Positions 1-64,000 of a stretch of DNA of 64,000 nt are shown here, in pieces. The DNA comes from Candidatus Micrarchaeota archaeon (GTDB lineage: Archaea; Micrarchaeota; Micrarchaeia; Micrarchaeales; CABMGC01): NCBI GenBank assembly GCA_021818925.1, contig JAKASU010000001.1:1478-65477 (forward strand), read 5' to 3'. The translations under genes and the position numbers were made by a program. The notes under the pieces are model-generated. The model did not search any database. It was not told the DNA's origin and saw only the letters and a program-made list of their open reading frames with translations. Each line of letters begins with the position of its first letter. The first letter of the stretch is position 1.

Positions 1-1
1 C

Positions 2-558
2 GAGATGAGGTTCGCCTTCATCCCAACAGCAGCCCATCACTCGGTAGGAGACAAAGGCTGGCTCATCAAGAACTACGCGGAGTGCCAAAAGTTAGGCAGC
101 GTCGACATCGTTGACATATCCGCGGTCGGCAAAGATGTCTGGTTGCCCAGGCTCAAGGCCGCAGATGTGATCGTTGTCGGTGGCGGCAGGGGCATACTTC
201 ATCTTCTGAAATGGATGAAGAAGTCCGGATTGGAAAAGATGCTGCCCGGTCTCCTTCGCAGTCGGGTTTACGTCGGGATAAGCTCGGGAAGCATGATCGC
301 GCAAAGGCGAATCTCCCCTACTCCGGCTTCCTGTATTCCAAGAATAAGCTCAAGGCACCCAAAGGCCTGGGGTACGTGGATTTCAGCATAGTGCCGCATC
401 TGAATTCAAAGAAATACCCCAAAACGCGAGCGAGGCGCCTCAAAGAGTTCTTAAAAGGAATCAAAGGGGACGTATACGCGCTTGACGACGACTCCGGAAT
501 CATCTGCTCGAATGGCAAGATACAAGTTGTTTCTGAAGGAAGGTGGATAAAATACTAG
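2..558 (+). pseudogene. Peptidase S51 (dipeptidase E-like); the 5' end runs off the window and the frame is disrupted near nt ~300
   Basis: Two overlapping track ORFs (5..391 and 211..558) in different frames together give one S51-like protein. The first carries ..FIPTAA..VIVVGGG..HLL..VYVGISSGSMIA. The second carries KANLPYSGF..GLGYVDFSIVPHLN..ALDDDSGI... The junction at about 299-304 implies a 1-nt indel. Confidence 0.55.
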
Positions 559-582
559 CAGTTTAAGACAGCCTTAATATGT

Positions 583-619
583 GCTCGCGCGCCGATTGGC
601 GGCTCGTCGGCTCGCCGCC
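583..619. repeat. Left copy of an imperfect direct repeat flanking the GH10 gene
   Basis: The blocks gctcgcgcgc (583-592) and cggctcgtc (600-608) recur with identical 17-nt spacing at 1691-1700 and 1708-1716. I counted 29 of 37 matching positions by hand. Both copies start shortly after a stop codon. Confidence 0.5.
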
Positions 620-674
620 TTTAGCGCGCCCTCGCTTTTGCACCTGACCGCCGCACTCTCAAAGGTTAAAATGC

Positions 675-1685
675 TTGCATGCAGATAGATGTGCAGCGAT
701 GTGCATGTCAACCAGTATGGGTCTCAAAGACATTGCGTCCAGGAAAGGCATCGCTGTTGGCTGCTGCATAAACGATGCGCACCTGAACGAAGGCAAGTAT
801 AGAAGTGCGCTTGTCAGAAACTTCAACCTGGCCACTCCGGAGTACGAGCTGATGCACTCGCAGCTTTGCCCGACCAGGGGCAAGTACGACTTTGAAAACG
901 CGGACAAGGTGGTCGCTTTTGCCCTGAAGCATAAGATGCGGATACGAGGCCATCCGCTGGTGTGGCAGAGCAGATTAAACATACCGTCCTGGCTTGCCAG
1001 ACAGAAACTGAGTAGAAGCGAAGCGGCAAAGCTCCTCAAAGACCACATAATGACCGTGATGAAGCGGTACAAAAACGAGATACACGACTGGGTTGTCGTA
1101 AACGAGGCGATGAATGACGACTTCAAATCTGGAAAATTTAAACTGAGGAAAGGATTCTGGTTCAACAGAATAGGACCTAGATATGTTGAGATGGCGTTTC
1201 GTCTGGCGCACATAGTGGACCCAAAGGCGACCCTGTGGTACAACGACTACAGCATGGACGAGATCAATGGAAAATCCGATGCCGTCTACAGGCTGATAAA
1301 AGGGCTGCTCAAGAAAGGCGCGCCCATACACGCGATAGGGCTGCAGATGCACCTGGCAAGCCATTGGAATCTCGATCCGAAGAGCGTGGAAGCCAACATA
1401 AGGCGTTTCCAGAAGTTGGGCCTTAAGGTCGGCATAACTGAAATGGACGTCAGAATCAGGAAGCCTGTCACAAAGAAGAAGCTCAAGAAGCAGGCAAAAA
1501 TGTACTCAGGCATGCTCAGGGTCGCGCTCAACACCAGATGCGAAGACTTCAGCCTATGGGGTGTCACTGACGCAGTTTCATGGATTCCTGAATCGCATAA
1601 AGGCTACGATGCAGGCCTGATTCTTGACAAGAAGTACAGGCCAAAGCTGGCTTATGAGAACTTGGTTGAAGCTTTGAATGAATAA
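675..1685 (+). CDS. Glycoside hydrolase family 10 endo-1,4-beta-xylanase, with no evident signal peptide
   Basis: GH10 motifs are present: HPLVWQS, VVNEA (acid/base Glu), WYNDYS, GLQMHL and ITEMDV (nucleophile Glu). The start is ambiguous: TTG at 675, or in-frame ATGs at 699, 705 and 717. Confidence 0.85.
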   Translation: MHADRCAAMCMSTSMGLKDIASRKGIAVGCCINDAHLNEGKYRSALVRNFNLATPEYELMHSQLCPTRGKYDFENADKVVAFALKHKMRIRGHPLVWQSRLNIPSWLARQKLSRSEAAKLLKDHIMTVMKRYKNEIHDWVVVNEAMNDDFKSGKFKLRKGFWFNRIGPRYVEMAFRLAHIVDPKATLWYNDYSMDEINGKSDAVYRLIKGLLKKGAPIHAIGLQMHLASHWNLDPKSVEANIRRFQKLGLKVGITEMDVRIRKPVTKKKLKKQAKMYSGMLRVALNTRCEDFSLWGVTDAVSWIPESHKGYDAGLILDKKYRPKLAYENLVEALNE

Positions 1686-1690
1686 AGTGC

Positions 1691-1727
1691 GCTCGCGCGC
1701 TGACCGTCGGCTCGTCAATTCGCAGCC
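1691..1727. repeat. Right copy of the imperfect direct repeat flanking the GH10 gene
   Basis: See 583..619; the same two conserved blocks occur with the same spacing. Confidence 0.5.
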
Positions 1728-1734
1728 TTGGGTT

Positions 1735-1789
1735 AGCCCCTTAAGGGAGAACTGTTTTTAGCAAGGGGCTTGTTCATTTTTCTTTTTAG
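1735..1789 (+). terminator. Hairpin plus T-rich tract downstream of the GH10 gene
   Basis: There is a perfect 8-bp inverted repeat, agcccctt (1735-1742) and aaggggct (1763-1770). It is followed by tgttcatttttcttttt. Confidence 0.4.
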
Positions 1790-1870
1790 CCATGGAAGAC
1801 CTTCTTACTTCGGGTTTAAATCTCATGCATCGACGACAAACAATTTTCTGTCGTCGGAAAACTTGAAAAC

Positions 1871-1943
1871 CGGGGAGGCCGAGATTTGAACTCGGGTCTT
1901 CAGGACCCAAACCTGAAAGCCTACCAAGCTAGCCTACCTCCCC
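1871..1943 (-). tRNA. tRNA-Pro (anticodon UGG)
   Basis: The reverse complement folds by hand into a cloverleaf. The acceptor is GGGGAGG/CCTCCCC, the anticodon arm is TCAGG-TTTGGGT-CCTGA (UGG, G37) and the T arm is CCGAG-TTCAAAT-CTCGG. It is 73 nt with no encoded CCA. Confidence 0.9.
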
Positions 1944-1955
1944 TCGCTAACCACT

Positions 1956-4148
1956 CTATATTCTAACTATATTAATCTCTCCGCCGATTATATTGAAAGT
2001 TCTGCTGTCCTTCTTCTTTTCCCCTAAAACCACGAGCCTGTATGCGTTTCCCTTTATTGTTCTTCCCAGGCTGACGCTGCCATCATGATCCGTAATACCT
2101 TCGCAGACCTTCTCTCCGACATAGAATAGCTGGACTCTCACCCCGCCCTGTTTCACGCCTTCCTTGTCTGTCAGAGTCGCAACCGCGTCTCCAAAACCCT
2201 CCGCCTCGCGTGCAGAAGCATCAGGTTGGCGGCTCTCTCCAAATTCTGCTTGTTCTTCTGGCAGCATGAGAAAGCAGGCCGAAGCCCTCTCCCTACCTTG
2301 CATGTAGTTGACCGCGCACGTACGCTGCTCTAGTCCCTTGAGTCTCTCTATAAGCACGTCCTTGTCCGCTTCTCCGAATAGCAGGTCTGCGGCCGCGAAT
2401 CTCGTAACATCAGAGTTCTGTCTGAAGTACATCTTGGTCTGGCAAAGCCTCCTGATGCTCGGTTCTATCTCTGTCACGCTGTGCGTTATTAGTACCAGAC
2501 CTACTCCCCTTTTCCTGAAATCCTGTATCCTCTGCTCCAGGTCACTTGCCGCCGCCGAATCCCGCTCTTCGCCAAGCACGATCTGCGCCTCCTCAAGGCA
2601 TACCAGAAGCCTCAGTTCTCTATCTCCGTTTGTGTCGAATGTGTCCGCTATGCTGTATATCTGGTTAAGTATAAGTGCATAGTAGAACCTCTTCATCTTG
2701 TTGCTCAACCCGCTCAGGTCGAACACGGCTCCCTGCTCCAGCAGGTCCGCAAAATCTTCCCCCTCTTTTTTGGAGAACTCCGGGCGGTTCAGCATCGTCC
2801 TGAGGTTCTCCAGCGCCGCCCTGTTGTTCTCGCCGTGCTTCGTGTATTTCACTCCGTTTCCTACCCTCTTCCCATGCTGTTCGACTATCGCTTCCTCTAT
2901 TGAATCGTACACTTTCAGCGGGTCTGGTACACTCCCTTGCGCGTAAACCTTCCTGAAAGCCGCGAGAATGCACTTTTCAAGAGAGTTGGTGTACGGGCCC
3001 GCCTCTGAGGCGGAGGCGAGCAGCATTGCGAGATTCTCGTAGAACCTCTGCACGCCTATCGCACTGTCACACTTGAAGAAATTCAGCCGAAGCCGAGAGT
3101 CATGCAGGCTCACGACCCTGAGTTTGTTGGCGTAGCCAAACCCGTTCCACTCTTCTGTCGGAGAGATGACCGCTATGTGAGTGCCTCCTTTTTTCACCAG
3201 CTGCCCTGCTATGTGCATCGCTGCGAATGTTTTGCCGGTACCGGGTACGCCGCTTATCAGAGTGCCGAGATTGAGCGAGCTTGCCTCTGAAAGCACATTC
3301 CTGCCTGTTCGCTTCACCGACCCCTCTAACGCCTGGCCGAGCTCGACATCACCGCTGCTTCTCTGCCCCGCCGTCTGCACTATCCTGCTTGTCCTGACCG
3401 TATCGGAGAAGCCCAGCAGCATTGCGGCTCTTGACGCATCAAGCGGCAGCGCGTCAATGCGTGTCGCCATGTCATATATCTCCTCAGCGCTTCCCGTCCT
3501 GACCTCAAAAGATTCAACTACGGGGAGCTTCGCGTTGATGTAATCGATGATCTTCAGGCGATCGCCGCAAACAAACATGATACACTTGTAGGCTTTGCAA
3601 TTTGCAAGAGCAGAGCTCTTCAGCGAATCGAGGATGTCGAGAAGCACGTCCTTCTCGTCCGAGCCGAAATAGGTCTCCCTGTGCCTCGACGCGGTCTGCG
3701 ACATCACATCGCCGCGCGTGCTCGTGCTCTCCGTAAAACCCGTCTCTTTTCCGCTGAGCATCCTCTCCGCCCTGACCTTCGCCGCCATCACTTCCTCTCT
3801 GCGTGCAGGTACAAAAACAACGAACAGGTGAGCATGTGTCCCGGCAAAGACCTTTGTGATCTGATCCACCACATTCCCGCCGGATCCGCGGCACGCCGCA
3901 ATGATGCATGTTGCCTCGCTTAAGGGAGTGCTCTTCGTGGCTGACTCCTCTATCTCCAGCCCCGGCAGCGCGCCGGTTAGCGTCTTCACCTCCGTGTAAG
4001 AGCCGCATACTAGGTACGTGTTCCGTTCCATAAGGTCGTAGTGCATCATGAACTGCTTGCCCAGCATGGCTTGCACGAAAAGCTGCCTGTCAACATTCTC
4101 GGGCACCGCCGTTACGCTTACTGCAGAAAGAATCCGGTTCGCACGCAT
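1956..4148 (-). CDS. HerA/FtsK-superfamily P-loop ATPase (DUF87-like) with a C-terminal CarboxypepD_reg-like beta-sandwich
   Basis: Walker A is GVPGTGKT and Walker B-like is LLVCLEEAQ, followed by GVGLVLITHS. The C-terminus GGVRVQLF..GITDHDGSVSLG..GNAYRLVV resembles carboxypeptidase-regulatory-like domains. Confidence 0.65.
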   Translation of the reverse strand: MRANRILSAVSVTAVPENVDRQLFVQAMLGKQFMMHYDLMERNTYLVCGSYTEVKTLTGALPGLEIEESATKSTPLSEATCIIAACRGSGGNVVDQITKVFAGTHAHLFVVFVPARREEVMAAKVRAERMLSGKETGFTESTSTRGDVMSQTASRHRETYFGSDEKDVLLDILDSLKSSALANCKAYKCIMFVCGDRLKIIDYINAKLPVVESFEVRTGSAEEIYDMATRIDALPLDASRAAMLLGFSDTVRTSRIVQTAGQRSSGDVELGQALEGSVKRTGRNVLSEASSLNLGTLISGVPGTGKTFAAMHIAGQLVKKGGTHIAVISPTEEWNGFGYANKLRVVSLHDSRLRLNFFKCDSAIGVQRFYENLAMLLASASEAGPYTNSLEKCILAAFRKVYAQGSVPDPLKVYDSIEEAIVEQHGKRVGNGVKYTKHGENNRAALENLRTMLNRPEFSKKEGEDFADLLEQGAVFDLSGLSNKMKRFYYALILNQIYSIADTFDTNGDRELRLLVCLEEAQIVLGEERDSAAASDLEQRIQDFRKRGVGLVLITHSVTEIEPSIRRLCQTKMYFRQNSDVTRFAAADLLFGEADKDVLIERLKGLEQRTCAVNYMQGRERASACFLMLPEEQAEFGESRQPDASAREAEGFGDAVATLTDKEGVKQGGVRVQLFYVGEKVCEGITDHDGSVSLGRTIKGNAYRLVVLGEKKKDSRTFNIIGGEINIVRI

Positions 4149-4193
4149 AGAGTCGTCTATTTACCTAACTACTCTATATTTTACTCAAGTATA

Positions 4194-4201
4194 TATTTAA
4201 A
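4194..4201 (-). promoter_or_regulatory. TATA-box-like TTTAAATA (minus strand) upstream of the ATPase gene
   Basis: The plus strand reads tatttaaa, which is TTTAAATA on the minus strand. It lies about 46 nt upstream of the start at 4148. Confidence 0.4.
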
Positions 4202-4208
4202 CCTGCTC

Positions 4209-4880
4209 TCAGACCAGAAGCTTGGTTATGGTGCCCTTGTCCTTCAGGTTCTTCACCACCTTCTCCGCCCCCGCCTCGGAAAGAACGCCTTCGGGGAACC
4301 TGCTGTTCTCCACAGCTACAGACGCGATGCCCGCCCGCTTGGCCGCCTTGACGAAATTCGGGTATGATGATACAAGCACCGCCTTTCCAGAGAACGAAAA
4401 TCCGCTTTTCGCCTTCTCCAGCGCCTTTGCAACTATGCCTTCCGCGCTCTTCGCCTCGTTCCCAAAGGCCCCGAACTTGAAATATGAGCCGAGGCCCGTC
4501 TTCTCGAGCCTGAATTTCGCCACCCTCTCAGCCTCTCCGGTCGCTATGCCTATAAGGGCTCCCTGTCTCGACAGCTCGTCGAGCAGCTCCCTGGCTCCGT
4601 CAAGGGCGAGCTGCCTGTCATGGCCTGCGACGTTGTAGTAGGAGTAGAAAAGGTCCTCGGTGTAACGAACTAGCTTCTGCTCGATCTCGTCCCTCGGCAT
4701 GCCGTTTTCCAGCAGCACAGCCTCGGCCGTCTCCTGGGCAGTCATGCCCTCGTACTTCGAGAGGTCCACGTCGACCAGCACACCGTAGATGTTCCTGATT
4801 GATTCCTGCACATATTCGCTTATGTCCTTCGTGTCCTTTGTCAGCGTGTTGTTTATGTCGAACAAAACCAGCTTGTCCAT
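4209..4880 (-). CDS. HAD-superfamily hydrolase
   Basis: The N-terminal motif I is LFDINNTL (D-x-N instead of D-x-D). The overall length and motif spacing are HAD-like. Confidence 0.6.
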   Translation of the reverse strand: MDKLVLFDINNTLTKDTKDISEYVQESIRNIYGVLVDVDLSKYEGMTAQETAEAVLLENGMPRDEIEQKLVRYTEDLFYSYYNVAGHDRQLALDGARELLDELSRQGALIGIATGEAERVAKFRLEKTGLGSYFKFGAFGNEAKSAEGIVAKALEKAKSGFSFSGKAVLVSSYPNFVKAAKRAGIASVAVENSRFPEGVLSEAGAEKVVKNLKDKGTITKLLV

Positions 4881-4973
4881 CTTATCAGCATTTAGACTGT
4901 TGAGTTAGCATATGGCACGCAAATGGTATTAAATATTTTGAAGTGCCAGCTTATGATGTCTGCAAGGTGAGGA

Positions 4974-5591
4974 ATGAAGGCTTATTCTCTCGAGGAGGGC
5001 TCAAGGCTTGTCAAGGCGGCGAGACACGCCATAGAGCTGTACATCACCACAAAGGAGTTCAGGGGCGAGGCGATCGAGCGCACCCTTGATGGATTCACTC
5101 AGAAGCACGGTATCTTCGTCACAATCTACCACTATCCCACAAGGACACTGCGAGGCTGCATCGGCTTCCCGGACGGAGCGGGGGAGATGAGGAAGCTGGT
5201 GGTGGAGGCTGCTGTCGCGGCGGCTGCCGAGGACCCGAGGTTCGTGCCCGTCTCGCACCTTGAGTTCGAGCACACGGTGCTTGAGGTTAGCGTGCTTTCA
5301 AGGCTGGAGAAGATTGAGGGCAACACAGAGCAGATCAAGAAGCAGGTCAGGATAGGGAGGGACGGGCTTGTCATAGAGTATGGCTACCACAAAGGCCTCT
5401 TGTTGCCTATAGTGCCCGTGGAGGAGCGCTGGAGCGTGCCCAGGTTCCTGGACGAGGTGTGCATCAAGGCAGGATTGCCGGAGCACACATGGGCCCACGG
5501 CTCCGCTTCGCTCTACAGGTTCTCCAGCCAGGTGTTCAGAGAAAAGGAACCCAGGGGAGACGTGGAGGAAGTTAACCTTGAGGAACTATGA
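4974..5591 (+). CDS. AMMECR1 domain protein
   Basis: Motifs present are LRGCIGFP, DPRF.PV, EVSVLS, GLLLP and KAGLP. Confidence 0.85.
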   Translation: MKAYSLEEGSRLVKAARHAIELYITTKEFRGEAIERTLDGFTQKHGIFVTIYHYPTRTLRGCIGFPDGAGEMRKLVVEAAVAAAAEDPRFVPVSHLEFEHTVLEVSVLSRLEKIEGNTEQIKKQVRIGRDGLVIEYGYHKGLLLPIVPVEERWSVPRFLDEVCIKAGLPEHTWAHGSASLYRFSSQVFREKEPRGDVEEVNLEEL

Positions 5592-6658
5592 GACTTATAG
5601 CGCTAGTCGACATGGACTATTTCTACGTCGCCTGCGAGGAGCTCAGGCACCCGGAGATAAAGAACAGGCCGGCGGTGGTCGGCTCCGATCCCAAGCAGGG
5701 CGAGGGGCGCGGGGTTGTCATGACAGCCAACTATGCCGCGAGGAAGTTCGGGATAAGGAGCGGCATGCCAATATACCTGGCCTACCGTGCAAAGAAAGAT
5801 GCCGTCTATCTGCCTGCTGACTTCGACTACTATGAGAAAGTATCGAAGGACGTGATGGCGCTGGTCAAAGCGCATGCGGACAAGTTCGAGCAGGTGAGCA
5901 TAGACGAGGCGTTCATAGACATATCGAAGAGGGCGAAGAGCTACGACGAGGCTCTTGAGCTCGCGAAGGGGCTTCAGAAAGAGATAAGGGAGAAGATGGG
6001 CCTGCCGTGCTCGATAGGTGTAAGCGTAAACAAGCTTGTGGCGAAGATGGCCAGTGACGACGCGAAGCCCAACGGCATAAAGCTCGTGAAGGAAGATGAG
6101 GCGAAGGACTTCCTGTCCAAGAAGCCCGTCGGTGATCTCTACGGCGTGGGCAGGAAGATGAGAAAGGTGCTGGAGGACTTCGGATACAATACAATAGGCG
6201 ATCTCGCAAAGGCAAACCCCGTCGTGCTCGTGGAGCGCTTCAAGAGTTATGGCGCAGAGCTGCACAACTACGCAAACGGAATGGACGACAGCGACGTGCA
6301 GGAGAACTGGGAGGTGAAGTCGATAAGCAGGGAGAGAACATTAGAGAGTGACACCAGCGACCGCCACGAGATAACGAAGTCGATAGCTGCGATGTCAAAG
6401 GAGGTAGGAGAGGAGCTCAAGAAGCAGGGTTTTGCATACAAGGTTGTAACGATAAAGCTTCGTTACTCGGATTTCGAGGAGAGTATGAGGAGCAGGAGCC
6501 TGACGCACAGGTCGGTTGACGCTGACGAGATAGCAGAAGTGGCGATACGTCTGTTCGACAAGTACGCGGAGACTGGAGAGGAGCTGAGGAAGGTTGGAGT
6601 CAGAGTTTCTAACCTTGTAAAATTCAGCGGGCAGAAGAGGATAACAGAATATGCCTAG
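5588..6658 (+). CDS. dpo4: Y-family DNA polymerase IV (Dpo4/Dbh type)
   Basis: The N-terminus is MRLIALVDMDYFYVACEE, with SIDEAFID and a palm/little-finger layout. ATGA overlaps the AMMECR1 stop. Confidence 0.9.
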   Translation: MRLIALVDMDYFYVACEELRHPEIKNRPAVVGSDPKQGEGRGVVMTANYAARKFGIRSGMPIYLAYRAKKDAVYLPADFDYYEKVSKDVMALVKAHADKFEQVSIDEAFIDISKRAKSYDEALELAKGLQKEIREKMGLPCSIGVSVNKLVAKMASDDAKPNGIKLVKEDEAKDFLSKKPVGDLYGVGRKMRKVLEDFGYNTIGDLAKANPVVLVERFKSYGAELHNYANGMDDSDVQENWEVKSISRERTLESDTSDRHEITKSIAAMSKEVGEELKKQGFAYKVVTIKLRYSDFEESMRSRSLTHRSVDADEIAEVAIRLFDKYAETGEELRKVGVRVSNLVKFSGQKRITEYA

Positions 6659-7224
6659 CTACTCATTTTCAAAACAGCTTCCAAAACATCCGGCAGCTCT
6701 CTTACACCACTTTTTTCGTTGAGGTGTCCCATCGCATGCTTTACGATAACCTTCGCTTCGAGTTTCTTCTTGAATACATCGCTGTGGTCAAGTGAGACAT
6801 AGTAATCATTGTCTGAGAAGATAGCAACAAAATTATTGCAGTGCTCATTTACCTTTACCCAATCTACCGGCTTTAGGAAAAAGTTGCTTGCCGCCAACTC
6901 TTTAATACCAAGGTCATCATCAAATGCCGCTACAAACACTGCTCCTCCTATTTTTTCAGTAGCTTCCAGACGTTCAAGATACCTCAAGATTGTTATGCAT
7001 CCGAGACTATGTCCAATAAAATAACATTCTTTATCCGGTTTTCCAACTTCGTCTGACAGTTTGCTCAACCAAGAATCCATCTTAGGGTGGTCAGACTCAG
7101 GCATCTGCGGCACTGATACAACGAATCCTTTTTTGATAAGCTGATCCTTAAGCCATGGAAACCAATTTTTATCAGGGTAGCCGCCCCACCCATGGATTAT
7201 GAAAGCTCTTTTTGGCATAGTCAT
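6655..7224 (-). CDS. Alpha/beta serine hydrolase (YdeN/RBBP9-like)
   Basis: The protein MTMPKRAFIIHGWGG..GHSLGC.. is 189 aa. The track ORF 6655..7749 is an upstream extension running through trxB in another frame. The ATG at 7224 overlaps the trxB stop (ATGA). Confidence 0.75.
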   Translation of the reverse strand: MTMPKRAFIIHGWGGYPDKNWFPWLKDQLIKKGFVVSVPQMPESDHPKMDSWLSKLSDEVGKPDKECYFIGHSLGCITILRYLERLEATEKIGGAVFVAAFDDDLGIKELAASNFFLKPVDWVKVNEHCNNFVAIFSDNDYYVSLDHSDVFKKKLEAKVIVKHAMGHLNEKSGVRELPDVLEAVLKMSS

Positions 7225-8162
7225 CCTTTCTTCGTTTCCATCTCCTGCATAAAAGCCCGAACGCAAAGCGCTGCCTTTATCCCGCTGCCCGCGGCCGTTC
7301 CCGCCTGCCTGTAGACCCTGTCCGCCACGTCGCCAGCAACGTAAACGCCATCTATATCTGTCCTGACCTCGTCCTTTGTGACAAGGTAGCCCTGATCGTC
7401 CATCTGGAGCTGTCCCTTGAACAGCTTCGTGTTGGGCTCGTAGCCGATCGCCAGGAAGACACCATCTATAGGCATCTCCCATGTCTGCCCCGTGCCAACG
7501 TCTTTCAGCACCGCTGTGGTCACAGCCTTGTCGCCCTTTATCTCGTCCACGGTCGTGTTCCATACCACTTTTATCTTCGGATTTGCAAGCACCCTGTCCT
7601 GCATTATCTTGCTCGCCCTGAAGGAGTCGCGCCTGTGCACTATCGTGACCAAGTTGGCAAACCTTGTCAGGAAGAGCGAGTCCTCCATCGCCGTGTCGCC
7701 CCCCCCGACAACGATGACGTTTTTGCCCTTGAAGAACGCTGCGTCGCACGTTGCGCAGCTCGATACGCCCCTGCCCATGAACTTCTTCTCGGAAGGGAGT
7801 CCAAGGTACTTCGCGTTTGCTCCGGTGGCTATGATCAGCGTGTTGGTCTCGTAGACCTGGTCCTCTACGGTCACCTTTATCGGCTTCGATTTCAGGTCGA
7901 CAGAGGTCGCGTCCTTGTCCACAATCCTGGTCCCGAACTTCTTCGCCTGCTTGATCAGCATCCGCATGTACTCCGGTCCCATGATGCCTTCGGGGAAGCC
8001 GGGTATGTTCTCCACAAGCGTGGTGAGCTCTAGCTGCCCACCGGCGCTGTAGCCCCCTATGACCAGAGGCTCAAAGCCTTCCCTCGCGGTGTATATTGCC
8101 GCGGAGAGCCCCGCAGGCCCGGATCCTATTATTATTACCTTCTCAACCAAACGGCTCACCAA
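7221..8162 (-). CDS. trxB: Thioredoxin-disulfide reductase
   Basis: Motifs are GSGPAGLSAA (FAD), the CATCD redox motif and VVGGGDTAMEDS (NADPH). The start is TTG 8162 or GTG 8159. Confidence 0.9.
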   Translation of the reverse strand: MVSRLVEKVIIIGSGPAGLSAAIYTAREGFEPLVIGGYSAGGQLELTTLVENIPGFPEGIMGPEYMRMLIKQAKKFGTRIVDKDATSVDLKSKPIKVTVEDQVYETNTLIIATGANAKYLGLPSEKKFMGRGVSSCATCDAAFFKGKNVIVVGGGDTAMEDSLFLTRFANLVTIVHRRDSFRASKIMQDRVLANPKIKVVWNTTVDEIKGDKAVTTAVLKDVGTGQTWEMPIDGVFLAIGYEPNTKLFKGQLQMDDQGYLVTKDEVRTDIDGVYVAGDVADRVYRQAGTAAGSGIKAALCVRAFMQEMETKKG

Positions 8163-8468
8163 TTAAGATACCGCGCCGCATTTCTTAAGATATCTGTCAT
8201 AGTGGTTTATGTAGGTCTTCATCGATTTCACCAGTTCTCTGGTTTCGGGGCTGAGGCTATAAGTTCTGACCCTCCCCTTAGTGTCGACATCCACGAACCT
8301 GCAGTCCAGCAGGCACTTCAAGTGGTGCGAGAGGTTGCTCTGCTCTATCCGCAGCGACGATGAAAGCGTGTTGACGGACATAGGTTTCTTCAACAGCGCA
8401 TTGAGTATCCTAAGCCTGTGCCTGTCGCCTAGTGCGGTAAAGAAAAGCGCCTCCGGGCTCTTCATCAT
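8163..8468 (-). CDS. ArsR/SmtB-family HTH transcriptional regulator
   Basis: The sequence LGDRHRLRILNALLKKPMSVNTLSSSLRIEQSNLSHHLKCL is an ArsR-type HTH. It lies directly upstream of trxB. Confidence 0.8.
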   Translation of the reverse strand: MMKSPEALFFTALGDRHRLRILNALLKKPMSVNTLSSSLRIEQSNLSHHLKCLLDCRFVDVDTKGRVRTYSLSPETRELVKSMKTYINHYDRYLKKCGAVS

Positions 8469-8525
8469 ACAATCATCATTATGCGCATTCAGGTATTTAA
8501 CACTTGTTATATGAATAAATATTCA

Positions 8526-8549
8526 ATATATGAGTAATTAATCATATAT
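8526..8549. promoter_or_regulatory. Near-perfect 24-bp palindrome in the arsR / DUF1059 divergent intergenic region (candidate operator)
   Basis: The sequence is atatatga-gtaattaa-tcatatat, with perfect 8-bp arms. It sits immediately next to the TATA-like box at 8551. Confidence 0.4.
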
Positions 8550-8550
8550 A

Positions 8551-8558
8551 TTTAAATA
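8551..8558 (+). promoter_or_regulatory. TATA-box-like TTTAAATA upstream of the DUF1059 gene
   Basis: The octamer tttaaata ends 30 nt upstream of ATG 8589. Confidence 0.45.
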
Positions 8559-8588
8559 TTAGAATGATCATAGTATGTGTGTGATAAA

Positions 8589-8771
8589 ATGGCAAAAAAA
8601 TACAGCTTTGCATGCAAGGACATAGGAATGAGTTGCGGCTTCAGGACAAACGCCGCAAGCGAGAACGAGCTGATGGGAAAGATCGCGGAGCACGCCAAGG
8701 CAGCGCACAACATGGCTAGCATAGATGCAGCCACTATGTCAAAGGTAAAGGCTGCTGTAAAGACGGAATAG
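8589..8771 (+). CDS. DUF1059 small protein
   Basis: The sequence MAKKYSFACKDIGMSCGF..ELMGKIAEHAKAAHNM matches the DUF1059 pattern. I prefer ATG 8589 over the track GTG 8577. Confidence 0.7.
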   Translation: MAKKYSFACKDIGMSCGFRTNAASENELMGKIAEHAKAAHNMASIDAATMSKVKAAVKTE

Positions 8772-8942
8772 ATGCCAAACATCAAGGACATCAACGCCGC
8801 AGACTGGAGATGACTAAGCTGGCCGTTGTCATGAAGAAGTGATGGCGGTACAATTTTTGCAGCACTCCAGTCACAATAACCGCCGCCACAGTCCGGGGAA
8901 AGTAATAAGTATATTTTTTTCCCATCGTGATGTGGCGACCAG

Positions 8943-9890
8943 GTGGCTATCTCATTGGGTGAATATAACATTGCCCTTGACTCAAGAGATGATGAGGCAA
9001 ATGTTAGCTTCGTCTCTCATGCTCATACGGACCACATCGCCGGCCTGAAAAAGAATAGGAAAGCGCTAGCGAGCGAGATAACGAAGGACATCGTTGAAAG
9101 CAGGAGCAACCTGAACATGGAGCTCATAGAGGAGCCGGAGTGTGTCGAGCTGCTCAACGCCGGACACATGCTCGGCTCAAGGCAGCTCTTCGTGCAGAAC
9201 GACCTCTACGGCTATTCAGTGCTCTACAGCGGCGACTACCAGATGGACGAGCCGGTGCTCGCAGAGAAGCTCGAGACTAGGAAGGCCGATGTGCTCATTG
9301 TAGATTCAACGTACCCGTATCCTGAAGTGAAGTTCGATGACAAGAGCGAGGTCATAGACTCGATACAGTTCTATGCCAGGAAGAAGACAGAGAGAGGGCA
9401 CGTGGTCTTCGGAGCGTATACTGTTGGCAGGGCGCAAGAGCTTGTCAAGATACTCAACGAAGCGGGCATGGTGCCTGCAGTGGACGAGAAAATAGCGATG
9501 GTGAACGAGGTGTACAAAAAACACGGCGCGCGGCTTGAGTATCTGCCGCTGGGAGAGCCTGAGAGCAATCCAATAGTGATTGTCGGGCAATCAAAGCTGG
9601 AGGCCACGCGCGATGCGATAAGGGCAAAGAGCGTGAAGAGGGTGTACACGGCCGTGGCTTCCGGCTGGTCCAAGATATTTAGGTTCAACACAGACGTGCA
9701 GTTCAACCTCAGCGACCACGCCGATTTTCCTCAGGCACTGGAGTACATCAACGCATGCAGCCCCAAGATAGTCTTCACGTTCGGCTCCAGTTCGAGGCTC
9801 TTCGCGAAGCACCTTGCAATGCGTGGCTACGATGCGCGGCCGCTCACCAACACCTCCGAGGTCAACGCGCTCATGCTAAATTATATCTAG
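8943..9890 (+). CDS. MBL-fold / short beta-CASP exonuclease (ligase-associated DNA-damage-response exonuclease-like)
   Basis: Motifs are VSHAHTDHIAG, AGHMLGS, SGDYQ, VDSTYPYP, YTVGRAQE, ASGW and LSDHADF. The order and spacing match the roughly 330-aa MBL exonuclease family. The start is GTG. Confidence 0.7.
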   Translation: MAISLGEYNIALDSRDDEANVSFVSHAHTDHIAGLKKNRKALASEITKDIVESRSNLNMELIEEPECVELLNAGHMLGSRQLFVQNDLYGYSVLYSGDYQMDEPVLAEKLETRKADVLIVDSTYPYPEVKFDDKSEVIDSIQFYARKKTERGHVVFGAYTVGRAQELVKILNEAGMVPAVDEKIAMVNEVYKKHGARLEYLPLGEPESNPIVIVGQSKLEATRDAIRAKSVKRVYTAVASGWSKIFRFNTDVQFNLSDHADFPQALEYINACSPKIVFTFGSSSRLFAKHLAMRGYDARPLTNTSEVNALMLNYI

Positions 9891-9910
9891 TTTTAGATGC
9901 GAATAGCATC

Positions 9911-10969
9911 ATGCACTCTGCGACGGTGCTGCCGCTTCACGGCGGCCGTGCTCCGAAGTGGCTCTTCGGAAGAATGGTCAGGCTCGGTGAGCGCATCTCC
10001 AACGTGATAATCGACGAGTTCGGGCCCGACGAGCTGCTCAGGAGGCTGAGCGACAAGGACTGGTTCCAGGCCCTGGCGTGCGCCATCGGGTATGACTGGC
10101 ACAGCAGCGGCACTACCACGGTCACGATAGGCGCGCTCAAGGAGGCGCTCAACGATGGCGGCGAGATCTTCATAGCGGGAGGCAAGGGCAGGGCTGGCAA
10201 CAACACTCCGAGCGACATAATGGAAGGCACTGCAAGGCTTTCCATGTCAGGAAACGCGGACAGATTCGTAGAACTGAGCAGGCTCTCGGCAAAAATCGAC
10301 TCTGGAATGGTTTACGATAACATAGGCATATACCACCACTCCTTCCTCTTCTCAAGGAGCGGAAAGTGGGTCGTGGTGCAGCAGGCGATGCAGCGCGAGG
10401 GCAACAAGGCCATACGTTTCCAGTGGTTCAGCGACCTGGTTGACGAGAAGGACATAGCGAACGAGCCCCACAGCGGGATAGGCACGAGCATGCGACAGAA
10501 GACCCTCGACCTCACATCCAAAGAGAACAAGTTTGTGCGGGAGGAGATGCCCACCGCTCTTGAGGAATATAGGAAAGTCATCTCCGGCAACTATCCCGAC
10601 AGGCACGGCATCATACCGCAGATAGACATAAGCAGGCAGGGCGTCGATGCAATAAGAAGGGCGAGCGAGATTGACCCCAATGACTACAGGGATCTGTTGC
10701 TCGTGAAAGGCTTCGGGAGGTCGAGCATAAGGTCTCTGGCTTTCGTCGCGAGCCTGATCTACGGCAAGGAGCTCGCATACCGCGACCCAGTCGCGTACGC
10801 ATACAACGTCGGGGGCAAGGACGGCATACCCTTCCCCGTCAACAGGAACACGTACGACTCAGTGATAAAAGGAATGGATTATATAGTTGACAAGGCAAAT
10901 ATCGAGCGGGGGGATAAGTACAGAATATTGAAAAGGCTTGACGCTTATCTCAACCACAGCTACGCGTGA
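9911..10969 (+). CDS. DUF763 protein with a C-terminal helix-hairpin-helix-like motif
   Basis: The sequence LPLHGGRAPKWLFGRM..WFQALACAIGYDWHSSGTTT is typical of DUF763, and LLLVKGFGRSSIRSLA is HhH-like. ATG 9911 is chosen; the track start 9755 overlaps the previous gene. Confidence 0.7.
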   Translation: MHSATVLPLHGGRAPKWLFGRMVRLGERISNVIIDEFGPDELLRRLSDKDWFQALACAIGYDWHSSGTTTVTIGALKEALNDGGEIFIAGGKGRAGNNTPSDIMEGTARLSMSGNADRFVELSRLSAKIDSGMVYDNIGIYHHSFLFSRSGKWVVVQQAMQREGNKAIRFQWFSDLVDEKDIANEPHSGIGTSMRQKTLDLTSKENKFVREEMPTALEEYRKVISGNYPDRHGIIPQIDISRQGVDAIRRASEIDPNDYRDLLLVKGFGRSSIRSLAFVASLIYGKELAYRDPVAYAYNVGGKDGIPFPVNRNTYDSVIKGMDYIVDKANIERGDKYRILKRLDAYLNHSYA

Positions 10970-10973
10970 GTGA

Positions 10974-11978
10974 ATGGTAAACGAGGAAGGGGAGGAGAAC
11001 AAGACCTACAGGTACATAATACTCCTGCTCGGATTCGCGTCGCTGGTCATGGCAGCCGCATCCGTGTACCTGATGGAGATACTAGGCATAAACTACGGAG
11101 CAGGCCTTGCGTTCCTTAGCCTGGCCAACAGGACCAACGTCGCCTCTTCAAACGTCACGCAGGTCGCCGCTGCGGTTGGGAACCTCCACAGCGCCATAAG
11201 CGAGGCCTACCTTGTCGCCATAATAGCCTTCGGCTTGATAGCGTCAGCGCTCGTCCTCTACATAAGCAGGTACAGGCGCTTCGGCGCCATGAGCAGGAGA
11301 TATACGCTTCTGCACGGCACCCTCACGCTAATCTACATAGCAATCTTCTATCTCGTGCTCTCCAACCTGCAGATAAACTACACAAGCTTTTACTTCCTTT
11401 TCGTGTTTTCAGCCATCGCCGCTGCGTTGATAATAGACGTTTACCTCCAGCTCAAGATAAGCATCAGGGGAGAGGAACCAGCGAAGGTCAGGAGCGACAT
11501 GCGCATAGTGCCTGGCTCTCCGTACACCAACCTGCTCAACCTCCGCGACACAATCTTCTCGAAGCTGACCGGCGACGTGCGCATAGTCGACAAGCACTTC
11601 AACTCCGATGCAATCTCCAACCTGCACAGGCTCCTCGAGACGAACTTCGCCAACATAAGGAAGCTTGAGATAATCTCTTCGAAGGAGATGTTCGACGCGA
11701 AGTTCAACGACAACTACACAGACTTCAAGAACGAGCTGAGGAACAAGGGCGTAGAGTTGAACTTCCTGCTGATGAGCGACGCGGACAGCGTAGAGCAGCA
11801 CGAGCGCTTCATCTTTGACGACAACAGGGCGTACAAGATACCGCCGCTGAACATAATCAACAAGAAGAGCGAGCACATAGTTGGGCTGCGGGTGGGCGAG
11901 GCGAGGAGCCGGTTCGATGCCTTGATGAGGAACGCCACGAAGTATGACAACTTTGTCGTGAAGCAGGCCAGGGGGTGA
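10974..11978 (+). CDS. Polytopic membrane protein with a cytoplasmic MIT_C/PLD-like C-terminal domain (tentative)
   Basis: The N-terminal half has about 4 hydrophobic helices. The C-terminal half reads VRIVDKHF..NLHRLLE..IRKLEIISS..LRNKGVELNFLL..QHERFIFDDNRAYKI. By eye this aligns to the MITD1 C-terminal PLD-like domain (..[36 protein letters not shown]). Confidence 0.45.
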   Translation: MVNEEGEENKTYRYIILLLGFASLVMAAASVYLMEILGINYGAGLAFLSLANRTNVASSNVTQVAAAVGNLHSAISEAYLVAIIAFGLIASALVLYISRYRRFGAMSRRYTLLHGTLTLIYIAIFYLVLSNLQINYTSFYFLFVFSAIAAALIIDVYLQLKISIRGEEPAKVRSDMRIVPGSPYTNLLNLRDTIFSKLTGDVRIVDKHFNSDAISNLHRLLETNFANIRKLEIISSKEMFDAKFNDNYTDFKNELRNKGVELNFLLMSDADSVEQHERFIFDDNRAYKIPPLNIINKKSEHIVGLRVGEARSRFDALMRNATKYDNFVVKQARG

Positions 11979-11980
11979 GC

Positions 11981-12559
11981 ATGAGGAAGATCTATCTATT
12001 CATGATGGTTAGCCTTGACGGCTACTTTGAAGGACCAAACCACGACCTCTCATGGCACAACGTGGATGACGAGTTCAACAGGTTTGCGCTTGAGCAGCTG
12101 AAGGATGCGGACCTGTTCCTTTACGGAAGAAGGATGTATCAGCTCATGGAAGGTTTCTGGCCGAAGGCCGAAGAAGACACCAGCATGTCAAAGGAAAATC
12201 TCGAGATTGCTAGGCTGATAAATAACACGGACAAAATCGTGTTTTCTAAGACGCTAAAGAAAGTCAGCGAGAGCAAGAACTGGAAGAACGTCAGGCTGGT
12301 CCGCGATTTTGATTCTAAAGAGATAACACGCTTAAAAAAGCAACCCGGCAAGGGGATATGGGTCGGAGGATCCGACCTGGCAGTGTCCTTTGCAAAAGCG
12401 GGCCTGATTGATGAGTTCAGGCTTATGGTGAACCCGGTTTTTGTTGGAGCAGGTCGCACGCTGCTTGACGGCTATGAGAACAGGCTCAAACTGCGGTTAA
12501 TCGGAACAAGGAGCTTCAAGTCAGGCAATGTCCTGCTGACCTACGTGCCTCAAAAATAG
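11981..12559 (+). CDS. Dihydrofolate reductase-like (RibD C-terminal domain) family protein
   Basis: The sequence MRKIYLFMMVSLDGYFEGPN..LFLYGRRMY..VGGSDLA is the RibD_C pattern. The ATG lies 3 nt after the upstream stop. Confidence 0.75.
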   Translation: MRKIYLFMMVSLDGYFEGPNHDLSWHNVDDEFNRFALEQLKDADLFLYGRRMYQLMEGFWPKAEEDTSMSKENLEIARLINNTDKIVFSKTLKKVSESKNWKNVRLVRDFDSKEITRLKKQPGKGIWVGGSDLAVSFAKAGLIDEFRLMVNPVFVGAGRTLLDGYENRLKLRLIGTRSFKSGNVLLTYVPQK

Positions 12560-12563
12560 AGTC

Positions 12564-13013
12564 TCATGCCTTTGGCTTTCTGCCAGGCGGCTTGGGAACC
12601 TTCAGCCCTGGGAACGCCTTCTGCAGTATCTCTGGATTCACGTCAAAATCGAACATCAGACCCTGCACCGTCTTCCTTAAAAGATAAGTTGAGGCAATCT
12701 CGGCAAGCTCCGGCCTGCCTCCAGTTGAGCCGTTCACTACTTCCTTTACATCGCTGCCGCTGAGTTTCTGAATTACCTCAGCAAGAGACCCATAGCTCTT
12801 TCTCTTGCCGCTGACAAGCTGGGCCGCGTAAGCATCGAGCTTTGCCAGATCTATCCCAAGGAGTTCGAATGACTTCTTGTCCACGCTCTGCCTTATGCTT
12901 GACAGTTGCAAGACGATCTCCTCCGGCGCCGTCTTCTCGTCTATGTGGATCTTCTTTACAGCCAGCCAGTTCTTGTACCTGGCAAGAAACTCTATCGAGT
13001 CGCCTTCAGGCAT
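12564..13013 (-). CDS. Hypothetical protein with a basic AT-hook-like tail
   Basis: The ORF is clean with codon usage like its neighbours. The C-terminus is KVPKPPGRKPKA. I recognise no family. Confidence 0.5.
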   Translation of the reverse strand: MPEGDSIEFLARYKNWLAVKKIHIDEKTAPEEIVLQLSSIRQSVDKKSFELLGIDLAKLDAYAAQLVSGKRKSYGSLAEVIQKLSGSDVKEVVNGSTGGRPELAEIASTYLLRKTVQGLMFDFDVNPEILQKAFPGLKVPKPPGRKPKA

Positions 13014-13022
13014 CGAAACAAC

Positions 13023-13253
13023 CTACGCCTGCACTTGCTGCTGTATCAGGTAGTAGCCGGAGGCCTTCTCTCTCACGACCCTCTTCACCACGCCCTTGTT
13101 GGCCAGCATGATGAGCGCGTTGGTCACCATGCTCTTCGGCCTGTTGGTCTTCTTCGTTATGTCGTCAGCAGTCTTCAGCCCCTGCTCCTTCGTGGCGCCA
13201 AGTTCCTTCATGGCGTTAACGATAAGCTGCTCTATCGGGTTCAACTCAACCAT
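13023..13253 (-). CDS. Small winged-helix DNA-binding protein
   Basis: The sequence is 76 aa and reads ..LKTADDITKKTNRPKSMVTNALIMLANKGVVKRV.., which is wHTH-like. Confidence 0.55.
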   Translation of the reverse strand: MVELNPIEQLIVNAMKELGATKEQGLKTADDITKKTNRPKSMVTNALIMLANKGVVKRVVREKASGYYLIQQQVQA

Positions 13254-13290
13254 TCAACCACTTCGTTAAGCACGCATACGCTAATAAAAC

Positions 13291-13443
13291 TTATTTCTTT
13301 ACCCTGATTTCCTTGTTCTTCGGCCTCAGGTAGATCGATCCGCACTTCCTGCACTTCTCGCTGCCCGCTCTGCTCCTGGCCTTGCACTTCCTGCAAATCC
13401 AGATTCGCGTCAGCGCTTCATCTGCTAGTGGAAATTTTCCCAT
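13291..13443 (-). CDS. rpl40e: 50S ribosomal protein L40e (not in the ORF track; 50 aa)
   Basis: Manual translation gives MGKFPLADEALTRIWICRKCKARSRAGSEKCRKCGSIYLRPKNKEIRVKK. It has the C-x2-C..C-x2-C zinc ribbon and the eL40 pattern. The stop TAA is at 13291-13293. Confidence 0.85.
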   Translation of the reverse strand: MGKFPLADEALTRIWICRKCKARSRAGSEKCRKCGSIYLRPKNKEIRVKK

Positions 13444-13506
13444 CGGTTTGCACCAAAATGAGTGATAACAATTGGCTATTAAGGTATAATAAGTATGCGC
13501 ATGTGT

Positions 13507-16359
13507 TCATTCCAGCTCTATGTCAAGGCTCGGCTTCATCGGCATCGCCCTGCCGGCGCGCGGCGACTTTGATTTCTGCTCCATCTCCACCGAAACATCG
13601 CACTCGAGCTGCTTAGATATGTATGCCGCTGCCTCCTCCACCCCATCGAACTCTTCGAGCTGGGTCGTGCTCACCGGAGTTATCTCGTTGATCCTCTTGG
13701 CGAGCGCACCGGCCAGCTTTCCGGCAAGCTCCATGTCCACGCCCTCCTCGCCCCTGAGGCTCTCCAGCGCCTTTCCAACGTCCTTCTTACTTACAAGCGC
13801 AGCGACAAGTTTCCTCTTCCAGTCAGACGCGACTATCACGTGCAGCCTCCTTGCCTTCTTTCCAGCCTTCTTGCGCATGAGCGCCATCACCTGCTTCGCG
13901 TCCTCCACCGTGCTGTCAACCAGCTCCTCCTCCTTCTCCACCTTCTCGTTGCGCATCTCTCCGCTTTCAGCAGGCCACTTCTCCTTGGATACGAACGTCG
14001 TGTTGCCCAGCGTGTGCCACATCTCCTCCGCGACGTGAGGCGCCACGGGCTGCAGCATGAGCACAACGCTCGACAGGAAGTCCTTGACAGCTATGCCGTT
14101 GTGTCCGCCCCTGGCGAGGTACCTCCTCAGCTCCAGGACGGAGTCATAGAGTATGTTCGTGTACGCTGACCTCAGCTCAAGCGCATCCATGTACCGGGTT
14201 GTGCGCTCAATCTTGTCGCTCAACTTCGAGTAGAGCCAGTAGTCGATCCTCTTCAGCTCTCCAGATTCAAACTTCTCAAGCCCGAGTATGGAGTCCTGCA
14301 GGTACTCGAGCCTTTCCTGTATTCCCCTTATGGCTTTTTCACTGTATTCAGAATCATTGAGCAGATCGGCTCCCGCTATTATGTTCAGCCTCGACGGGTC
14401 TGCTCCGTACTTCTCCACAGCGTCGATGAGTGGCACTATGTTTCCAAGGCTCTTGCTCATCTTCTCTCCCTCACTCAGCACAAATCCATTGACCGCTATC
14501 TGCTTCGGCCAGCAGTCCTTGTTGAACACCGCCACGTGGTTGTATATGTACATGGTGAGGTGGTTGTAGATAAGGTCTGGACCCGAATGCCTGGAGGTGT
14601 ACCTGTACCAGTACTCGAACGACTCCTTGCACCTCTTGACCAGCGAATAGTCGATTCCAGTGGACTTCGCCACCGCATCTGCGTCTCCGATGTTCCTGAA
14701 TACAAAATCGAAGAACTCCGGCTTGAGCTTCTCCGGAGGCACGTCACGCACAAGGTTGGATATGGTGTAGAACGACATGTATATCGTAGAGTCCGAAAGA
14801 CTCTCGATTATCTTGGTGCTGTCCAGCGGGAACCTTGTGCCAAGGCCCTGCGCCCTCGCCACAGCGCGCAGGTCTATCCAGTCTACCGCCGCGTCGAAAG
14901 CATTCCTGGTCTTCTCCGGATAGAGATGCATGCCTTTTAGTACATCCTTTGTTGCTGTCTTCCATGCCTTGTCACCGTAATTTATGAACCACTGGTTTTC
15001 AACAACCTTGACCACGACTTCGTAGCCGCACCTGCAGTACACGGGCGCGTTCTGTAGCACGTACATCTTGAAGGCATCGCCCTTTCCAGTGAGTTCTCCT
15101 GTGACTTTCTCCCTTGCCTCAGGCTCGCTCATGCCCTCGTATCCCCGCACGGTCATCTTGCCCCAGTGCGATTCCTCCCTGTATTCTAGCTTGGTCGCGG
15201 ACTCTAGCATATCGTCTATCGCATCGATGCTTGTGTGCAGCATCTCAAGATACGCGAACGCTGGTATGTCCATCTGGCTCGGTTTTGTTTCGACTACGCT
15301 CACGTCGCTAAGTGACCTTCCTATCTCAACGTCGAGCACCTTAATCGGTTTTATCTCCTGCTTCAGCCGCCCTTCCTTCCTAAGCCTTTCGAGCGCGGCA
15401 TAGTCGAACGGCGCATGTGCAGGAACGCTCATCACCGCGCCTGTGCCTACGTCTTCCTTGACAAAAAATCCCGGAAGGACCGGCAGCATGCTTCCATTCA
15501 CTGGATTCACGCACGTTTTTGAGAGCAGCTTGTCCGCACCCACCTCTTCCAGAACCTCCACATTCATCTGGTACTTTAGTATTCCAGCGCTGGCCTTTGA
15601 TATGTAATATCGTTTGTCGTCGTCGCCTATCCTGCAGGCTACATAAGTGCTTTTCTCGCTTACGAAAAGGTTAGTTACGCCGAAGATTGTCTCCGGGCGG
15701 TACGTGGTGCAGAGTATGTATGCTTCCTCTCCGTCGACCTTGAACTTCACCACAATCTCTTCCTCTATCTCAGGTTCGACGTCGTGTTTTGTATCATGCA
15801 TGCCGACCGCGTTGTTCTCGTTCGGGCACCAGCCGACAGGGTGCTTGCCTTTGGTAAGGAAACCTTTGCTGTTCAGTATTCCGAACTGCCACTCGACAAG
15901 CTTGCTGAATGTAGGATCTATAGAAGTAAAGCTCCTTCGCATGTCCATACCGAACCCTGCCCTTTGATAGAGCTGGCCGCTCTCCTTGATGAAGTAGTTT
16001 GCAATGTACGCCGGGTTGGTCATCTTCTTTATCTCTTCCTCAGGAACATGGAAGACTTTGAGCTCGTCCACTATGTCCTGGTCTCCGTTCTTTATGCGCT
16101 TAGCGAACGCAAGGACTGGGGTCCCGGTAGCGTGGAAACCCATAGGGTAGAGCACGTTGAAGCCTCGCATCCTTTTGTACCTGGCAAGCGCGTCTGCCGT
16201 TCCGAATGTACGTAGGTGGCCTATATGGAGAGGCGTGTTTACGTATGGCCACGCAGCAGTGACGAGGTACGGTTCCTTGTCGTTCACCTCACCCTCAAAG
16301 ATATGTGCGTCGCTCCACTCTTTCTGCCATTTTGCCTCTATCTCCTTGTAGTCTATCAT
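13507..16359 (-). CDS. leuS: Leucine--tRNA ligase (archaeal type)
   Basis: The HIGH motif is PLHIGHLRT and the KMSKS motif is EKMSKSLGN. The protein is 950 aa. Confidence 0.95.
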   Translation of the reverse strand: MIDYKEIEAKWQKEWSDAHIFEGEVNDKEPYLVTAAWPYVNTPLHIGHLRTFGTADALARYKRMRGFNVLYPMGFHATGTPVLAFAKRIKNGDQDIVDELKVFHVPEEEIKKMTNPAYIANYFIKESGQLYQRAGFGMDMRRSFTSIDPTFSKLVEWQFGILNSKGFLTKGKHPVGWCPNENNAVGMHDTKHDVEPEIEEEIVVKFKVDGEEAYILCTTYRPETIFGVTNLFVSEKSTYVACRIGDDDKRYYISKASAGILKYQMNVEVLEEVGADKLLSKTCVNPVNGSMLPVLPGFFVKEDVGTGAVMSVPAHAPFDYAALERLRKEGRLKQEIKPIKVLDVEIGRSLSDVSVVETKPSQMDIPAFAYLEMLHTSIDAIDDMLESATKLEYREESHWGKMTVRGYEGMSEPEAREKVTGELTGKGDAFKMYVLQNAPVYCRCGYEVVVKVVENQWFINYGDKAWKTATKDVLKGMHLYPEKTRNAFDAAVDWIDLRAVARAQGLGTRFPLDSTKIIESLSDSTIYMSFYTISNLVRDVPPEKLKPEFFDFVFRNIGDADAVAKSTGIDYSLVKRCKESFEYWYRYTSRHSGPDLIYNHLTMYIYNHVAVFNKDCWPKQIAVNGFVLSEGEKMSKSLGNIVPLIDAVEKYGADPSRLNIIAGADLLNDSEYSEKAIRGIQERLEYLQDSILGLEKFESGELKRIDYWLYSKLSDKIERTTRYMDALELRSAYTNILYDSVLELRRYLARGGHNGIAVKDFLSSVVLMLQPVAPHVAEEMWHTLGNTTFVSKEKWPAESGEMRNEKVEKEEELVDSTVEDAKQVMALMRKKAGKKARRLHVIVASDWKRKLVAALVSKKDVGKALESLRGEEGVDMELAGKLAGALAKRINEITPVSTTQLEEFDGVEEAAAYISKQLECDVSVEMEQKSKSPRAGRAMPMKPSLDIELE

Positions 16360-16387
16360 CTAAGCACAACGAGCACTCATTATTCTC

Positions 16388-16416
16388 AGATAACATTATT
16401 AGCGCTACTGTTATCT
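16388..16416. promoter_or_regulatory. Inverted repeat in the leuS / padR divergent intergenic region
   Basis: The arms are agataaca (16388-16395) and tgttatct (16409-16416), a perfect 8 bp with a 13-nt spacer. Confidence 0.25.
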
Positions 16417-16489
16417 CAAAACTGCAAATTAGCCGCGCTAACGGGCCAAATGGTAAGTATTTAATAATAGTTCAATTCTAAACTATCCT

Positions 16490-16858
16490 GTGCAGGATCC
16501 GTCCTCGTTCAAGCAGTTCGGCATGATAGACAAGAAGATACTGAAGGGCATGCATACGATGATAGTGCTCACCCACATAGAGAAGAAGAGCACTTACCCG
16601 TATGCTCTCCTGAAGAGATTCAGGGCAAGCAGGCATCCCATGCTTAGTGGAATAAGCAAGAGCGAGCTCTACAACATCCTGGGGTCACTCGAGCACCAGG
16701 GTTACGTCAGGGGGAAGGTTGTGCTTGCCGGGTCGAAGGTACAAAAAGTCTACTCGATAACCCCGAAAGGCGATGACGTGGCAAAATCCTTCAGGAGGGT
16801 ATTCTTCAGTTTCATCCGCAGCGCGTCCAAGATAATAACTGGTGCTTTCTCTGAGTGA
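16490..16858 (+). CDS. PadR-family transcriptional regulator
   Basis: The sequence ..MIVLTHIEKKSTYPYALLKRF..SELYNILGSLEHQGYVRGK..KVYSITPKG is PadR-like wHTH. The start is GTG 16490 or ATG 16523. Confidence 0.7.
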   Translation: MQDPSSFKQFGMIDKKILKGMHTMIVLTHIEKKSTYPYALLKRFRASRHPMLSGISKSELYNILGSLEHQGYVRGKVVLAGSKVQKVYSITPKGDDVAKSFRRVFFSFIRSASKIITGAFSE

Positions 16859-17843
16859 ATACGCAATAGAGATAAATGGCCTTGTCAAGAAATTCGGAGA
16901 CCTGACCGCAGTAAACGGCGTAAACCTAAGGATAAAGAAGGGCGAGATTTTCGGTCTGTTGGGTCCAAACGGCGCCGGCAAGAGCACCACCATAAACATG
17001 CTCCTTGGCCTTCTGGCGCCCACCTCGGGCAAGATATCGGTGAATGGCATAGATATGCTAAAGAACCCGGAGAGGGCAAAGGGTCAGATAGGCATAGTGA
17101 CGCAGGAAACGGTCGTTGAGCCGGAGCTCACCGCTGAGGACAACTTGATGATCTTCGGCAGGCTGTACCAAATACCTGCAGATGAGCTTCGGAAGGACAT
17201 AGATTTCGCGCTCAAGCTATCAGATCTCGAGAGTTTCAGGAAGGCGTACGCCGGCACCTTCTCCGGCGGTATGAAGCGCAGGCTCGAGACGGCTAAGGCG
17301 CTCATGCACGCGCCGCAAATCCTCCTGCTTGACGAGCCCACGACCGGACTGGACGTTCAGAACAGGACGAAAATCTGGGAGCTGCTTAGGAAGATAAACA
17401 AGGAGGATAACGTGACTATACTCATGACTACTCAGTACCTGGAGGAGGCCGACCAGCTCTGCAACCGCATCGCAATAATAGACCACGGCAAGCTCATAGC
17501 GCTGGGCACGCCTTCGGAGCTTAGGCAGAAGATAGGAATGAGCACGATACTCGAGGTGTCTGGCGACAAGGAAATGCTGCCTAAGATAGCCCAGATGTTC
17601 AGAAAGGCGGGACTTGAGCCGCAGACGCTAACCAACAAGGTGCTCGCCTCTGCTGGCTCCAAGCCCGTTGAGAAGATAGAAAAGATACTGAAACTGCTCT
17701 CAGCGAGCAAGATAGACGTCCGCAACGTCAGCCTTCACGAACCTACTATAGATGACGTGTTCCTAAAGCTGACCGGGTCCGAGGTCAGGGACGAGACGGG
17801 TAGCTTCAAGGGTGGCAGAGGAATGATAATGAGAAGAGGATAG
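16842..17843 (+). CDS. ABC transporter ATP-binding protein (ABC-2/DrrA-like)
   Basis: Walker A is GPNGAGKST, the signature is FSGGMKRR and Walker B is LLLDEPTTGLD. The gene overlaps the padR 3' end. Confidence 0.9.
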   Translation: MLSLSEYAIEINGLVKKFGDLTAVNGVNLRIKKGEIFGLLGPNGAGKSTTINMLLGLLAPTSGKISVNGIDMLKNPERAKGQIGIVTQETVVEPELTAEDNLMIFGRLYQIPADELRKDIDFALKLSDLESFRKAYAGTFSGGMKRRLETAKALMHAPQILLLDEPTTGLDVQNRTKIWELLRKINKEDNVTILMTTQYLEEADQLCNRIAIIDHGKLIALGTPSELRQKIGMSTILEVSGDKEMLPKIAQMFRKAGLEPQTLTNKVLASAGSKPVEKIEKILKLLSASKIDVRNVSLHEPTIDDVFLKLTGSEVRDETGSFKGGRGMIMRRG

Positions 17844-17848
17844 ATGAG

Positions 17849-18979
17849 ATGGGACTGCTAAACGACACGTACACGCTGCTCCTCAGGGAACTTCTCATCT
17901 TCAAGAAGAACTTCAAGGTGAACATCATCAGGTCGATGATCTTCCCGATAATATTTATCATACTGCTTGGAGCCTTCGGCAGCACCCCGAAGAACGTGCC
18001 CGTCGCCCTTGTCAACTACGACAACGGGCCCGCATCGTTGCAGTTCATGAACCTGCTCCAGTCAGGCAACAGCGTAAGGGTCGTGAGCTCCACAACGCAG
18101 CAGGCGGCAATGAACCTTCTGTCCGAGGGCGATGTCGCGGCGGTTATCGTGATACCAGGCGGATTCTCCAGGTCCCAGATTCCAAAACCCGACGTGTACG
18201 TTTATCTTGACAACTCACAACCCCAATCTGCGGTCGTTGTGAACCAGGTAGTCAACCAAGCGTCATCAGAGATGGCCGGCAGGCTTGCCGCAGGTACGGC
18301 GCCAGGTTCCACGCCCAACCCCGTGCCCGTAGTCAGCAACTATGCGTATGGCGCGGCGAGCAACTATGAGAGCTTCGTGGTGGGGGGCTTGGTGATAATG
18401 GTTGCTGCTTTCGGTTCCGTGTTCAGCGCGGGCTTCAGCGTTATCAGCGACAGGGAGCTTGGCAACCTCAAAGCGTTCCTCACCACCCCTATAAACAAGT
18501 TCGCGATACTGCTTAGCAAGATAGGCTACGGCACTATGCAGTCGCTTCTCAGCGCATACATAGGCCTTGCCATCGGCATAGCGCTGGGCGCAACCGTGGC
18601 CGCGGGCTTCATAGGTCTGCTGGAACTGATCTGGATAGTGTTTCTCGTAGGGCTCGGATTCGGTTCGCTCTCAATTGCGCTTGCAGCAAGGTCAAAGCAG
18701 CTCCAGACGTATGCGCTCATAGGCCAAACAATCGTCATGCCGACCGCATTCCTGGGCGGAGCTTTCGTGCCTATATCGCTGCTGCCCCCTGTGCTGCAGT
18801 CTGTCTCGGTTGTAAACCCGCTCACATACGCTGTGAACGCCGTCAGGGCTGTGATGATAAAGGGATCGTTGCCCCTGGGTGACCTGGTGGTTGATTCGGC
18901 TGTGCTTCTGGCATTCGCAGCCGTCATGGTCGCGATAGCATTCGTGCTCTTCAGGAACACAAGCGAACAGTTATCTTGA
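17849..18979 (+). CDS. ABC-2 type transporter permease
   Basis: The layout is an N-terminal TM, a large loop, then 5 TM segments. It lies immediately downstream of the ATPase. Confidence 0.8.
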   Translation: MGLLNDTYTLLLRELLIFKKNFKVNIIRSMIFPIIFIILLGAFGSTPKNVPVALVNYDNGPASLQFMNLLQSGNSVRVVSSTTQQAAMNLLSEGDVAAVIVIPGGFSRSQIPKPDVYVYLDNSQPQSAVVVNQVVNQASSEMAGRLAAGTAPGSTPNPVPVVSNYAYGAASNYESFVVGGLVIMVAAFGSVFSAGFSVISDRELGNLKAFLTTPINKFAILLSKIGYGTMQSLLSAYIGLAIGIALGATVAAGFIGLLELIWIVFLVGLGFGSLSIALAARSKQLQTYALIGQTIVMPTAFLGGAFVPISLLPPVLQSVSVVNPLTYAVNAVRAVMIKGSLPLGDLVVDSAVLLAFAAVMVAIAFVLFRNTSEQLS

Positions 18980-19005
18980 TTTACGTTGATATTTTGGTGA
19001 AATAA

Positions 19006-20223
19006 ATGAACAAAAAAATTCTCTGGATGTTTGCGATGTTTATGGTGCTAGCCGGAGCCGTAGGAGCACAATCAGTGCTAGACAACTCACTGTCTTTGCA
19101 CAACGTGTCCGTGTATCCAAATCCTGTGTTGGCCGGAGGAAACGTTACGATCAGGTTCCAGCTTTACGACTCGTACGGATCGTTCGTTCAGACGATAAAC
19201 CTTCAGGCCGAAGGCAGCTATCCTCTGTTGAACGTTTCGCCTTCTAACACAACCGACATATCTGAGGTCAATCCCGGAGTTAACAAGCCATATTACAGCT
19301 ACACGTTGCACATACCTGCAACGGCGCCTTCCGGGGAATACAAGATCTACTTCAACGCCAGCTACTACGGCCTAGGCGCGACGGAGATGGTGGCGTCATC
19401 ATCGATGCCTGTCAGCTTCTATGTGCAGAACAAGCCCGAAATAAAAGCGCTGCTCTCCAACCCCTCGCCCTCCGCCCTGTACTCCGGCTACAACCAGACC
19501 GTTGGGCTTGTGGTGGAGAATACGGGCTACGGCACCGCGAGGAATGTAAGTGTAGACCTGGTGTCCGGGACGGGAATTAACATACTCAGCTCCGTCTCCA
19601 AATTCTTCATCTCCAACCTGACCCAAGGCCAGAGCGTAACGGAGCCAATCCTGGTGAGTGCAAAGAACACAGGTAATGCGAGCATATATGTCGGCTTATC
19701 CTATTACTCATCCACATTTTCGCAGCATTTCTCGAGCGTGCAGGATGTCAACCTTTCGATAGCGCCTTCTGCGCAGTTCAGCATAAGCTCGCAGGCAGGG
19801 CAGAGCGTAGGATCCGGTGCAACCGACGTGCCTGTAAGTTTCGATATACGCAACACGGGCACAAGCGACGCTTCGCAGCTTCAGCTTAGCCTGGAGTCAA
19901 ACTACCCGATAACGCCGGTGGCAAGCACCGCATACATATCCAATCTCCCCGTAGGCGCATCGCAGAATGTTACCTTCCTGGTGAGCGTGGACTCTCAGGG
20001 CGTGCCCGGTAACTATCCTGTCACACTGTACGAGCAGTGGAAGCAGCCCAACGGCGCTGCGAACCAGCAGTTCTCCGGCTCTGAAAACTATTTCGTGAAC
20101 GTCGGCAACCAGACCAGCACAGTTACGCTGGCTGTGGCCATCATAGTTGTGATTGCGGTAGCGGGATTTGTGGTGTACAGGATGAGGTCAAGGCACGCGC
20201 AGAAGCAGGCGAAGAAGAAGTGA
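19006..20223 (+). CDS. Secreted, C-terminally anchored surface protein with CARDB/COG1361-like beta-sandwich repeats
   Basis: The Sec signal is MNKKILWMFAMFMVLAGAVGAQS. Repeated ..V.NTG...A.NV.V.L.. units are present. The C-terminal TM plus basic tail reads AIIVVIAVAGFVVYRMRSRH. There are many N-X-S/T sequons. Confidence 0.65.
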   Translation: MNKKILWMFAMFMVLAGAVGAQSVLDNSLSLHNVSVYPNPVLAGGNVTIRFQLYDSYGSFVQTINLQAEGSYPLLNVSPSNTTDISEVNPGVNKPYYSYTLHIPATAPSGEYKIYFNASYYGLGATEMVASSSMPVSFYVQNKPEIKALLSNPSPSALYSGYNQTVGLVVENTGYGTARNVSVDLVSGTGINILSSVSKFFISNLTQGQSVTEPILVSAKNTGNASIYVGLSYYSSTFSQHFSSVQDVNLSIAPSAQFSISSQAGQSVGSGATDVPVSFDIRNTGTSDASQLQLSLESNYPITPVASTAYISNLPVGASQNVTFLVSVDSQGVPGNYPVTLYEQWKQPNGAANQQFSGSENYFVNVGNQTSTVTLAVAIIVVIAVAGFVVYRMRSRHAQKQAKKK

Positions 20224-20371
20224 TTATGTAGAAAGGAAAAAGTCCAATATCGTAAAATACACCATGTGTTGGAAGTCGCTGTGAGCATAGCAACATACAC
20301 GGCGTTCTTGGCGCAGGCCTGATTGCGTTGCTTTATATATTGTACTCACTTATGATAATTCAGGAATAGAA

Positions 20372-21109
20372 ATGGGAATTGACGTTATAAAGCTCGTAGG
20401 GGACAGTTTCAACACTCTGCTGAAGAACAGGACGGTTATGATATTCGCGCTGATAAGCGCGTTGCTTGGATCAGCCTTCTCTTTGGCTACGATGTCGCAG
20501 GTGCAGTCGCTGAAAAACCTCGGCACAGGATCCGCGCTCTCCAGCGTTCTTCCCATTATCTTCTCCGTGCTCGGCACGTTCCTGATAGGCATAATAATCC
20601 TGTACCTCATAAGCGTCTTTCTGTTAGGATCGATGATGGTCGCTGCCAGCGACTCAAAGAAGAGCATTGGCGATGCGGCAAGCCAGTCGATAAGCAGGTA
20701 CCTGGTCTTCCTTGTGACGAGCGTTGTAACCAGTATAATAACTGTTATAGGGCTCATACTCTTTGTCATACCTGGCATATTCCTTGGCGTCAAACTGAGC
20801 CTCGCCTCCGCTGAGGCTATGGTCGGCAAGAAGGGGGTTGTTGACTCGCTGAAGGCCAGCTGGAGCGCCACGACGGGCAACTTCTGGGGCATATTCTTCG
20901 CCTTCCTGGTGACGATTATAGCGATCTATATCATATCAATCATAGCGGTCCTGGTCTTCACCATAGTAGGACTCACGCCTGTGGGCACCTTCATAGGCAC
21001 GTTCTTCGGCTACGCGATAACCGTGCTGATAGTCCTGATCTACCTCTCTGTCTCCCCGAAGCCGGCGATGAGGGCTGCGAAGAAGGGGAAGAAGCAAGCA
21101 GTGAATTAA
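20372..21109 (+). CDS. Polytopic membrane protein (family unknown)
   Basis: It has about 6 hydrophobic helices and a basic C-terminal tail. Confidence 0.55.
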   Translation: MGIDVIKLVGDSFNTLLKNRTVMIFALISALLGSAFSLATMSQVQSLKNLGTGSALSSVLPIIFSVLGTFLIGIIILYLISVFLLGSMMVAASDSKKSIGDAASQSISRYLVFLVTSVVTSIITVIGLILFVIPGIFLGVKLSLASAEAMVGKKGVVDSLKASWSATTGNFWGIFFAFLVTIIAIYIISIIAVLVFTIVGLTPVGTFIGTFFGYAITVLIVLIYLSVSPKPAMRAAKKGKKQAVN

Positions 21110-21262
21110 ATGGCTCTAAGCACACCGCAGCAGCAGGCAGGAATACTCAGCTTCTATGATGCGCCTGAGCGCGGACCGAAGGTGAGCGCCAAGATCCTGA
21201 TAATCGCGGTGGCGCTATTCACCCTCTTCATAATAATCTTCGACCACTTCGCGGCGCTTTGA
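21110..21262 (+). CDS. secG: Preprotein translocase subunit Sec61-beta/SecG (not in the ORF track; 50 aa)
   Basis: Manual translation gives MALSTPQQQAGILSFYDAPERGPKVSAKILIIAVALFTLFIIIFDHFAAL. It shows the archaeal Sec61-beta pattern (G-L-x-x-[FY]-Y-D/E..P..V) and a tail anchor. The junction with the upstream gene is TAAATG. Confidence 0.7.
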   Translation: MALSTPQQQAGILSFYDAPERGPKVSAKILIIAVALFTLFIIIFDHFAAL

Positions 21263-21361
21263 ACGCACAGGTCTCTGTTCTCAAAATCAACAAAAACAGT
21301 GTGTGTTTTGTAAATTATGTCAATGTTAATAAATGCCGAAAATAATAGTCAATAGATTATC

Positions 21362-22147
21362 ATGGCGATAGGGCGAGAGATAAAGGAACATGCGAATGCT
21401 GCAGTGAGCGCTTTGAGCGTCGGTGTCATAGGTCTTGGCGTAGCATCTGAAGAGTATGCTGCAGCGCTCAAAGACTCGGTTCGTGGCGTGGTGCCACAGT
21501 ACGTCACCCAGAATGTGCCGCATGTAGTTAACAGCACAGTTACTACAGTTGGCCAGTCGTTTGTACCAAGTACAAGCCAGTTTCTCCTCAATTCTTTGCC
21601 CGGATCGTCTAATGCATGGAGCATATCCTCCAATGGTAGCGTACAAATAGATGTACTCATATCTCCGATAACTAACTTCGTTGATAATGGTAACTGGATG
21701 GCCCAGTTCACAGCAGAAGTGGTGAAATACACAGCGCAGTTCGGGGGCGGTTTTTCGCAATCGGTGCAGTCTCAGCTTCCGATAACGTTGGGTCTTGGAC
21801 AGTCGGCATTCATCAACACAGGAGGCGTAAATGCCACGCAAATAATATTCGATGGCATACAATCAAACTCACAGAACCAACCGAGCAACATATTCACAAT
21901 AATAAACGGGCACTTGCAGAACGTTACCTCAGCCCAGACGCATAGCGCAATCCAGTATGTTCAAGACAGGATTCTGACCAACGCCCAAGCGCTCAATCTC
22001 GTCCACAACCACATCTTACCGTTTGCCAACCAGCTGGTGGCTATAGGTGAGGTAGCTATTGCGGCAGGAATACTGAGCCTTGCTGCTGTCGGCATAAACA
22101 AACTTCTAAGAAAGTCGAGCGGTTCTGAGCGGAGCGATGAATCATAG
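21362..22147 (+). CDS. Hypothetical Q/N/S/T-rich tail-anchored protein (ORFan)
   Basis: The ORF is 261 aa with a C-terminal hydrophobic segment VAIGEVAIAAGILSLAAVGI and an acidic tail. By eye it is more AT-rich with different codon choices from its neighbours. Confidence 0.45.
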   Translation: MAIGREIKEHANAAVSALSVGVIGLGVASEEYAAALKDSVRGVVPQYVTQNVPHVVNSTVTTVGQSFVPSTSQFLLNSLPGSSNAWSISSNGSVQIDVLISPITNFVDNGNWMAQFTAEVVKYTAQFGGGFSQSVQSQLPITLGLGQSAFINTGGVNATQIIFDGIQSNSQNQPSNIFTIINGHLQNVTSAQTHSAIQYVQDRILTNAQALNLVHNHILPFANQLVAIGEVAIAAGILSLAAVGINKLLRKSSGSERSDES

Positions 22148-22183
22148 GACTAAGATATCGGCCACTTCAATGCTCTGCGAGAA

Positions 22184-22990
22184 CTAGATTAGGGTAAACA
22201 CGTCCTTCCTCCTCTCGCTCACGTCGCCCTGCTCGCTTAGCAGGTAGAGCATCGCGCGTATCCCATCCTCCTTGACTCCAGTGGTCTTCACCAGCTCGTC
22301 CACCTTCTTCGGCCCCTCCTTCAGTTCCTTTATCACCTTGCCGCTGTTCTTGTCGAAGAAGGCGCGCAGCACAACATAGAACTTCTTGTTGAACGCCCTT
22401 ATTCCGAGCACCTTGCCGCTCCTTATGCTGTCCTCCAGGGCCAGCGAGAGGCTCGATGCCTCAGTCTCTGTCGGCAGCACGATGTACCCGTCTGTCTCGA
22501 GCTGTATCACGTTCTCGTTCTTTTCTATCTTCGGAGGCGGCGGCACCGGTTTCTGCGGCGCCTGCTCAAAGACCCTGCTGCGGCCGGGTTGCTGTGCAGT
22601 CGCGCCAGGCTTCTTCCTCATGAGGAACTTGTCGTACACCGCTGCGACTATGCCGTACGAGCCCTTCGCCTTTGAAAGGTACACGGCCTTCTTGTCCAGC
22701 AGGCCCTGCAGCGTCTTCTTCTCGCCCTCGTTAAGCAGCTTCGAGACATTGGCTACCGTCCTGTCGGCGTACCGGAGCGTGTCAAGCTTCTTCAGGACGT
22801 TTATCTCTCCGAGCGTGAGGTTCAGCGGCTTGAAGCTCCCCGAAGTGCTGGCCATCTTCGCGAAGAGGAAGGAGCTGTCGTTGTACTTGAGGAACTGCAC
22901 GTCGTCATCCTCCCTGAGCCCGAGCTGCTTCATAACGCTGTCGGGAAGATAGACAATGTACTTGCTGTTCCTAGTCTTGTATATTTTCAA
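22184..22990 (-). CDS. Putative DNA-binding protein (AbrB/SpoVT-like N-terminus plus winged-helix-like segments)
   Basis: The N-terminus KYIVYLPDSVMKQLGLREDDDVQFL is AbrB-like. The C-terminus ELVKTTGVKEDGIRAMLYLLSEQGDV is wH-like. The central part is Pro-rich. Confidence 0.45.
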   Translation of the reverse strand: MKIYKTRNSKYIVYLPDSVMKQLGLREDDDVQFLKYNDSSFLFAKMASTSGSFKPLNLTLGEINVLKKLDTLRYADRTVANVSKLLNEGEKKTLQGLLDKKAVYLSKAKGSYGIVAAVYDKFLMRKKPGATAQQPGRSRVFEQAPQKPVPPPPKIEKNENVIQLETDGYIVLPTETEASSLSLALEDSIRSGKVLGIRAFNKKFYVVLRAFFDKNSGKVIKELKEGPKKVDELVKTTGVKEDGIRAMLYLLSEQGDVSERRKDVFTLI

Positions 22991-23007
22991 TTGACCTACC
23001 GCTACTC

Positions 23008-23016
23008 TTTTTTAAA
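23008..23016. promoter_or_regulatory. TATA-like ttttttaaa in the 45-bp divergent region
   Basis: It lies 20 nt upstream of the argS ATG 23036, which is compatible with a leaderless transcript. Confidence 0.35.
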
Positions 23017-23035
23017 CCCCCTGCGTATTACTACC

Positions 23036-24955
23036 ATGCAAGACTTAAAAGAGTTTGCAGATTCGCCGAGTTCTCTCGTTAAGCGCGAGTTCGTGCGGGC
23101 CCTTGATGATGCAATAAACGCGCTTTACGGGGGCCTGAAAAAGGAGGAAGCGAACATGGAGTTGACGCTTTCCGAGCCCACGGAGCTCAACCTTGGCGAT
23201 ATAAGCTCGTCCATCGCGTTCAAGCTCGCGAAGATAGCAAAGACAAGTCCTGTTGGGATAGCGAAGGAGATAGCGAAAAGCGCAAAGCCGACAGAGCACA
23301 TATTGCGGTTCGAGGATGCTAACGGCTACGTGAACGCCTTCGTGGACGAGAAGAAGTACGCGGAGCTGGTGCTGCGCGACATAACGAAGCGCGCCAAGGG
23401 CTACGGCAGGAGCGGCGTGGGCAAGCACCAGAAGGTAATAGTGGAGTACCCTAGCGTCAACCCTGCGCACCCGTGGCACGTGGGCCATCTCAGGAACGCG
23501 CTGCTAGGAAGCGTGATATCCAACATACTTGAGGCGTGCTCCTACGATGTCGAGCGCGAGGACTACATAGACGACCTGGGCCTGCAGGTCGCAACCGCGC
23601 TCTGGGGCTGGAATAATATGGGCAAGTATTCGGGAAGCATGAAGTTCGACCAGTGGCTCGGCGAGCTCTACGTGAAGGTGAACGCAGAGATGCAGAAAAG
23701 GCCGGAGGTCAAGCAGGAGATCGACGGTCTTGTGAAGAAGCTAGAGGAGGTAGGGTCGCAGGAGTCCAGGACCGGCAGGGAGATTGCGGAGAGGTGCGTC
23801 GCCGCGCACCAGCAGACCGCGTTCGCGTACGGCATCTATCATGATGTTATGATATGGGAGAGCGACATAGTAAAGGCACACCTGCTGAGCAAGGCCCTTG
23901 ACGTCTCTTCCGAGATACTCGAGAAGCCGGGCGAGGGCAAGTATGCCGGCGCGATAATAGTCAAGCTCGACAAGATAGCTCCGCTCGCTAGGGAGCTGGA
24001 GGGGAGCAGGGAGGACGCGAAGGTGATAATAAGGAGCAACGGCGCAGCCACGTACATAGGCAAGGATTTTGCGTTCCATGCCTGGAAGTTCGGCCTGATA
24101 GACGCGGGCTTCAGGTACAAGAAGTTCATAGAGCAGCCAAACGGCAAGGCGATATACAGCACATCGTCCGAAGGCAGCAGCATGAAGTTCGGTAACGTGA
24201 AGCGCGCCATCAACATAATCGACATAGGCCAGACGTACGAGCAGCTCATAATGCGCGTGATGTTCTCGCTTATAGGCCACAGGGAGATAACAGACAACAT
24301 AGTGCATCTCGCGTACGGGAAGGTGAACATAGAGGGCGAGAAGCTCAGCGGAAGAGCCGGCAACTGGCTCGGCGAGGGCCGCAACTACACCGCCGACGAC
24401 CTGCTTAGCGAGGCAACAAAGCGCGCAATGGAGATAGCGCAGAAGAGCGAGAAAATTTCCAACAAGGAGAGCGTAGAGCAGATAGCGAGGGCGATAGCGC
24501 TCAGCGCGGTCAAGTTCGAGTATCTGCGCGTGGCCCCTGAGAAGGAGATAGTCTTCTCGTGGAACACTGCGCTCAACTTCGAGGGCAACAGCGGGCCGTA
24601 TGTCATGTACACCTACGCCAGGGCCAGGAAGATACTGGCTCGCGGGAACTTCACCTCGCAAGACCTCTCTCAGGGCGACATAAGCGAGGTAACAAGAGGC
24701 TACGATTTCGCGCTGATAAAGAAGATGGGAGAGGCGCAGGAAGTTGTGGAGAAGGCGTGCGCAGAGTCGAGGCCCAACGTGCTTACCGATTACCTGCTTG
24801 ACCTATCGTCGCTATTCAGTAAGTTCTACGAGAGCATGCCGGTGCTCAAGGGAGAAAGGGCCAGGGAGGTAAGGCTCGCGATCGTCTTCGCGCTCACCGT
24901 CGTGCTCGAAAATTCGCTAAGCCTGCTGGGAATAAGCACGGTAAGCGAGATGTAA
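23036..24955 (+). CDS. argS: Arginine--tRNA ligase
   Basis: Motifs are SVNPAHPWHVGHLRNALLG (HIGH-like) and the DALR-type anticodon-binding C-terminus. ATG 23036 is preferred over the track start 22991. Confidence 0.9.
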   Translation: MQDLKEFADSPSSLVKREFVRALDDAINALYGGLKKEEANMELTLSEPTELNLGDISSSIAFKLAKIAKTSPVGIAKEIAKSAKPTEHILRFEDANGYVNAFVDEKKYAELVLRDITKRAKGYGRSGVGKHQKVIVEYPSVNPAHPWHVGHLRNALLGSVISNILEACSYDVEREDYIDDLGLQVATALWGWNNMGKYSGSMKFDQWLGELYVKVNAEMQKRPEVKQEIDGLVKKLEEVGSQESRTGREIAERCVAAHQQTAFAYGIYHDVMIWESDIVKAHLLSKALDVSSEILEKPGEGKYAGAIIVKLDKIAPLARELEGSREDAKVIIRSNGAATYIGKDFAFHAWKFGLIDAGFRYKKFIEQPNGKAIYSTSSEGSSMKFGNVKRAINIIDIGQTYEQLIMRVMFSLIGHREITDNIVHLAYGKVNIEGEKLSGRAGNWLGEGRNYTADDLLSEATKRAMEIAQKSEKISNKESVEQIARAIALSAVKFEYLRVAPEKEIVFSWNTALNFEGNSGPYVMYTYARARKILARGNFTSQDLSQGDISEVTRGYDFALIKKMGEAQEVVEKACAESRPNVLTDYLLDLSSLFSKFYESMPVLKGERAREVRLAIVFALTVVLENSLSLLGISTVSEM

Positions 24956-24989
24956 AGCGTAAATAAACCCGTATACCATGTGATAGCGA

Positions 24990-25064
24990 GGGTCCGTAGC
25001 TCAGCTTGGACAGAGCGACACCGTCCTAAGGTGAGGGTCGCGGGTTCAAATCCCGCCGGGCCCG
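24990..25064 (+). tRNA. tRNA-Arg (anticodon CCU)
   Basis: The hand fold gives acceptor GGGTCCG/CGGGCCC, D stem GCTC/GAGC, anticodon loop GTCCTAA (CCU) and T arm GCGGG-TTCAAAT-CCCGC. There is one A-A mismatch at the top of the anticodon stem. Confidence 0.8.
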
Positions 25065-25153
25065 TAGCATTTTTGATTTGCGTAAGCGCACCTGCGAATT
25101 AATGCAATTGTATTAAAAGCATTCCACGAATAGAGGTAAATGAGGAGTAGAAA

Positions 25154-25897
25154 ATGCGCCCTTACATGATCAGAGTAAGCTCGATTAAGGGCGGAGTAGG
25201 CAAGAGCGTGATTGCTACCAACCTTTCCGTGGCGCTCAAGCAGGAAGGCTACAATGTGCTGCTCGTCGATGCCGATTTTTCGAACCCCTGTGTCGGAATA
25301 TATCTCGGGATGGAGAGCGTCAACCGCGGATTTCAGGACGTTGTGAAGGGAAAAGCGGATCCTGCAGAGGTGATAATCGCCCACACCCCGAGCGGAGTAA
25401 AGGTGCTCATCCAGGTGATAACGGGTGAACAGATGCAGATGACTGAAGAGGAAGCCGGCGCGACAAACAAACTGCTGAGAAGCCTTGATTACGACTTTGT
25501 CATAGTAGACACGCAACCAGGGATTCAGTGGTCAGCAGCGCTTGACTCGTATGACGAGGCCCTGATCGTGACCCTGCCAACAGAGGCATCGTGCGTCAGC
25601 GCCATCAGGCTGCTAGAGCATTACAGGAAGGCGAACGTCAAGACCTCGATCGTTGTGAACAGGTTCACAAACGAGGAGTTCGACCTCAGCATAGACGACA
25701 TAGAAAAGATATGCGAGGAGAAGGTGATCTCTGTACTGAGCGAGGACGACAACGTCAGGGTCGCCGTATCGCAAAGCACCCCTGTGTACATGTTCAATTC
25801 CGGGTCGCCCTTTTCTGTGGGCGTAAGGAACCTCGCCGCTTTACTCGCGTCCAGAATAGAACAACCGTCCAAACCCTCAAACCCGACGCCCCAGTAA
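25154..25897 (+). CDS. MinD/ParA-family P-loop ATPase
   Basis: The deviant Walker A is SIKGGVGKSV, followed by VLLVDADF. Confidence 0.8.
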   Translation: MRPYMIRVSSIKGGVGKSVIATNLSVALKQEGYNVLLVDADFSNPCVGIYLGMESVNRGFQDVVKGKADPAEVIIAHTPSGVKVLIQVITGEQMQMTEEEAGATNKLLRSLDYDFVIVDTQPGIQWSAALDSYDEALIVTLPTEASCVSAIRLLEHYRKANVKTSIVVNRFTNEEFDLSIDDIEKICEEKVISVLSEDDNVRVAVSQSTPVYMFNSGSPFSVGVRNLAALLASRIEQPSKPSNPTPQ

Positions 25898-25937
25898 ACA
25901 AATAAATAGCTTCTTTATCAACTGTTAATGGAATTTG

Positions 25938-26954
25938 ATGAAGCAAGTGACGAAAGTAAAGGAGCCCAGCATACTCATCAGGCCGCTCGGAAGGTTCGGC
26001 GGGCTCGACAACCTCCACCTTACTCTTGTCGTGCTCGTAGTCATACTGCTCGCCCTGCTCCTCGTGGTCTCCTACGGCAAGCCCATACTGGTAACGCAGA
26101 GCAACAACACAACCAGCAACACTTCCGCGGTGCATACGCCGCAGCAGATACGGGCGCTCGCAGAGCGCGTGCTGGCAAGCTACGCAGGCATAAACAGCTC
26201 ACTCTCGCTAATCCCGTACATATCGAACATAAGCAGCATGCGCGTAAGCTACCTCAACGCTAGCGGCCAATGGCTCGTGGAGCTGACGGCTAAGAACTTC
26301 GTCAATGGCGTGTCATTCAGCCTCGGGTTCCTGATAAACGACTCCAACACCTCGAAGATAACGCCGCTCCTTCAGAGCGTGCTGCCGGATCAGATATCTA
26401 ATAACAGAGTAGTCTCGAGCGGCGTGGTCTCTCTGGCAGGAAAGTACGCGTGCGCCAACCCCAAGCCCACGCAGGTGTACTGGTTTGTAGATCCATACGC
26501 GGTTGGTGGAGTGCAGAGCCTGCTCAATGCAAGCAGCATAAAGGACACGTACAGCAGTAACGTCAACCTCACGCTTAAGATATTTGTCGGCACGGACACG
26601 CAGCGCATAGGCTCCCAGGTTGGTCTGTTCGACGCGCTCTACCTGCCGAAATATGCGTTCTGCGCCTCGCAGCAGAGCAACTTCGCCGGATTCGCCATGG
26701 CGCTCAATGACGTTTACTCAGGCAACTATGTTCCGAAGAGCACTCTGGCGAGCATAGTGAACGAGTCAGGCCTCAATGTCACGCAAATCAACAGCTGCGT
26801 GAACGATTCGTCAAGCGTGATCAACACGCAGGCTCTCCTCGCGCAGTACTACAACATAACATCCACTCCTGTGGCGGTGGTTGACTGCCACTATCTTGCG
26901 CTTCCGCAGACCGTAAGAGAGGCGCTCTGCTATGCAAACCCGTCGTTGTGCTGA
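25938..26954 (+). CDS. N-terminally anchored extracytoplasmic DsbA-like protein lacking the CxxC active site
   Basis: A TM anchor is LTLVVLVVILLALLLVV. The DsbA/Thioredoxin_4-like pattern reads VYWFVDPYAVGG (where F.D..CP.C is expected) ..AFCASQQSNF..GLNVTQINSCV..ITSTPVAVV. Confidence 0.5.
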   Translation: MKQVTKVKEPSILIRPLGRFGGLDNLHLTLVVLVVILLALLLVVSYGKPILVTQSNNTTSNTSAVHTPQQIRALAERVLASYAGINSSLSLIPYISNISSMRVSYLNASGQWLVELTAKNFVNGVSFSLGFLINDSNTSKITPLLQSVLPDQISNNRVVSSGVVSLAGKYACANPKPTQVYWFVDPYAVGGVQSLLNASSIKDTYSSNVNLTLKIFVGTDTQRIGSQVGLFDALYLPKYAFCASQQSNFAGFAMALNDVYSGNYVPKSTLASIVNESGLNVTQINSCVNDSSSVINTQALLAQYYNITSTPVAVVDCHYLALPQTVREALCYANPSLC

Positions 26955-27444
26955 TTCGTTGAAACACATCATAGCAGGAATCGATCCCGGGAAGACGGCC
27001 GCGATAGCCTGTCTGGACCTTGACGGCAACGTGGTTAGGCTTGCCACCGGGAGGTTCGCAGGACTGCAGTGGTTCGTCGACACTATAGCTCAGACGGGAT
27101 CCCCGGTGGTGATTGCCGGAGACAAGAAGAGGCCCGACTACCTGACAGAGAAGCTCGCAAGCATCTTTGACGCCGTACTGTTCGTCCCTGAAACGGACAT
27201 AAGCGTGCTGAAGAAGAAAGACCTCACCCACCACGGCTTTGCGAACCCTCACGAACGCGATGCGCTCGCAGCTGCGCGAACGGCATACAGAGCCTATGCG
27301 GGCAAGCTGAGGCAGGCTGAGAGGCTTGCAAGCTCCAAGAGCGCAGAAGCGGACAGTATCAAGGCGATGGTGATAAAGAAGTATTCAGTGCACGAGGCGG
27401 TGACAGGCAGCGGTGCAGGTCGGAGGCTCGTACGGCGCACGTGA
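26932..27444 (+). CDS. DUF460-like RNase H-fold protein (short form)
   Basis: The sequence HIIAGIDPGKTAAIACLDLDGNVV..VVIAGDKK..HERDALAAA resembles the N-terminal RuvC/RNase H-like part of archaeal DUF460. The start is ATG 26932 (23-nt overlap) or TTG 26959. Confidence 0.5.
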   Translation: MQTRRCADSLKHIIAGIDPGKTAAIACLDLDGNVVRLATGRFAGLQWFVDTIAQTGSPVVIAGDKKRPDYLTEKLASIFDAVLFVPETDISVLKKKDLTHHGFANPHERDALAAARTAYRAYAGKLRQAERLASSKSAEADSIKAMVIKKYSVHEAVTGSGAGRRLVRRT

Positions 27445-27538
27445 GCAAGAAAAAGATTGATTTATATATTCCTACGAACAAAATAGAAAAATAATTGACT
27501 AACTTAGCAATAGCACATGACACTTAAACGGTGAAACG

Positions 27539-27853
27539 ATGGCTGAAGAAATGGAAGAAATTGGGGAGATCAGGCAGAGCAACATACCGGAGAACGTGGT
27601 CTACATCGGCAAGAAGCCAGCGATGAACTACGTGCTAGCTGTTGTGACACAGTTCAACAACGGCGCCAAGAGCGTGAAGATAAAGGCGAGGGGAAACACG
27701 ATATCTAGGGCGGTGGACGTCGCGGAAATAGCCAGGAACAGGTTCCTCCAGGAAGCCAAGGTCGGCAGCATAGCCATCAACTCAGAGGAGTTGCAGAACG
27801 AGGATGGCACTAAGTCGAAGGTTAGCACCATAGAGATAATACTGGCCAAGTAA
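27539..27853 (+). CDS. albA: DNA/RNA-binding protein Alba
   Basis: The sequence reads [46 protein letters not shown]. Confidence 0.9.
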
Positions 27854-27857
27854 CGGG

Positions 27858-28238
27858 TCAGAACAGCTTTTTCTTGTGCCTTTGCGCAATCTCGGTGGAG
27901 CTAACAACGCCGACGCACCTCATCTCGATTATCGAGTCTACCACCGGCAGCCTGTTAAGCTTGTTCTCCACCATTATCTTCGCCGCCTTCTCCGGCCTGT
28001 CCCTCTCCTCAACGAATATCTTTCTGAGGTGCATGCTGCCAACGTTCCGTTCATCTCCCCAGCGCTCGAGCTGCCTTTCCGCCTCGTCGAGCGTCAGCAC
28101 CCCGTAAAGCGTTCTTCCGTCAAGCACGGGGATTGCGGTGACCCTCGCGCCCCTCATCAGTCTTATTGCAGTGCTGAGGCTGGACACTCTCGATACCGCT
28201 ATCAGGCGGCTCTCCATCAGGTCCCCGACTTTCGTCAC
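27858..28238 (-). CDS. CBS-pair domain protein
   Basis: Two CBS-like repeats are present (..VTAIPVLDG.. and ..LNRLPVVDS..). Confidence 0.8.
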   Translation of the reverse strand: MTKVGDLMESRLIAVSRVSSLSTAIRLMRGARVTAIPVLDGRTLYGVLTLDEAERQLERWGDERNVGSMHLRKIFVEERDRPEKAAKIMVENKLNRLPVVDSIIEMRCVGVVSSTEIAQRHKKKLF

Positions 28239-28327
28239 GCACTCGTTGATGATTGGGAAATACGCTTTTAATTCTTTTATGCGGAAAGTGGTTTAGAGGA
28301 AGAAGCGAGGGCTTCTCCGGGTTTTTC

Positions 28328-29002
28328 ATGGCAACATTCAAGCTATTGGACAGGGGCAGGGCAAAGCGCGCGATTGACCTGCTCGAGAAGGAGTACAAGG
28401 ACTCAAAGTACTACCTCAGCTTCAAGACCCCAATAGACCTGCTTGTCGCTGCAATTCTGTCAGCGCAGACACGCGACGAGGTAACAAATTCGGTAACGCC
28501 AGAGCTGTTCAAGCGCTACAAGACGGCAGGGGACTACGCTAACGCGAGGCCGGAAGAACTGAGCAAGCTGATAAGCCGTGTTACCTTCTTCGGAAACAAG
28601 GCCAAGAGCATAATCAACGCCTGCAGGATCATAGTCGAGAAGTACGACGGCCGGGTGCCGAAGAGCATGGAAGAGCTCCTTGAGCTGCCGGGCGTGGGCA
28701 GGAAGACAGCGAACACGATACTGATCAACGCGTACGGCATAGTGGAGGGCATACCCGTTGACACATGGGTGATAAAGCTCTCTGGCCGGATAGGACTGAG
28801 CAGGGAGAGCGACCCTGACAAGATAGAAGACGAGCTCGAGGCGTATGTTGACAGGAAGTATTGGAAGAACATAACCTATGTACTCAAGGCGCACGGCAAA
28901 AAGATTTGCCAATCGCGGGTTCCGATCTGCAGCCAGTGCCCGATAGGCCCTGGGAGCCGAAACCCCATCTGCCCGCAGAACGGGGTCACTGAGAGCAGGT
29001 GA
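28328..29002 (+). CDS. nth: Endonuclease III (HhH-GPD, 4Fe-4S)
   Basis: The HhH motif is LLELPGVGRKTANTIL and the C-terminal Cys cluster is CQSRVPICSQCP..ICP. ATG 28328 is preferred over the track start 28253. Confidence 0.9.
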   Translation: MATFKLLDRGRAKRAIDLLEKEYKDSKYYLSFKTPIDLLVAAILSAQTRDEVTNSVTPELFKRYKTAGDYANARPEELSKLISRVTFFGNKAKSIINACRIIVEKYDGRVPKSMEELLELPGVGRKTANTILINAYGIVEGIPVDTWVIKLSGRIGLSRESDPDKIEDELEAYVDRKYWKNITYVLKAHGKKICQSRVPICSQCPIGPGSRNPICPQNGVTESR

Positions 29003-29003
29003 T

Positions 29004-30302
29004 TTGTTGGAATTTATATGTGAGCTGCACACGCACTCCAGATTCGCTGGTGCGTGCAGCGACAAACTCACTTTGCAGAACATGGATTCTACTGCGCGAA
29101 CGAAGGGCATAGGGATAATAGGGACGGGCGATTTCACCCATCCTAAATGGTTCATGGAGATAAAGGAGAAAATGGCGTCTCAGGGCAACGGCCTCTTCAG
29201 ACTCTCCGGCTCCAACACCCGAGTCAATTTCATACTCAGCGGCGAGGTGTGCACGATATTCCCTAAGGTCAAGGGTGGGAGCGCGGGCATGTTCGACCGC
29301 ACAGGCAATGTTGCAAAGATACACCACTGCATCTTGCTGCCCGACCTGGATACCGTGGCACAGGTGAACGAAGCTCTGGCCAGGTTCGGCAACCCCTCGA
29401 TTGACGGGAGGCCGCAGCTCAGCATGAGTGCCGCAGAGCTTGTGGAGACGGTGATGGAGATAAACAGCGATGCCTTCGTCTTCCCCGCACACGTCTGGAC
29501 CCCGTGGTTCGGTGTGTTCGGATCGATGGGGGGCTTCGACTCGGTAGAGGAGGCATACGAGGATCAGGCCAAGCACATCCACGCCCTTGAAACAGGGCTC
29601 TCCGCGGACCCAGCGATGTTCTGGCGCATCTCAAAGCTGGACAAGTATGCGATAATCTCCAGCGGCGACGCGCACTCGCTTCCGAAGCTCGGCAGAGAGG
29701 CTACTGTCTTCGAGTTCGGGGAGAAGGAATTGTCGTACGGCGCCGTTGTAGATGCCATAAAGGGCAGGAGGGTGAAACGCACTATAGAGTTCTACCCTGA
29801 GGAGGGCAAGTACCACTACGATGGCCACAGGAAGTGCGGAGTGTCTCTCAGCCCCGAGGATGCGAAGAGGTACAACAACATCTGCCCGGTGTGCAGGAAG
29901 AAATTCACACTTGGAGTGTTGCACAGGGTCGACGGCCTTGCAGATCGCGGAGAGGGATATGTTCCTGAGGGCGCGCAGCGGTACACGCATGCGATACCCC
30001 TCAATGAGGTCATTGCTTTCGTGAGCGGAAAAGGGGTGGCTTCGGCCTACGTTGCGGATGCGTACTCAAGGCTTGTGGAGCGCTTCGGGACTGAGTTCAA
30101 TGTGCTTCTTAACTCCAGCATAGACAGCATACGCGAATCCGATCCTAAAATTGCAGAGGCGATAGGCAATGTAAGGAGCAATAGAGTAAGCATCAAGCCA
30201 GGCTACGACGGGGTTTTCGGAGTGATTGACATACTCAAGCCTGTCGATCCAGGCGCGCAGCGCAAGACGGCATACGGCCAAAGGACTATTTCCGACCTCT
30301 GA
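29004..30302 (+). CDS. endoQ: Endonuclease Q (PHP domain plus zinc finger)
   Basis: Motifs are ELHTHSRF, GTGDFTHPKW, PAHVWTPWF, LETGLSADPAM, SSGDAHS, GKYHYDGHRKC..CPVCRKKFTLGV and KPGYDGVFG. They are collinear with the Pyrococcus EndoQ pattern as I recall it. The TTG start lies 2 nt after the nth stop. Confidence 0.8.
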   Translation: MLEFICELHTHSRFAGACSDKLTLQNMDSTARTKGIGIIGTGDFTHPKWFMEIKEKMASQGNGLFRLSGSNTRVNFILSGEVCTIFPKVKGGSAGMFDRTGNVAKIHHCILLPDLDTVAQVNEALARFGNPSIDGRPQLSMSAAELVETVMEINSDAFVFPAHVWTPWFGVFGSMGGFDSVEEAYEDQAKHIHALETGLSADPAMFWRISKLDKYAIISSGDAHSLPKLGREATVFEFGEKELSYGAVVDAIKGRRVKRTIEFYPEEGKYHYDGHRKCGVSLSPEDAKRYNNICPVCRKKFTLGVLHRVDGLADRGEGYVPEGAQRYTHAIPLNEVIAFVSGKGVASAYVADAYSRLVERFGTEFNVLLNSSIDSIRESDPKIAEAIGNVRSNRVSIKPGYDGVFGVIDILKPVDPGAQRKTAYGQRTISDL

Positions 30303-30394
30303 CTTATTTGCGAGCAAAAATACGGCTTCTTTCGCAGTTTGGTTTCCGACACAATCCAGAATCCATTTAAACCTTAACCCGTAAAAGTATCTCA

Positions 30395-32161
30395 ATGAGC
30401 GATCTTAAGCCAGCGGTGCTGCTAGCAACCCTACTCATGCTGTTTTTCAGCGTGAACGCATACGTGACGACCATTCACGCCCCCGCGGTCATAGAGGGCC
30501 AGAACGCAGGCACCCTTACCCAATTCACGCTCAATCTCACCCCAGGCAACGGCGTCGTACAGATCAAAGGGCCCGCGGTCGTGGATCAGAACACGTTAGC
30601 TTCCGCACAGACTGCCGCGGCGTACGCAGCCTCGTTTCTAGGCCTGCAGGAGAAAAACTACAATTTCAACTATACAATAAGCGACTCGTCCCTTAATGTT
30701 TCCGGTCCCAGCGGAGGTTTAGCATTCACTCTTCTTGCAATAGCCGGGCTGGAACACAGGCAGCTTGCCCAGAACTTTACGGTCACAGGCACCATTTCTC
30801 CAAACGGGACTGTCGGACTGATAGGCGGCATTATCGACAAAAGCAACGCAGCAAGAGGAGGAGGTATGCGTTTCATACTAGTCCCGTATACTTCCAACGG
30901 CACCATCGAATCGCTTCTCTACTACATATCCCAGCAGATAAACAACATACCTGCTGTTGAGGTAGCGAACGTTTCGCAGGCTCTCCCGTACGCGTTCGGA
31001 GAAAAGAGCCCGGTGCCGCTCACCATAAATATGACCCAGACCTTCAATCTCGGAGCCATAGGCAACGCGAATGTAAGCTGCACTGGCTGCAACATCAGCG
31101 CGTTCGGGCAGTTGGCCAACTACACTTTCAATGTGACTATGTCTGAGGTTAATTCTCTCCCGAGCAACTTCAGCTCAGCAAAGCAGCAATTTGCAGCAAA
31201 CCTAAACAACTACAAGGGGCTTGAAGCGGACGGTTTCCTCTACACATCTGCAGACTTTGAATTCCTGAACTTCATAAACGCGTTCACACTGGCAAACTAC
31301 AGGAACTACACAGTAGCCAACGCCACCAACCTGCTTGATAACATCTCCAGTTACTGCGATTCGCTCGTGATGCCCCCGCTCACCACCCAGAACTACGAGT
31401 TCGCAATAGGCGGGAGAATAAGGCAGTACTGGGCCAACATTACCCTAGCAAACGCTGATCAGCAGCTAGCATCTGAGCAAACTACTGACGGCATAATCGA
31501 AAGTGTCTACACCGCCGCTTCGGCCCTAGGATGGTGCAAGGCGTCCTCGGAACTTTACTCGCTGGCATCTTCAATGGGCGGCTCTTACGTTGATGTATCT
31601 CCCAGCCTGAGAAGCGCAGCCGCAGCCGCAGTAAACAAGGCGCAAAGCCTGGGCAGCGGGCTGTACGTCGATACCGCGGTGCGCGCGTATAACGATGGCG
31701 ACTACCCGGTGGCACTTTACGCGGCGGCATACGCCAACGCATTCGAGAAGCCCACACCCAACTACAGCACGTCACAGCTGTACTCAAAGACGCTCAGTAA
31801 CATAGCAAATTCAACCAACGGCACCTGGCCGTCGCAGTTCGCTATACAGTCTGAATTCTACTTCAGGCAGTCGCTGCTTTCCAATGGCACAAACAGAACA
31901 AGCTACGCTGACCAGGCGTACACAACGTCGCTGCTAGCATCCATGCTTGCGGGCGCTGACGCGCAGATAAACAGCTCCTTCATGATATCAAGTCAGCCAG
32001 CCGCAGTCTCGCAGCAGCTCACCGACCAGATAAGCAGCATAGAGCAGAGCGTCTCCCAGATCTACGTCCTGCTGCTCGTCAACGCCGTCCTGCTCTTCGT
32101 GGTGCTTGTGGTGCTGCTCGCCCACATCCTGCCGAGTAAGCGACGTTCACGTCACAGATAG
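30395..32161 (+). CDS. Secreted, C-terminally anchored protein with an N-terminal Lon-protease-like (S16) catalytic domain
   Basis: The signal peptide is MSDLKPAVLLATLLMLFFSVNAYV. The sequence VSGPSGGLAFTL..VTGTISPNGTVGLIGGIIDKSNAA gives an S16 Ser-Lys dyad context. The C-terminal TM reads VLLLVNAVLLFVVLVVLLAHI. Confidence 0.65.
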   Translation: MSDLKPAVLLATLLMLFFSVNAYVTTIHAPAVIEGQNAGTLTQFTLNLTPGNGVVQIKGPAVVDQNTLASAQTAAAYAASFLGLQEKNYNFNYTISDSSLNVSGPSGGLAFTLLAIAGLEHRQLAQNFTVTGTISPNGTVGLIGGIIDKSNAARGGGMRFILVPYTSNGTIESLLYYISQQINNIPAVEVANVSQALPYAFGEKSPVPLTINMTQTFNLGAIGNANVSCTGCNISAFGQLANYTFNVTMSEVNSLPSNFSSAKQQFAANLNNYKGLEADGFLYTSADFEFLNFINAFTLANYRNYTVANATNLLDNISSYCDSLVMPPLTTQNYEFAIGGRIRQYWANITLANADQQLASEQTTDGIIESVYTAASALGWCKASSELYSLASSMGGSYVDVSPSLRSAAAAAVNKAQSLGSGLYVDTAVRAYNDGDYPVALYAAAYANAFEKPTPNYSTSQLYSKTLSNIANSTNGTWPSQFAIQSEFYFRQSLLSNGTNRTSYADQAYTTSLLASMLAGADAQINSSFMISSQPAAVSQQLTDQISSIEQSVSQIYVLLLVNAVLLFVVLVVLLAHILPSKRRSRHR

Positions 32162-33027
32162 AAGGCCGCTGAGGCGAGTATCGCTATCAGTGCAAGTCCC
32201 ATCGCTAAGAGCGACACGTTTCTTGTTTTTTCGTAGAACTTCCTCTTGGCAGAATAGACGTAGCCGAGGCCCACATAGAGCAACATTAGGTCGCTTACGA
32301 TTATCGGCACCGCATATGCCCAATTCAGCATGAACGGCGGAACCGAGGAAAAGAGGTAGCCGCTTATTGCTATCGCAATGGCATAGAGCGCGAATGCGGA
32401 AACAGACGCGCCATGCACTCCTATTACGCGTGGCAGCGTTCTCACCTTTCTCACCTTGACGTCACCACCGTAGTCTCTTATAGTTCCGTGTATCTCCCTG
32501 GCAAGGCCGCTCATGAACACCATGACGCTTATCGGCACTATCGCCCACACGAGCGATTCGCTCACCACGTAGTTGCCGAATACGAACGGTATGACCATCG
32601 TGAGCGCTATGTAGGCGTTGCCCAAGAGGAAGACCTCTTTCAGCTTGTAGCTGTACAATACCGCAAGCCCTGCGAATAAAGCAGCGATCACGAAGGTATA
32701 TGTGTTGATTAGCGCGCTTGCAGTTATGCCCACGGCGAAACAGGCCACGGCCACGTATACCGCATCTATGGGCCTTAGCTCCTGTGTGACCAGCGGCCTG
32801 TTCTTCATGTTTAGTCTGTCTACTTTCACGTCGAAGTAGTCGTTGACTGCGAACGAGGCCATGCTGATGAAGATAGGTGTTATCAGGCTGAGTATCAGCA
32901 CCTGGGCCGTAGGAAGGCTCCCTGCAAGTAGCTCAGCAGCAATTACCGCTACGACCAGCATGGCACTGTGTTCTATCCTTGTGAGCCTCAGCACCGCCGT
33001 AAACTTTCCCATGCGATTACTTGCCAA
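32152..33027 (-). CDS. UbiA-family prenyltransferase (DGGGP synthase-like)
   Basis: The motif is NDYFDVKVDRLNMKNRPLV, with about 8 TM helices and 291 aa. Confidence 0.75.
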   Translation of the reverse strand: MASNRMGKFTAVLRLTRIEHSAMLVVAVIAAELLAGSLPTAQVLILSLITPIFISMASFAVNDYFDVKVDRLNMKNRPLVTQELRPIDAVYVAVACFAVGITASALINTYTFVIAALFAGLAVLYSYKLKEVFLLGNAYIALTMVIPFVFGNYVVSESLVWAIVPISVMVFMSGLAREIHGTIRDYGGDVKVRKVRTLPRVIGVHGASVSAFALYAIAIAISGYLFSSVPPFMLNWAYAVPIIVSDLMLLYVGLGYVYSAKRKFYEKTRNVSLLAMGLALIAILASAAFYL

Positions 33028-33081
33028 AGAAAGTATAATAAATAACTAACAGGAATAGATAGCAAAAAGCCTTTTCGAAAC

Positions 33082-33987
33082 GTGAAATTCATGACGGAAA
33101 AAATGCCACTTAAAGCGCTCCCGGAGCACAACCTCTTCGGACTCGAAGGCCAGACGTACGAGAAGTCGAAGGTCGTGGTGCTGCCAGTGCCATATGACTC
33201 TACCGTGACCTATAAGTCAGGCACTAGGGAAGGCCCGCACGCGATAATAGACGCGAGCAGGAACATCGAGCTCTATAGCTATGAGACGGGATCTGACCCG
33301 AGCAAGATGGGGATATACACGCTGCCGAGCATGGAGCCCGACGTCAGTTCGCCTGAGGGCATGATAGCTGCGGTGAAGAAAGAGGTGGGCCTGATACTAG
33401 ACGATGGCAAGCTGCCTCTCGTCCTCGGAGGCGAGCACACCATCACCCTCGGCGCGCTCGGAGCACTGAAGGACAGGAAGAAGGACCTTAGTGTGATACA
33501 CTTCGATGCGCATTCTGACACCAGGGACGAGCTTTTCGGTAGCAGGTACATGCATGCAACCGTCATGAAGAGGGCAATGGAGATGTACAGTGATGTGTTC
33601 CAGGTCGGAATAAGGAGCGTCGATTCGGCTTACGCCGGAAGGTTCGACAGAGAAAGGGTGATGTTCATAGATGACGTGCAGAACCTTGGTGCAAAGGAGG
33701 TGGCGTCAAGGATAGCCGACTCTACAAAGGAGAACATTTATGTAACGGTGGATTTCGACGTCCTCGACCCCGGCGAGATGCCCAGCGTGGGCACCCCGGA
33801 GCCGAACGGCATGCACTTCACCGAACTTATGCAGGTAATGAGGAGCATAGGGGACAAGAAGAGGCTGTGCGGAATAGATTTTGTGGAACTCTGCCCGATA
33901 CCGTATCTCCATGCCCCTGACTATCTAGCCGCGAAACTGATATACCTGACTCTTGGATACTTCGCGTCAAGCAGCGTGTCGAAATGA
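33082..33987 (+). CDS. speB: Agmatinase (ureohydrolase family)
   Basis: Motifs are GGEHTIT, IHFDAHSDT and VTVDFDVLDPG..GTPEPNG. The start is GTG 33082 or ATG 33091. Confidence 0.85.
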   Translation: MKFMTEKMPLKALPEHNLFGLEGQTYEKSKVVVLPVPYDSTVTYKSGTREGPHAIIDASRNIELYSYETGSDPSKMGIYTLPSMEPDVSSPEGMIAAVKKEVGLILDDGKLPLVLGGEHTITLGALGALKDRKKDLSVIHFDAHSDTRDELFGSRYMHATVMKRAMEMYSDVFQVGIRSVDSAYAGRFDRERVMFIDDVQNLGAKEVASRIADSTKENIYVTVDFDVLDPGEMPSVGTPEPNGMHFTELMQVMRSIGDKKRLCGIDFVELCPIPYLHAPDYLAAKLIYLTLGYFASSSVSK

Positions 33988-34799
33988 GAAAGTTTACTGC
34001 TCCCGCGCTGTTGTTCATATTCTTGTTTACAGGGGTGGCTTCGGCTGGCACTGTGATCCTGACCGGATCGTGCAGCACTCCAAATCCGCAGAACTCGACG
34101 TTCCTGTTCAACCTTTCAAACAGCGGAAACGACTCCGCCATCAACCTTGCGATCATTCCACACATAAGCGGCGCGACCCCAAGCAACTCATCCTATGAAA
34201 TCAGCTCCCTTCCGCCTGGGTCAAACACTACGATTTCCATCAGAGTTTCCAACATAACAGAGAAGGGCGCCCACACGGCAGTGCTCACAAGCGACTACGA
34301 GCAAGGCAGCTCCCATTTCAGCGCCATATTCCCATGCCTGCTCTACTTCTCAAATAGGACAACGTCGCAGATTGAGATTGCGGTATATCCCAGCAGCCTC
34401 CAGGACGGGAACTCCGAGATAACGGTTACTGCGTTCAACGCAGGATCTAACAGCATTAGAGCTAACCTTTCTCTTGCCCTCCCCCCTGTCTTCAATTACA
34501 CAGGAACATCTTATCCCCTCGATCTCGCTCCAAACGCGTATGAAAACGTAACTTTCCAAGTGTCTCTCCTGCCTTCGTCGTTGGGCGGCATGTACTCTAC
34601 ATACGGAGCGGCGGCTTTCGCTTCGTATTCTATCGGCAACAGCTCGTACGCCACCATGCGTACATTCTCGATAAACCCGGCTACGCAGTCAGCGTATGGA
34701 GGAGGATCGATTATCTTTATAGCGGCAGCAATTGCAGTTTTCGCGGTAGCTGCTCTCACGCTGTTTTCCATACTCAGAAAGAAGCGGAGGCGTGGCTAG
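33984..34799 (+). CDS. Secreted, C-terminally anchored CARDB-like surface protein
   Basis: It has a signal peptide ending ..FTGVASAG, a sequon-rich body and a C-terminal TM plus RKKRRRG tail. Confidence 0.55.
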   Translation: MRKFTAPALLFIFLFTGVASAGTVILTGSCSTPNPQNSTFLFNLSNSGNDSAINLAIIPHISGATPSNSSYEISSLPPGSNTTISIRVSNITEKGAHTAVLTSDYEQGSSHFSAIFPCLLYFSNRTTSQIEIAVYPSSLQDGNSEITVTAFNAGSNSIRANLSLALPPVFNYTGTSYPLDLAPNAYENVTFQVSLLPSSLGGMYSTYGAAAFASYSIGNSSYATMRTFSINPATQSAYGGGSIIFIAAAIAVFAVAALTLFSILRKKRRRG

Positions 34800-36541
34800 G
34801 TGTAGTTGAGTATCTTGTAGAACGCCACCCTTGTGGCATTCGGTTGCGTTAGCGGCGAAATTAGATTCTCAAGCTTGTAGTGGCTTGTGATATATTTGCA
34901 TGTGGTGGTCGAGAATTGCGGCTCCAGGCACCAATAACCGTAATCAAACACGAGGCAGCTGTAACTAAGCGTCGTATTCCTTAATGTCTGGTTTGACCCC
35001 AGCAGGAAACCAACCTGCGCCGAACTCCTATTCACCTCCTGCCATATCTCTGGGGTAAAGCTGAACACGAGGCAGCTGTTCGGCACTGCGCTGTAATTTT
35101 CATAGAAGCTGGTAATTGCAGGAAGGATGACGTTTTGCTGCGGCATCTTGCTTGGAGGCAACGTTAAAACCGGAATAAGGGTGTAGAACGGAAATATCAG
35201 CAGGACTGCAGAGGCGACAGCCAAAACAGCAAACAGCACCGCCCCGTTTCCACGAGTCCTGCCTGCGCCACCGAACAGCCTTGTCTTCAGTACCACTGCT
35301 GCGTCACCGATGCTCGCCAGTGCGAACGCTGCAAGCAGGCAGAGAGCCGGCAGTATCTGCAGCATGAATCTGTCATCAACCCCGAAAAGCACCGATCCTG
35401 CATAGAAGCTCGTGTAGAATATGAAATAAGTTAAGAACCACAGGGAGAGCATGAGCAGGATTCCGAACCTGTTCTTGATTCTTTTTCTGAGGATGAGGGC
35501 CGCAATTCCCACTATTGCAAGCGGGAATATCGCATAATGAAACTCGGTAGGATACGAGCTTATTCCATTCAGCTGGCCGAAGAGGAAAACAACGTTCGCC
35601 GCTATGTTTTTCTCAAAGTTGGCTATGGAAATTACTGACTCCGAAGCCGGCTGCCCGTATGAAGGGTTCTGCGCTGTTATTGCGACGTAGTAGATCTCGG
35701 GCAAGAGCAGCACTATGAACGCAAGAAGCAGCAGCAGCGCCGCCGTATTCTCGCGTAGCGTCTCTGCCGCAAGCCTGAGTCTCTTCCTGGCAGTTTCAAC
35801 TATTCCTGTGTTTCCAAACGTCAACATGAGAAGGGCGAACAGCGGCAGAAGCAGTATCGCCTCTAGCCTTATGTAGTTGACCAGCACAAGGCTGAACGCG
35901 AAAGCCCCGAGGGTGTTGATGCTTTTCTTCCTTGTGAACACCACGAACAGGAAAAAGCACAGTGTAGTCAGCATCATGAACGGGAGGTCGAAGTCAGCCT
36001 GGGTCCTGGACCAGATTATTAGACCGGGCATCACGGCCATGGCAAGGGCCGATACGGCGGCAAAATCCTTTCTCTGCAGCAGTACGCTGGCGAGAAGGAA
36101 TGTGAAGACCACCGCAAGCGCCCCAACAATCAGTTCCAGGCCGTACGCGGTCTGCGGTCCTATTCCCGCAATGGCGAACGCTATGGCTATGAATGCGGAC
36201 CACCCCACAGGGTCGTGGTACACAGAGTTAACGTAGCATGTCTTCACATAGCCTGTTCCGAACTGGCACCAGAGAGCGTTTCCGTGGTTCAGTATGTTGA
36301 GGGCCACCCCCTGATATATATTCTCGTCGAAGTACAGCTGCTCGGCCGGGGCCACATAGAGTAGCGCAAAGACAACAAAAAAGGCAAGTATCGCAGCAAG
36401 CGCGACCAAAGAGTATCTGTCCACGCTTTCCTGCAGCAGCTTCATGACCTCCTTCCGCCCCCTGATAAGGAAGGCAAGCATGAGCACGAATGAGGCGTAG
36501 ACAGCGGCCGTTATCTCAAAGCCTATGTACAACAGAGTCAA
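34796..36541 (-). CDS. GT-C fold glycosyltransferase (PMT/ArnT, GT39/83-like), paralogue 1
   Basis: It is polytopic, with the first-loop motif LYFDENIY. The C-terminal soluble domain ends ..VAFYKILNYT. The TTG start overlaps the upstream stop (TTGA). Confidence 0.7.
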   Translation of the reverse strand: MTLLYIGFEITAAVYASFVLMLAFLIRGRKEVMKLLQESVDRYSLVALAAILAFFVVFALLYVAPAEQLYFDENIYQGVALNILNHGNALWCQFGTGYVKTCYVNSVYHDPVGWSAFIAIAFAIAGIGPQTAYGLELIVGALAVVFTFLLASVLLQRKDFAAVSALAMAVMPGLIIWSRTQADFDLPFMMLTTLCFFLFVVFTRKKSINTLGAFAFSLVLVNYIRLEAILLLPLFALLMLTFGNTGIVETARKRLRLAAETLRENTAALLLLLAFIVLLLPEIYYVAITAQNPSYGQPASESVISIANFEKNIAANVVFLFGQLNGISSYPTEFHYAIFPLAIVGIAALILRKRIKNRFGILLMLSLWFLTYFIFYTSFYAGSVLFGVDDRFMLQILPALCLLAAFALASIGDAAVVLKTRLFGGAGRTRGNGAVLFAVLAVASAVLLIFPFYTLIPVLTLPPSKMPQQNVILPAITSFYENYSAVPNSCLVFSFTPEIWQEVNRSSAQVGFLLGSNQTLRNTTLSYSCLVFDYGYWCLEPQFSTTTCKYITSHYKLENLISPLTQPNATRVAFYKILNYT

Positions 36542-38235
36542 GCACCCTTGTTCTGCACGTAGAAGCCGCCAAGGAACATGTGCTTCGTCTTTGTCTTCTT
36601 CATGGTCTGCAGTGCGTCCTCGGGGCTCATCACTATCGGCATGCCGTGTATGTTGAAGCTGGTGTTGAGCACCACCCCGTAGCCCGTCTTTTTCTTTATC
36701 CTCTCCAGCAGTCTCCTATAGCTCCCGTTCTCCTTTCCGACCATCTGTGGCCTGGCCGTGTTGTCCACGTGCACCACGGACCTCATAGCATCTCTCTTAC
36801 CGTCCTTTACGCGATAAGACATTGTCATAAACCTGTCCGTACCCTTCACCCTTTCGAAGAGCCTGTGCGCATCTTCCTCAAGAAGCGAAGGGCAGAAAGG
36901 CTGGTACCACTCCCTCTGTTTCACGTACAGGTTTAGCTTTTCCTTGACGTTTTCAGAGTCTGCCTTCGCCAATATGCTCCTGTTGCCGAGCGCCCTGGGC
37001 CCAAACTCCATGCGGCCCTGAAACCAGAAGACGTAGTCGTCATCGCTTATCAACTCGGCCGCGTGGGAGCTCTTGTCGCCGTCTTTCTCAAAGCTCACGC
37101 CCTTTTCCTTCCTTAGCGCGTCTTCTATGTAATCGTCCCCGAAATCGTCCCCGAGGTAAGCGTCATTGAACCTGTAATTGTATATGCCGTTTAGCGCATA
37201 GTTGACGTGCATCGCTGCACCGAGCGCAGTGCCGCCGTCGCCCATGTGCGGGAATACGAACCACCTCTTGAGCGAGCGCAGGTTTCTCACCTGCATGTTG
37301 GCCTTGACGTTAGAGAAGAGGCCGCCCGCCATCGCCACATCGCCTATGCCGTACTCTTCTATTGCATTTCCTGTGAATTCCGTGATCGTGCGTTCAAGGA
37401 GCTGCTGCGCCATGTAAGAAAACTGCTCCCTCGGCATCGACCAGGCCATTCGCGACAGCATATCATACTGCTTGGGATGCGAGTATTTGGCGATTATGTC
37501 GACCCCTTCCACCCTGAAAAAGTCCTTCAGTCTGTTCTCCTCCCACGGGAAGGGATAGGAGTAGCAGGCCATTGCCATGACCTTGCCCTCGTCCTCGAGC
37601 TCGCGCATGCCTACTATGTTAGTCACCTGCTCGTAGAATATTCCGAGCGAGTTCCTCGCGCTTATCGCTCGGTCACGTTCGAGCCTCCCTTTTGAAAGCG
37701 TGCTTACCGAGCCGCTGAGCCCGTCGCCCAGTCCGTCGAGCGTAACCACAAGCGCCTTGCTGAATCCGGAGGCGAAAGCTGCTGTAGCCGCGTGGGAGGT
37801 GTGGTGGTCAACGTAGTGCAACCTAAACCTCTCGAAACCCATATGTCTCAGGTGGCCTGTTATTACCGCCTTGCTCAAGGCGACGAAAGGCGGCATCACG
37901 CCGATTCCTGTCTGCCAGCTCTTCATGAGCCTGCGCAGGCCTTCCGTCTTCGGCTTGAGCATCTTCCTCCTTCTGAACCTGTAGTATATTTCCTGCTGAT
38001 AGGGCAGCAGTCTTGAGGCTGTCTTGGCGAACTCAGCGGTGGGGAACGCTATCTCCTCCACTTCCGACGGCTTGATGCCAGCGTATGAGAGCGCAGCCAT
38101 TATAGAATTATAAGGGAATTTTATCTCGAGCTTTCGCTTCGTGTACCGCTCCTCGTTCGACGCGAAGAGTATCGTGCCGTCCTCGATCAGGGCCGCGCCA
38201 GCGTCGTGCCCATCCCATATTCCCAGAACGTACAT
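36538..38235 (-). CDS. Carbamoyltransferase (NodU/CmcH family)
   Basis: The N-terminus is MYVLGIWDGHDAGAALIEDG..NEERYTRK-like, with VDHHTSHAA. The protein is 565 aa. Confidence 0.85.
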   Translation of the reverse strand: MYVLGIWDGHDAGAALIEDGTILFASNEERYTKRKLEIKFPYNSIMAALSYAGIKPSEVEEIAFPTAEFAKTASRLLPYQQEIYYRFRRRKMLKPKTEGLRRLMKSWQTGIGVMPPFVALSKAVITGHLRHMGFERFRLHYVDHHTSHAATAAFASGFSKALVVTLDGLGDGLSGSVSTLSKGRLERDRAISARNSLGIFYEQVTNIVGMRELEDEGKVMAMACYSYPFPWEENRLKDFFRVEGVDIIAKYSHPKQYDMLSRMAWSMPREQFSYMAQQLLERTITEFTGNAIEEYGIGDVAMAGGLFSNVKANMQVRNLRSLKRWFVFPHMGDGGTALGAAMHVNYALNGIYNYRFNDAYLGDDFGDDYIEDALRKEKGVSFEKDGDKSSHAAELISDDDYVFWFQGRMEFGPRALGNRSILAKADSENVKEKLNLYVKQREWYQPFCPSLLEEDAHRLFERVKGTDRFMTMSYRVKDGKRDAMRSVVHVDNTARPQMVGKENGSYRRLLERIKKKTGYGVVLNTSFNIHGMPIVMSPEDALQTMKKTKTKHMFLGGFYVQNKGA

Positions 38236-38305
38236 TGAGCCCCCAAATTAGCGGTAGTCCTTATGCAGAGGAAGTTTTTAAACCTGAACCCGGGCCTGAG
38301 GGCGC

Positions 38306-39355
38306 TTACATCTTCAGCAACGCTCCGAGTATCGACTGGTAGCTCTCGCAGGCTGTGAAGTACTGCTCCCTCTCCTTGCCCAGGCCCGCCTTCGCCACCA
38401 TCGCCGATAATGAGTTGCCATCCTGCCTCAAGTTTCCGAGCTTCCTGCTTGTCATTATCGAAGGGAAGACATTGCCGTAGCTGTCAAGGAAGATGCTAAG
38501 TTCGCCGTCACGATTTGGCACGGAGCTCTTCTTCGTCCTCAAGAACTCAAGTATGCCCTCCATGTACTTTATCTCAAGGTAGGTCTTCGCCATGCGCGAC
38601 ACCCCCTTCTCCCTCACTTTCCTCATGTTCTCGAGCAGGTACTCGACGTCCTTCATGGCCTGGTCTGCGGGTGCTACTATGGGGGTGTTTATGTTTGCGT
38701 AGTAGTTGTCGCTCACCTGGCCTATGTTTACGTGGAAGTCAGAGTAGCTCATTCCAGGTATTTCCTTCATGACCTCTTTGACTGTCTTCTCAAACTGGCC
38801 TGCGTTTGCGTTTATTATGGTGAAGCCGAAGACGCATAGCAGGTTACTGTACTTCTTGCCCAGCTCTCGTATTCCATTGAACATGTGGATTGCCTTGTCG
38901 TAGTTGCCCGGCACGCCCCTTATCTTGTCCTCGAGCTCTCGGTAGCCGTCGAGCGATACGGTGATTACGATGTTTGGTATGCCCAGCTGCGCCATCTCCT
39001 CAATCTTCTTTATCTCCATGTCGTAGTTGCACAGGGAGTTAGTCGGCATGGTGAGAAGGTAAAGTCCAGGGCAGCTGTCCCTAAACGCTCTTGCTATATC
39101 TACTATATCGCTCCTGAGGAAGGGCTCACCGCCGGTGAGCTCTATCCACTTGAAATAGGGATTCTGCCTTGCGAACTCCTTTATCTCGTCAAGAGTGAGC
39201 TCTCCTTTTGGCTTGATGGTCCATATCGAACAGTGCTGACACCTGCTCTGGCACCAATATGTAATCGAGAAATTGAGCTTGTACGGCCTGCTAAGCCTTG
39301 TAAAGTTGCTCTTGAGTATGGTCCCTAATATGCCCGCCAGTTTTGTGCTTTGCAT
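38306..39355 (-). CDS. Radical SAM protein
   Basis: The CxxxCxxC motif is WCQSRCQHCSIW, with ELTGGEPFLR. ATG 39355 is chosen; the track start 39532 would overlap the divergent GT2 gene. Confidence 0.8.
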   Translation of the reverse strand: MQSTKLAGILGTILKSNFTRLSRPYKLNFSITYWCQSRCQHCSIWTIKPKGELTLDEIKEFARQNPYFKWIELTGGEPFLRSDIVDIARAFRDSCPGLYLLTMPTNSLCNYDMEIKKIEEMAQLGIPNIVITVSLDGYRELEDKIRGVPGNYDKAIHMFNGIRELGKKYSNLLCVFGFTIINANAGQFEKTVKEVMKEIPGMSYSDFHVNIGQVSDNYYANINTPIVAPADQAMKDVEYLLENMRKVREKGVSRMAKTYLEIKYMEGILEFLRTKKSSVPNRDGELSIFLDSYGNVFPSIMTSRKLGNLRQDGNSLSAMVAKAGLGKEREQYFTACESYQSILGALLKM

Positions 39356-39392
39356 TAGCTCGTTACCTTCGGCTACTATTGCTCCGTTTGTC

Positions 39393-39400
39393 TTTAAATA
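39393..39400. promoter_or_regulatory. TATA-box-like TTTAAATA in the 73-bp divergent intergenic region
   Basis: The octamer tttaaata ends 28 nt upstream of the GT2 ATG 39429. Confidence 0.45.
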
Positions 39401-39428
39401 TGTAGGCGTGAAATGGTATCTTGAGCCC

Positions 39429-40115
39429 ATGCCTGAAGGGAAGAATGAGTTTATCTCGGTGGTCATACCCACGTTCAGGGAGGAGAGTAACATCGCGAAG
39501 GTGCTCCGCGGAGTTAAGAAACAGCTCAACAACTACAACTACGAGATAATAGTGGTGGATGACGTCAGAGGCAAGGACCGCACAGCCTCGATAGCGAAGG
39601 AGATGGGTGCGAGAGTGTTATACGACAACGTGGGCAAGGGCGCGGCCCTGATAAAGGGACTGAGGAATGCGAAGGGCGACGTAATAATAGCGATGGATGC
39701 GGACCTGTCGCACGAGCCCAAGGAACTCAGGCTGCTCATAGATGCGATAGAGATAGGCTATGACATCTGCACAGGCTCAAGGTTCATAATCGGCGGGGGC
39801 TCGGAGGACATTCCCATGCTGAGAGTCTTAGGCAACAAGCTCTTCGTCTTCTTAGTTAACGTGCTTTTCGGAGCAAACTACACAGACATGTGCTACGGCT
39901 ACCGCAGCTTCAGAAAGGGCGTGCCACAGAAACTGGGCTTGAGCGAGAAGGGCTTCGGTATAGAGACAGAGATAAACATAAAGGCGATAAAGAAGCACAT
40001 GAGAATAGTCGAGGTGCCAAGCACCGAGAAGAGGCGCGCTGCTGGCGAGGGCAAGCTTAAGACGTTCAGCGATGGCTGGGTGATACTCAGCACGATCGTA
40101 AAGAACGCAGTCTGA
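39429..40115 (+). CDS. Family 2 glycosyltransferase (dolichyl-phosphate sugar synthase-like)
   Basis: Motifs are ISVVIPTFREESNI, EIIVVDD and AMDADLSH. An alternative start is GTG 39408. Confidence 0.85.
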   Translation: MPEGKNEFISVVIPTFREESNIAKVLRGVKKQLNNYNYEIIVVDDVRGKDRTASIAKEMGARVLYDNVGKGAALIKGLRNAKGDVIIAMDADLSHEPKELRLLIDAIEIGYDICTGSRFIIGGGSEDIPMLRVLGNKLFVFLVNVLFGANYTDMCYGYRSFRKGVPQKLGLSEKGFGIETEINIKAIKKHMRIVEVPSTEKRRAAGEGKLKTFSDGWVILSTIVKNAV

Positions 40116-40176
40116 TCCGCGCTTTACCTATTAATTTAAGTTTTATCCACTCCTATCTAAAAGGAAAGGTGCTCGT

Positions 40177-40683
40177 TTGGTCAGCGAATACTACGGTGAC
40201 AAGAATTCGGAAGAAGATAAGGCCAAAAAGGGGCAGGCGGTTAGCACGAATGTTGCCGGGCCGATCTCCGCTTGGCTGGTGCTTCTTTTTGTAGCCCTGA
40301 CGATAAAGTTCTTCACTTCTAGCGCAGGCTTAGGCAGCGGGATCATCGGTATGCTTTCCAGCGCAGCTGACTTCATACTTTATGCTCCTGGCGACATCAT
40401 CTTGCCGCTTGTAATAGGCGCAGCGATAGGCGCAGAGGTCGGCATACACTCCAACTCGTTAAGGAAGGCCGAGGTAAGCGGGTTCATGAACGGGATCTAT
40501 GCAGCCATAGTCTATACTATAGGGATACTTGTCATCTACGAGGTGCTCTCTGCGGTATTCGCAAGCGTAGCGCCATCCTTCACCTTCCTGATCACTTCCT
40601 GGCTGGCGTTCCCCATTTTGATCTGCGTTGCGCTTTCGGAGGCGTTCGCGGTGCTCTCCTACTCAAGGAAGGTAAGTTCCTGA
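40177..40683 (+). CDS. Small polytopic membrane protein
   Basis: It has about 4 hydrophobic helices after an acidic/basic N-terminus. The start is TTG. Confidence 0.45.
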   Translation: MVSEYYGDKNSEEDKAKKGQAVSTNVAGPISAWLVLLFVALTIKFFTSSAGLGSGIIGMLSSAADFILYAPGDIILPLVIGAAIGAEVGIHSNSLRKAEVSGFMNGIYAAIVYTIGILVIYEVLSAVFASVAPSFTFLITSWLAFPILICVALSEAFAVLSYSRKVSS

Positions 40684-40713
40684 AGATTTTCCAGCGTCTC
40701 TTTTAAGCTTTAC

Positions 40714-42708
40714 TTGGGTCTTACTATCATGCTGTTGGCGATAGCCTTCCTCCTACTTTCAGTGGCACTTGGCTTCGGATTAGTCGAGCGCCTGAAGTTC
40801 TTCGACTCTCTTCTCGAAACCTTCGCGCTTGGGGCTCCTGTTGGAATAGTGGTTTCGTCGTTCTTGGCGTTCGCCCTGGACGCGCTCTCCGGAGGCTTCA
40901 GCGACCTCGTCTTCTACATCTCGCTCGCCATAATGGCGCTCTCTCTGGCATTTCTCTACAGGAACGAGCTTCGCACCGGAAGGTTTGCGCTCAGGAAGAT
41001 GAGACTGACATCCGCGCCGAAGGAGATTGCATACGCCATTTTTGCCATCTACGGCGTGATTGCGTTAGTGCTCCTTACCTCGCTCTACATGCAAAACGGC
41101 ACTCTGTTCTGCATAAGCCCGTCAATCTGCTCTGACCTTATGTACCACATTGGAATCGGAAACTCTGTGATATACAGCGGGTTTCCTCCGAAGTTCCCGT
41201 ACACGATAGGCGCCACGAACGTGTTCCCCTTCATAAACGACTTCTACTCGGCGCTGCTCATCAGGTACGGCCTGGGCCTGGTCGGATCGGCGATGATCCC
41301 ATACCTGATCCTCTTCCTTGCGGCCGTGGTCTTCACAACCGAGCTTGCCTATGCCATTCTTAAAAATAAATTCGCGGCCACCGCGTCGATGCTGATATTC
41401 TGGTTCGGGAGCGATTTCATCATGGCATTCATCCTCTACCCCCTCAGCTCTGCGCTGTCCTTCGTTCCAAACGAGCTCATTCCCTTGTCCTACCTGCTAC
41501 AAGACTACCACATAAGCGCCACTGGGATAGGCGCAATCCTAGCAACGTCAGGCACGATAATCAGCGGCTGGACCTTCATTCTATACCAAAACCTCTTCCC
41601 ACAGAGGGATTTCGTTCTCGCCCTTCCGCTTGCGGCTGCCCTGATATACTTCTCCTACGAGTTTCTCTTCTCGAAAAAGCGGTTCAATCGTTGGCAGATG
41701 GTCCTCGTCGGCGTCATTGCCGGCCTCATGCCTCTTACGCACCCGATCACCCTTCTGGTCTTAATTTTCGTCGGTGCATTCGTCTTCATAAAACTCTTTA
41801 CCGATAGGAAAAGGCGCAGGGAGCTTAAAGCGCTGGCTCTGTACGTTTTCCTGCCTGCATTGATTCTCGCGCTGCCTCAGGTGGCATACATGGCGAGCCA
41901 ACCACCGGTTCCAGGCAGATACCATTTTGTCTACCAGTACTACTTTAAGGAAGGCAGCAGCGTTGCTTCCACAATACTCACCAATCTCGTATACGTGCCT
42001 TCTTTCTGGATAGATCTTGTTGGGCTGCCTCTCCTGCTTGCTATTGTGGGATACGCGCTTGCAAAAAAGGAAGCAAGGTCTTTCGCGTTACCGTTCATCG
42101 CGATCTGGATCATGATAACGATCTTCTCCTTCGAGCTCGACAACTCAGACGCGGAGAAGTTCTTCATGTACACGTTCCTCATGCTTTGCATACTCGGCGG
42201 CTATGTGTTTGCAAGCATGTATAAGAAAGGGTTCGGCTGGAAGCTGTTGGCTATCGCACTTGTGTTTGCGAACATCGCTAACTTCCCCGTTTTCTACGCC
42301 CGCTGGGCCGCAACCCCACTTCCTTGGCTGAGCGCGTCTGAGCTGAACGCCTCGGCGTTCGCACTGCACAACACCAGCAGCTCGTCCCTGTTCGCGGTAA
42401 GCGACTACGGATCCCTCCAGGACACGGTATCCAGCCTTGGCGGCAGGCAGGCTCTCATATCGATGTATCCGTATACTGAGATAGATGAGTACACGTATCC
42501 TCTCCCGCAGCTCGTTTCGGACAACACGCGCATCTTCGCCACAGGAAACTGCACGCTGATCAGGTCTCTGAACGTGAGCTACATCTACTTGCTATCAAAC
42601 AGCACAAACGACACCGCTCCGTTCTCGAATTCAAACTTCACCCAGGTTTTCTCGCAGCCCGATCCGCTGCGCGGGGCCACTCTTTACATCTACAAGTCGC
42701 TCTGCTGA
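40714..42708 (+). CDS. Large polytopic membrane protein, divergent GT-C-like, with a C-terminal soluble domain
   Basis: It has more than 12 hydrophobic helices and a sequon-rich C-terminal domain ending ..ATLYIYKSLC, like the GT-C paralogues. No clear first-loop D-D/E motif is visible. Confidence 0.5.
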   Translation: MGLTIMLLAIAFLLLSVALGFGLVERLKFFDSLLETFALGAPVGIVVSSFLAFALDALSGGFSDLVFYISLAIMALSLAFLYRNELRTGRFALRKMRLTSAPKEIAYAIFAIYGVIALVLLTSLYMQNGTLFCISPSICSDLMYHIGIGNSVIYSGFPPKFPYTIGATNVFPFINDFYSALLIRYGLGLVGSAMIPYLILFLAAVVFTTELAYAILKNKFAATASMLIFWFGSDFIMAFILYPLSSALSFVPNELIPLSYLLQDYHISATGIGAILATSGTIISGWTFILYQNLFPQRDFVLALPLAAALIYFSYEFLFSKKRFNRWQMVLVGVIAGLMPLTHPITLLVLIFVGAFVFIKLFTDRKRRRELKALALYVFLPALILALPQVAYMASQPPVPGRYHFVYQYYFKEGSSVASTILTNLVYVPSFWIDLVGLPLLLAIVGYALAKKEARSFALPFIAIWIMITIFSFELDNSDAEKFFMYTFLMLCILGGYVFASMYKKGFGWKLLAIALVFANIANFPVFYARWAATPLPWLSASELNASAFALHNTSSSSLFAVSDYGSLQDTVSSLGGRQALISMYPYTEIDEYTYPLPQLVSDNTRIFATGNCTLIRSLNVSYIYLLSNSTNDTAPFSNSNFTQVFSQPDPLRGATLYIYKSLC

Positions 42709-42759
42709 TTGCCGCATCGGTTTTTTAAGTTTTCGAAGCGAATTGCAGGATTGAGAAAA

Positions 42760-44142
42760 ATGCAGCATCCTGGACTAACTACGTTTGTTTCGGCTGTTGC
42801 AATCGTGCTTGCACTCTTTCTGTTCATCTGGCTTGTGTCGCGGCACGCGAGCCCCAGCGTGACAGTCGTGTACGGAGTCGGCAACGGCGTGCAGCAGTAT
42901 GGCGGGGTACCCACTCACGTATACTTCCTAAACGAATCGATAAGCCCCATCAACATGAGCGTCGGCGCCGCCATAATAGGCACGCCAACCCTATACAACG
43001 GCGTGCTTCTTGTCAGCACGATGGGCAACCTGACGCTGCTGCAGCGCAGCAGATACGATCTGATCCGCGGAGGCGTTTTCGCCATCCAGGAGAACACCAG
43101 CACTGTACTCTGGCATGATGTGTTTCCGAATCAGATAATGTCCCAGCCGATAACAGTCGGCAACGTGATTGTGGTGTCTATGGGAAATAACCAGGAGGTG
43201 CCGCCGCAGTACTACAACCTTAATAACGCAGTATTAGGCATCGATTTCAACACAGGCAAGGTGCTATGGCAGGTCAACACCACTGGCAGCTCCATGGCTA
43301 CCCCGCCGTTTTTCGACGGCAACGTAATCCAGGTCACCATGCTCGGCCGATACTACTTGATAAACGTGAACAACGGCACTGTGGAAGCATCGGGGTCATT
43401 TGGAAAGCCTGATCTGCTCTCGTCACCGGTCCTGGCAAACGGGACCGTTTATTTCGGCGGCTCTTCTGCAGTCGTGCTAGCTAACGGCACTTACCTGAAT
43501 TTCGGCGGTTTCTTCTCGATGAACGCGCTCACTGGCGAAATAAACTGGGAGACCGACGAGGCCAATGCGAGCACGGGATTCAACGACGAATGCGCGATAG
43601 TGTTCAACGGAAACGTGATCAGCGACTATCTTGCCAACAGCGCGTACAACAACCCCCACCTCATATCATTCAACAGGACAACCGGCGCCATACTCTGGGA
43701 GCTGAATGAGACAAGCACGCTCCCAAAAATGCAGGTTATAGGAGGGCTGCCGGCAGGCGCAGACCTCAACTATACGCAAAACGCCGTCACCCCATTGCTC
43801 CTTTACAACGGCGTGGTGTATTCCAATTCCAACTTTCTAGGCATGATGTTCGCAGTAAACGCCAGCACAGGCAAACCCATTTGGGTGTTCAACAGCGGGC
43901 AGGAGGAAGGCGCACCGAACATGATAGATGGCAGGTACCTGATAGACATGAACGACGGTGGCGTGCTCTACGTACTCAACGCTTCAGACGGCAAGCTTGT
44001 CAACTATTTCAATACGGGGATACCCCACCTCACCTCCCAAGCCATGATAACCAAGAACTACGCGCTTATAACGGGAATGAACGGAAGAATAGAGACAATA
44101 CCCATCAACGCACTGATAGCCCCATCCAACGTTTCTTCATAG
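42760..44142 (+). CDS. N-terminally anchored PQQ-like beta-propeller repeat protein
   Basis: Repeated motifs include ..NT.TGKVLWQ.., ..ALTGEINWE.., ..RTTGAILWE.., ..ASTGKPIWVF.. and ..ASDGKLVNYF... ATG 42760 precedes the TM anchor. Confidence 0.75.
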   Translation: MQHPGLTTFVSAVAIVLALFLFIWLVSRHASPSVTVVYGVGNGVQQYGGVPTHVYFLNESISPINMSVGAAIIGTPTLYNGVLLVSTMGNLTLLQRSRYDLIRGGVFAIQENTSTVLWHDVFPNQIMSQPITVGNVIVVSMGNNQEVPPQYYNLNNAVLGIDFNTGKVLWQVNTTGSSMATPPFFDGNVIQVTMLGRYYLINVNNGTVEASGSFGKPDLLSSPVLANGTVYFGGSSAVVLANGTYLNFGGFFSMNALTGEINWETDEANASTGFNDECAIVFNGNVISDYLANSAYNNPHLISFNRTTGAILWELNETSTLPKMQVIGGLPAGADLNYTQNAVTPLLLYNGVVYSNSNFLGMMFAVNASTGKPIWVFNSGQEEGAPNMIDGRYLIDMNDGGVLYVLNASDGKLVNYFNTGIPHLTSQAMITKNYALITGMNGRIETIPINALIAPSNVSS

Positions 44143-44149
44143 GCGCTTG

Positions 44150-45316
44150 CTACTTCGCCGCGCTGACTACTTTTATGACGTCGTTGTCCTTCAGCACGTA
44201 GTCCTTTCCGATCCTAAGCTTCTTCCTCGCGTCTATAGCGTATAGCATCTTCTTTGCAAGGTCTGTATGTATCATCTCAGCCAGCTCTACAGCTCTCGTG
44301 CCCTTCCTTACGAGCAGTGCGTCGGGCAGCACGCTGCCGAAATGGTCGGTGTACTTGTTCTCGTCCTCCACGGGATATACCACTATGTTCTCCAGAACCC
44401 CGAATACAGCGGAGTTTATCACCTTCTGCACGCCTGTGCCCCCGTTCTTTCTGACAAAGTCTGCCATGTAGTCCAGGGCCTTCTTCTGTTCGGCGCTGGC
44501 CGCCTTCCTGACTGTAAAGCCCAGCTCGCCAGGCGCGTATTCTATCACCCCGCTTGCCGCAGCTTTCCTGAGCGCCAGCTCTACCGCGCCGGAGCACCCG
44601 ATCACCGTGTATTCGGGGAGCTTCTTTCTCAGCTCTTCTAGCGACTCTGGCTCTGCAAGGTCAAGCTTGTTCGCCGCTACCACCGTCGGCTTGCTTAGCG
44701 AGAGCAGTTTATCGGCAAAGGCATACGTTTCTGCGCTGTCCCACGATATGTGCGAGGTGCTGAGGCCGTTTACCTCGGCGGCTTTCCTCACCTGCTCCTC
44801 TCTCAATCCGAATCCCGATAGCAGCTCAACCACTGCTTTGCTGCCGTTGTCGCTTTTCGAGAGCACGCTGCTGTGATTCCTTATTATTCCTGAGAGCCAC
44901 ATAACCACCTCTTTCCTTGTCGCAGCCACCTCTGCAGCCGGATCGCCTTCGCCTAGGTTGCCGTTCATGTCTGTCTTGCCGCTCAGGTCAACCACTTGTA
45001 TAAACGCGCTCGCGCCGGCCAGATCGCTCAGAAATTGGTTGCCCATTCCTCTGCCCAGATGCGCGTCTGGGACAAGCCCGGCCACATCGGTTATGTTTAT
45101 CGGTATCTCCCTAACTCCGTTCACGCAGAGACCGTTTCTAGGCGTGCATTTTACTCCCAGCTCTTTCTCTACGCATTCCTTTGTGGCGTAGGCCACGCCC
45201 AGATTAGGCTTTATCGTGGTGAACGGATAGTCGGCTATCTCAGCGTTTGCCATGGTGAGCGCTGAGAAGATCGTGCTCTTGCCCTTGTTCGGCGCTCCTA
45301 TGATTCCGATCAGCAT
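44150..45316 (-). CDS. Obg-family GTPase (YchF/Drg-like) with a C-terminal TGS domain
   Basis: G1 is GAPNKGKST, followed by YPFTTIKPN, DVAGLV and NKLD. The C-terminus is KDYVLKDNDVIKV. Confidence 0.75.
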   Translation of the reverse strand: MLIGIIGAPNKGKSTIFSALTMANAEIADYPFTTIKPNLGVAYATKECVEKELGVKCTPRNGLCVNGVREIPINITDVAGLVPDAHLGRGMGNQFLSDLAGASAFIQVVDLSGKTDMNGNLGEGDPAAEVAATRKEVVMWLSGIIRNHSSVLSKSDNGSKAVVELLSGFGLREEQVRKAAEVNGLSTSHISWDSAETYAFADKLLSLSKPTVVAANKLDLAEPESLEELRKKLPEYTVIGCSGAVELALRKAAASGVIEYAPGELGFTVRKAASAEQKKALDYMADFVRKNGGTGVQKVINSAVFGVLENIVVYPVEDENKYTDHFGSVLPDALLVRKGTRAVELAEMIHTDLAKKMLYAIDARKKLRIGKDYVLKDNDVIKVVSAAK

Positions 45317-45323
45317 GCGCAAT

Positions 45324-46637
45324 TCACTTGAACAGCCGCACTCTTATTATCTTCTTGCCCTCGATCTCGCGCAGCATGTAGTATGTGGAGAGGAAAATGA
45401 GCAGGAGCACAACGCCGAATGACAGCGCCTCGTAGGGCATCCCCGCAATGAACGCCAATATGCCGACTATGGCAATTATCGTAAGGTACGGATAGAACGG
45501 AACCTTGAACTCCGCATATGTCTTCTGGCGCCTGAAGTGTATGACAGCAAAACCCCGCATGAGATAAGAGAACAGCAGGCCGAAGTTGCTTATCGCCGCT
45601 ATCACGTATATGTTGCCAGCGAAAAGCATCGCTCCTCCTATGACTGCGGATATCGCGACTCCGCGGATCGCCACGTCGCTCTTTGCGTCATACTTGCGCA
45701 GTATCCTTGGCAGCAGACCGTCGCTGCTTATCTGGTAGAGGAGCCTCGACGAGCCGAGCACCATGGCCAGCGATGCAGATGCGGTGGCTATGAGCGCTCC
45801 GATGTCGGTAAGAGTGAGTAGCCAACCTGGGGCGTGGACGCTGTTCAGCGCGAACGCCAGCGGGTCCCCCCCGATGCGGAAGGAGCTTGCCGGCACCATG
45901 AGCATCAGCGCAAGGACCACAAGTACGTACAGCACAATGCTTATGATCACCGCGGCCATTATCGCCTTGGCTGCGCTCCTCGGCCCGCCCTCGACCCTTG
46001 AGGTGAACGTTGCAATGTTCTGGAATCCTGAGTAGGCAAAGATTATGGCTATGCTTGCCGCGAATATTTGCGCTATGCCGAGCTGCGCCGGCGACGCCTG
46101 GAAGTTGACGAAGTTGAAGCCTCCGGAGCGCATGACCATCGAGAATGCGAATCCTATGAAGATGATCAGTATCGATATTTTTATCAGTACAAGCCCCAAA
46201 TCCGCTCTGGCCGCCTTCTTTATCCCGAGCGCATTTATGCCAGATACCGCGGCTATGAGCAGCATCGCGAAAGGTATGGCGTACGCCGAGGACTGCACTC
46301 CCAGCATATTTGACAGGTAGGAACCGAAGCCAAGGGCTATCACGGATATCGAGGTGGCGTAGCTGAAGTACATCATCATTCCCGTCATGAATCCCATCTC
46401 GCTACCGAAGGCCTTGTAGACATATGAGTAAGAAGCGCCCTTGGCGTTGGGCATTATCGTTGCCAGCTCGCCGAGCTCAAGCGCCACTATCAGGATGACG
46501 ACGCCCACCAACACGAACGCCAGCAAAGCGTACGGACCGGCTAGCGCAATGGCCGTGCCGCTGAGCACGAAGATGCCGGCGCCTATTATCGCCCCCAGGC
46601 CCACAGCCGTTGCAGCAGCGGAGCTTATCTTCTGCAT
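45324..46637 (-). CDS. APC-superfamily amino acid permease
   Basis: It has 12 hydrophobic helices and the N-terminus ..GLGAIIGAGIFVLSG. Confidence 0.8.
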   Translation of the reverse strand: MQKISSAAATAVGLGAIIGAGIFVLSGTAIALAGPYALLAFVLVGVVILIVALELGELATIMPNAKGASYSYVYKAFGSEMGFMTGMMMYFSYATSISVIALGFGSYLSNMLGVQSSAYAIPFAMLLIAAVSGINALGIKKAARADLGLVLIKISILIIFIGFAFSMVMRSGGFNFVNFQASPAQLGIAQIFAASIAIIFAYSGFQNIATFTSRVEGGPRSAAKAIMAAVIISIVLYVLVVLALMLMVPASSFRIGGDPLAFALNSVHAPGWLLTLTDIGALIATASASLAMVLGSSRLLYQISSDGLLPRILRKYDAKSDVAIRGVAISAVIGGAMLFAGNIYVIAAISNFGLLFSYLMRGFAVIHFRRQKTYAEFKVPFYPYLTIIAIVGILAFIAGMPYEALSFGVVLLLIFLSTYYMLREIEGKKIIRVRLFK

Positions 46638-46713
46638 GCCTATCTAATTACTCAAAGGAATAAAAACACATCAAGACAAAGATACTAAAAGCTGCGATTG
46701 CAAGTACCATCGC

Positions 46714-46799
46714 GCGGGGGTGGCAGAGTTTGGTCAAATGCGACAGGTTCAGGGCCTGTTACCCTAGTGGTTGCGTGAGTTCAAATCTCACCCCCCGCA
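46714..46799 (+). tRNA. tRNA-Leu (anticodon CAG), class II with a long variable arm
   Basis: The acceptor is GCGGGGG/CCCCCGC plus A, the anticodon arm is ACAGG-TTCAGGG-CCTGT and the T arm is GTGAG-TTCAAAT-CTCAC. It is 86 nt. Confidence 0.85.
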
Positions 46800-46990
46800 G
46801 ACCCTGCCTAAAATAGCTTATTTTTCGTCTGGATGGTGGGCATTTACGTGTAGAAGGAAAAATGACGCGGGACCGGAGTGGCTGAATCACACCGCGCATT
46901 CGCACCGAAGCGGCAATAGGCAAGCCTTCTTATTTAAGTCTTTTCTGATATATTCCATATTCTGAATCCTCACTGCAGGAATTGGTAACA

Positions 46991-48307
46991 ATGGCAAGCC
47001 TACCCAACATCTACAAGCACAAGAACCTCAAGTTTCTCATCGCCGTACCGCTCGTGCTGCTGGTTCTCGGCGCGCTGTTCTCAACGCAGATAGTGCTCGA
47101 CACCTCGCTGCGCGGAGGGGTCAGCATAATAATCCAGACGAACACCACCCTAGGCGCCGGGACCCTCGCCGGGGACATAAGCTCTGCGCTACACGTGCAG
47201 GCGTCGGAGATAGCCACGAGCCCCGGAGGGCTCCAGATAACGCTGCCGATAAATCAGAGCCTTGCAAATGCCAATTCTTACCTTATCCAGTTCTATGCCG
47301 ACAAGTCCAACTACTCCGCCTATCTGGTCAATGCCACATCGCTGAGCATAGCCTACGGTCAGAACAAGACGCCGGCTCTGCTGCCGCAGATACAGCAAGC
47401 GAACGCCAACATAAACGCCTCGCTTCAGAAGATGCAACTCGCGCTTAAGAACGAGATAACGGCGCTGCAGCCTTTCGGGGCGCAGGTCAACTCTACGATC
47501 AACTCAACTGACCCTAACGTGCTGCAGAATTCAGCGCAATCGGCTTACAGCACCGCTAGCTCCGTGTACCAGGCCAACGTAATAGCAACGCTGCACAGGC
47601 TCATACCCTTCACTTCCTACTCCTACCAGCAGGTAACCCCGACACTTGGGCAGTTCTTCCTAGGAGAACTCGCAAACACGATAATAGTCGCTTTCGTTCT
47701 GGTCTTCTTCGTAGTGCTATTCATCTTCCATTCAGACCTTAGCTTTTCCATCACGTACGTGAGGGTCGCGGTGTTCGTTGCTGCTCTTGCGCTTGTGCTC
47801 GTCGCAGTTCCGCATCTGCTTTCCTCCCTGTCCATTGCACCTTTCACCCTCGTTCTGATGGTTGTCGTGTCAGCCATCGTCGTCTTCCTGTCTCCTATAC
47901 CATCCATGGCCGTCGTCTTCGGTGCTGCCAACGACATAATAATTGCGCTCGGGGCTATGGGTCTCTTCAAGATACCGCTCGGGGTGGCGAGCGTCGCAGG
48001 CCTCCTGATGCTCATAGGCTACTCGATAGACACAGACGTGCTGACCGCGATAAGGATACTGCGCAGGGGGGAGGGAACCCCCGAGGAAAGGGCTTACTCC
48101 GCGATGCGGACCGGCGTGACCATGACCGCGACAGCCATAGTCTCGTTCGGAGTTCTCTTTGTCGTATCGCTCATAGCCTACGTGCCGACATACTATGAGA
48201 TTGCTGGCGTGGTGCTCTTCGGACTGATCGGCGACATAGCAACGACATGGCTTGGAAACGCATCGATGATACTCATGTACAAGAAGCGAAAGGAGGGAAC
48301 CAGATGA
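46991..48307 (+). CDS. secF: Protein translocase subunit SecF (enlarged)
   Basis: The C-terminal core reads ..GAANDIIIALG..LIGYSIDTDVLTAIRILRR... It has a long periplasmic domain and an extra hydrophobic insertion. Confidence 0.75.
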   Translation: MASLPNIYKHKNLKFLIAVPLVLLVLGALFSTQIVLDTSLRGGVSIIIQTNTTLGAGTLAGDISSALHVQASEIATSPGGLQITLPINQSLANANSYLIQFYADKSNYSAYLVNATSLSIAYGQNKTPALLPQIQQANANINASLQKMQLALKNEITALQPFGAQVNSTINSTDPNVLQNSAQSAYSTASSVYQANVIATLHRLIPFTSYSYQQVTPTLGQFFLGELANTIIVAFVLVFFVVLFIFHSDLSFSITYVRVAVFVAALALVLVAVPHLLSSLSIAPFTLVLMVVVSAIVVFLSPIPSMAVVFGAANDIIIALGAMGLFKIPLGVASVAGLLMLIGYSIDTDVLTAIRILRRGEGTPEERAYSAMRTGVTMTATAIVSFGVLFVVSLIAYVPTYYEIAGVVLFGLIGDIATTWLGNASMILMYKKRKEGTR

Positions 48308-49911
48308 TAACCGACTACCTCAAGAACATCAGGATATCGATCCTTCTAGTACTCATAGCACTGCTTCTCGTGCTTGACATACTCTTCGGCGGCCCAAACG
48401 GGCTTCATCTTGGAGTGGAGTTCATAGGCGGCACTCAGATACCGGTGCAGCTCCAGTCGAGCGTAAATCCAAGCACTATGAGCAGCCTTCTCACCATCCT
48501 GCAGGAGCGACTCTCCACCTTCGGGCTGAAGCAGATAACGGTAGAGGGAATCGGCAGCTCGGAGGTCTACGTCACCATACCTTCCGTATCTGGAACCGAG
48601 ATCAACAGCACCATATCAGTCATAGAGAGCCAGGGCGTCTTCCAGGGAGTCGTGAACGGCAATGAGGCGCTCAACGGCTCAGGCCTGCTCAGCGGAAGCA
48701 TAGGAGCGCAGCAACCGGTCATCTCCGCTGGCAACGTCTCTTGGGCGGTCAGTTTCTTCATAACCCAGCAGGCAGCTGTCAAGTTCTCAAAGGCGGTCTT
48801 CGGCCAGGCGAACCAGCCTCTCTACATGTTCCTTGACAGGCCGAGCAACTCGATCGTGCTCTTCAACGCATCGCTCTTCAAGACCGCCTCCGCTATAGGC
48901 GTGAACCAGACTGCAGAGCTGCAGGCGCTGCAGCGGTCTGCAAACTTCGGCAATCAGACGATACCAATAGAGATATACAACCCCGACCTCAGCAACATCG
49001 CCTCTGTGCAGGCCTTCTTCGAGGCGAACAAGGGCAGGTACAGGAGCGTAATAACAACAAGAGACTTGCCATCGTCCCTGGAATCAAACATAAGCTCGCT
49101 CAACTACTCCATCGATTACGTCACGCCGCAGAACATGACCCCCACCTTCGCTCCGGTTCTCACCTCATCATCGCAGAGCGTTGTCGTCAACGCATGGCCG
49201 GCGATAGGACTGCTCTCGTCCCCGATACTTAGCCCCGGGATAACGAATGGCACGGTGGGCCAGAGCTACCAGATAAGCGGCTTCGCACCAACCACGCTCT
49301 CAAAATCGGCGCAGCTGGCGTACGCGACCAACCAATCCACCCAGATAGCGAGCGTGCTCAGCGGCGGCGCGCTGCCCGTCCATGTTATAGTTGGCACACC
49401 GACCACGATACCGCCCACGCTGGGATCGCATTTCGAGCTGATCAGCGCAATCGCGCTGCTCGCTGCTATACTCGCCGTATCGCTGACCGTGGCGATAAGG
49501 TACAAAAAGGCGTTTCTTGTGGTGCCGATACTCTTCACCACGTTCGCCGAGCTTTTCATCATACTCTCTATAATAGGGCTGATAGGGACGATAGACCTCG
49601 CGGCTGTAGCCGGAATGATCGCGGTCGTTGGCACAGGCGTTGACGCTCAGATAATAATCACGGACGAGGTGCTTCATACCGGCGCCGAGCACACGCTCAA
49701 GCTAAAGCTCAGCAACGCGTTCTTCATAATCTGGGCAGACGCGGGACTTCTAGTGGTGGCGATGCTCCCGCTTCTCTTCTCAACCACGCTCATCACGATA
49801 ATCGGATTCGCCGAGTCGACGATACTTGGGGTGCTCTTCGGCGCGTTCGTGACTAGGCCGGCCTACGGCGCCATAATCGGCAGTCATTACTCGAAGCAGG
49901 AGCAAAAATGA
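48304..49911 (+). CDS. secD: Protein translocase subunit SecD
   Basis: Motifs are ..GLHLGVEFIGGT.. and ..IAVVGTGVDAQIIITDE... ATGA overlaps the secF stop. Confidence 0.8.
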   Translation: MITDYLKNIRISILLVLIALLLVLDILFGGPNGLHLGVEFIGGTQIPVQLQSSVNPSTMSSLLTILQERLSTFGLKQITVEGIGSSEVYVTIPSVSGTEINSTISVIESQGVFQGVVNGNEALNGSGLLSGSIGAQQPVISAGNVSWAVSFFITQQAAVKFSKAVFGQANQPLYMFLDRPSNSIVLFNASLFKTASAIGVNQTAELQALQRSANFGNQTIPIEIYNPDLSNIASVQAFFEANKGRYRSVITTRDLPSSLESNISSLNYSIDYVTPQNMTPTFAPVLTSSSQSVVVNAWPAIGLLSSPILSPGITNGTVGQSYQISGFAPTTLSKSAQLAYATNQSTQIASVLSGGALPVHVIVGTPTTIPPTLGSHFELISAIALLAAILAVSLTVAIRYKKAFLVVPILFTTFAELFIILSIIGLIGTIDLAAVAGMIAVVGTGVDAQIIITDEVLHTGAEHTLKLKLSNAFFIIWADAGLLVVAMLPLLFSTTLITIIGFAESTILGVLFGAFVTRPAYGAIIGSHYSKQEQK

Positions 49912-51659
49912 CTTCAGCCAGCTCCGCCGAACCGCACCATCCAAAAGAAAACACTATAAATAGACCTAACCATAGTTTTTCGGCAATCGTTATGTTTGCA
50001 GGGAAGTTCGCGCGCCACGGGAGAGGAAGCAAGGCCAAGACGTCAGGCCGTACCGGCCCACGCTGGTACTTGCTGCTAGTGGCAATCATAGCCTTGGGGC
50101 TACTCCTTTCCTATCTTATGTATTCCGGGCCTGATCCGTGGTACGACGACTCGATCTACATATTTTTAGCGCACGAGGCGCTGTCGGGCAACGCATCTTT
50201 TATTGGCAGCAGGTTCGCTTACGGATTCCTGAAGCTTTTTCCGCTTGCCGCCAGCTTTGGGCTGCTTGGTTACGGCAATTTTCAGGCAGTACTTCCAAGC
50301 GTTTTGGAATACGTTCTTCTCATCATCATGACCTTCCTGATAGGCAAGAAGCTTCAGGGTGAAAGGCTCGGCGTCATTGCCGCATTCCTTGCCGCGACCG
50401 CACCATTCGCCGTGTCAAACGCGACACGCGTGCTGCCCGACATAGTCACCGGCCTGGCGCTGTCCGTGTCCATATACCTCTTTCTGGCCAGCACCGATAC
50501 CAAGCACAGCGTTGTGCTGCCGATTCTTTTCGGAGCTTCTACAGCCCTCCCGCTTTTCTTCAACGAGGAGGGATTTGCCACAATGCTCTTCTCTTGGGTT
50601 TACGTAGCCTTCTTGCTGGTTTCAAACACGCTCAGAATTGGCGCAAGACGTGCGGTAACAAATGGAAGGACCGATGCCGCAGCAAGCGTAACTTTCAGAT
50701 TTGTGTCTTTTGCCGCAGTGGGTACTGTTGCATGCTTGTCCGCATACTTCATCGTATTCTACGTCTCACTTGGTTCCCCCTTCTTCGTCTTCACGCACTA
50801 CAACGCGGGCTTTTCGCCTCTCAACCCATTTTCCGAGGCATACACCCTGCTGTTTGGGAATTTCCTCAACGCTGGCACTTTCACACAGGACCTCTATCCT
50901 ATAGGCCCTCTGTCGCTTTTGGCGATGGCCGGCAGCGTGCTGTTCGCTATCAGGTCCGGAAGGCGCGGAAATTTCATAAGCTTCCTGAACTGGAGCTTTG
51001 TCATGTTTATGATCTTCGGCACAACGAGCCTTGCTGGAGGCTATCATCCAATCCCTGTTACTACACGGTTCTTTGGCATAGTGCTCTCTACTTTCTCTCT
51101 TCTTGCTGCTTTTGCGCTACTGAGTTTCTACGACTATGCTAAAAAAACATTCAGGAGACGCGCACCGTCTTATCCGGCAGCGCCTCTGATCGCCATGCTG
51201 TCGCTGCTCTTTGCGATAACGCTGGCCTGCTTACCGCTGTACGGAATGCTGATCCAGTCCAACCGCATAATCCTTCAAAACAACCAGGAGCTTTATCAGT
51301 CAACGAGATATGCGACAAGCGTAGCGCCAGCCGGAGAGCCGATAGCAGTCTACACGGACGCATTCGGCGGCTTCGGTTTCATACTGCCGCTGTTCCTTTC
51401 CTTCACCACCGGATTCAACGCAAGCATCACATACCAAAGCATAGTGGATTATGGCTCAAACAACACACTTACCAGTTGCGCGCTTGCAAGCGGTTCCAGT
51501 CCTTTTCTGATTGTCGAATACCAGAATGTAGGGCCGGCCGCAAGGGAGCAGATAGATGCGCAGGTAAGCGCCTGGCTATCCGATACCTGCACCGCCACCC
51601 TGCTGACCGAAATCAACCAGACATATATCTACTCGCTTTCAGGCTCAACGCAAGGGTAA
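49908..51659 (+). CDS. GT-C fold glycosyltransferase (PMT/ArnT-like), paralogue 2
   Basis: The first-loop motif is PWYDDSIY, and the protein is polytopic. ATGA overlaps the secD stop. The C-terminus is ..NQTYIYSLSG. Confidence 0.7.
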   Translation: MTSASSAEPHHPKENTINRPNHSFSAIVMFAGKFARHGRGSKAKTSGRTGPRWYLLLVAIIALGLLLSYLMYSGPDPWYDDSIYIFLAHEALSGNASFIGSRFAYGFLKLFPLAASFGLLGYGNFQAVLPSVLEYVLLIIMTFLIGKKLQGERLGVIAAFLAATAPFAVSNATRVLPDIVTGLALSVSIYLFLASTDTKHSVVLPILFGASTALPLFFNEEGFATMLFSWVYVAFLLVSNTLRIGARRAVTNGRTDAAASVTFRFVSFAAVGTVACLSAYFIVFYVSLGSPFFVFTHYNAGFSPLNPFSEAYTLLFGNFLNAGTFTQDLYPIGPLSLLAMAGSVLFAIRSGRRGNFISFLNWSFVMFMIFGTTSLAGGYHPIPVTTRFFGIVLSTFSLLAAFALLSFYDYAKKTFRRRAPSYPAAPLIAMLSLLFAITLACLPLYGMLIQSNRIILQNNQELYQSTRYATSVAPAGEPIAVYTDAFGGFGFILPLFLSFTTGFNASITYQSIVDYGSNNTLTSCALASGSSPFLIVEYQNVGPAAREQIDAQVSAWLSDTCTATLLTEINQTYIYSLSGSTQG

Positions 51660-51691
51660 AGTATCTGTTTGCGCAGATAGAAGTGAGCTAA

Positions 51692-52327
51692 ATGAAGCAC
51701 TGCCCGATATGCAACAGGACAAGCGAGGAGGCTAGGTTCTTCGGCGAGTTCTGCGAGTTCTGCCTCGGCGGCAAGCTGAGGGAGAAGCTGGCCGCTGAGG
51801 TGGATGTTGAGGTCTGCAGGGACTGCGGCAGGGTGAAGGTTGCGGGCGCGTTCGTCCCTTACACCGAAAGCAGCCTGGAGCGCCTGCTTTCCATAAAGTT
51901 CAAGCCCCACACTGTAAAGATGATACACATCAGCAACGGCATTGCAAGGATATCGGTGGGAGACGAAAAGCATCAGGGATTGAGCATAGATTACAACGTG
52001 CACCTCAAGCCCAGGAAAGTCCTCTGCGATGACGACGCGAAGAAGCGCGCAGGCTACTACGAGGCGGTGGTGCAGCTGCGCGGCGAAGCCGGCAGGGTTG
52101 AGAGGGTGGCAATGTCGCTCTCGAAGTACCTGGAAAAGAACGGCGCCTTCGTGACAAAGGTGGAGAGCAAGGAGCACGGCATCGATGTGTATACGAGCGA
52201 CAAGAAGGTCGCGTTCGCATTCATAAGCTCAAGGCACTTGAAGTTCAAGGGCTCGTTCGAGCTGCACGGCGAGAAGCGCGGCCGCCGCCTGTACAGGAAC
52301 ACGTATTTTATAACCCTTCCAAAATAG
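51692..52327 (+). CDS. NMD3-family protein (archaeal)
   Basis: It has N-terminal Cys pairs (CPICN..CEFC..CRDCG) and YYEAVVQLRG. Confidence 0.6.
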   Translation: MKHCPICNRTSEEARFFGEFCEFCLGGKLREKLAAEVDVEVCRDCGRVKVAGAFVPYTESSLERLLSIKFKPHTVKMIHISNGIARISVGDEKHQGLSIDYNVHLKPRKVLCDDDAKKRAGYYEAVVQLRGEAGRVERVAMSLSKYLEKNGAFVTKVESKEHGIDVYTSDKKVAFAFISSRHLKFKGSFELHGEKRGRRLYRNTYFITLPK

Positions 52328-52336
52328 CAGTAAGCG

Positions 52337-52588
52337 TCATGCGGCGTAGAGCACAACCTTCCATATCCACATGTATGGCGTAAAGCCGGCAAGAGAAGGG
52401 TATACTGAAGGGTAATAAACAACGCGCATGTTCTTGCAGGGGAGCTGACCACTAGAATCTACCTGTATGTAATATGCGCCTTCCGTCACATTGCTGCAGC
52501 CTGCGGACATGTTGAAAGTAACGAAGCGGTATCTGTAGCCGGTGTAGCTATACAACGCCAAGGCCGCCCACTGTATTTGACGCTTCAA
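52337..52588 (-). CDS. Small hypothetical ORF downstream of a GT-C gene (weak)
   Basis: The ORF is 83 aa, rich in Tyr and Cys, and faintly resembles the C-terminal soluble tails of the GT-C paralogues. It has no independent support. Confidence 0.2.
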   Translation of the reverse strand: MKRQIQWAALALYSYTGYRYRFVTFNMSAGCSNVTEGAYYIQVDSSGQLPCKNMRVVYYPSVYPSLAGFTPYMWIWKVVLYAA

Positions 52589-52713
52589 TTTCGATTATCG
52601 GAATCAAGCCGAAGGCCCCTGCCGCAATGCGCAAGCGCGATGACGTATCTCATGTCATGCATCTAAGTCCATCTGTTGTTGCACATGTATTATACGTTGC
52701 CTCTACATCCACG

Positions 52714-54453
52714 TCATGCCTTGTAGTAGATGTTGCCTGTGAAGTCCGGGGCTACCGGGTAGAGATTCACAAGCGTAGAGTTCGCGTAGAGATCCGCATA
52801 GAGCGACAGGTCACCGCACTCAGAAGGGTTGTACGCCCAAGTCTCGTTTATGTTCCAGAGGTTATAGCCGTTTATGTACTGGATCGTGGCGTTGGTGGGT
52901 ATCACTAGGAATGTTTCGTTTGGTATGCTTGCGCACGTCGGCATAAAGGTGCCGCCGTACGCGCCGTCGTCGTACTGGCCTATGTTGATATTGCCCGGGT
53001 AGCCCAGGTAGAAGGGCATGTAGTAAGGTATCTCGCCAGGCGCATACACGCTTCTGACAGGCAGGTCTGAATGCTTTACCGCATTTGACATCGCTTTCAC
53101 GAATAGCATTGAGTTGTGATTGTATGCGTAGTAGTAGTAGTCGAGCGGGATGGAGGTGGCAAACAGCACCGCTAGGATCATCACGGCTGCCGCGGTCCGC
53201 CATAGTTTCCGCTTTCCGCGCGTTCTACCGTTGCCAAGCATGAAGCTCTCCAGCGCGATGCCCATGACCAGCACGATCATCGGAGCCGCCACTATTGTGA
53301 ACCTCATCAGCTTGTATATTGGGAAATAGTGGGTAACGCTCATGCTGCCAAACTCCATGTACGCCGCAAGGAACGAGGCAGCAGACAGCGCGAAGTACGA
53401 GCGCCTGTCCCTCTTCAGCAGCAGGTAGATTCCAGAGATGACTGCAGCATAACCGAAAAGCCCGACCTCGTTCTGGTTCAGCGAGTTGAGCGAGAATGTT
53501 GAGGCCAGCCAGTTAGATATCCCGCCAGCGGCGCCCTGCGGATTCAGATGCAGCAGCGGCGAAAGCACAGTGCCTGTGAAGTCGTATGGGAAGTAGCCAG
53601 AAAGGTAGAAAGTAAGGCTGGGGTTGGTGTAGAATATCTCGTCGGGTCCGCCAGCCGCGCTGTAGTAGTTGCTCGTGAGCCCTATCTCGTAGAAGGGATT
53701 GCCGCCTGGCGAGAGCAGCAGGTTAACATAGCCCAGCGCCGCCATAGCGGTGAGCAGTCCGAGGATCACTCCGAGCGACCTGAAGTCGAATTCAATCCGG
53801 CGTGACCTTGCAGACCTATAGACAGCGTCGAGTAGAATGTAGACAGCATAGAAAAGCACGTACAGGTACGCCAACGGGTTGGCTAGCGTCCCAAGAAAGG
53901 CGAGAATGCCGGATATCACATAAGCCGATATGCTCTTCTTCTTTCGGCCGTAAACGAAGAAAAGCGCGGAAAGGCTCACAAACATCGCCAGCGGCAGCAT
54001 CGGCTCCGGGGTGCTGTTGTACTTCAGTATTAGCGGGTACAATGAAAACAGCAGCGCCGAGAGCAGGCCGGCCCTGGGCGTGTACAGTTCCCTGCCTATG
54101 AGGTAGACCGCGATTATGGCTATGAGATAAGACAGCAGAGACCAGGCGGCCGCCCCTATATCGGTGTATCCGAATAGCCCGATGAATGCGGCAAGCGGGT
54201 AATCCGCCATCAGCCTTATCGAGAATATGTTTATCGATTCGCTGAACGTTCCGCTGAGTATGCTTGGGGCATACTGTGTGTATGACGCATCGTCTCCGTA
54301 GAAGCTCGGCCCCTTGATCAGCAGCAGTGAGAGCACAAGCCCGAAGATCAGGATTGCAGCAAGGTACTGCGTCTCGCGTTTAGACAGGCAGCCGGCCGCA
54401 CCGGCCCAGAATCTTTCCAGAAACCCCTTTCTCATGCAGTTCCACCAACGCAT
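52714..54453 (-). CDS. GT-C fold glycosyltransferase (PMT/ArnT-like), paralogue 3
   Basis: The first-loop motif is FYGDDASY, and the protein is polytopic. The C-terminus is ..FTGNIYYKA. Confidence 0.7.
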   Translation of the reverse strand: MRWWNCMRKGFLERFWAGAAGCLSKRETQYLAAILIFGLVLSLLLIKGPSFYGDDASYTQYAPSILSGTFSESINIFSIRLMADYPLAAFIGLFGYTDIGAAAWSLLSYLIAIIAVYLIGRELYTPRAGLLSALLFSLYPLILKYNSTPEPMLPLAMFVSLSALFFVYGRKKKSISAYVISGILAFLGTLANPLAYLYVLFYAVYILLDAVYRSARSRRIEFDFRSLGVILGLLTAMAALGYVNLLLSPGGNPFYEIGLTSNYYSAAGGPDEIFYTNPSLTFYLSGYFPYDFTGTVLSPLLHLNPQGAAGGISNWLASTFSLNSLNQNEVGLFGYAAVISGIYLLLKRDRRSYFALSAASFLAAYMEFGSMSVTHYFPIYKLMRFTIVAAPMIVLVMGIALESFMLGNGRTRGKRKLWRTAAAVMILAVLFATSIPLDYYYYAYNHNSMLFVKAMSNAVKHSDLPVRSVYAPGEIPYYMPFYLGYPGNINIGQYDDGAYGGTFMPTCASIPNETFLVIPTNATIQYINGYNLWNINETWAYNPSECGDLSLYADLYANSTLVNLYPVAPDFTGNIYYKA

Positions 54454-54474
54454 ATCTTACCCATCGCATTTTAT

Positions 54475-56295
54475 TTACTTATACAGCGGCGTGCCGTTCT
54501 TGTAGCTCAGAATCTTGTATATCGCAAACGTGTAATTCCAGCCAAACTTGTCGTAAGGCGCTGTGACTATCGGGCTCATCGTGTAGTTTGACATTATCTT
54601 TGAGCATCCGGGTGTCGTGTTGTCCAGCTTGTACCCGCCTGTGTTTATGACGCAGTCCAGGCTGTACTCGAAGTAGAGGCATCCGTGCGAAAGGTTGAGC
54701 AGCTCGCTCTTCAGGGGCGGAATGAGTATCCAGTCCGCATAAATGTTGCTCACGTTCAGCACCTGCCAGAGCGGAGGCTCGTAGGTGAGCACGAAGCAGC
54801 TGCGCGGGATGAGCGTGTAGTTGCCCTCTATTATCTGCTGCTGGAAGCGCTCTGCCGAGAACGGGTAGATGTCCTGGGGCGGTTTCATCACAGTCGTGGT
54901 GATCTCGAACGCTAGGTCTGACACCATGAACACAAGCAGCGCCAGGGCCACGAGCATGATCAGCCTTTTCCTGTTTTTCGCTTTTCCAGCCCCTGCCGGC
55001 CTCTTCCTCCTCTTTGCGGCTTTCTTCCTCGCTGCGGAAAGCATGCCCACTATGCCGCTCGACGCCAACATTGCAACAGCGGGGAACGCAAGCATGAAGT
55101 ATCTGACGTCGTCTCCCGCGCTGTACAACACGCTGCCGCCGTAGTAAGAGGTGTAGAATAAGAAAACGATCGAGAACCAGAACAGGAATATCGCCGCTTC
55201 ACGGGTCTTCCCGCCCCTCCAAAGAACTATGGCCCCTATTGCGGCCAAGAGCGTGTATGCTAGGGGAAACTCTATGTTGTAGGTCTCCCAGCCCGTAGGC
55301 GTCAGTATGCTGCCGTAAGCGCCGAACCAGAACAGCACGTTGACCGGAGCATTCGCGACCAGGTTGCCCAGGGAGATCCTGGACTGGCCCTGCTGCGCGC
55401 CAAAGTTGTTCAGGTTCCAGCTGTTGTATACGAATATCAGCTGGGGCAAGATCAGCAAAGCCAGGAAGATGACAAGGCCCACAACGGTCATGCGATGCTT
55501 CTTCCCCTGCTTCCCGATCAACTCCCGTCCGAGCGCCAAGAAGATCGCGAGCGCTATCGGCAGAATCAGTATTGCGTCGACCTTCATTATCATGGTGTAG
55601 GCGATTGCCACGCACGCAGCTATTCCGACAACCTTCCTCTTCCCACTCAGGTATGTTAGAAGCAGCGACACCGCAAGCATGAAGACTGTCAGCGTAGGCG
55701 TGTCTAGTATCGTGGATCTGGAAAAGGTGAGGAAGAGCGGGGTGAACGCGAAGAGCGCGGCCGCAACAAGCGCGGCGTCTCCGTTGTCGAGCAGCATGAG
55801 CGCAGAGTAGAAGACCAGCGCTATGGTTATGCACGAGAGCAGCAGCACGAGGTTGAATCCTGTGCCGAAGCCGATGCCGAAGATCAAGAACGCGACGCTC
55901 AACATCGTGGCCCACCCGGTGGGCTGCTGCAGCAGCCCTGCGGTGCCGGCGACGCAATGCGGTTCCAGGGAGAAACTGCATATGCCCGCTATGTGGTCGT
56001 AGATCATCGCCTTAGCGATGCTCATGTGTATTGCTTCGTCGTTGTAAAGCTGCTGCGTCGCCGGGACAAAAAGAACCTCAACTACCAGGAACACGGCAAT
56101 TATCGCAGCCAAGACAGCAAGGCGCTTCCTTCCCGCAACGGCTGCGTTTTTGGCCACGTACTTGAACGCAATCGCGCTGGAAGCGACAAGCGCGATCAGC
56201 AGCCCAATGTCGTAATAGAAGTAGAACACCTCTCCGTTGCCGTATTCGAATATGCTCAGGAAACTGCTAAGCGCTTGGAGGAGAATATGGATCAC
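54475..56295 (-). CDS. GT-C fold glycosyltransferase (PMT/ArnT-like), paralogue 4
   Basis: The first-loop motif is LYNDEAIH and the C-terminus is ..FAIYKILSYKNGTPLYK. GTG 56295 overlaps the upstream stop (GTGA). The track start 56511 would run inside the upstream gene. Confidence 0.7.
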   Translation of the reverse strand: MIHILLQALSSFLSIFEYGNGEVFYFYYDIGLLIALVASSAIAFKYVAKNAAVAGRKRLAVLAAIIAVFLVVEVLFVPATQQLYNDEAIHMSIAKAMIYDHIAGICSFSLEPHCVAGTAGLLQQPTGWATMLSVAFLIFGIGFGTGFNLVLLLSCITIALVFYSALMLLDNGDAALVAAALFAFTPLFLTFSRSTILDTPTLTVFMLAVSLLLTYLSGKRKVVGIAACVAIAYTMIMKVDAILILPIALAIFLALGRELIGKQGKKHRMTVVGLVIFLALLILPQLIFVYNSWNLNNFGAQQGQSRISLGNLVANAPVNVLFWFGAYGSILTPTGWETYNIEFPLAYTLLAAIGAIVLWRGGKTREAAIFLFWFSIVFLFYTSYYGGSVLYSAGDDVRYFMLAFPAVAMLASSGIVGMLSAARKKAAKRRKRPAGAGKAKNRKRLIMLVALALLVFMVSDLAFEITTTVMKPPQDIYPFSAERFQQQIIEGNYTLIPRSCFVLTYEPPLWQVLNVSNIYADWILIPPLKSELLNLSHGCLYFEYSLDCVINTGGYKLDNTTPGCSKIMSNYTMSPIVTAPYDKFGWNYTFAIYKILSYKNGTPLYK

Positions 56296-58196
56296 ACGCT
56301 CCGCCTTCTTGCGCGTCCGCGCTGCCGACTGCGCCTTGATCTCATGAATATGTAAGCGTAGGCTGCCGCCAGAGCCGCGGTGAGCGCAACCAGCTCGTAG
56401 ACCGGGTTTATGCTGAGGTTTGATATGGCCGAGAGGCCGGAGGCGCAAGTATCGCGCGAGCTGTAGATGTAGGCGAACTGCCTGATTGCGGAGATGTTGC
56501 GCTGGCCGCATATTGACAGGTTGTATATCTCAACCGATTCCGAGAACGGCGTTCCTGAAGAGGAGAAGACCGAGAAGGCGCTGTTGTAGCCCTTCCCTAT
56601 GCTGAGGTTGTAAAAGTCGACGCCAAGCGAATCGCTTATATTGACTCCGAAATCCCTGGTGCCGGTCGGCTCAAGAGTCAGGTTGCTGAAGGTCACCCCT
56701 CCGGAATCTGCCACATCAATCCCATTCCCCCCAACGTTGCAGTTGCTTACGAAGACATTGCTGGAGTTGGTTACCACTATGCCTACAACTGTGTCGTTTA
56801 TCACCCCGCGCCTGCAGTTGATAGCTATGTTGCTTCCCCTGACAACGACTCCCACAGAGCATGCCGCGTTAACCAGCTGCGGTGTGGCCGGCGCAGCTAT
56901 GGGCTGAAGGACGCCGCCTACCATGTCATAGGTTCCGCTCCTGTTCACTATGATATCCGACATCGGTATTGTGAGGTTGTTTGCAAGCGCGCAGTATCCC
57001 AGCCCGAAGCTGAACGAAGGGGTCGTAGAATCCTGTATGAATGAGCCCAGGCCGGGGATGTATCCCTGCGCTGTCATGATGGAAGAGTTTATGCCCAGCG
57101 CTGCCTGCGACGTATAATTGACAAAGTAGAAGGCGGTGCCATTCGAGGTGAAGTTGGGCGCCGAGCCCGGGCGCACGAAGGCCTTGTACAGCACCGAACG
57201 GTTTCCCACTCCCCCCGAAACCGGATTGGTCGAGAACTCCGACGGGTCATACCTATACAGGTAGTCTGTGAAGTTCCAATTCTCATCCTGCGGAGGGATC
57301 GCAACCACATACCGTATCTGTACAGAGCTTGTGCCGTTGTCCGGGAGTATCTGGAAGTTGAACGGAGGGTATATGGGCTGTATGTACATGGGAGTGAGGT
57401 TGGTGTTCCTTGTTATGTTGAGCCTGTACGTCACCAGCTGGTCGTAGGCGAGGAAAGAGTAGTCTATCTCGTACGGATTGTATCTCACAATCCCGCTCTT
57501 TGAGAGCGTGTAATCCGACAGCGCAAAGACCTTGTACCCCTTTATCTGCCCGTAGCGCGTGGTCGAGTAGTTAGTGGGTATGTTGCTCTGCGCCATGTTG
57601 TATGCGCCCGCTGGCACCCTCTTCTGTAGCGCAGAAAAGACGCTGCTGAAGTTATTGATGAAGAACTCGTTCATCTGCAGCTCTGTGTTGTTGTATTTGA
57701 AGGTGCCGTTAAGCAGCGGAAATATGTACGAGAATCCTGCGGCTCTTGAGCCGAAAGCGCCTGTGCTGTAGCCGAAAGGCTCGAACACGTTCACGCGCAG
57801 GTAGTGCATGACCGTTATGTTTGCGCCGCTGCCTTCAAACGTGGGCGCGAATTTCGGGTTGTCGGAGCCCATTATGTACAGGCTGGTGCGATTGCCGAGA
57901 GTGATGCTGGGCCCGTCTACCGTGCAGTTGCGCAGGTAGACGGCGTAGTCTCTGCCTTCGGCCACAACCTGCGAGTTGGAGCCTATTGTTGCGTTGCTGT
58001 TGCACGCTACTCCGCTGTTGGACACGCCGCTGTCAAACATCACATTGAGCTGACTGCAGTCGCTTCCGGAGAAGTTGTACGTCTGGTTGCTCGAGCTCAG
58101 TACGGCTGTGCACGCTTGCGAGGCGCCAACGCTCTGCGCCCTTAGGATAAAAGTCAGTAAGAGCGCTGACAGTATTAGCAAATGGCGTCCTTGCAA
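56292..58196 (-). CDS. Secreted, C-terminally anchored right-handed beta-helix (PbH1-like) protein
   Basis: It has a signal peptide ending ..ILRAQSVGA. Beta-helix repeats read ..VVVRGSNIAINC..GIVVTNSSNVFVSNCNV..GIDVADSGGVTFSNL... The C-terminal TM plus Arg-rich tail is present. I counted 29 N-X-S/T sequons by hand. Confidence 0.7.
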   Translation of the reverse strand: MQGRHLLILSALLLTFILRAQSVGASQACTAVLSSSNQTYNFSGSDCSQLNVMFDSGVSNSGVACNSNATIGSNSQVVAEGRDYAVYLRNCTVDGPSITLGNRTSLYIMGSDNPKFAPTFEGSGANITVMHYLRVNVFEPFGYSTGAFGSRAAGFSYIFPLLNGTFKYNNTELQMNEFFINNFSSVFSALQKRVPAGAYNMAQSNIPTNYSTTRYGQIKGYKVFALSDYTLSKSGIVRYNPYEIDYSFLAYDQLVTYRLNITRNTNLTPMYIQPIYPPFNFQILPDNGTSSVQIRYVVAIPPQDENWNFTDYLYRYDPSEFSTNPVSGGVGNRSVLYKAFVRPGSAPNFTSNGTAFYFVNYTSQAALGINSSIMTAQGYIPGLGSFIQDSTTPSFSFGLGYCALANNLTIPMSDIIVNRSGTYDMVGGVLQPIAAPATPQLVNAACSVGVVVRGSNIAINCRRGVINDTVVGIVVTNSSNVFVSNCNVGGNGIDVADSGGVTFSNLTLEPTGTRDFGVNISDSLGVDFYNLSIGKGYNSAFSVFSSSGTPFSESVEIYNLSICGQRNISAIRQFAYIYSSRDTCASGLSAISNLSINPVYELVALTAALAAAYAYIFMRSRRSRQRGRARRRSV

Positions 58197-58468
58197 TCAC
58201 GCACCCCGCATCTCATCCATGTGACATCCTCCCGCCCCTAAAAGCGTGGGCTTCCCTGTTTGTTTTTATGGAAACGACTTGGAGAGTATGTTCTCGTTTC
58301 CCCGCCGTTTATTTCAGCCTTCAGATTATTAGGTTTTTCGCAGTATCTGCGGCCAAGCCCGTCTCCATTTTTCACTCTCGCTTTCATCCACTGCTGAAGC
58401 GCGTGTGGTTTCCAGTTCCGAAGGTTTTAATCTCTTTTCTCGCTGTATTCCCGCCTGCGCTTATCCAA

Positions 58469-58476
58469 TTTAAATA
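58469..58476. promoter_or_regulatory. TATA-box-like TTTAAATA upstream of the DUF1761 gene
   Basis: The sequence aatttaaata is near-palindromic and lies about 22 nt upstream of GTG 58498. Confidence 0.4.
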
Positions 58477-58497
58477 GATTATGCTCCAAACTCCACT

Positions 58498-58905
58498 GTG
58501 TTCGAGTTATCGATAAATTTGGCCGCGGTCTTGGTTGCCGCCGCCGCCGCAACGGTCTTCAGCGCAGCCTGGTACTCGCAGCGGCTACTTGGCGTAGCGT
58601 GGCTCAAAGAAGTCGGGAAGAGCTCGGCGGAGATCAAGAAAAAGATGCATACGAAACTTGCGGCCGCCTTCGCCACAGTGCTTATAACCTCTGGCGTACT
58701 TGACGTATTCATCAGGTCTGTCGGAGCCAACACAATCGCGCAGGGCATGCTTGTGGGCCTAGTCGCATGGTTCGGGTTCAGGCTTAGCAGGCACTGGATA
58801 GCCACGGTCTTCGGTACCTCCTCCGCAAAGCACTTCCTGCTAAACTCTTTTCACGATCTGATTCAGTTCCTGATTCTGGGGGCCGTCCTCGGGTTCATGG
58901 GTTAG
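58498..58905 (+). CDS. DUF1761 membrane protein
   Basis: The sequence ..VLVAAAAATVFSAAWYSQRLLGVAW.. shows the DUF1761 pattern with 4 TM helices. The exact start is uncertain (GTG 58498). Confidence 0.65.
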   Translation: MFELSINLAAVLVAAAAATVFSAAWYSQRLLGVAWLKEVGKSSAEIKKKMHTKLAAAFATVLITSGVLDVFIRSVGANTIAQGMLVGLVAWFGFRLSRHWIATVFGTSSAKHFLLNSFHDLIQFLILGAVLGFMG

Positions 58906-58911
58906 AGATTC

Positions 58912-60660
58912 ATGGCCACCCACCGCGCTGGAAAAACCCCCGTGATGTTTGCAACCAGCGTAAAAGGCATAGCCGCGCGTTTGACAAAATATCCCTATCT
59001 CGTCCTTCTTGTGCTCGTTTCGGCGCTCGGAATAGCAGTAAGCGCGGCAACAGTCTTGGGCCCCGGGCCCTTCCTTGACTTCTGGGACGATTTTTACTAT
59101 GTCTACTTCTCACACTACATAGCCGTGCAGGGGTTCCAGAACATAGTCAGGGCAAACTTTGTGACCGAATACCTGCTGTCAGGAATTCCTGCAATCTTCT
59201 TCAGGCTTTTCGGCGTGAGCCTTCTGAGCGAAGGGCTGTTCAGCATGTTCTGCCTTGTGGGCGTCATAGCGTGCATATTTCTTATTGCAAAGTTGCTGCA
59301 CAACGAGCTCTCCGGCATCATCTCGGCGCTCAGCTTCATCTTCATTCCGCTCGTGGCTGCGGAGGGAGCCGCTTCCGGTGATAACATGGCGGTTGCGTTC
59401 TTCTCCACTCTCGCTGTGCTCTTGCTGCTGCTTGGGGTCAAGGAGAAGAAGCGGTCTTATTACGCTCTTTCCGGGTTCGTCGGTGTTATCGGCGCGCTTG
59501 CAGGAAGCGCGCTCAACGTAACCATATTCCTCTTCCTGATACCATGCCTTCTCTACCTGCTGTTCAGGGACAGGGGCAGGGAGCAGAGGCTGCGGACAGT
59601 GTTCTTCTTCTCAGGCATACTGCTTGCCGTATTGGCAGCCATGGCCTTAGGCTACGTGCTGCAGTCAGACCCCCTGATCTTTTTTGCTACGAACTTCGGC
59701 CCAGGCAGCTACCCAGTTTCACAGTCGCCGGCATTCGCCAGAGCGGTCTCGGTCCTCTTTCCGCAGCAGCCAGCATACGGCAGCAATGCGCAGTTCTTCT
59801 GGCCGTACGAGCTCGGCTCCGGAGTCATCTACCCGAATGTGATAGGCTTCTTCGGGTACGCAATGGCCGCAAGCGCGATCTACCTGCTTATAAGGAAAAA
59901 GTACAAGGTTCTGGTTCCGCTGGCGTGGTTTGGCGTGCTCTTCCTCTACCTGGCATTTGGAAAGGACAGCCTGTCACTAGGCGGCTACATAATCTTTGTT
60001 CCGAGATTCCTGATAATCCTGATGCCGCCCCTGTCCATCACAATCGGGCTCGGGCTGAGCGTGCTTGCTGAGAGCCTGCTGCTAAACGTGAGAAGGCGCA
60101 GAGCAAGTTGGAGGTCTGCGGTCTCGGGCATTCTGATGCCCGCGCTCACTATAGCGTATGTTCTGCTCATAGCAAACTCGGTTCTTCTTATGCGGTTCCT
60201 GAATTACGCAAACTACGTACTCACCTACCAGACATCACAGACCGCAAGCGAACTTGCCTCGCTTCCAAAGAACGTTTCCATATACATTACCACCGGCATG
60301 TCCGGAGTTCCCGGTCCCAGCGGTTTCCCCACGCCGAACCCCTACGGCATAGACAACGTTACCGAATACATTCGGGACACAAGCTTCCTCTACTGGTTTT
60401 CCGTAGAGGATTATGCCGGATATGCAATCCCTATCAACTACTCTGCAATTTTCACCAACTGCAGCGCGATAAAAGGCGATTATGTTATAGGTGTAAACAC
60501 TACCGTGTATGAGAACGGCCTGCCTCTGTGCAGCAACCTTGAGCCTGTCTTTTCTCCGCAACTACAGCAAGCATCGCAGACCGCTTACAGTCCTTACTAT
60601 ACTTACTATAGGTATGTAAAAGACAACGTGCTGTTCAGGCTCTACAAGAAGGTTTCATGA
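58912..60660 (+). CDS. GT-C fold glycosyltransferase (PMT/ArnT-like), paralogue 5
   Basis: The first-loop motif is DFWDDFYY, and the protein is polytopic. The C-terminus is ..VLFRLYKKVS. Confidence 0.7.
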   Translation: MATHRAGKTPVMFATSVKGIAARLTKYPYLVLLVLVSALGIAVSAATVLGPGPFLDFWDDFYYVYFSHYIAVQGFQNIVRANFVTEYLLSGIPAIFFRLFGVSLLSEGLFSMFCLVGVIACIFLIAKLLHNELSGIISALSFIFIPLVAAEGAASGDNMAVAFFSTLAVLLLLLGVKEKKRSYYALSGFVGVIGALAGSALNVTIFLFLIPCLLYLLFRDRGREQRLRTVFFFSGILLAVLAAMALGYVLQSDPLIFFATNFGPGSYPVSQSPAFARAVSVLFPQQPAYGSNAQFFWPYELGSGVIYPNVIGFFGYAMAASAIYLLIRKKYKVLVPLAWFGVLFLYLAFGKDSLSLGGYIIFVPRFLIILMPPLSITIGLGLSVLAESLLLNVRRRRASWRSAVSGILMPALTIAYVLLIANSVLLMRFLNYANYVLTYQTSQTASELASLPKNVSIYITTGMSGVPGPSGFPTPNPYGIDNVTEYIRDTSFLYWFSVEDYAGYAIPINYSAIFTNCSAIKGDYVIGVNTTVYENGLPLCSNLEPVFSPQLQQASQTAYSPYYTYYRYVKDNVLFRLYKKVS

Positions 60661-60788
60661 AGCGGCGCGCCCCATAGCCGCATCTGTCACATTTATGGAA
60701 TTCAACTGACGCCGTATTCGCAATAGCCGATTGTCAAGGTTTCTGCAGTTTCCGGTTCCAAAATCCTCGATAGCATGACATACAAACG

Positions 60789-60796
60789 TTTAAATA
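60789..60796 (+). promoter_or_regulatory. TATA-box-like TTTAAATA upstream of the giant surface-protein gene
   Basis: The octamer tttaaata ends 37 nt upstream of ATG 60834. Confidence 0.45.
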
Positions 60797-60833
60797 CATT
60801 AGTAATGCAACTTAGCATAGGGTCAGTGCTAAC

Positions 60834-63800
60834 ATGCCGAAAAGGTCAGTAAGGCGCAGGACTGCAGGCGGGCGCAGGGGAGTCAAAAAGGCGCAGTCGG
60901 CACTGGAGTATCTGCTTACTTACAGCTGGGCCATACTGCTTGTGGCAATCGTTGTATCGGTTCTCTATCTCTTCGTGTTCGCTCCATCAAACATAACCCC
61001 CAGCAGCTGCATCTTCACAGGCGGCACGTACTGCCAGGACGTTGTCTTCAGCTCCAACAGCGCAGGCACAAGCATGGCACTCTTCCTGACCAACACGCAG
61101 ACGTACGCGATAGCAAACCCGGAGGTTACGCTCAACTACAGCGGCACATCCACCACGTCCTCGTGCTCGCCGAGCCTGGTTCTGCAGGGAGGCGCGATAA
61201 TCTGTAATGTCAATGTGGCTATAAAGGCGATCTCTCTGGGTTCGCTGGCTTCGGGAAAGATAGTGCTCAGCGCAATACCGTGCCCGAGCGCCGAGCTGAG
61301 CGCATGCTCCTCGGGCCAGAGGCAGTCGTACACAGGATCGTTCAACACCCACGTCTCGCCGCTACTCTCATCAACGCCATCATCGATCAAGGTAACGGTA
61401 CTTAACAGCACCCAGGCAGCGAACGGCAACAGGGATCTTATAACCGCTACCGTCCTGCTTCTAGGCAACCCTATAGGCGGCGCCTCGATAAGCTTCACCG
61501 AGTCGAACACCTTCGCGACCCTGGGACCCAGCGCCACCACCTCCGGGAGCAACGGCCAGGGATATGCATACATCTCGAGCACGCAGAGCGGCAACACCAT
61601 AGTAACAGCCACGTTTGCGGGCCAATCCGACACCGTGCCAGTAAGCTTCGTCGCACCCGCTCTGACCACAATAAGCATCGGCCAGGATGTTATCAATACC
61701 GTATGCTCCGGAAACAGCGGCACGTATGTCATTACGATAGACGGCCAGAGCTATTCCTGCTCGCAGCTCCCATTGCACTTCTCATACAGCCCCGACACCC
61801 AGCACACCTACGCATGCATCTCCCCGATACCCGGGCCCGCAGGCACGCAATATGTGTTCAGCTCGGTCAGCGGATGCGGCGTCTCAGGCGGCCAGTCAGG
61901 AACGTTCACGGTGGGCGGCTCAGGCTCGAGCTGCTCGATAAACTGCGAGTACCAGACGCAGTACTCTCTTGTCGACTCCGCAAGCCCCAGCAACGGAGGC
62001 AGCGTCTCTCCTGCAGGCCAGTTCTACAACTCCGGCCAGAGTGTGGGGATAACCGCCACCCCGGCTTCCGGATACGGATTCGTTAGCTGGTCAGGAACAG
62101 GCTCAGGCAGCTACAGCAGCACAACGTCAACCACGGGCACAATCACGCTCAACGGGCCGATAACCGAGGTCGCAACATTCGTACTGCTTACCACGATCAC
62201 CAACGCCGCGACCAACGCCGCGACCAACGCCGCGACAACCGTCACCAACGCGGTCACAAACGCGGTCACCAACGCCGCGACCGCAGTCACCAACGCGGTC
62301 ACAAATGCGGTCACCAACGCGGTCACAAATGCGGCTACCTCAATAACCAACGCCGCCACCAATGCCGCGACCAACGCAGCCACCAGTGTAACGGTCATAA
62401 CCAACGCAGTCACCAACGCCGCAACCAACGCCGCCACCAACGCCGCCACAAACGCGGCCACCAGTGTAACTGTCATAACCAACGCAGTCACCAACGCCGC
62501 AACCAACGCCGCCACCAACGCCGCCACAAACGCGGCCACCAGTGTAACTGTCATAACCAACGCAGTCACCAACGCCGCAACCAACGCCGCCACCAATGCC
62601 GCGACCAACGCAGCCACCAGTGTAACGGTCATAACCAACGCAGTCACCAACGCCGCAACCAACGCCGCGACAACCGTCACCAACGCCGCGACAACGGTCA
62701 CCAACGCCGCGACAACCGTCACCAACGCCGCGACAACCGTCACCAACGCCGCGACAACCGTCACCAACGCCGCGACAACCGTCACCAACGCCGCGACAAC
62801 CGTCACCAACGCCGCGACAACGGTCACCAACGCCGCGACAACGGTCACCAACGCCGCGACAACGGTCACCAACGCAGCCACCAACGCAGCCACCAACGCA
62901 GCCACCAACTTTGCAACTGCTCTGAGCAACAACTGTGGCGGAAGCACACCTTGCTGCGAGACAGACTCTAACCTAGATTGCGGCTACTCCAACACCTGCC
63001 CTGCGGGCTGGGCCTGCCCCGGATCCAGTGGTACGTGCGTCAATGATTTCCTGTACAGTGGAGGCAACTGCTACCTTTACAGCTGCAGCTATCATCCTGG
63101 AGGACTGACCGGCGAGATAGTGTACTGCACCTCAACCACAGCGGTCACCAACGCCGCCACCTCTGTCACCAACTCAGCCACCCACACAACCAACGCCGCC
63201 ACCCACACAACCAACGCCGCCACCCACACAACCAACTCGGCCACTAGCACAACCAACTCGGCAAGTAGTTCTGGTTCCGTGTACGGAAATGCCACGATAT
63301 CCCTTGCAAACGGCACAACGATAAATGCGTCAGACGTCAGGGCGGGGATGGTGCTGCTGTCTTATGACTTTGTCGATCATAAGCTGGCGCCTTCGATAGT
63401 GGCCGGTACGTACGCAATCCAATCAACGAACAGGTACCTGTTCAACCACAACCTGAGCGTGGACGGCAGCGAAGTGATGCTCATAAACGGTGTGTGGGCT
63501 CGCGCGTCCACGGCGAAGGTGGGAGACACGCTCTTCGACCCGCAGCTCAGCGACCCCAACGTGACGATAACTTCCATACAGGTGTTCAACTACACTACCC
63601 CAAGGACCGTCTACGATTTCGTGGGCTCGCCATTCAACAACTACATTGCGGACGGCTACCTGATAGATGTACTTTCAAGCTCTCCTAACTCCGTAAGCCC
63701 GCTCGGCATGGTTTCGCTGGCTGCAGGCGGGGCCGAGCCGCTGTACAAAGTAGCTATTGGCACCCTGGTTCTGGGCTATGATAATGAGACAGGCAAGCTC

Positions 63801-64000
63801 ATACCCACAGTTGTGACCGGCATCTATGCAAGGGTGTCTCCAAACGAGTACATAATAAACAACGGCGCTCTGCTAGCCGACTCAGGAGAGCTCGTGTACA
63901 CAAACAGCGGCTACAAGTATGTTGGCGATCTCAAAGTCGGTGACAAGCTTTACAACGCGCTTACGGGAACTTATGACAACATAACCAGCATATCGGTGAT
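60834..64000 (+). CDS. Giant surface protein, 3'-partial: class III signal peptide, pilin-like head, Ig-like and InlB-B-like domains, T-N-A repeats, 10-Cys module and two Hint-like modules
   Basis: This ORF is not in the track because no stop occurs before the window end. Manual translation from ATG 60834 is stop-free to nt 64000. The N-terminus is MPKRSVRRRTAGGRRGVKKAQSALEYLLTYSWAILLVAIVVSVLYLFVF. See the findings for the domain coordinates. Confidence 0.8.
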   Translation, partial: MPKRSVRRRTAGGRRGVKKAQSALEYLLTYSWAILLVAIVVSVLYLFVFAPSNITPSSCIFTGGTYCQDVVFSSNSAGTSMALFLTNTQTYAIANPEVTLNYSGTSTTSSCSPSLVLQGGAIICNVNVAIKAISLGSLASGKIVLSAIPCPSAELSACSSGQRQSYTGSFNTHVSPLLSSTPSSIKVTVLNSTQAANGNRDLITATVLLLGNPIGGASISFTESNTFATLGPSATTSGSNGQGYAYISSTQSGNTIVTATFAGQSDTVPVSFVAPALTTISIGQDVINTVCSGNSGTYVITIDGQSYSCSQLPLHFSYSPDTQHTYACISPIPGPAGTQYVFSSVSGCGVSGGQSGTFTVGGSGSSCSINCEYQTQYSLVDSASPSNGGSVSPAGQFYNSGQSVGITATPASGYGFVSWSGTGSGSYSSTTSTTGTITLNGPITEVATFVLLTTITNAATNAATNAATTVTNAVTNAVTNAATAVTNAVTNAVTNAVTNAATSITNAATNAATNAATSVTVITNAVTNAATNAATNAATNAATSVTVITNAVTNAATNAATNAATNAATSVTVITNAVTNAATNAATNAATNAATSVTVITNAVTNAATNAATTVTNAATTVTNAATTVTNAATTVTNAATTVTNAATTVTNAATTVTNAATTVTNAATTVTNAATTVTNAATNAATNAATNFATALSNNCGGSTPCCETDSNLDCGYSNTCPAGWACPGSSGTCVNDFLYSGGNCYLYSCSYHPGGLTGEIVYCTSTTAVTNAATSVTNSATHTTNAATHTTNAATHTTNSATSTTNSASSSGSVYGNATISLANGTTINASDVRAGMVLLSYDFVDHKLAPSIVAGTYAIQSTNRYLFNHNLSVDGSEVMLINGVWARASTAKVGDTLFDPQLSDPNVTITSIQVFNYTTPRTVYDFVGSPFNNYIADGYLIDVLSSSPNSVSPLGMVSLAAGGAEPLYKVAIGTLVLGYDNETGKLIPTVVTGIYARVSPNEYIINNGALLADSGELVYTNSGYKYVGDLKVGDKLYNALTGTYDNITSISV
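62346..62657 (+). repeat. 78-nt (26-codon) higher-order repeat, about 4 copies
   Basis: ACCAGTGTAAC(G/T)GTCATA recurs at 62382, 62460, 62538 and 62616, an exact 78-nt period. The unit encodes TSVTVITNAVTNAATNAATNAATNAA. Confidence 0.9.
62658..62867 (+). repeat. 21-nt repeat x10 encoding (TNAATTV)10
   Basis: ACCAACGCCGCGACAAC(C/G)GTC is repeated 10 times head to tail. The only variation is a synonymous C/G. Confidence 0.95.
63180..63242 (+). repeat. 21-nt repeat x3 encoding (THTTNAA/THTTNSA)
   Basis: ACCCACACAACCAACGCCGCC occurs at 63180 and 63201, with a variant at 63222. Confidence 0.85.

Follow-up and report, generated by a model that had tools for sequence, protein, structure and literature searches.

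What does a pair of tandem Hint modules do at the extreme end of an archaeal surface protein, where there is neither a toxin to release nor an extein to splice? The window, a 64,000-nucleotide stretch of a Candidatus Micrarchaeota contig (JAKASU010000001.1), ends within the gene for such a protein, whose last ~270 aa consist of two tandem Hint modules, referred to here as the cassette. An earlier note, made from the sequence of the window, had described these modules as degenerate and had proposed either inactive structural folds or modules capable only of N-terminal cleavage. The second of these alternatives is still the best reading, although from sequence features it can be given only about an even chance of being correct.

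The parent surface protein

The peptides quoted by the earlier note are present in the frame and at the positions it gave, and they all belong to a single uninterrupted ORF (Table 1). Near its basic N-terminus the protein has a KKAQSALEYL motif and a hydrophobic helix, which are conserved in homologues and match no Pfam model; among full-length homologues, Q-[ST]-A-[IL]-E-Y-L followed by a TM helix recurs. We take this motif to resemble an archaeal class III (type IV pilin-like) signal peptide (presumably that of Pfam PF04021). Because Pfam returns no class III signal or pilin match, assignment of a pilin-like N-terminus rests on the motif.

Table 1. Features of the surface protein and its cassette (window positions)
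Feature	Position	Strand	Details
Surface-protein ORF	60834..64000	+	ATG at 60834, uninterrupted to window end; at least 1055 aa visible
Residues beyond the window			26 more aa, INKPFVVYELLTTPSGTFVYNGYVVG, then stop; from near-identical contigs
N-terminus	60834..60989	+	basic stretch, then KKAQSALEYLLTYSWAILLVAIVV
Big_1 (Ig-like body)	61410-61652, part of 61410..62180	+	Pfam E 7.4e-10, above gathering score
Flg_new_2, InlB B-repeat-like (Ig-like body)	61980-62180	+	Pfam E 7.4e-13, above gathering score
Thr/Asn/Ala-rich repeat stalk	62190..62909	+	units TNAA/TNAV/TTVTNAA
Cys-rich knot	62934..63128	+	13 Cys per 65 aa
Second Thr/Asn/Ser-rich linker	63129..63275	+	terminal ...SSSG abuts Ser1 of module 1
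Hint module 1	63276..63668	+	131 aa, S-V-Y-G...G-Y-L-I-D; hmmsearch domain E 5.7e-51
Module 1 Ser1	63276-63278	+	
Module 1 Asp (block B:7)	63462-63464	+	
Module 1 Glu (block B:10)	63471-63473	+	
Module 1 block F Asp	63615-63617	+	within V-Y-D
Module 1 terminal Asp	63666-63668	+	penultimate-His position
Inter-module linker	63669..63689	+	seven residues, VLSSSPN
Hint module 2	63690..64000	+	starts S-V-S-P; 103 of ~129 aa within window; domain E 2e-24
Module 2 Ser1	63690-63692	+	
Module 2 Asp	63879-63881	+	
Module 2 Glu	63888-63890	+	

The DNA encoding the stalk (62190..62909) consists of tandem repeats with periods of 12, 21 and 78, and the number of repeat copies varies among four near-identical assemblies. 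The Cys-rich knot also precedes the cassette in homologues. Modules of the cassette are depleted in K, E and H and contain 3.2 N-glycosylation sequons each, versus 0.8 per canonical module, and five PMT_2 glycosyltransferase genes plus SecD/F adjoin the surface-protein gene. With its putative pilin-like N-terminus, Ig domains and Thr/Asn-rich stalk, the protein is an archaeal surface protein, as the earlier note had supposed; it resembles a type-IV-pilin-like, heavily glycosylated Micrarchaeota adhesin, as predicted from these features.

Hint fold and homology

When the window protein is scanned directly with Pfam and NCBIfam, no model exceeds its threshold in the cassette; the link to Hint required profiles and structure. 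The score against the pretoxin-HINT family (PT-HINT, PF07591) is 21.8 bits, under the gathering score of 27.7, and the modules taken one at a time reach 12.5 and 13.9 bits. Several homologues do exceed the gathering threshold, and 17/19 family members match PT-HINT at E<=0.01 (best 4.4e-10). A profile built from the cassette region and its 18 homologues and searched against the PDB yields exclusively Hint-fold chains (12/12 matches, best E 1.2e-4). Among 1.8 billion proteins, the cassette profile has 3242 matches, which include canonical C1/TxxH/HN Hint modules, matched with E down to ~1e-33.

AF2 models of the window segment (pLDDT 76.5) and of a complete homologous cassette, including a complete module 2 (pLDDT 85), both superpose on BIL, intein, Hedgehog and Vint structures with a Foldseek probability of 1.00. 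The best match is BIL2 (6y75; E 2e-9, TMt 0.78-0.80). The Clostridium thermocellum BIL (2lwy) is matched with a TMt of 0.83-0.85 and an rmsd of 1.8-2.2; mini-inteins, Hedgehog (1at0) and Vint (8r2c) come next. The resemblance to Hint is well past chance. Both segments are genuine Hint-fold modules arranged in tandem, and the profile and structure comparisons that the earlier note had recommended as checks both return Hint. The cassette almost certainly has the Hint fold and constitutes a new clade, nearest to the bacterial intein-like/PT-HINT domains and separate from them.

Register and conservation of the active site

The earlier note had placed the start of each module at Ser-Leu-Ala, with that Ser as the nucleophile of a block A read as nucleophile-L-A-x-G-T. 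Instead, position 1 lies eight residues upstream, at Ser 63276 (S-V-Y-G) and Ser 63690 (S-V-S-P). Both a gap-free alignment to canonical modules and the alignment with BIL2 give this register; the column of the Ser in S-L-A contains S/T/E/M/L in homologues, and L-A-N-G-T is the counterpart of the canonical M-A-D-G-S at positions 10-14. We assume the same register for the block A of DnaB, in which C-I-S-G-D-S-L-I-S-L-A would correspond to S-V-Y-G-N-A-T-I-S-L-A of module 1.

In the gap-free alignment, Cys1 is replaced by Ser1, Thr by Asp, and His by Glu; the penultimate His is replaced by Asp in module 1 and by Thr/Gly in module 2. An HMM alignment concurs, with T in column 63 and H in column 66 in ~120 canonical modules. 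The block B Thr-x-x-His is absent, as the earlier note had observed, but this is not mere decay: the homologous columns contain a conserved Asp-x-x-Glu. Among complete modules of the core family, Ser1 and Asp are each conserved in 100% and Glu in ~95%. Ser1 is invariant in both modules at ~45% identity, and its codons include all four TCN and AGC with the amino acid unchanged. The block F Asp is kept. The C-terminal His-Asn, correctly reported as replaced, and any +1 nucleophile have been lost: module 1 ends with I-D, followed by V/K/A/L/T, and module 2 ends at a stop codon. The modules are not "degenerate": at the catalytic positions the substitutes are themselves invariant, with Asp at B:7, Glu at B:10 and, where module 1 would have its penultimate His, Asp again. 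Sister C-terminal archaeal clades, also without the His, have either Cys or Ser at position 1, an alternation that fits the expectation for a nucleophile.

The end of the protein and its neighbours

An exact 60-mer scan of metagenome contigs gave no match, and a scan of genome contigs did not return the window's own contig, its best match being L005 (57%). Sequence past the window was recovered from the near-identical contigs L021-L023, which were reached via the neighbouring PMT_2 protein. This extension, which the earlier note had advised inspecting, completes module 2 (block F V-Y-E ... N-G-Y-V-V-G-stop) and contains no toxin. The stop codon lies directly after module 2 in 14 homologous loci as well as in L021-L023; with only 26 aa left between the window's end and the stop, neither a toxin nor a C-extein follows.

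The cassette is confined to Micrarchaeota, in which it caps diverse surface proteins and is invariably C-terminal. Tandem duplication, which had been thought unusual, is the rule within the family, and its relatives, too, commonly carry Hint modules in tandem (two modules in 80/166 proteins, three or four in 31/166). Two conserved membrane-anchored genes, X and Y, come after the cassette gene; they encode paralogous signal-anchored proteins, form an operon with it in 10-11 loci, and lie directly downstream of the window's gene in L021-L023. A Pfam scan of the X and Y proteins gave no significant match.

These observations bear on two functions known for Hint domains. In the first, the cassette would act as pretoxin-HINT and set free a polymorphic toxin located C-terminal to it, an analogy drawn by the earlier note. 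PT-HINT is indeed the best Pfam family, but the window's score falls under the Pfam threshold, all complete homologues and the near-identical contigs of the same organism end at module 2, and X and Y encode membrane-anchored glycoproteins rather than immunity-like proteins; such a role is highly improbable. In the second, the modules would be true or decaying inteins able to splice. The Hint fold and the Ser at position 1 are compatible with this. However, the terminal Asn and the +1 Cys/Ser/Thr that splicing requires are absent, as are a C-extein after module 2 and a homing endonuclease; the modules are flanked by low-complexity linkers instead of a conserved host protein; and strong purifying selection speaks against decay. 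Inteins are the least credible identity of all. The stop codon, together with the absence of block G, eliminates both readings: splicing and toxin release are impossible for the cassette.

Proposed processing at the N-terminal junction

The cassette probably represents a self-processing tail of a new kind, and not an intein in decay or a device for toxin release. That it autoprocesses solely at its N-terminal junction, using a carboxylate active site, is a proposition with evenly balanced prospects, which derives from the conservation of active-site residues. Each module would retain only the first Hint reaction, in which Ser1 attacks the preceding peptide bond in an N-to-O acyl shift and the Asp/Glu carboxyl pair assists Ser1 in place of Thr/His. 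The resulting Ser1 ester would then be hydrolysed or handed to another nucleophile, so that the cassette would come away from the mature protein, or module 2 would part from module 1. The active site may work extracellularly at low pH, a setting that fits the paired carboxylates, the scarcity of His, Lys and Glu, and the high density of N-glycosylation sequons. Low-pH habitats are those usually reported for Micrarchaeota, and such a habitat is assumed here for the source genome.

Several points count against autoprocessing. We know of no Asp/Glu version of Hint block B that has been shown to function, and the -1 residue is variable (G/S/T/A/N/C/L). In addition, His B:10, which together with Thr B:7 and Asp F:4 acts at the Hint N-terminal junction, is the most conserved Hint residue (PMC4031507). 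In its favour, one natural intein functions without His B:10, and the type B BILs, which lack block G, carry out cleavage only (PMC4031507).

In the main rival reading, the cassette would be non-catalytic: a pseudo-Hint head, stable and glycosylated, with which the pilin-like protein binds or docks at its distal end. A cation or ligand would be bound by the Ser/Asp/Glu/Asp cluster, and the partner of the head might be the downstream X/Y proteins or the host surface. The missing canonical Thr/His and His-Asn agree with this proposal, as does the conserved operon with X and Y, and metal binding by Hint active-site residues has been seen in BIL2 (PMC8616854). Furthermore, the short members P0008, P0010 and P0024 contain little besides the cassette and a membrane anchor joined to it by a short linker, and in paralogues with the same N-terminal scaffold, propeller, Kelch-like, NHL or Gly-rich heads replace the cassette at the equivalent position; thus, the cassette could be a functional head rather than a disposable processor. 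On the other hand, a binding head does not readily account for a nucleophile-position Ser that is absolutely conserved in both modules despite synonymous codon turnover, that is the very first domain residue after a low-complexity linker, and that alternates with Cys in sister clades, or for retention of the block F Asp. We consider a non-catalytic head possible, but lean against it.

As a sub-case of autoprocessing, the ester, formed by Ser1 of module 1 at an acid-adapted Asp/Glu active site, might be resolved by an external nucleophile, in a Hedgehog/BUBL-like transfer, making the cassette a self-removing ligation or sorting domain. This nucleophile might be a lipid or glycan, or else a lysine belonging to a pilus subunit, to the X/Y proteins or to the surface of the host cell; the new C-terminus of the adhesin would become covalently tethered to cell, pilus or host, with loss of the cassette. 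The placement behind a secreted domain, as in Hedgehog, is consistent with transfer, and the cassette ends diverse surface proteins as a sorting domain would. BIL2, the best structural match, conjugates its upstream domain to lysines, and the membrane-anchored partners X and Y are conserved. Yet the cassette has no recognisable adduct-recognition region, and the short proteins composed of anchor and cassette would retain a mere stub; this outcome is unlikely.

Implications for Hint chemistry and for Micrarchaeota

In this clade the nucleophile is under strict selection, yet an invariant Glu occupies the position of His B:10 and an Asp that of Thr. With the cassette as a natural test case, one can ask if carboxylates are able to support Hint chemistry, perhaps at very low pH, a question of interest to intein enzymologists and to engineers of acid-triggered cleavage tags. 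It also marks large, hypervariable, predicted-glycosylated pilin-like surface proteins in Micrarchaeota, which live attached to Thermoplasmatales hosts (PMC5498576). Because the cassette belongs to a conserved three-gene unit, it may bear on how attachment structures are built or anchored. Were transfer to occur, an episymbiotic DPANN archaeon would be using a prokaryotic counterpart of Hedgehog cholesteroylation or BUBL conjugation, one based on carboxylates. A literature search for Micrarchaeota or DPANN together with Hint domains found no paper linking them.

Relation to known Hint systems

The BIL domains, especially type B (2lwy, 6y75/6tmm), share the Hint fold and superpose best on the cassette, with TMt reaching 0.85. 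Like type B BILs (Amitai et al. 2003, as summarised in PMC4031507), the cassette has an N-terminal nucleophile and lacks both a +1 nucleophile and intein block G; BILs likewise occur, often repeated, in secreted or variable surface proteins. However, the cassette has Ser1 instead of Cys1 and Asp-x-x-Glu instead of Thr-x-x-His. It is also a fixed pair at the extreme C-terminus, archaeal (Micrarchaeota), Cys-free and sequon-rich, and its activity is only predicted. Pretoxin-HINT (PF07591), the nearest Pfam profile, differs in that the cassette has no downstream toxin or other polypeptide, no catalytic His and no His-Asn.

In Hedgehog/Hog proteins (1at0, 6tyy), a C-terminal Hint domain lies behind a secreted part, an architecture matched here, and reaction occurs at the N-terminal junction without splicing, as is predicted for the cassette. 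The Hedgehog junction is Gly-Cys-Phe, its block B is Thr-x-x-His, and it has a region for sterol recognition. In contrast, the cassette has Ser1, a variable -1 residue and Asp-x-x-Glu, with a second Hint module where Hedgehog has its recognition region, and the Foldseek E values of Hedgehog structures are just ~2-6e-4. Class 1 inteins (the mini-inteins Ssp DnaB, 1mi8, and Npu DnaE, 4kl5) share the fold and the block F Asp. Unlike them, the cassette has no His B:10, terminal Asn, C-extein or insertion in a conserved host gene, and splicing is impossible. The Tko CDC21-1 intein, which lacks the block B His (PMC4031507), provides a precedent for N-terminal activation that survives through compensating residues. 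In that cytoplasmic splicing intein, however, the compensation is a Lys outside the motifs, whereas the cassette has a carboxylate at the His position itself.

A second His-less clade of C-terminal archaeal Hint domains (GGGG-C-V-L...S-G-D-Q-P...FTVYD) includes Thermoplasmata members (L019/L020). Thermoplasmata is the lineage reported as the host of Micrarchaeota. Like the cassette, these domains are always C-terminal, have Cys or Ser at position 1, and lack both the block B His and His-Asn; they differ in consisting of a single module, in having Ser-x-x-Gln instead of Asp-x-x-Glu, and in showing only ~31% identity to it.

Hint fold of the cassette

The earlier note read the end of the surface protein as two Hint-like segments, and both profile and structure matches to Hint proteins bear this out; the peptides it quoted are correct in the translated ORF. 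Direct Pfam scans yielded sub-threshold PT-HINT matches only, at E 0.18 and 0.065 for the single modules and at 2.3e-4 (21.8 bits, below the cut-off of 27.7) for the module pair. When a profile of the 18 close homologues was compared with the PDB, 12 of 12 matches were Hint proteins: BIL2 of Tetrahymena (BIL, bacterial intein-like domain), the C. thermocellum BIL, inteins, Hedgehog, and Vint. The same profile found 3242 proteins among 1.84 billion representatives, including many with textbook modules (C-F-L-x-G-T...T-P-N-H-P...V-H-N-K), with E values down to ~1e-33. Two AF2 models, one of the window segment (pLDDT 76.5) and one of P0009, a complete homologous cassette (pLDDT 85), were matched by Foldseek to Hint folds, all with probability 1.00. 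For both models the top match was BIL2 (PDB 6y75, E 2e-9), and comparison with BIL 2lwy gave a TMt of 0.83-0.85 and an rmsd of 1.8-2.2 Å; further matches comprised dozens of mini-inteins, Hedgehog (1at0/6tyy), and Vint (8r2c). By fold and profile, the cassette is a member of the Hint superfamily. Public annotation agrees: the NCBI name of 18 close Micrarchaeota homologues of the cassette region is "Hint domain-containing protein". A literature search for Hint domains in Micrarchaeota or DPANN found no paper.

Register and catalytic positions

A MAFFT alignment of family modules with nine canonical modules (those with Cys1, Thr-x-x-His in block B, and a terminal His-Asn) was essentially gap-free at the termini. 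In it, canonical Cys1 shares a column with the first residue of S-V-Y-G in module 1 (Ser, nt 63276) and with that of S-V-S-P in module 2 (Ser, nt 63690). The Ser of "S-L-A" had previously been taken as the nucleophile; however, aligned position 1 sits eight residues upstream. Positions 10-14, M-A-D-G-S in canonical modules, hold L-A-N-G-T here; HMMER places BIL2 in the same register; and the S-L-A Ser column is variable among homologues (S/T/E/M/L in module 1, S/T/V/L/Y in module 2). Position 1 is Ser in every complete core-family module (~60 modules, from proteins and 15 loci), encoded by TCA, TCG, TCT, TCC, and once AGC; this codon diversity indicates turnover at the DNA level with no change of amino acid.

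The block B TxxH and the terminal His-Asn are absent, as the earlier note saw. Asp-x-x-Glu stands column for column where block B has Thr-x-x-His, in the two HMM columns that hold T and H in ~120 canonical modules. The Asp is invariant in the core family and the Glu in module 1, with rare Gln or Ala swaps in module 2 only; the invariance of these replacements argues against simple decay. The terminal Asn is lost; where the penultimate His would stand, module 1 has Asp (G-Y-L-I-D) and module 2 Thr or Gly. Block F keeps its Asp (V-Y-D), except in the window's module 2, which reads V-Y-E. In inteins, the residues working at the N-terminal junction are Thr B:7, His B:10, and Asp F:4; of all residues, His B:10 is the most conserved, and one functional intein without it is recorded (PMC4031507). 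The family's modules are Cys-free and contain 3.6% Lys, 2.7% Glu, and 0.9% His, compared with 7.9, 7.3, and 2.8% in canonical modules, and they average 3.2 N-x-S/T sequons versus 0.8.

The surface protein and its upstream genes

The reading frame that covers nt 63300 opens at 60816; from its ATG at 60834 it extends past the end of the window, with 1055 codons visible. The N-terminus, which has no Pfam match, looks by its motif like a class III signal. DNA tandem repeats at 62190-62909 and 63136-63257 have periods of 12, 21, 57, and 78 with matches up to 95%; the repeats probably also gave rise to a 278-aa antisense ORF (62111-62947). For the Cys-rich knot, the sole Pfam match, to CPW_WPC, is at chance level; similar knots precede the cassette in locus L001 and in the homologous proteins P0022 and P0076.

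The earlier note advised inspecting the sequence beyond nt 64000. With the neighboring PMT_2 protein (58912-60660) as look-up, three near-identical contigs were found, L021-L023 (GCA_027364115.1, GCA_027342905.1, and GCA_027363995.1), whose copies of the gene are identical to the window's across the entire cassette; their stop codon follows 26 residues (INKPFVVYELLTTPSGTFVYNGYVVG) past the window end. The homologous ORF of 14 Micrarchaeota loci (GTDB genomes) likewise stops right after module 2 (...G-Y-L-I-T-stop). The protein thus has neither a C-extein nor a toxin. Differences among the four assemblies are limited to T/N/A repeat number (proteins of 954, 1006, 1039, and ~1081 aa) and a few residues within and just after the Cys-rich knot; the varying repeat number is due either to true length differences between strains or to collapse in assembly.

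Upstream lie 4-5 PMT_2-type glycosyltransferase genes, DUF1761, NMD3, and SecD/F. The PMT_2 cluster (49908-60660) adjoins the Thr-rich surface-protein gene; in the syntenic locus L005 most of its genes are absent.

Features of the window and of homologous loci
Feature	Position (nt)	Strand	Remark
Basic N-terminus, then KKAQSALEYLLTYSWAILLVAIVV	protein start	+	resembles archaeal class III (type IV pilin-like) signal
Ig-like body, Big_1 and Flg_new_2	after N-terminus	+	Pfam
Stalk, ~240 residues of TNAA/TNAV/TTVTNAA repeats	62190-62909	+	encoded by DNA tandem repeats
Cys-rich knot, 65 aa, 13 Cys	62934-63128	+	between repeat stalk and cassette
Second Thr/Asn-rich linker	after knot, before cassette	+	translated ORF
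Two Hint segments of the earlier note	C-terminal end of protein	+	translated ORF
PMT_2-type (dolichyl-phosphate-mannose protein mannosyltransferase-like) membrane glycosyltransferases	49908-51659, 52714-54453, 54475-56511, 58912-60660		Pfam
634-aa ORF among PMT_2-type genes	56292-58196		no Pfam match
DUF1761 gene	58498-58905		
SecF/SecD-like genes and NMD3 homologue	46982-49911, 51692-52327		syntenic with L005
tRNAs Pro-TGG, Arg-CCT, Leu-CAG	1871-1943, 24990-25064, 46714-46799		three in window
X and Y genes, L021	15053-15841, 15838-16515		
X and Y genes, L005	7399-8187, 8197-8874		
Second His-less clade, L019	382-2331		Thermoplasmata MAG
Second His-less clade, L020	1790-3748		Thermoplasmata MAG

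Predicted activity

Splicing and C-terminal cleavage are ruled out by the sequence. Each module could still perform the first step of Hint chemistry at its N-terminus. Such autoprocessing, proposed from conserved residues, is the reading we favor, at about even odds: a Ser1 N-to-O acyl shift would occur at the Gly/Ser-Ser1 junction, assisted by the Asp/Glu pair, and the resulting ester would then be hydrolyzed or transferred. The strict retention of Ser at position 1 in both modules, the Cys/Ser alternation there in sister clades, the kept block F Asp, and the invariance of the replaced block B positions argue for a retained function, and the carboxyl pair would suit an extracellular, low-pH site of action. 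A Hedgehog- or BUBL-like reaction, in which the mature protein is passed to another nucleophile, seems quite unlikely here; BIL2, the top Foldseek match, does conjugate its own upstream domain to lysines (PMC8616854).

The cassette differs from inteins, which are defined by His-Asn, a +1 nucleophile, and exteins, in having none of these; from PT-HINT, in scoring below its threshold and carrying no toxin; and from Hedgehog, in lacking Cys, TxxH, and the recognition region. The block B motif common to all three is absent. The predicted activity would most resemble that of Hog domains or of type B BILs, which have no block G and perform cleavage only (PMC4031507).

Family, architecture, and neighboring genes

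The core family is found in Micrarchaeota MAGs only, two of these labeled Marsarchaeota. Full-length members have a class III-like N-terminus, a variable body, an S/T/N-rich stalk, often a Cys knot, and the cassette, with one module in L018 and P0076 and three in L013. The tandem duplication had been called unusual; yet by a family-module HMM, two modules occur in 80 of 166 examined proteins and three or four in 31, and some profile-matched proteins contain at least 7 matched stretches. Gene callers often shorten family proteins to the cassette alone. The gene call for P0004 gives 264 aa from an internal Met that stands in place of Val2, but its L001 ORF (8657-10795) spans ~700 aa and begins with a class III-like N-terminus. 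In several contigs, the sequence also breaks off ~216 nt upstream, within the repeats.

The closest orthologue of the window protein's N-terminal half, P0076 (67% identity), carries a single Ser1/Asp-x-x-Glu-type module. The window's N-terminal scaffold (pilin-like, Big_1, Flg_new_2, S/T stalk) recurs in P0171, P0172, P0174, and P0175, paralogues that end in Kelch-like, NHL, or Gly-rich domains with no Hint cassette; one MAG alone contains three such paralogues. These proteins look like a modular surface-protein family with exchangeable heads. A few short proteins (P0008, P0010, P0024) consist only of a membrane anchor, a short linker, and the cassette. Directly 3' of the cassette gene in nearly every locus (10-11 loci, plus L021-L023) lie genes for X (~240-350 aa) and Y (~205-250 aa), paralogous, signal-anchored, sequon-rich proteins with no Pfam match. 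The cassette gene, X, and Y are a conserved three-gene unit; the window's X and Y genes would sit just past nt 64000. The existence of anchor-plus-cassette proteins, the other heads borne by paralogues at the cassette's place, and the conserved X/Y partners favor the main alternative to autoprocessing, which we consider possible if somewhat improbable: that the cassette serves as a head or docking module and is not catalytic.

A second His-less Hint clade (including P0108, P0110, and P0163) has a poly-Gly run followed by Cys or Ser at position 1, has S-G-D-Q-P in block B, and always forms the C-terminus of surface proteins. The Thermoplasmata, among which members of this clade occur, are a lineage reported as Micrarchaeota host.
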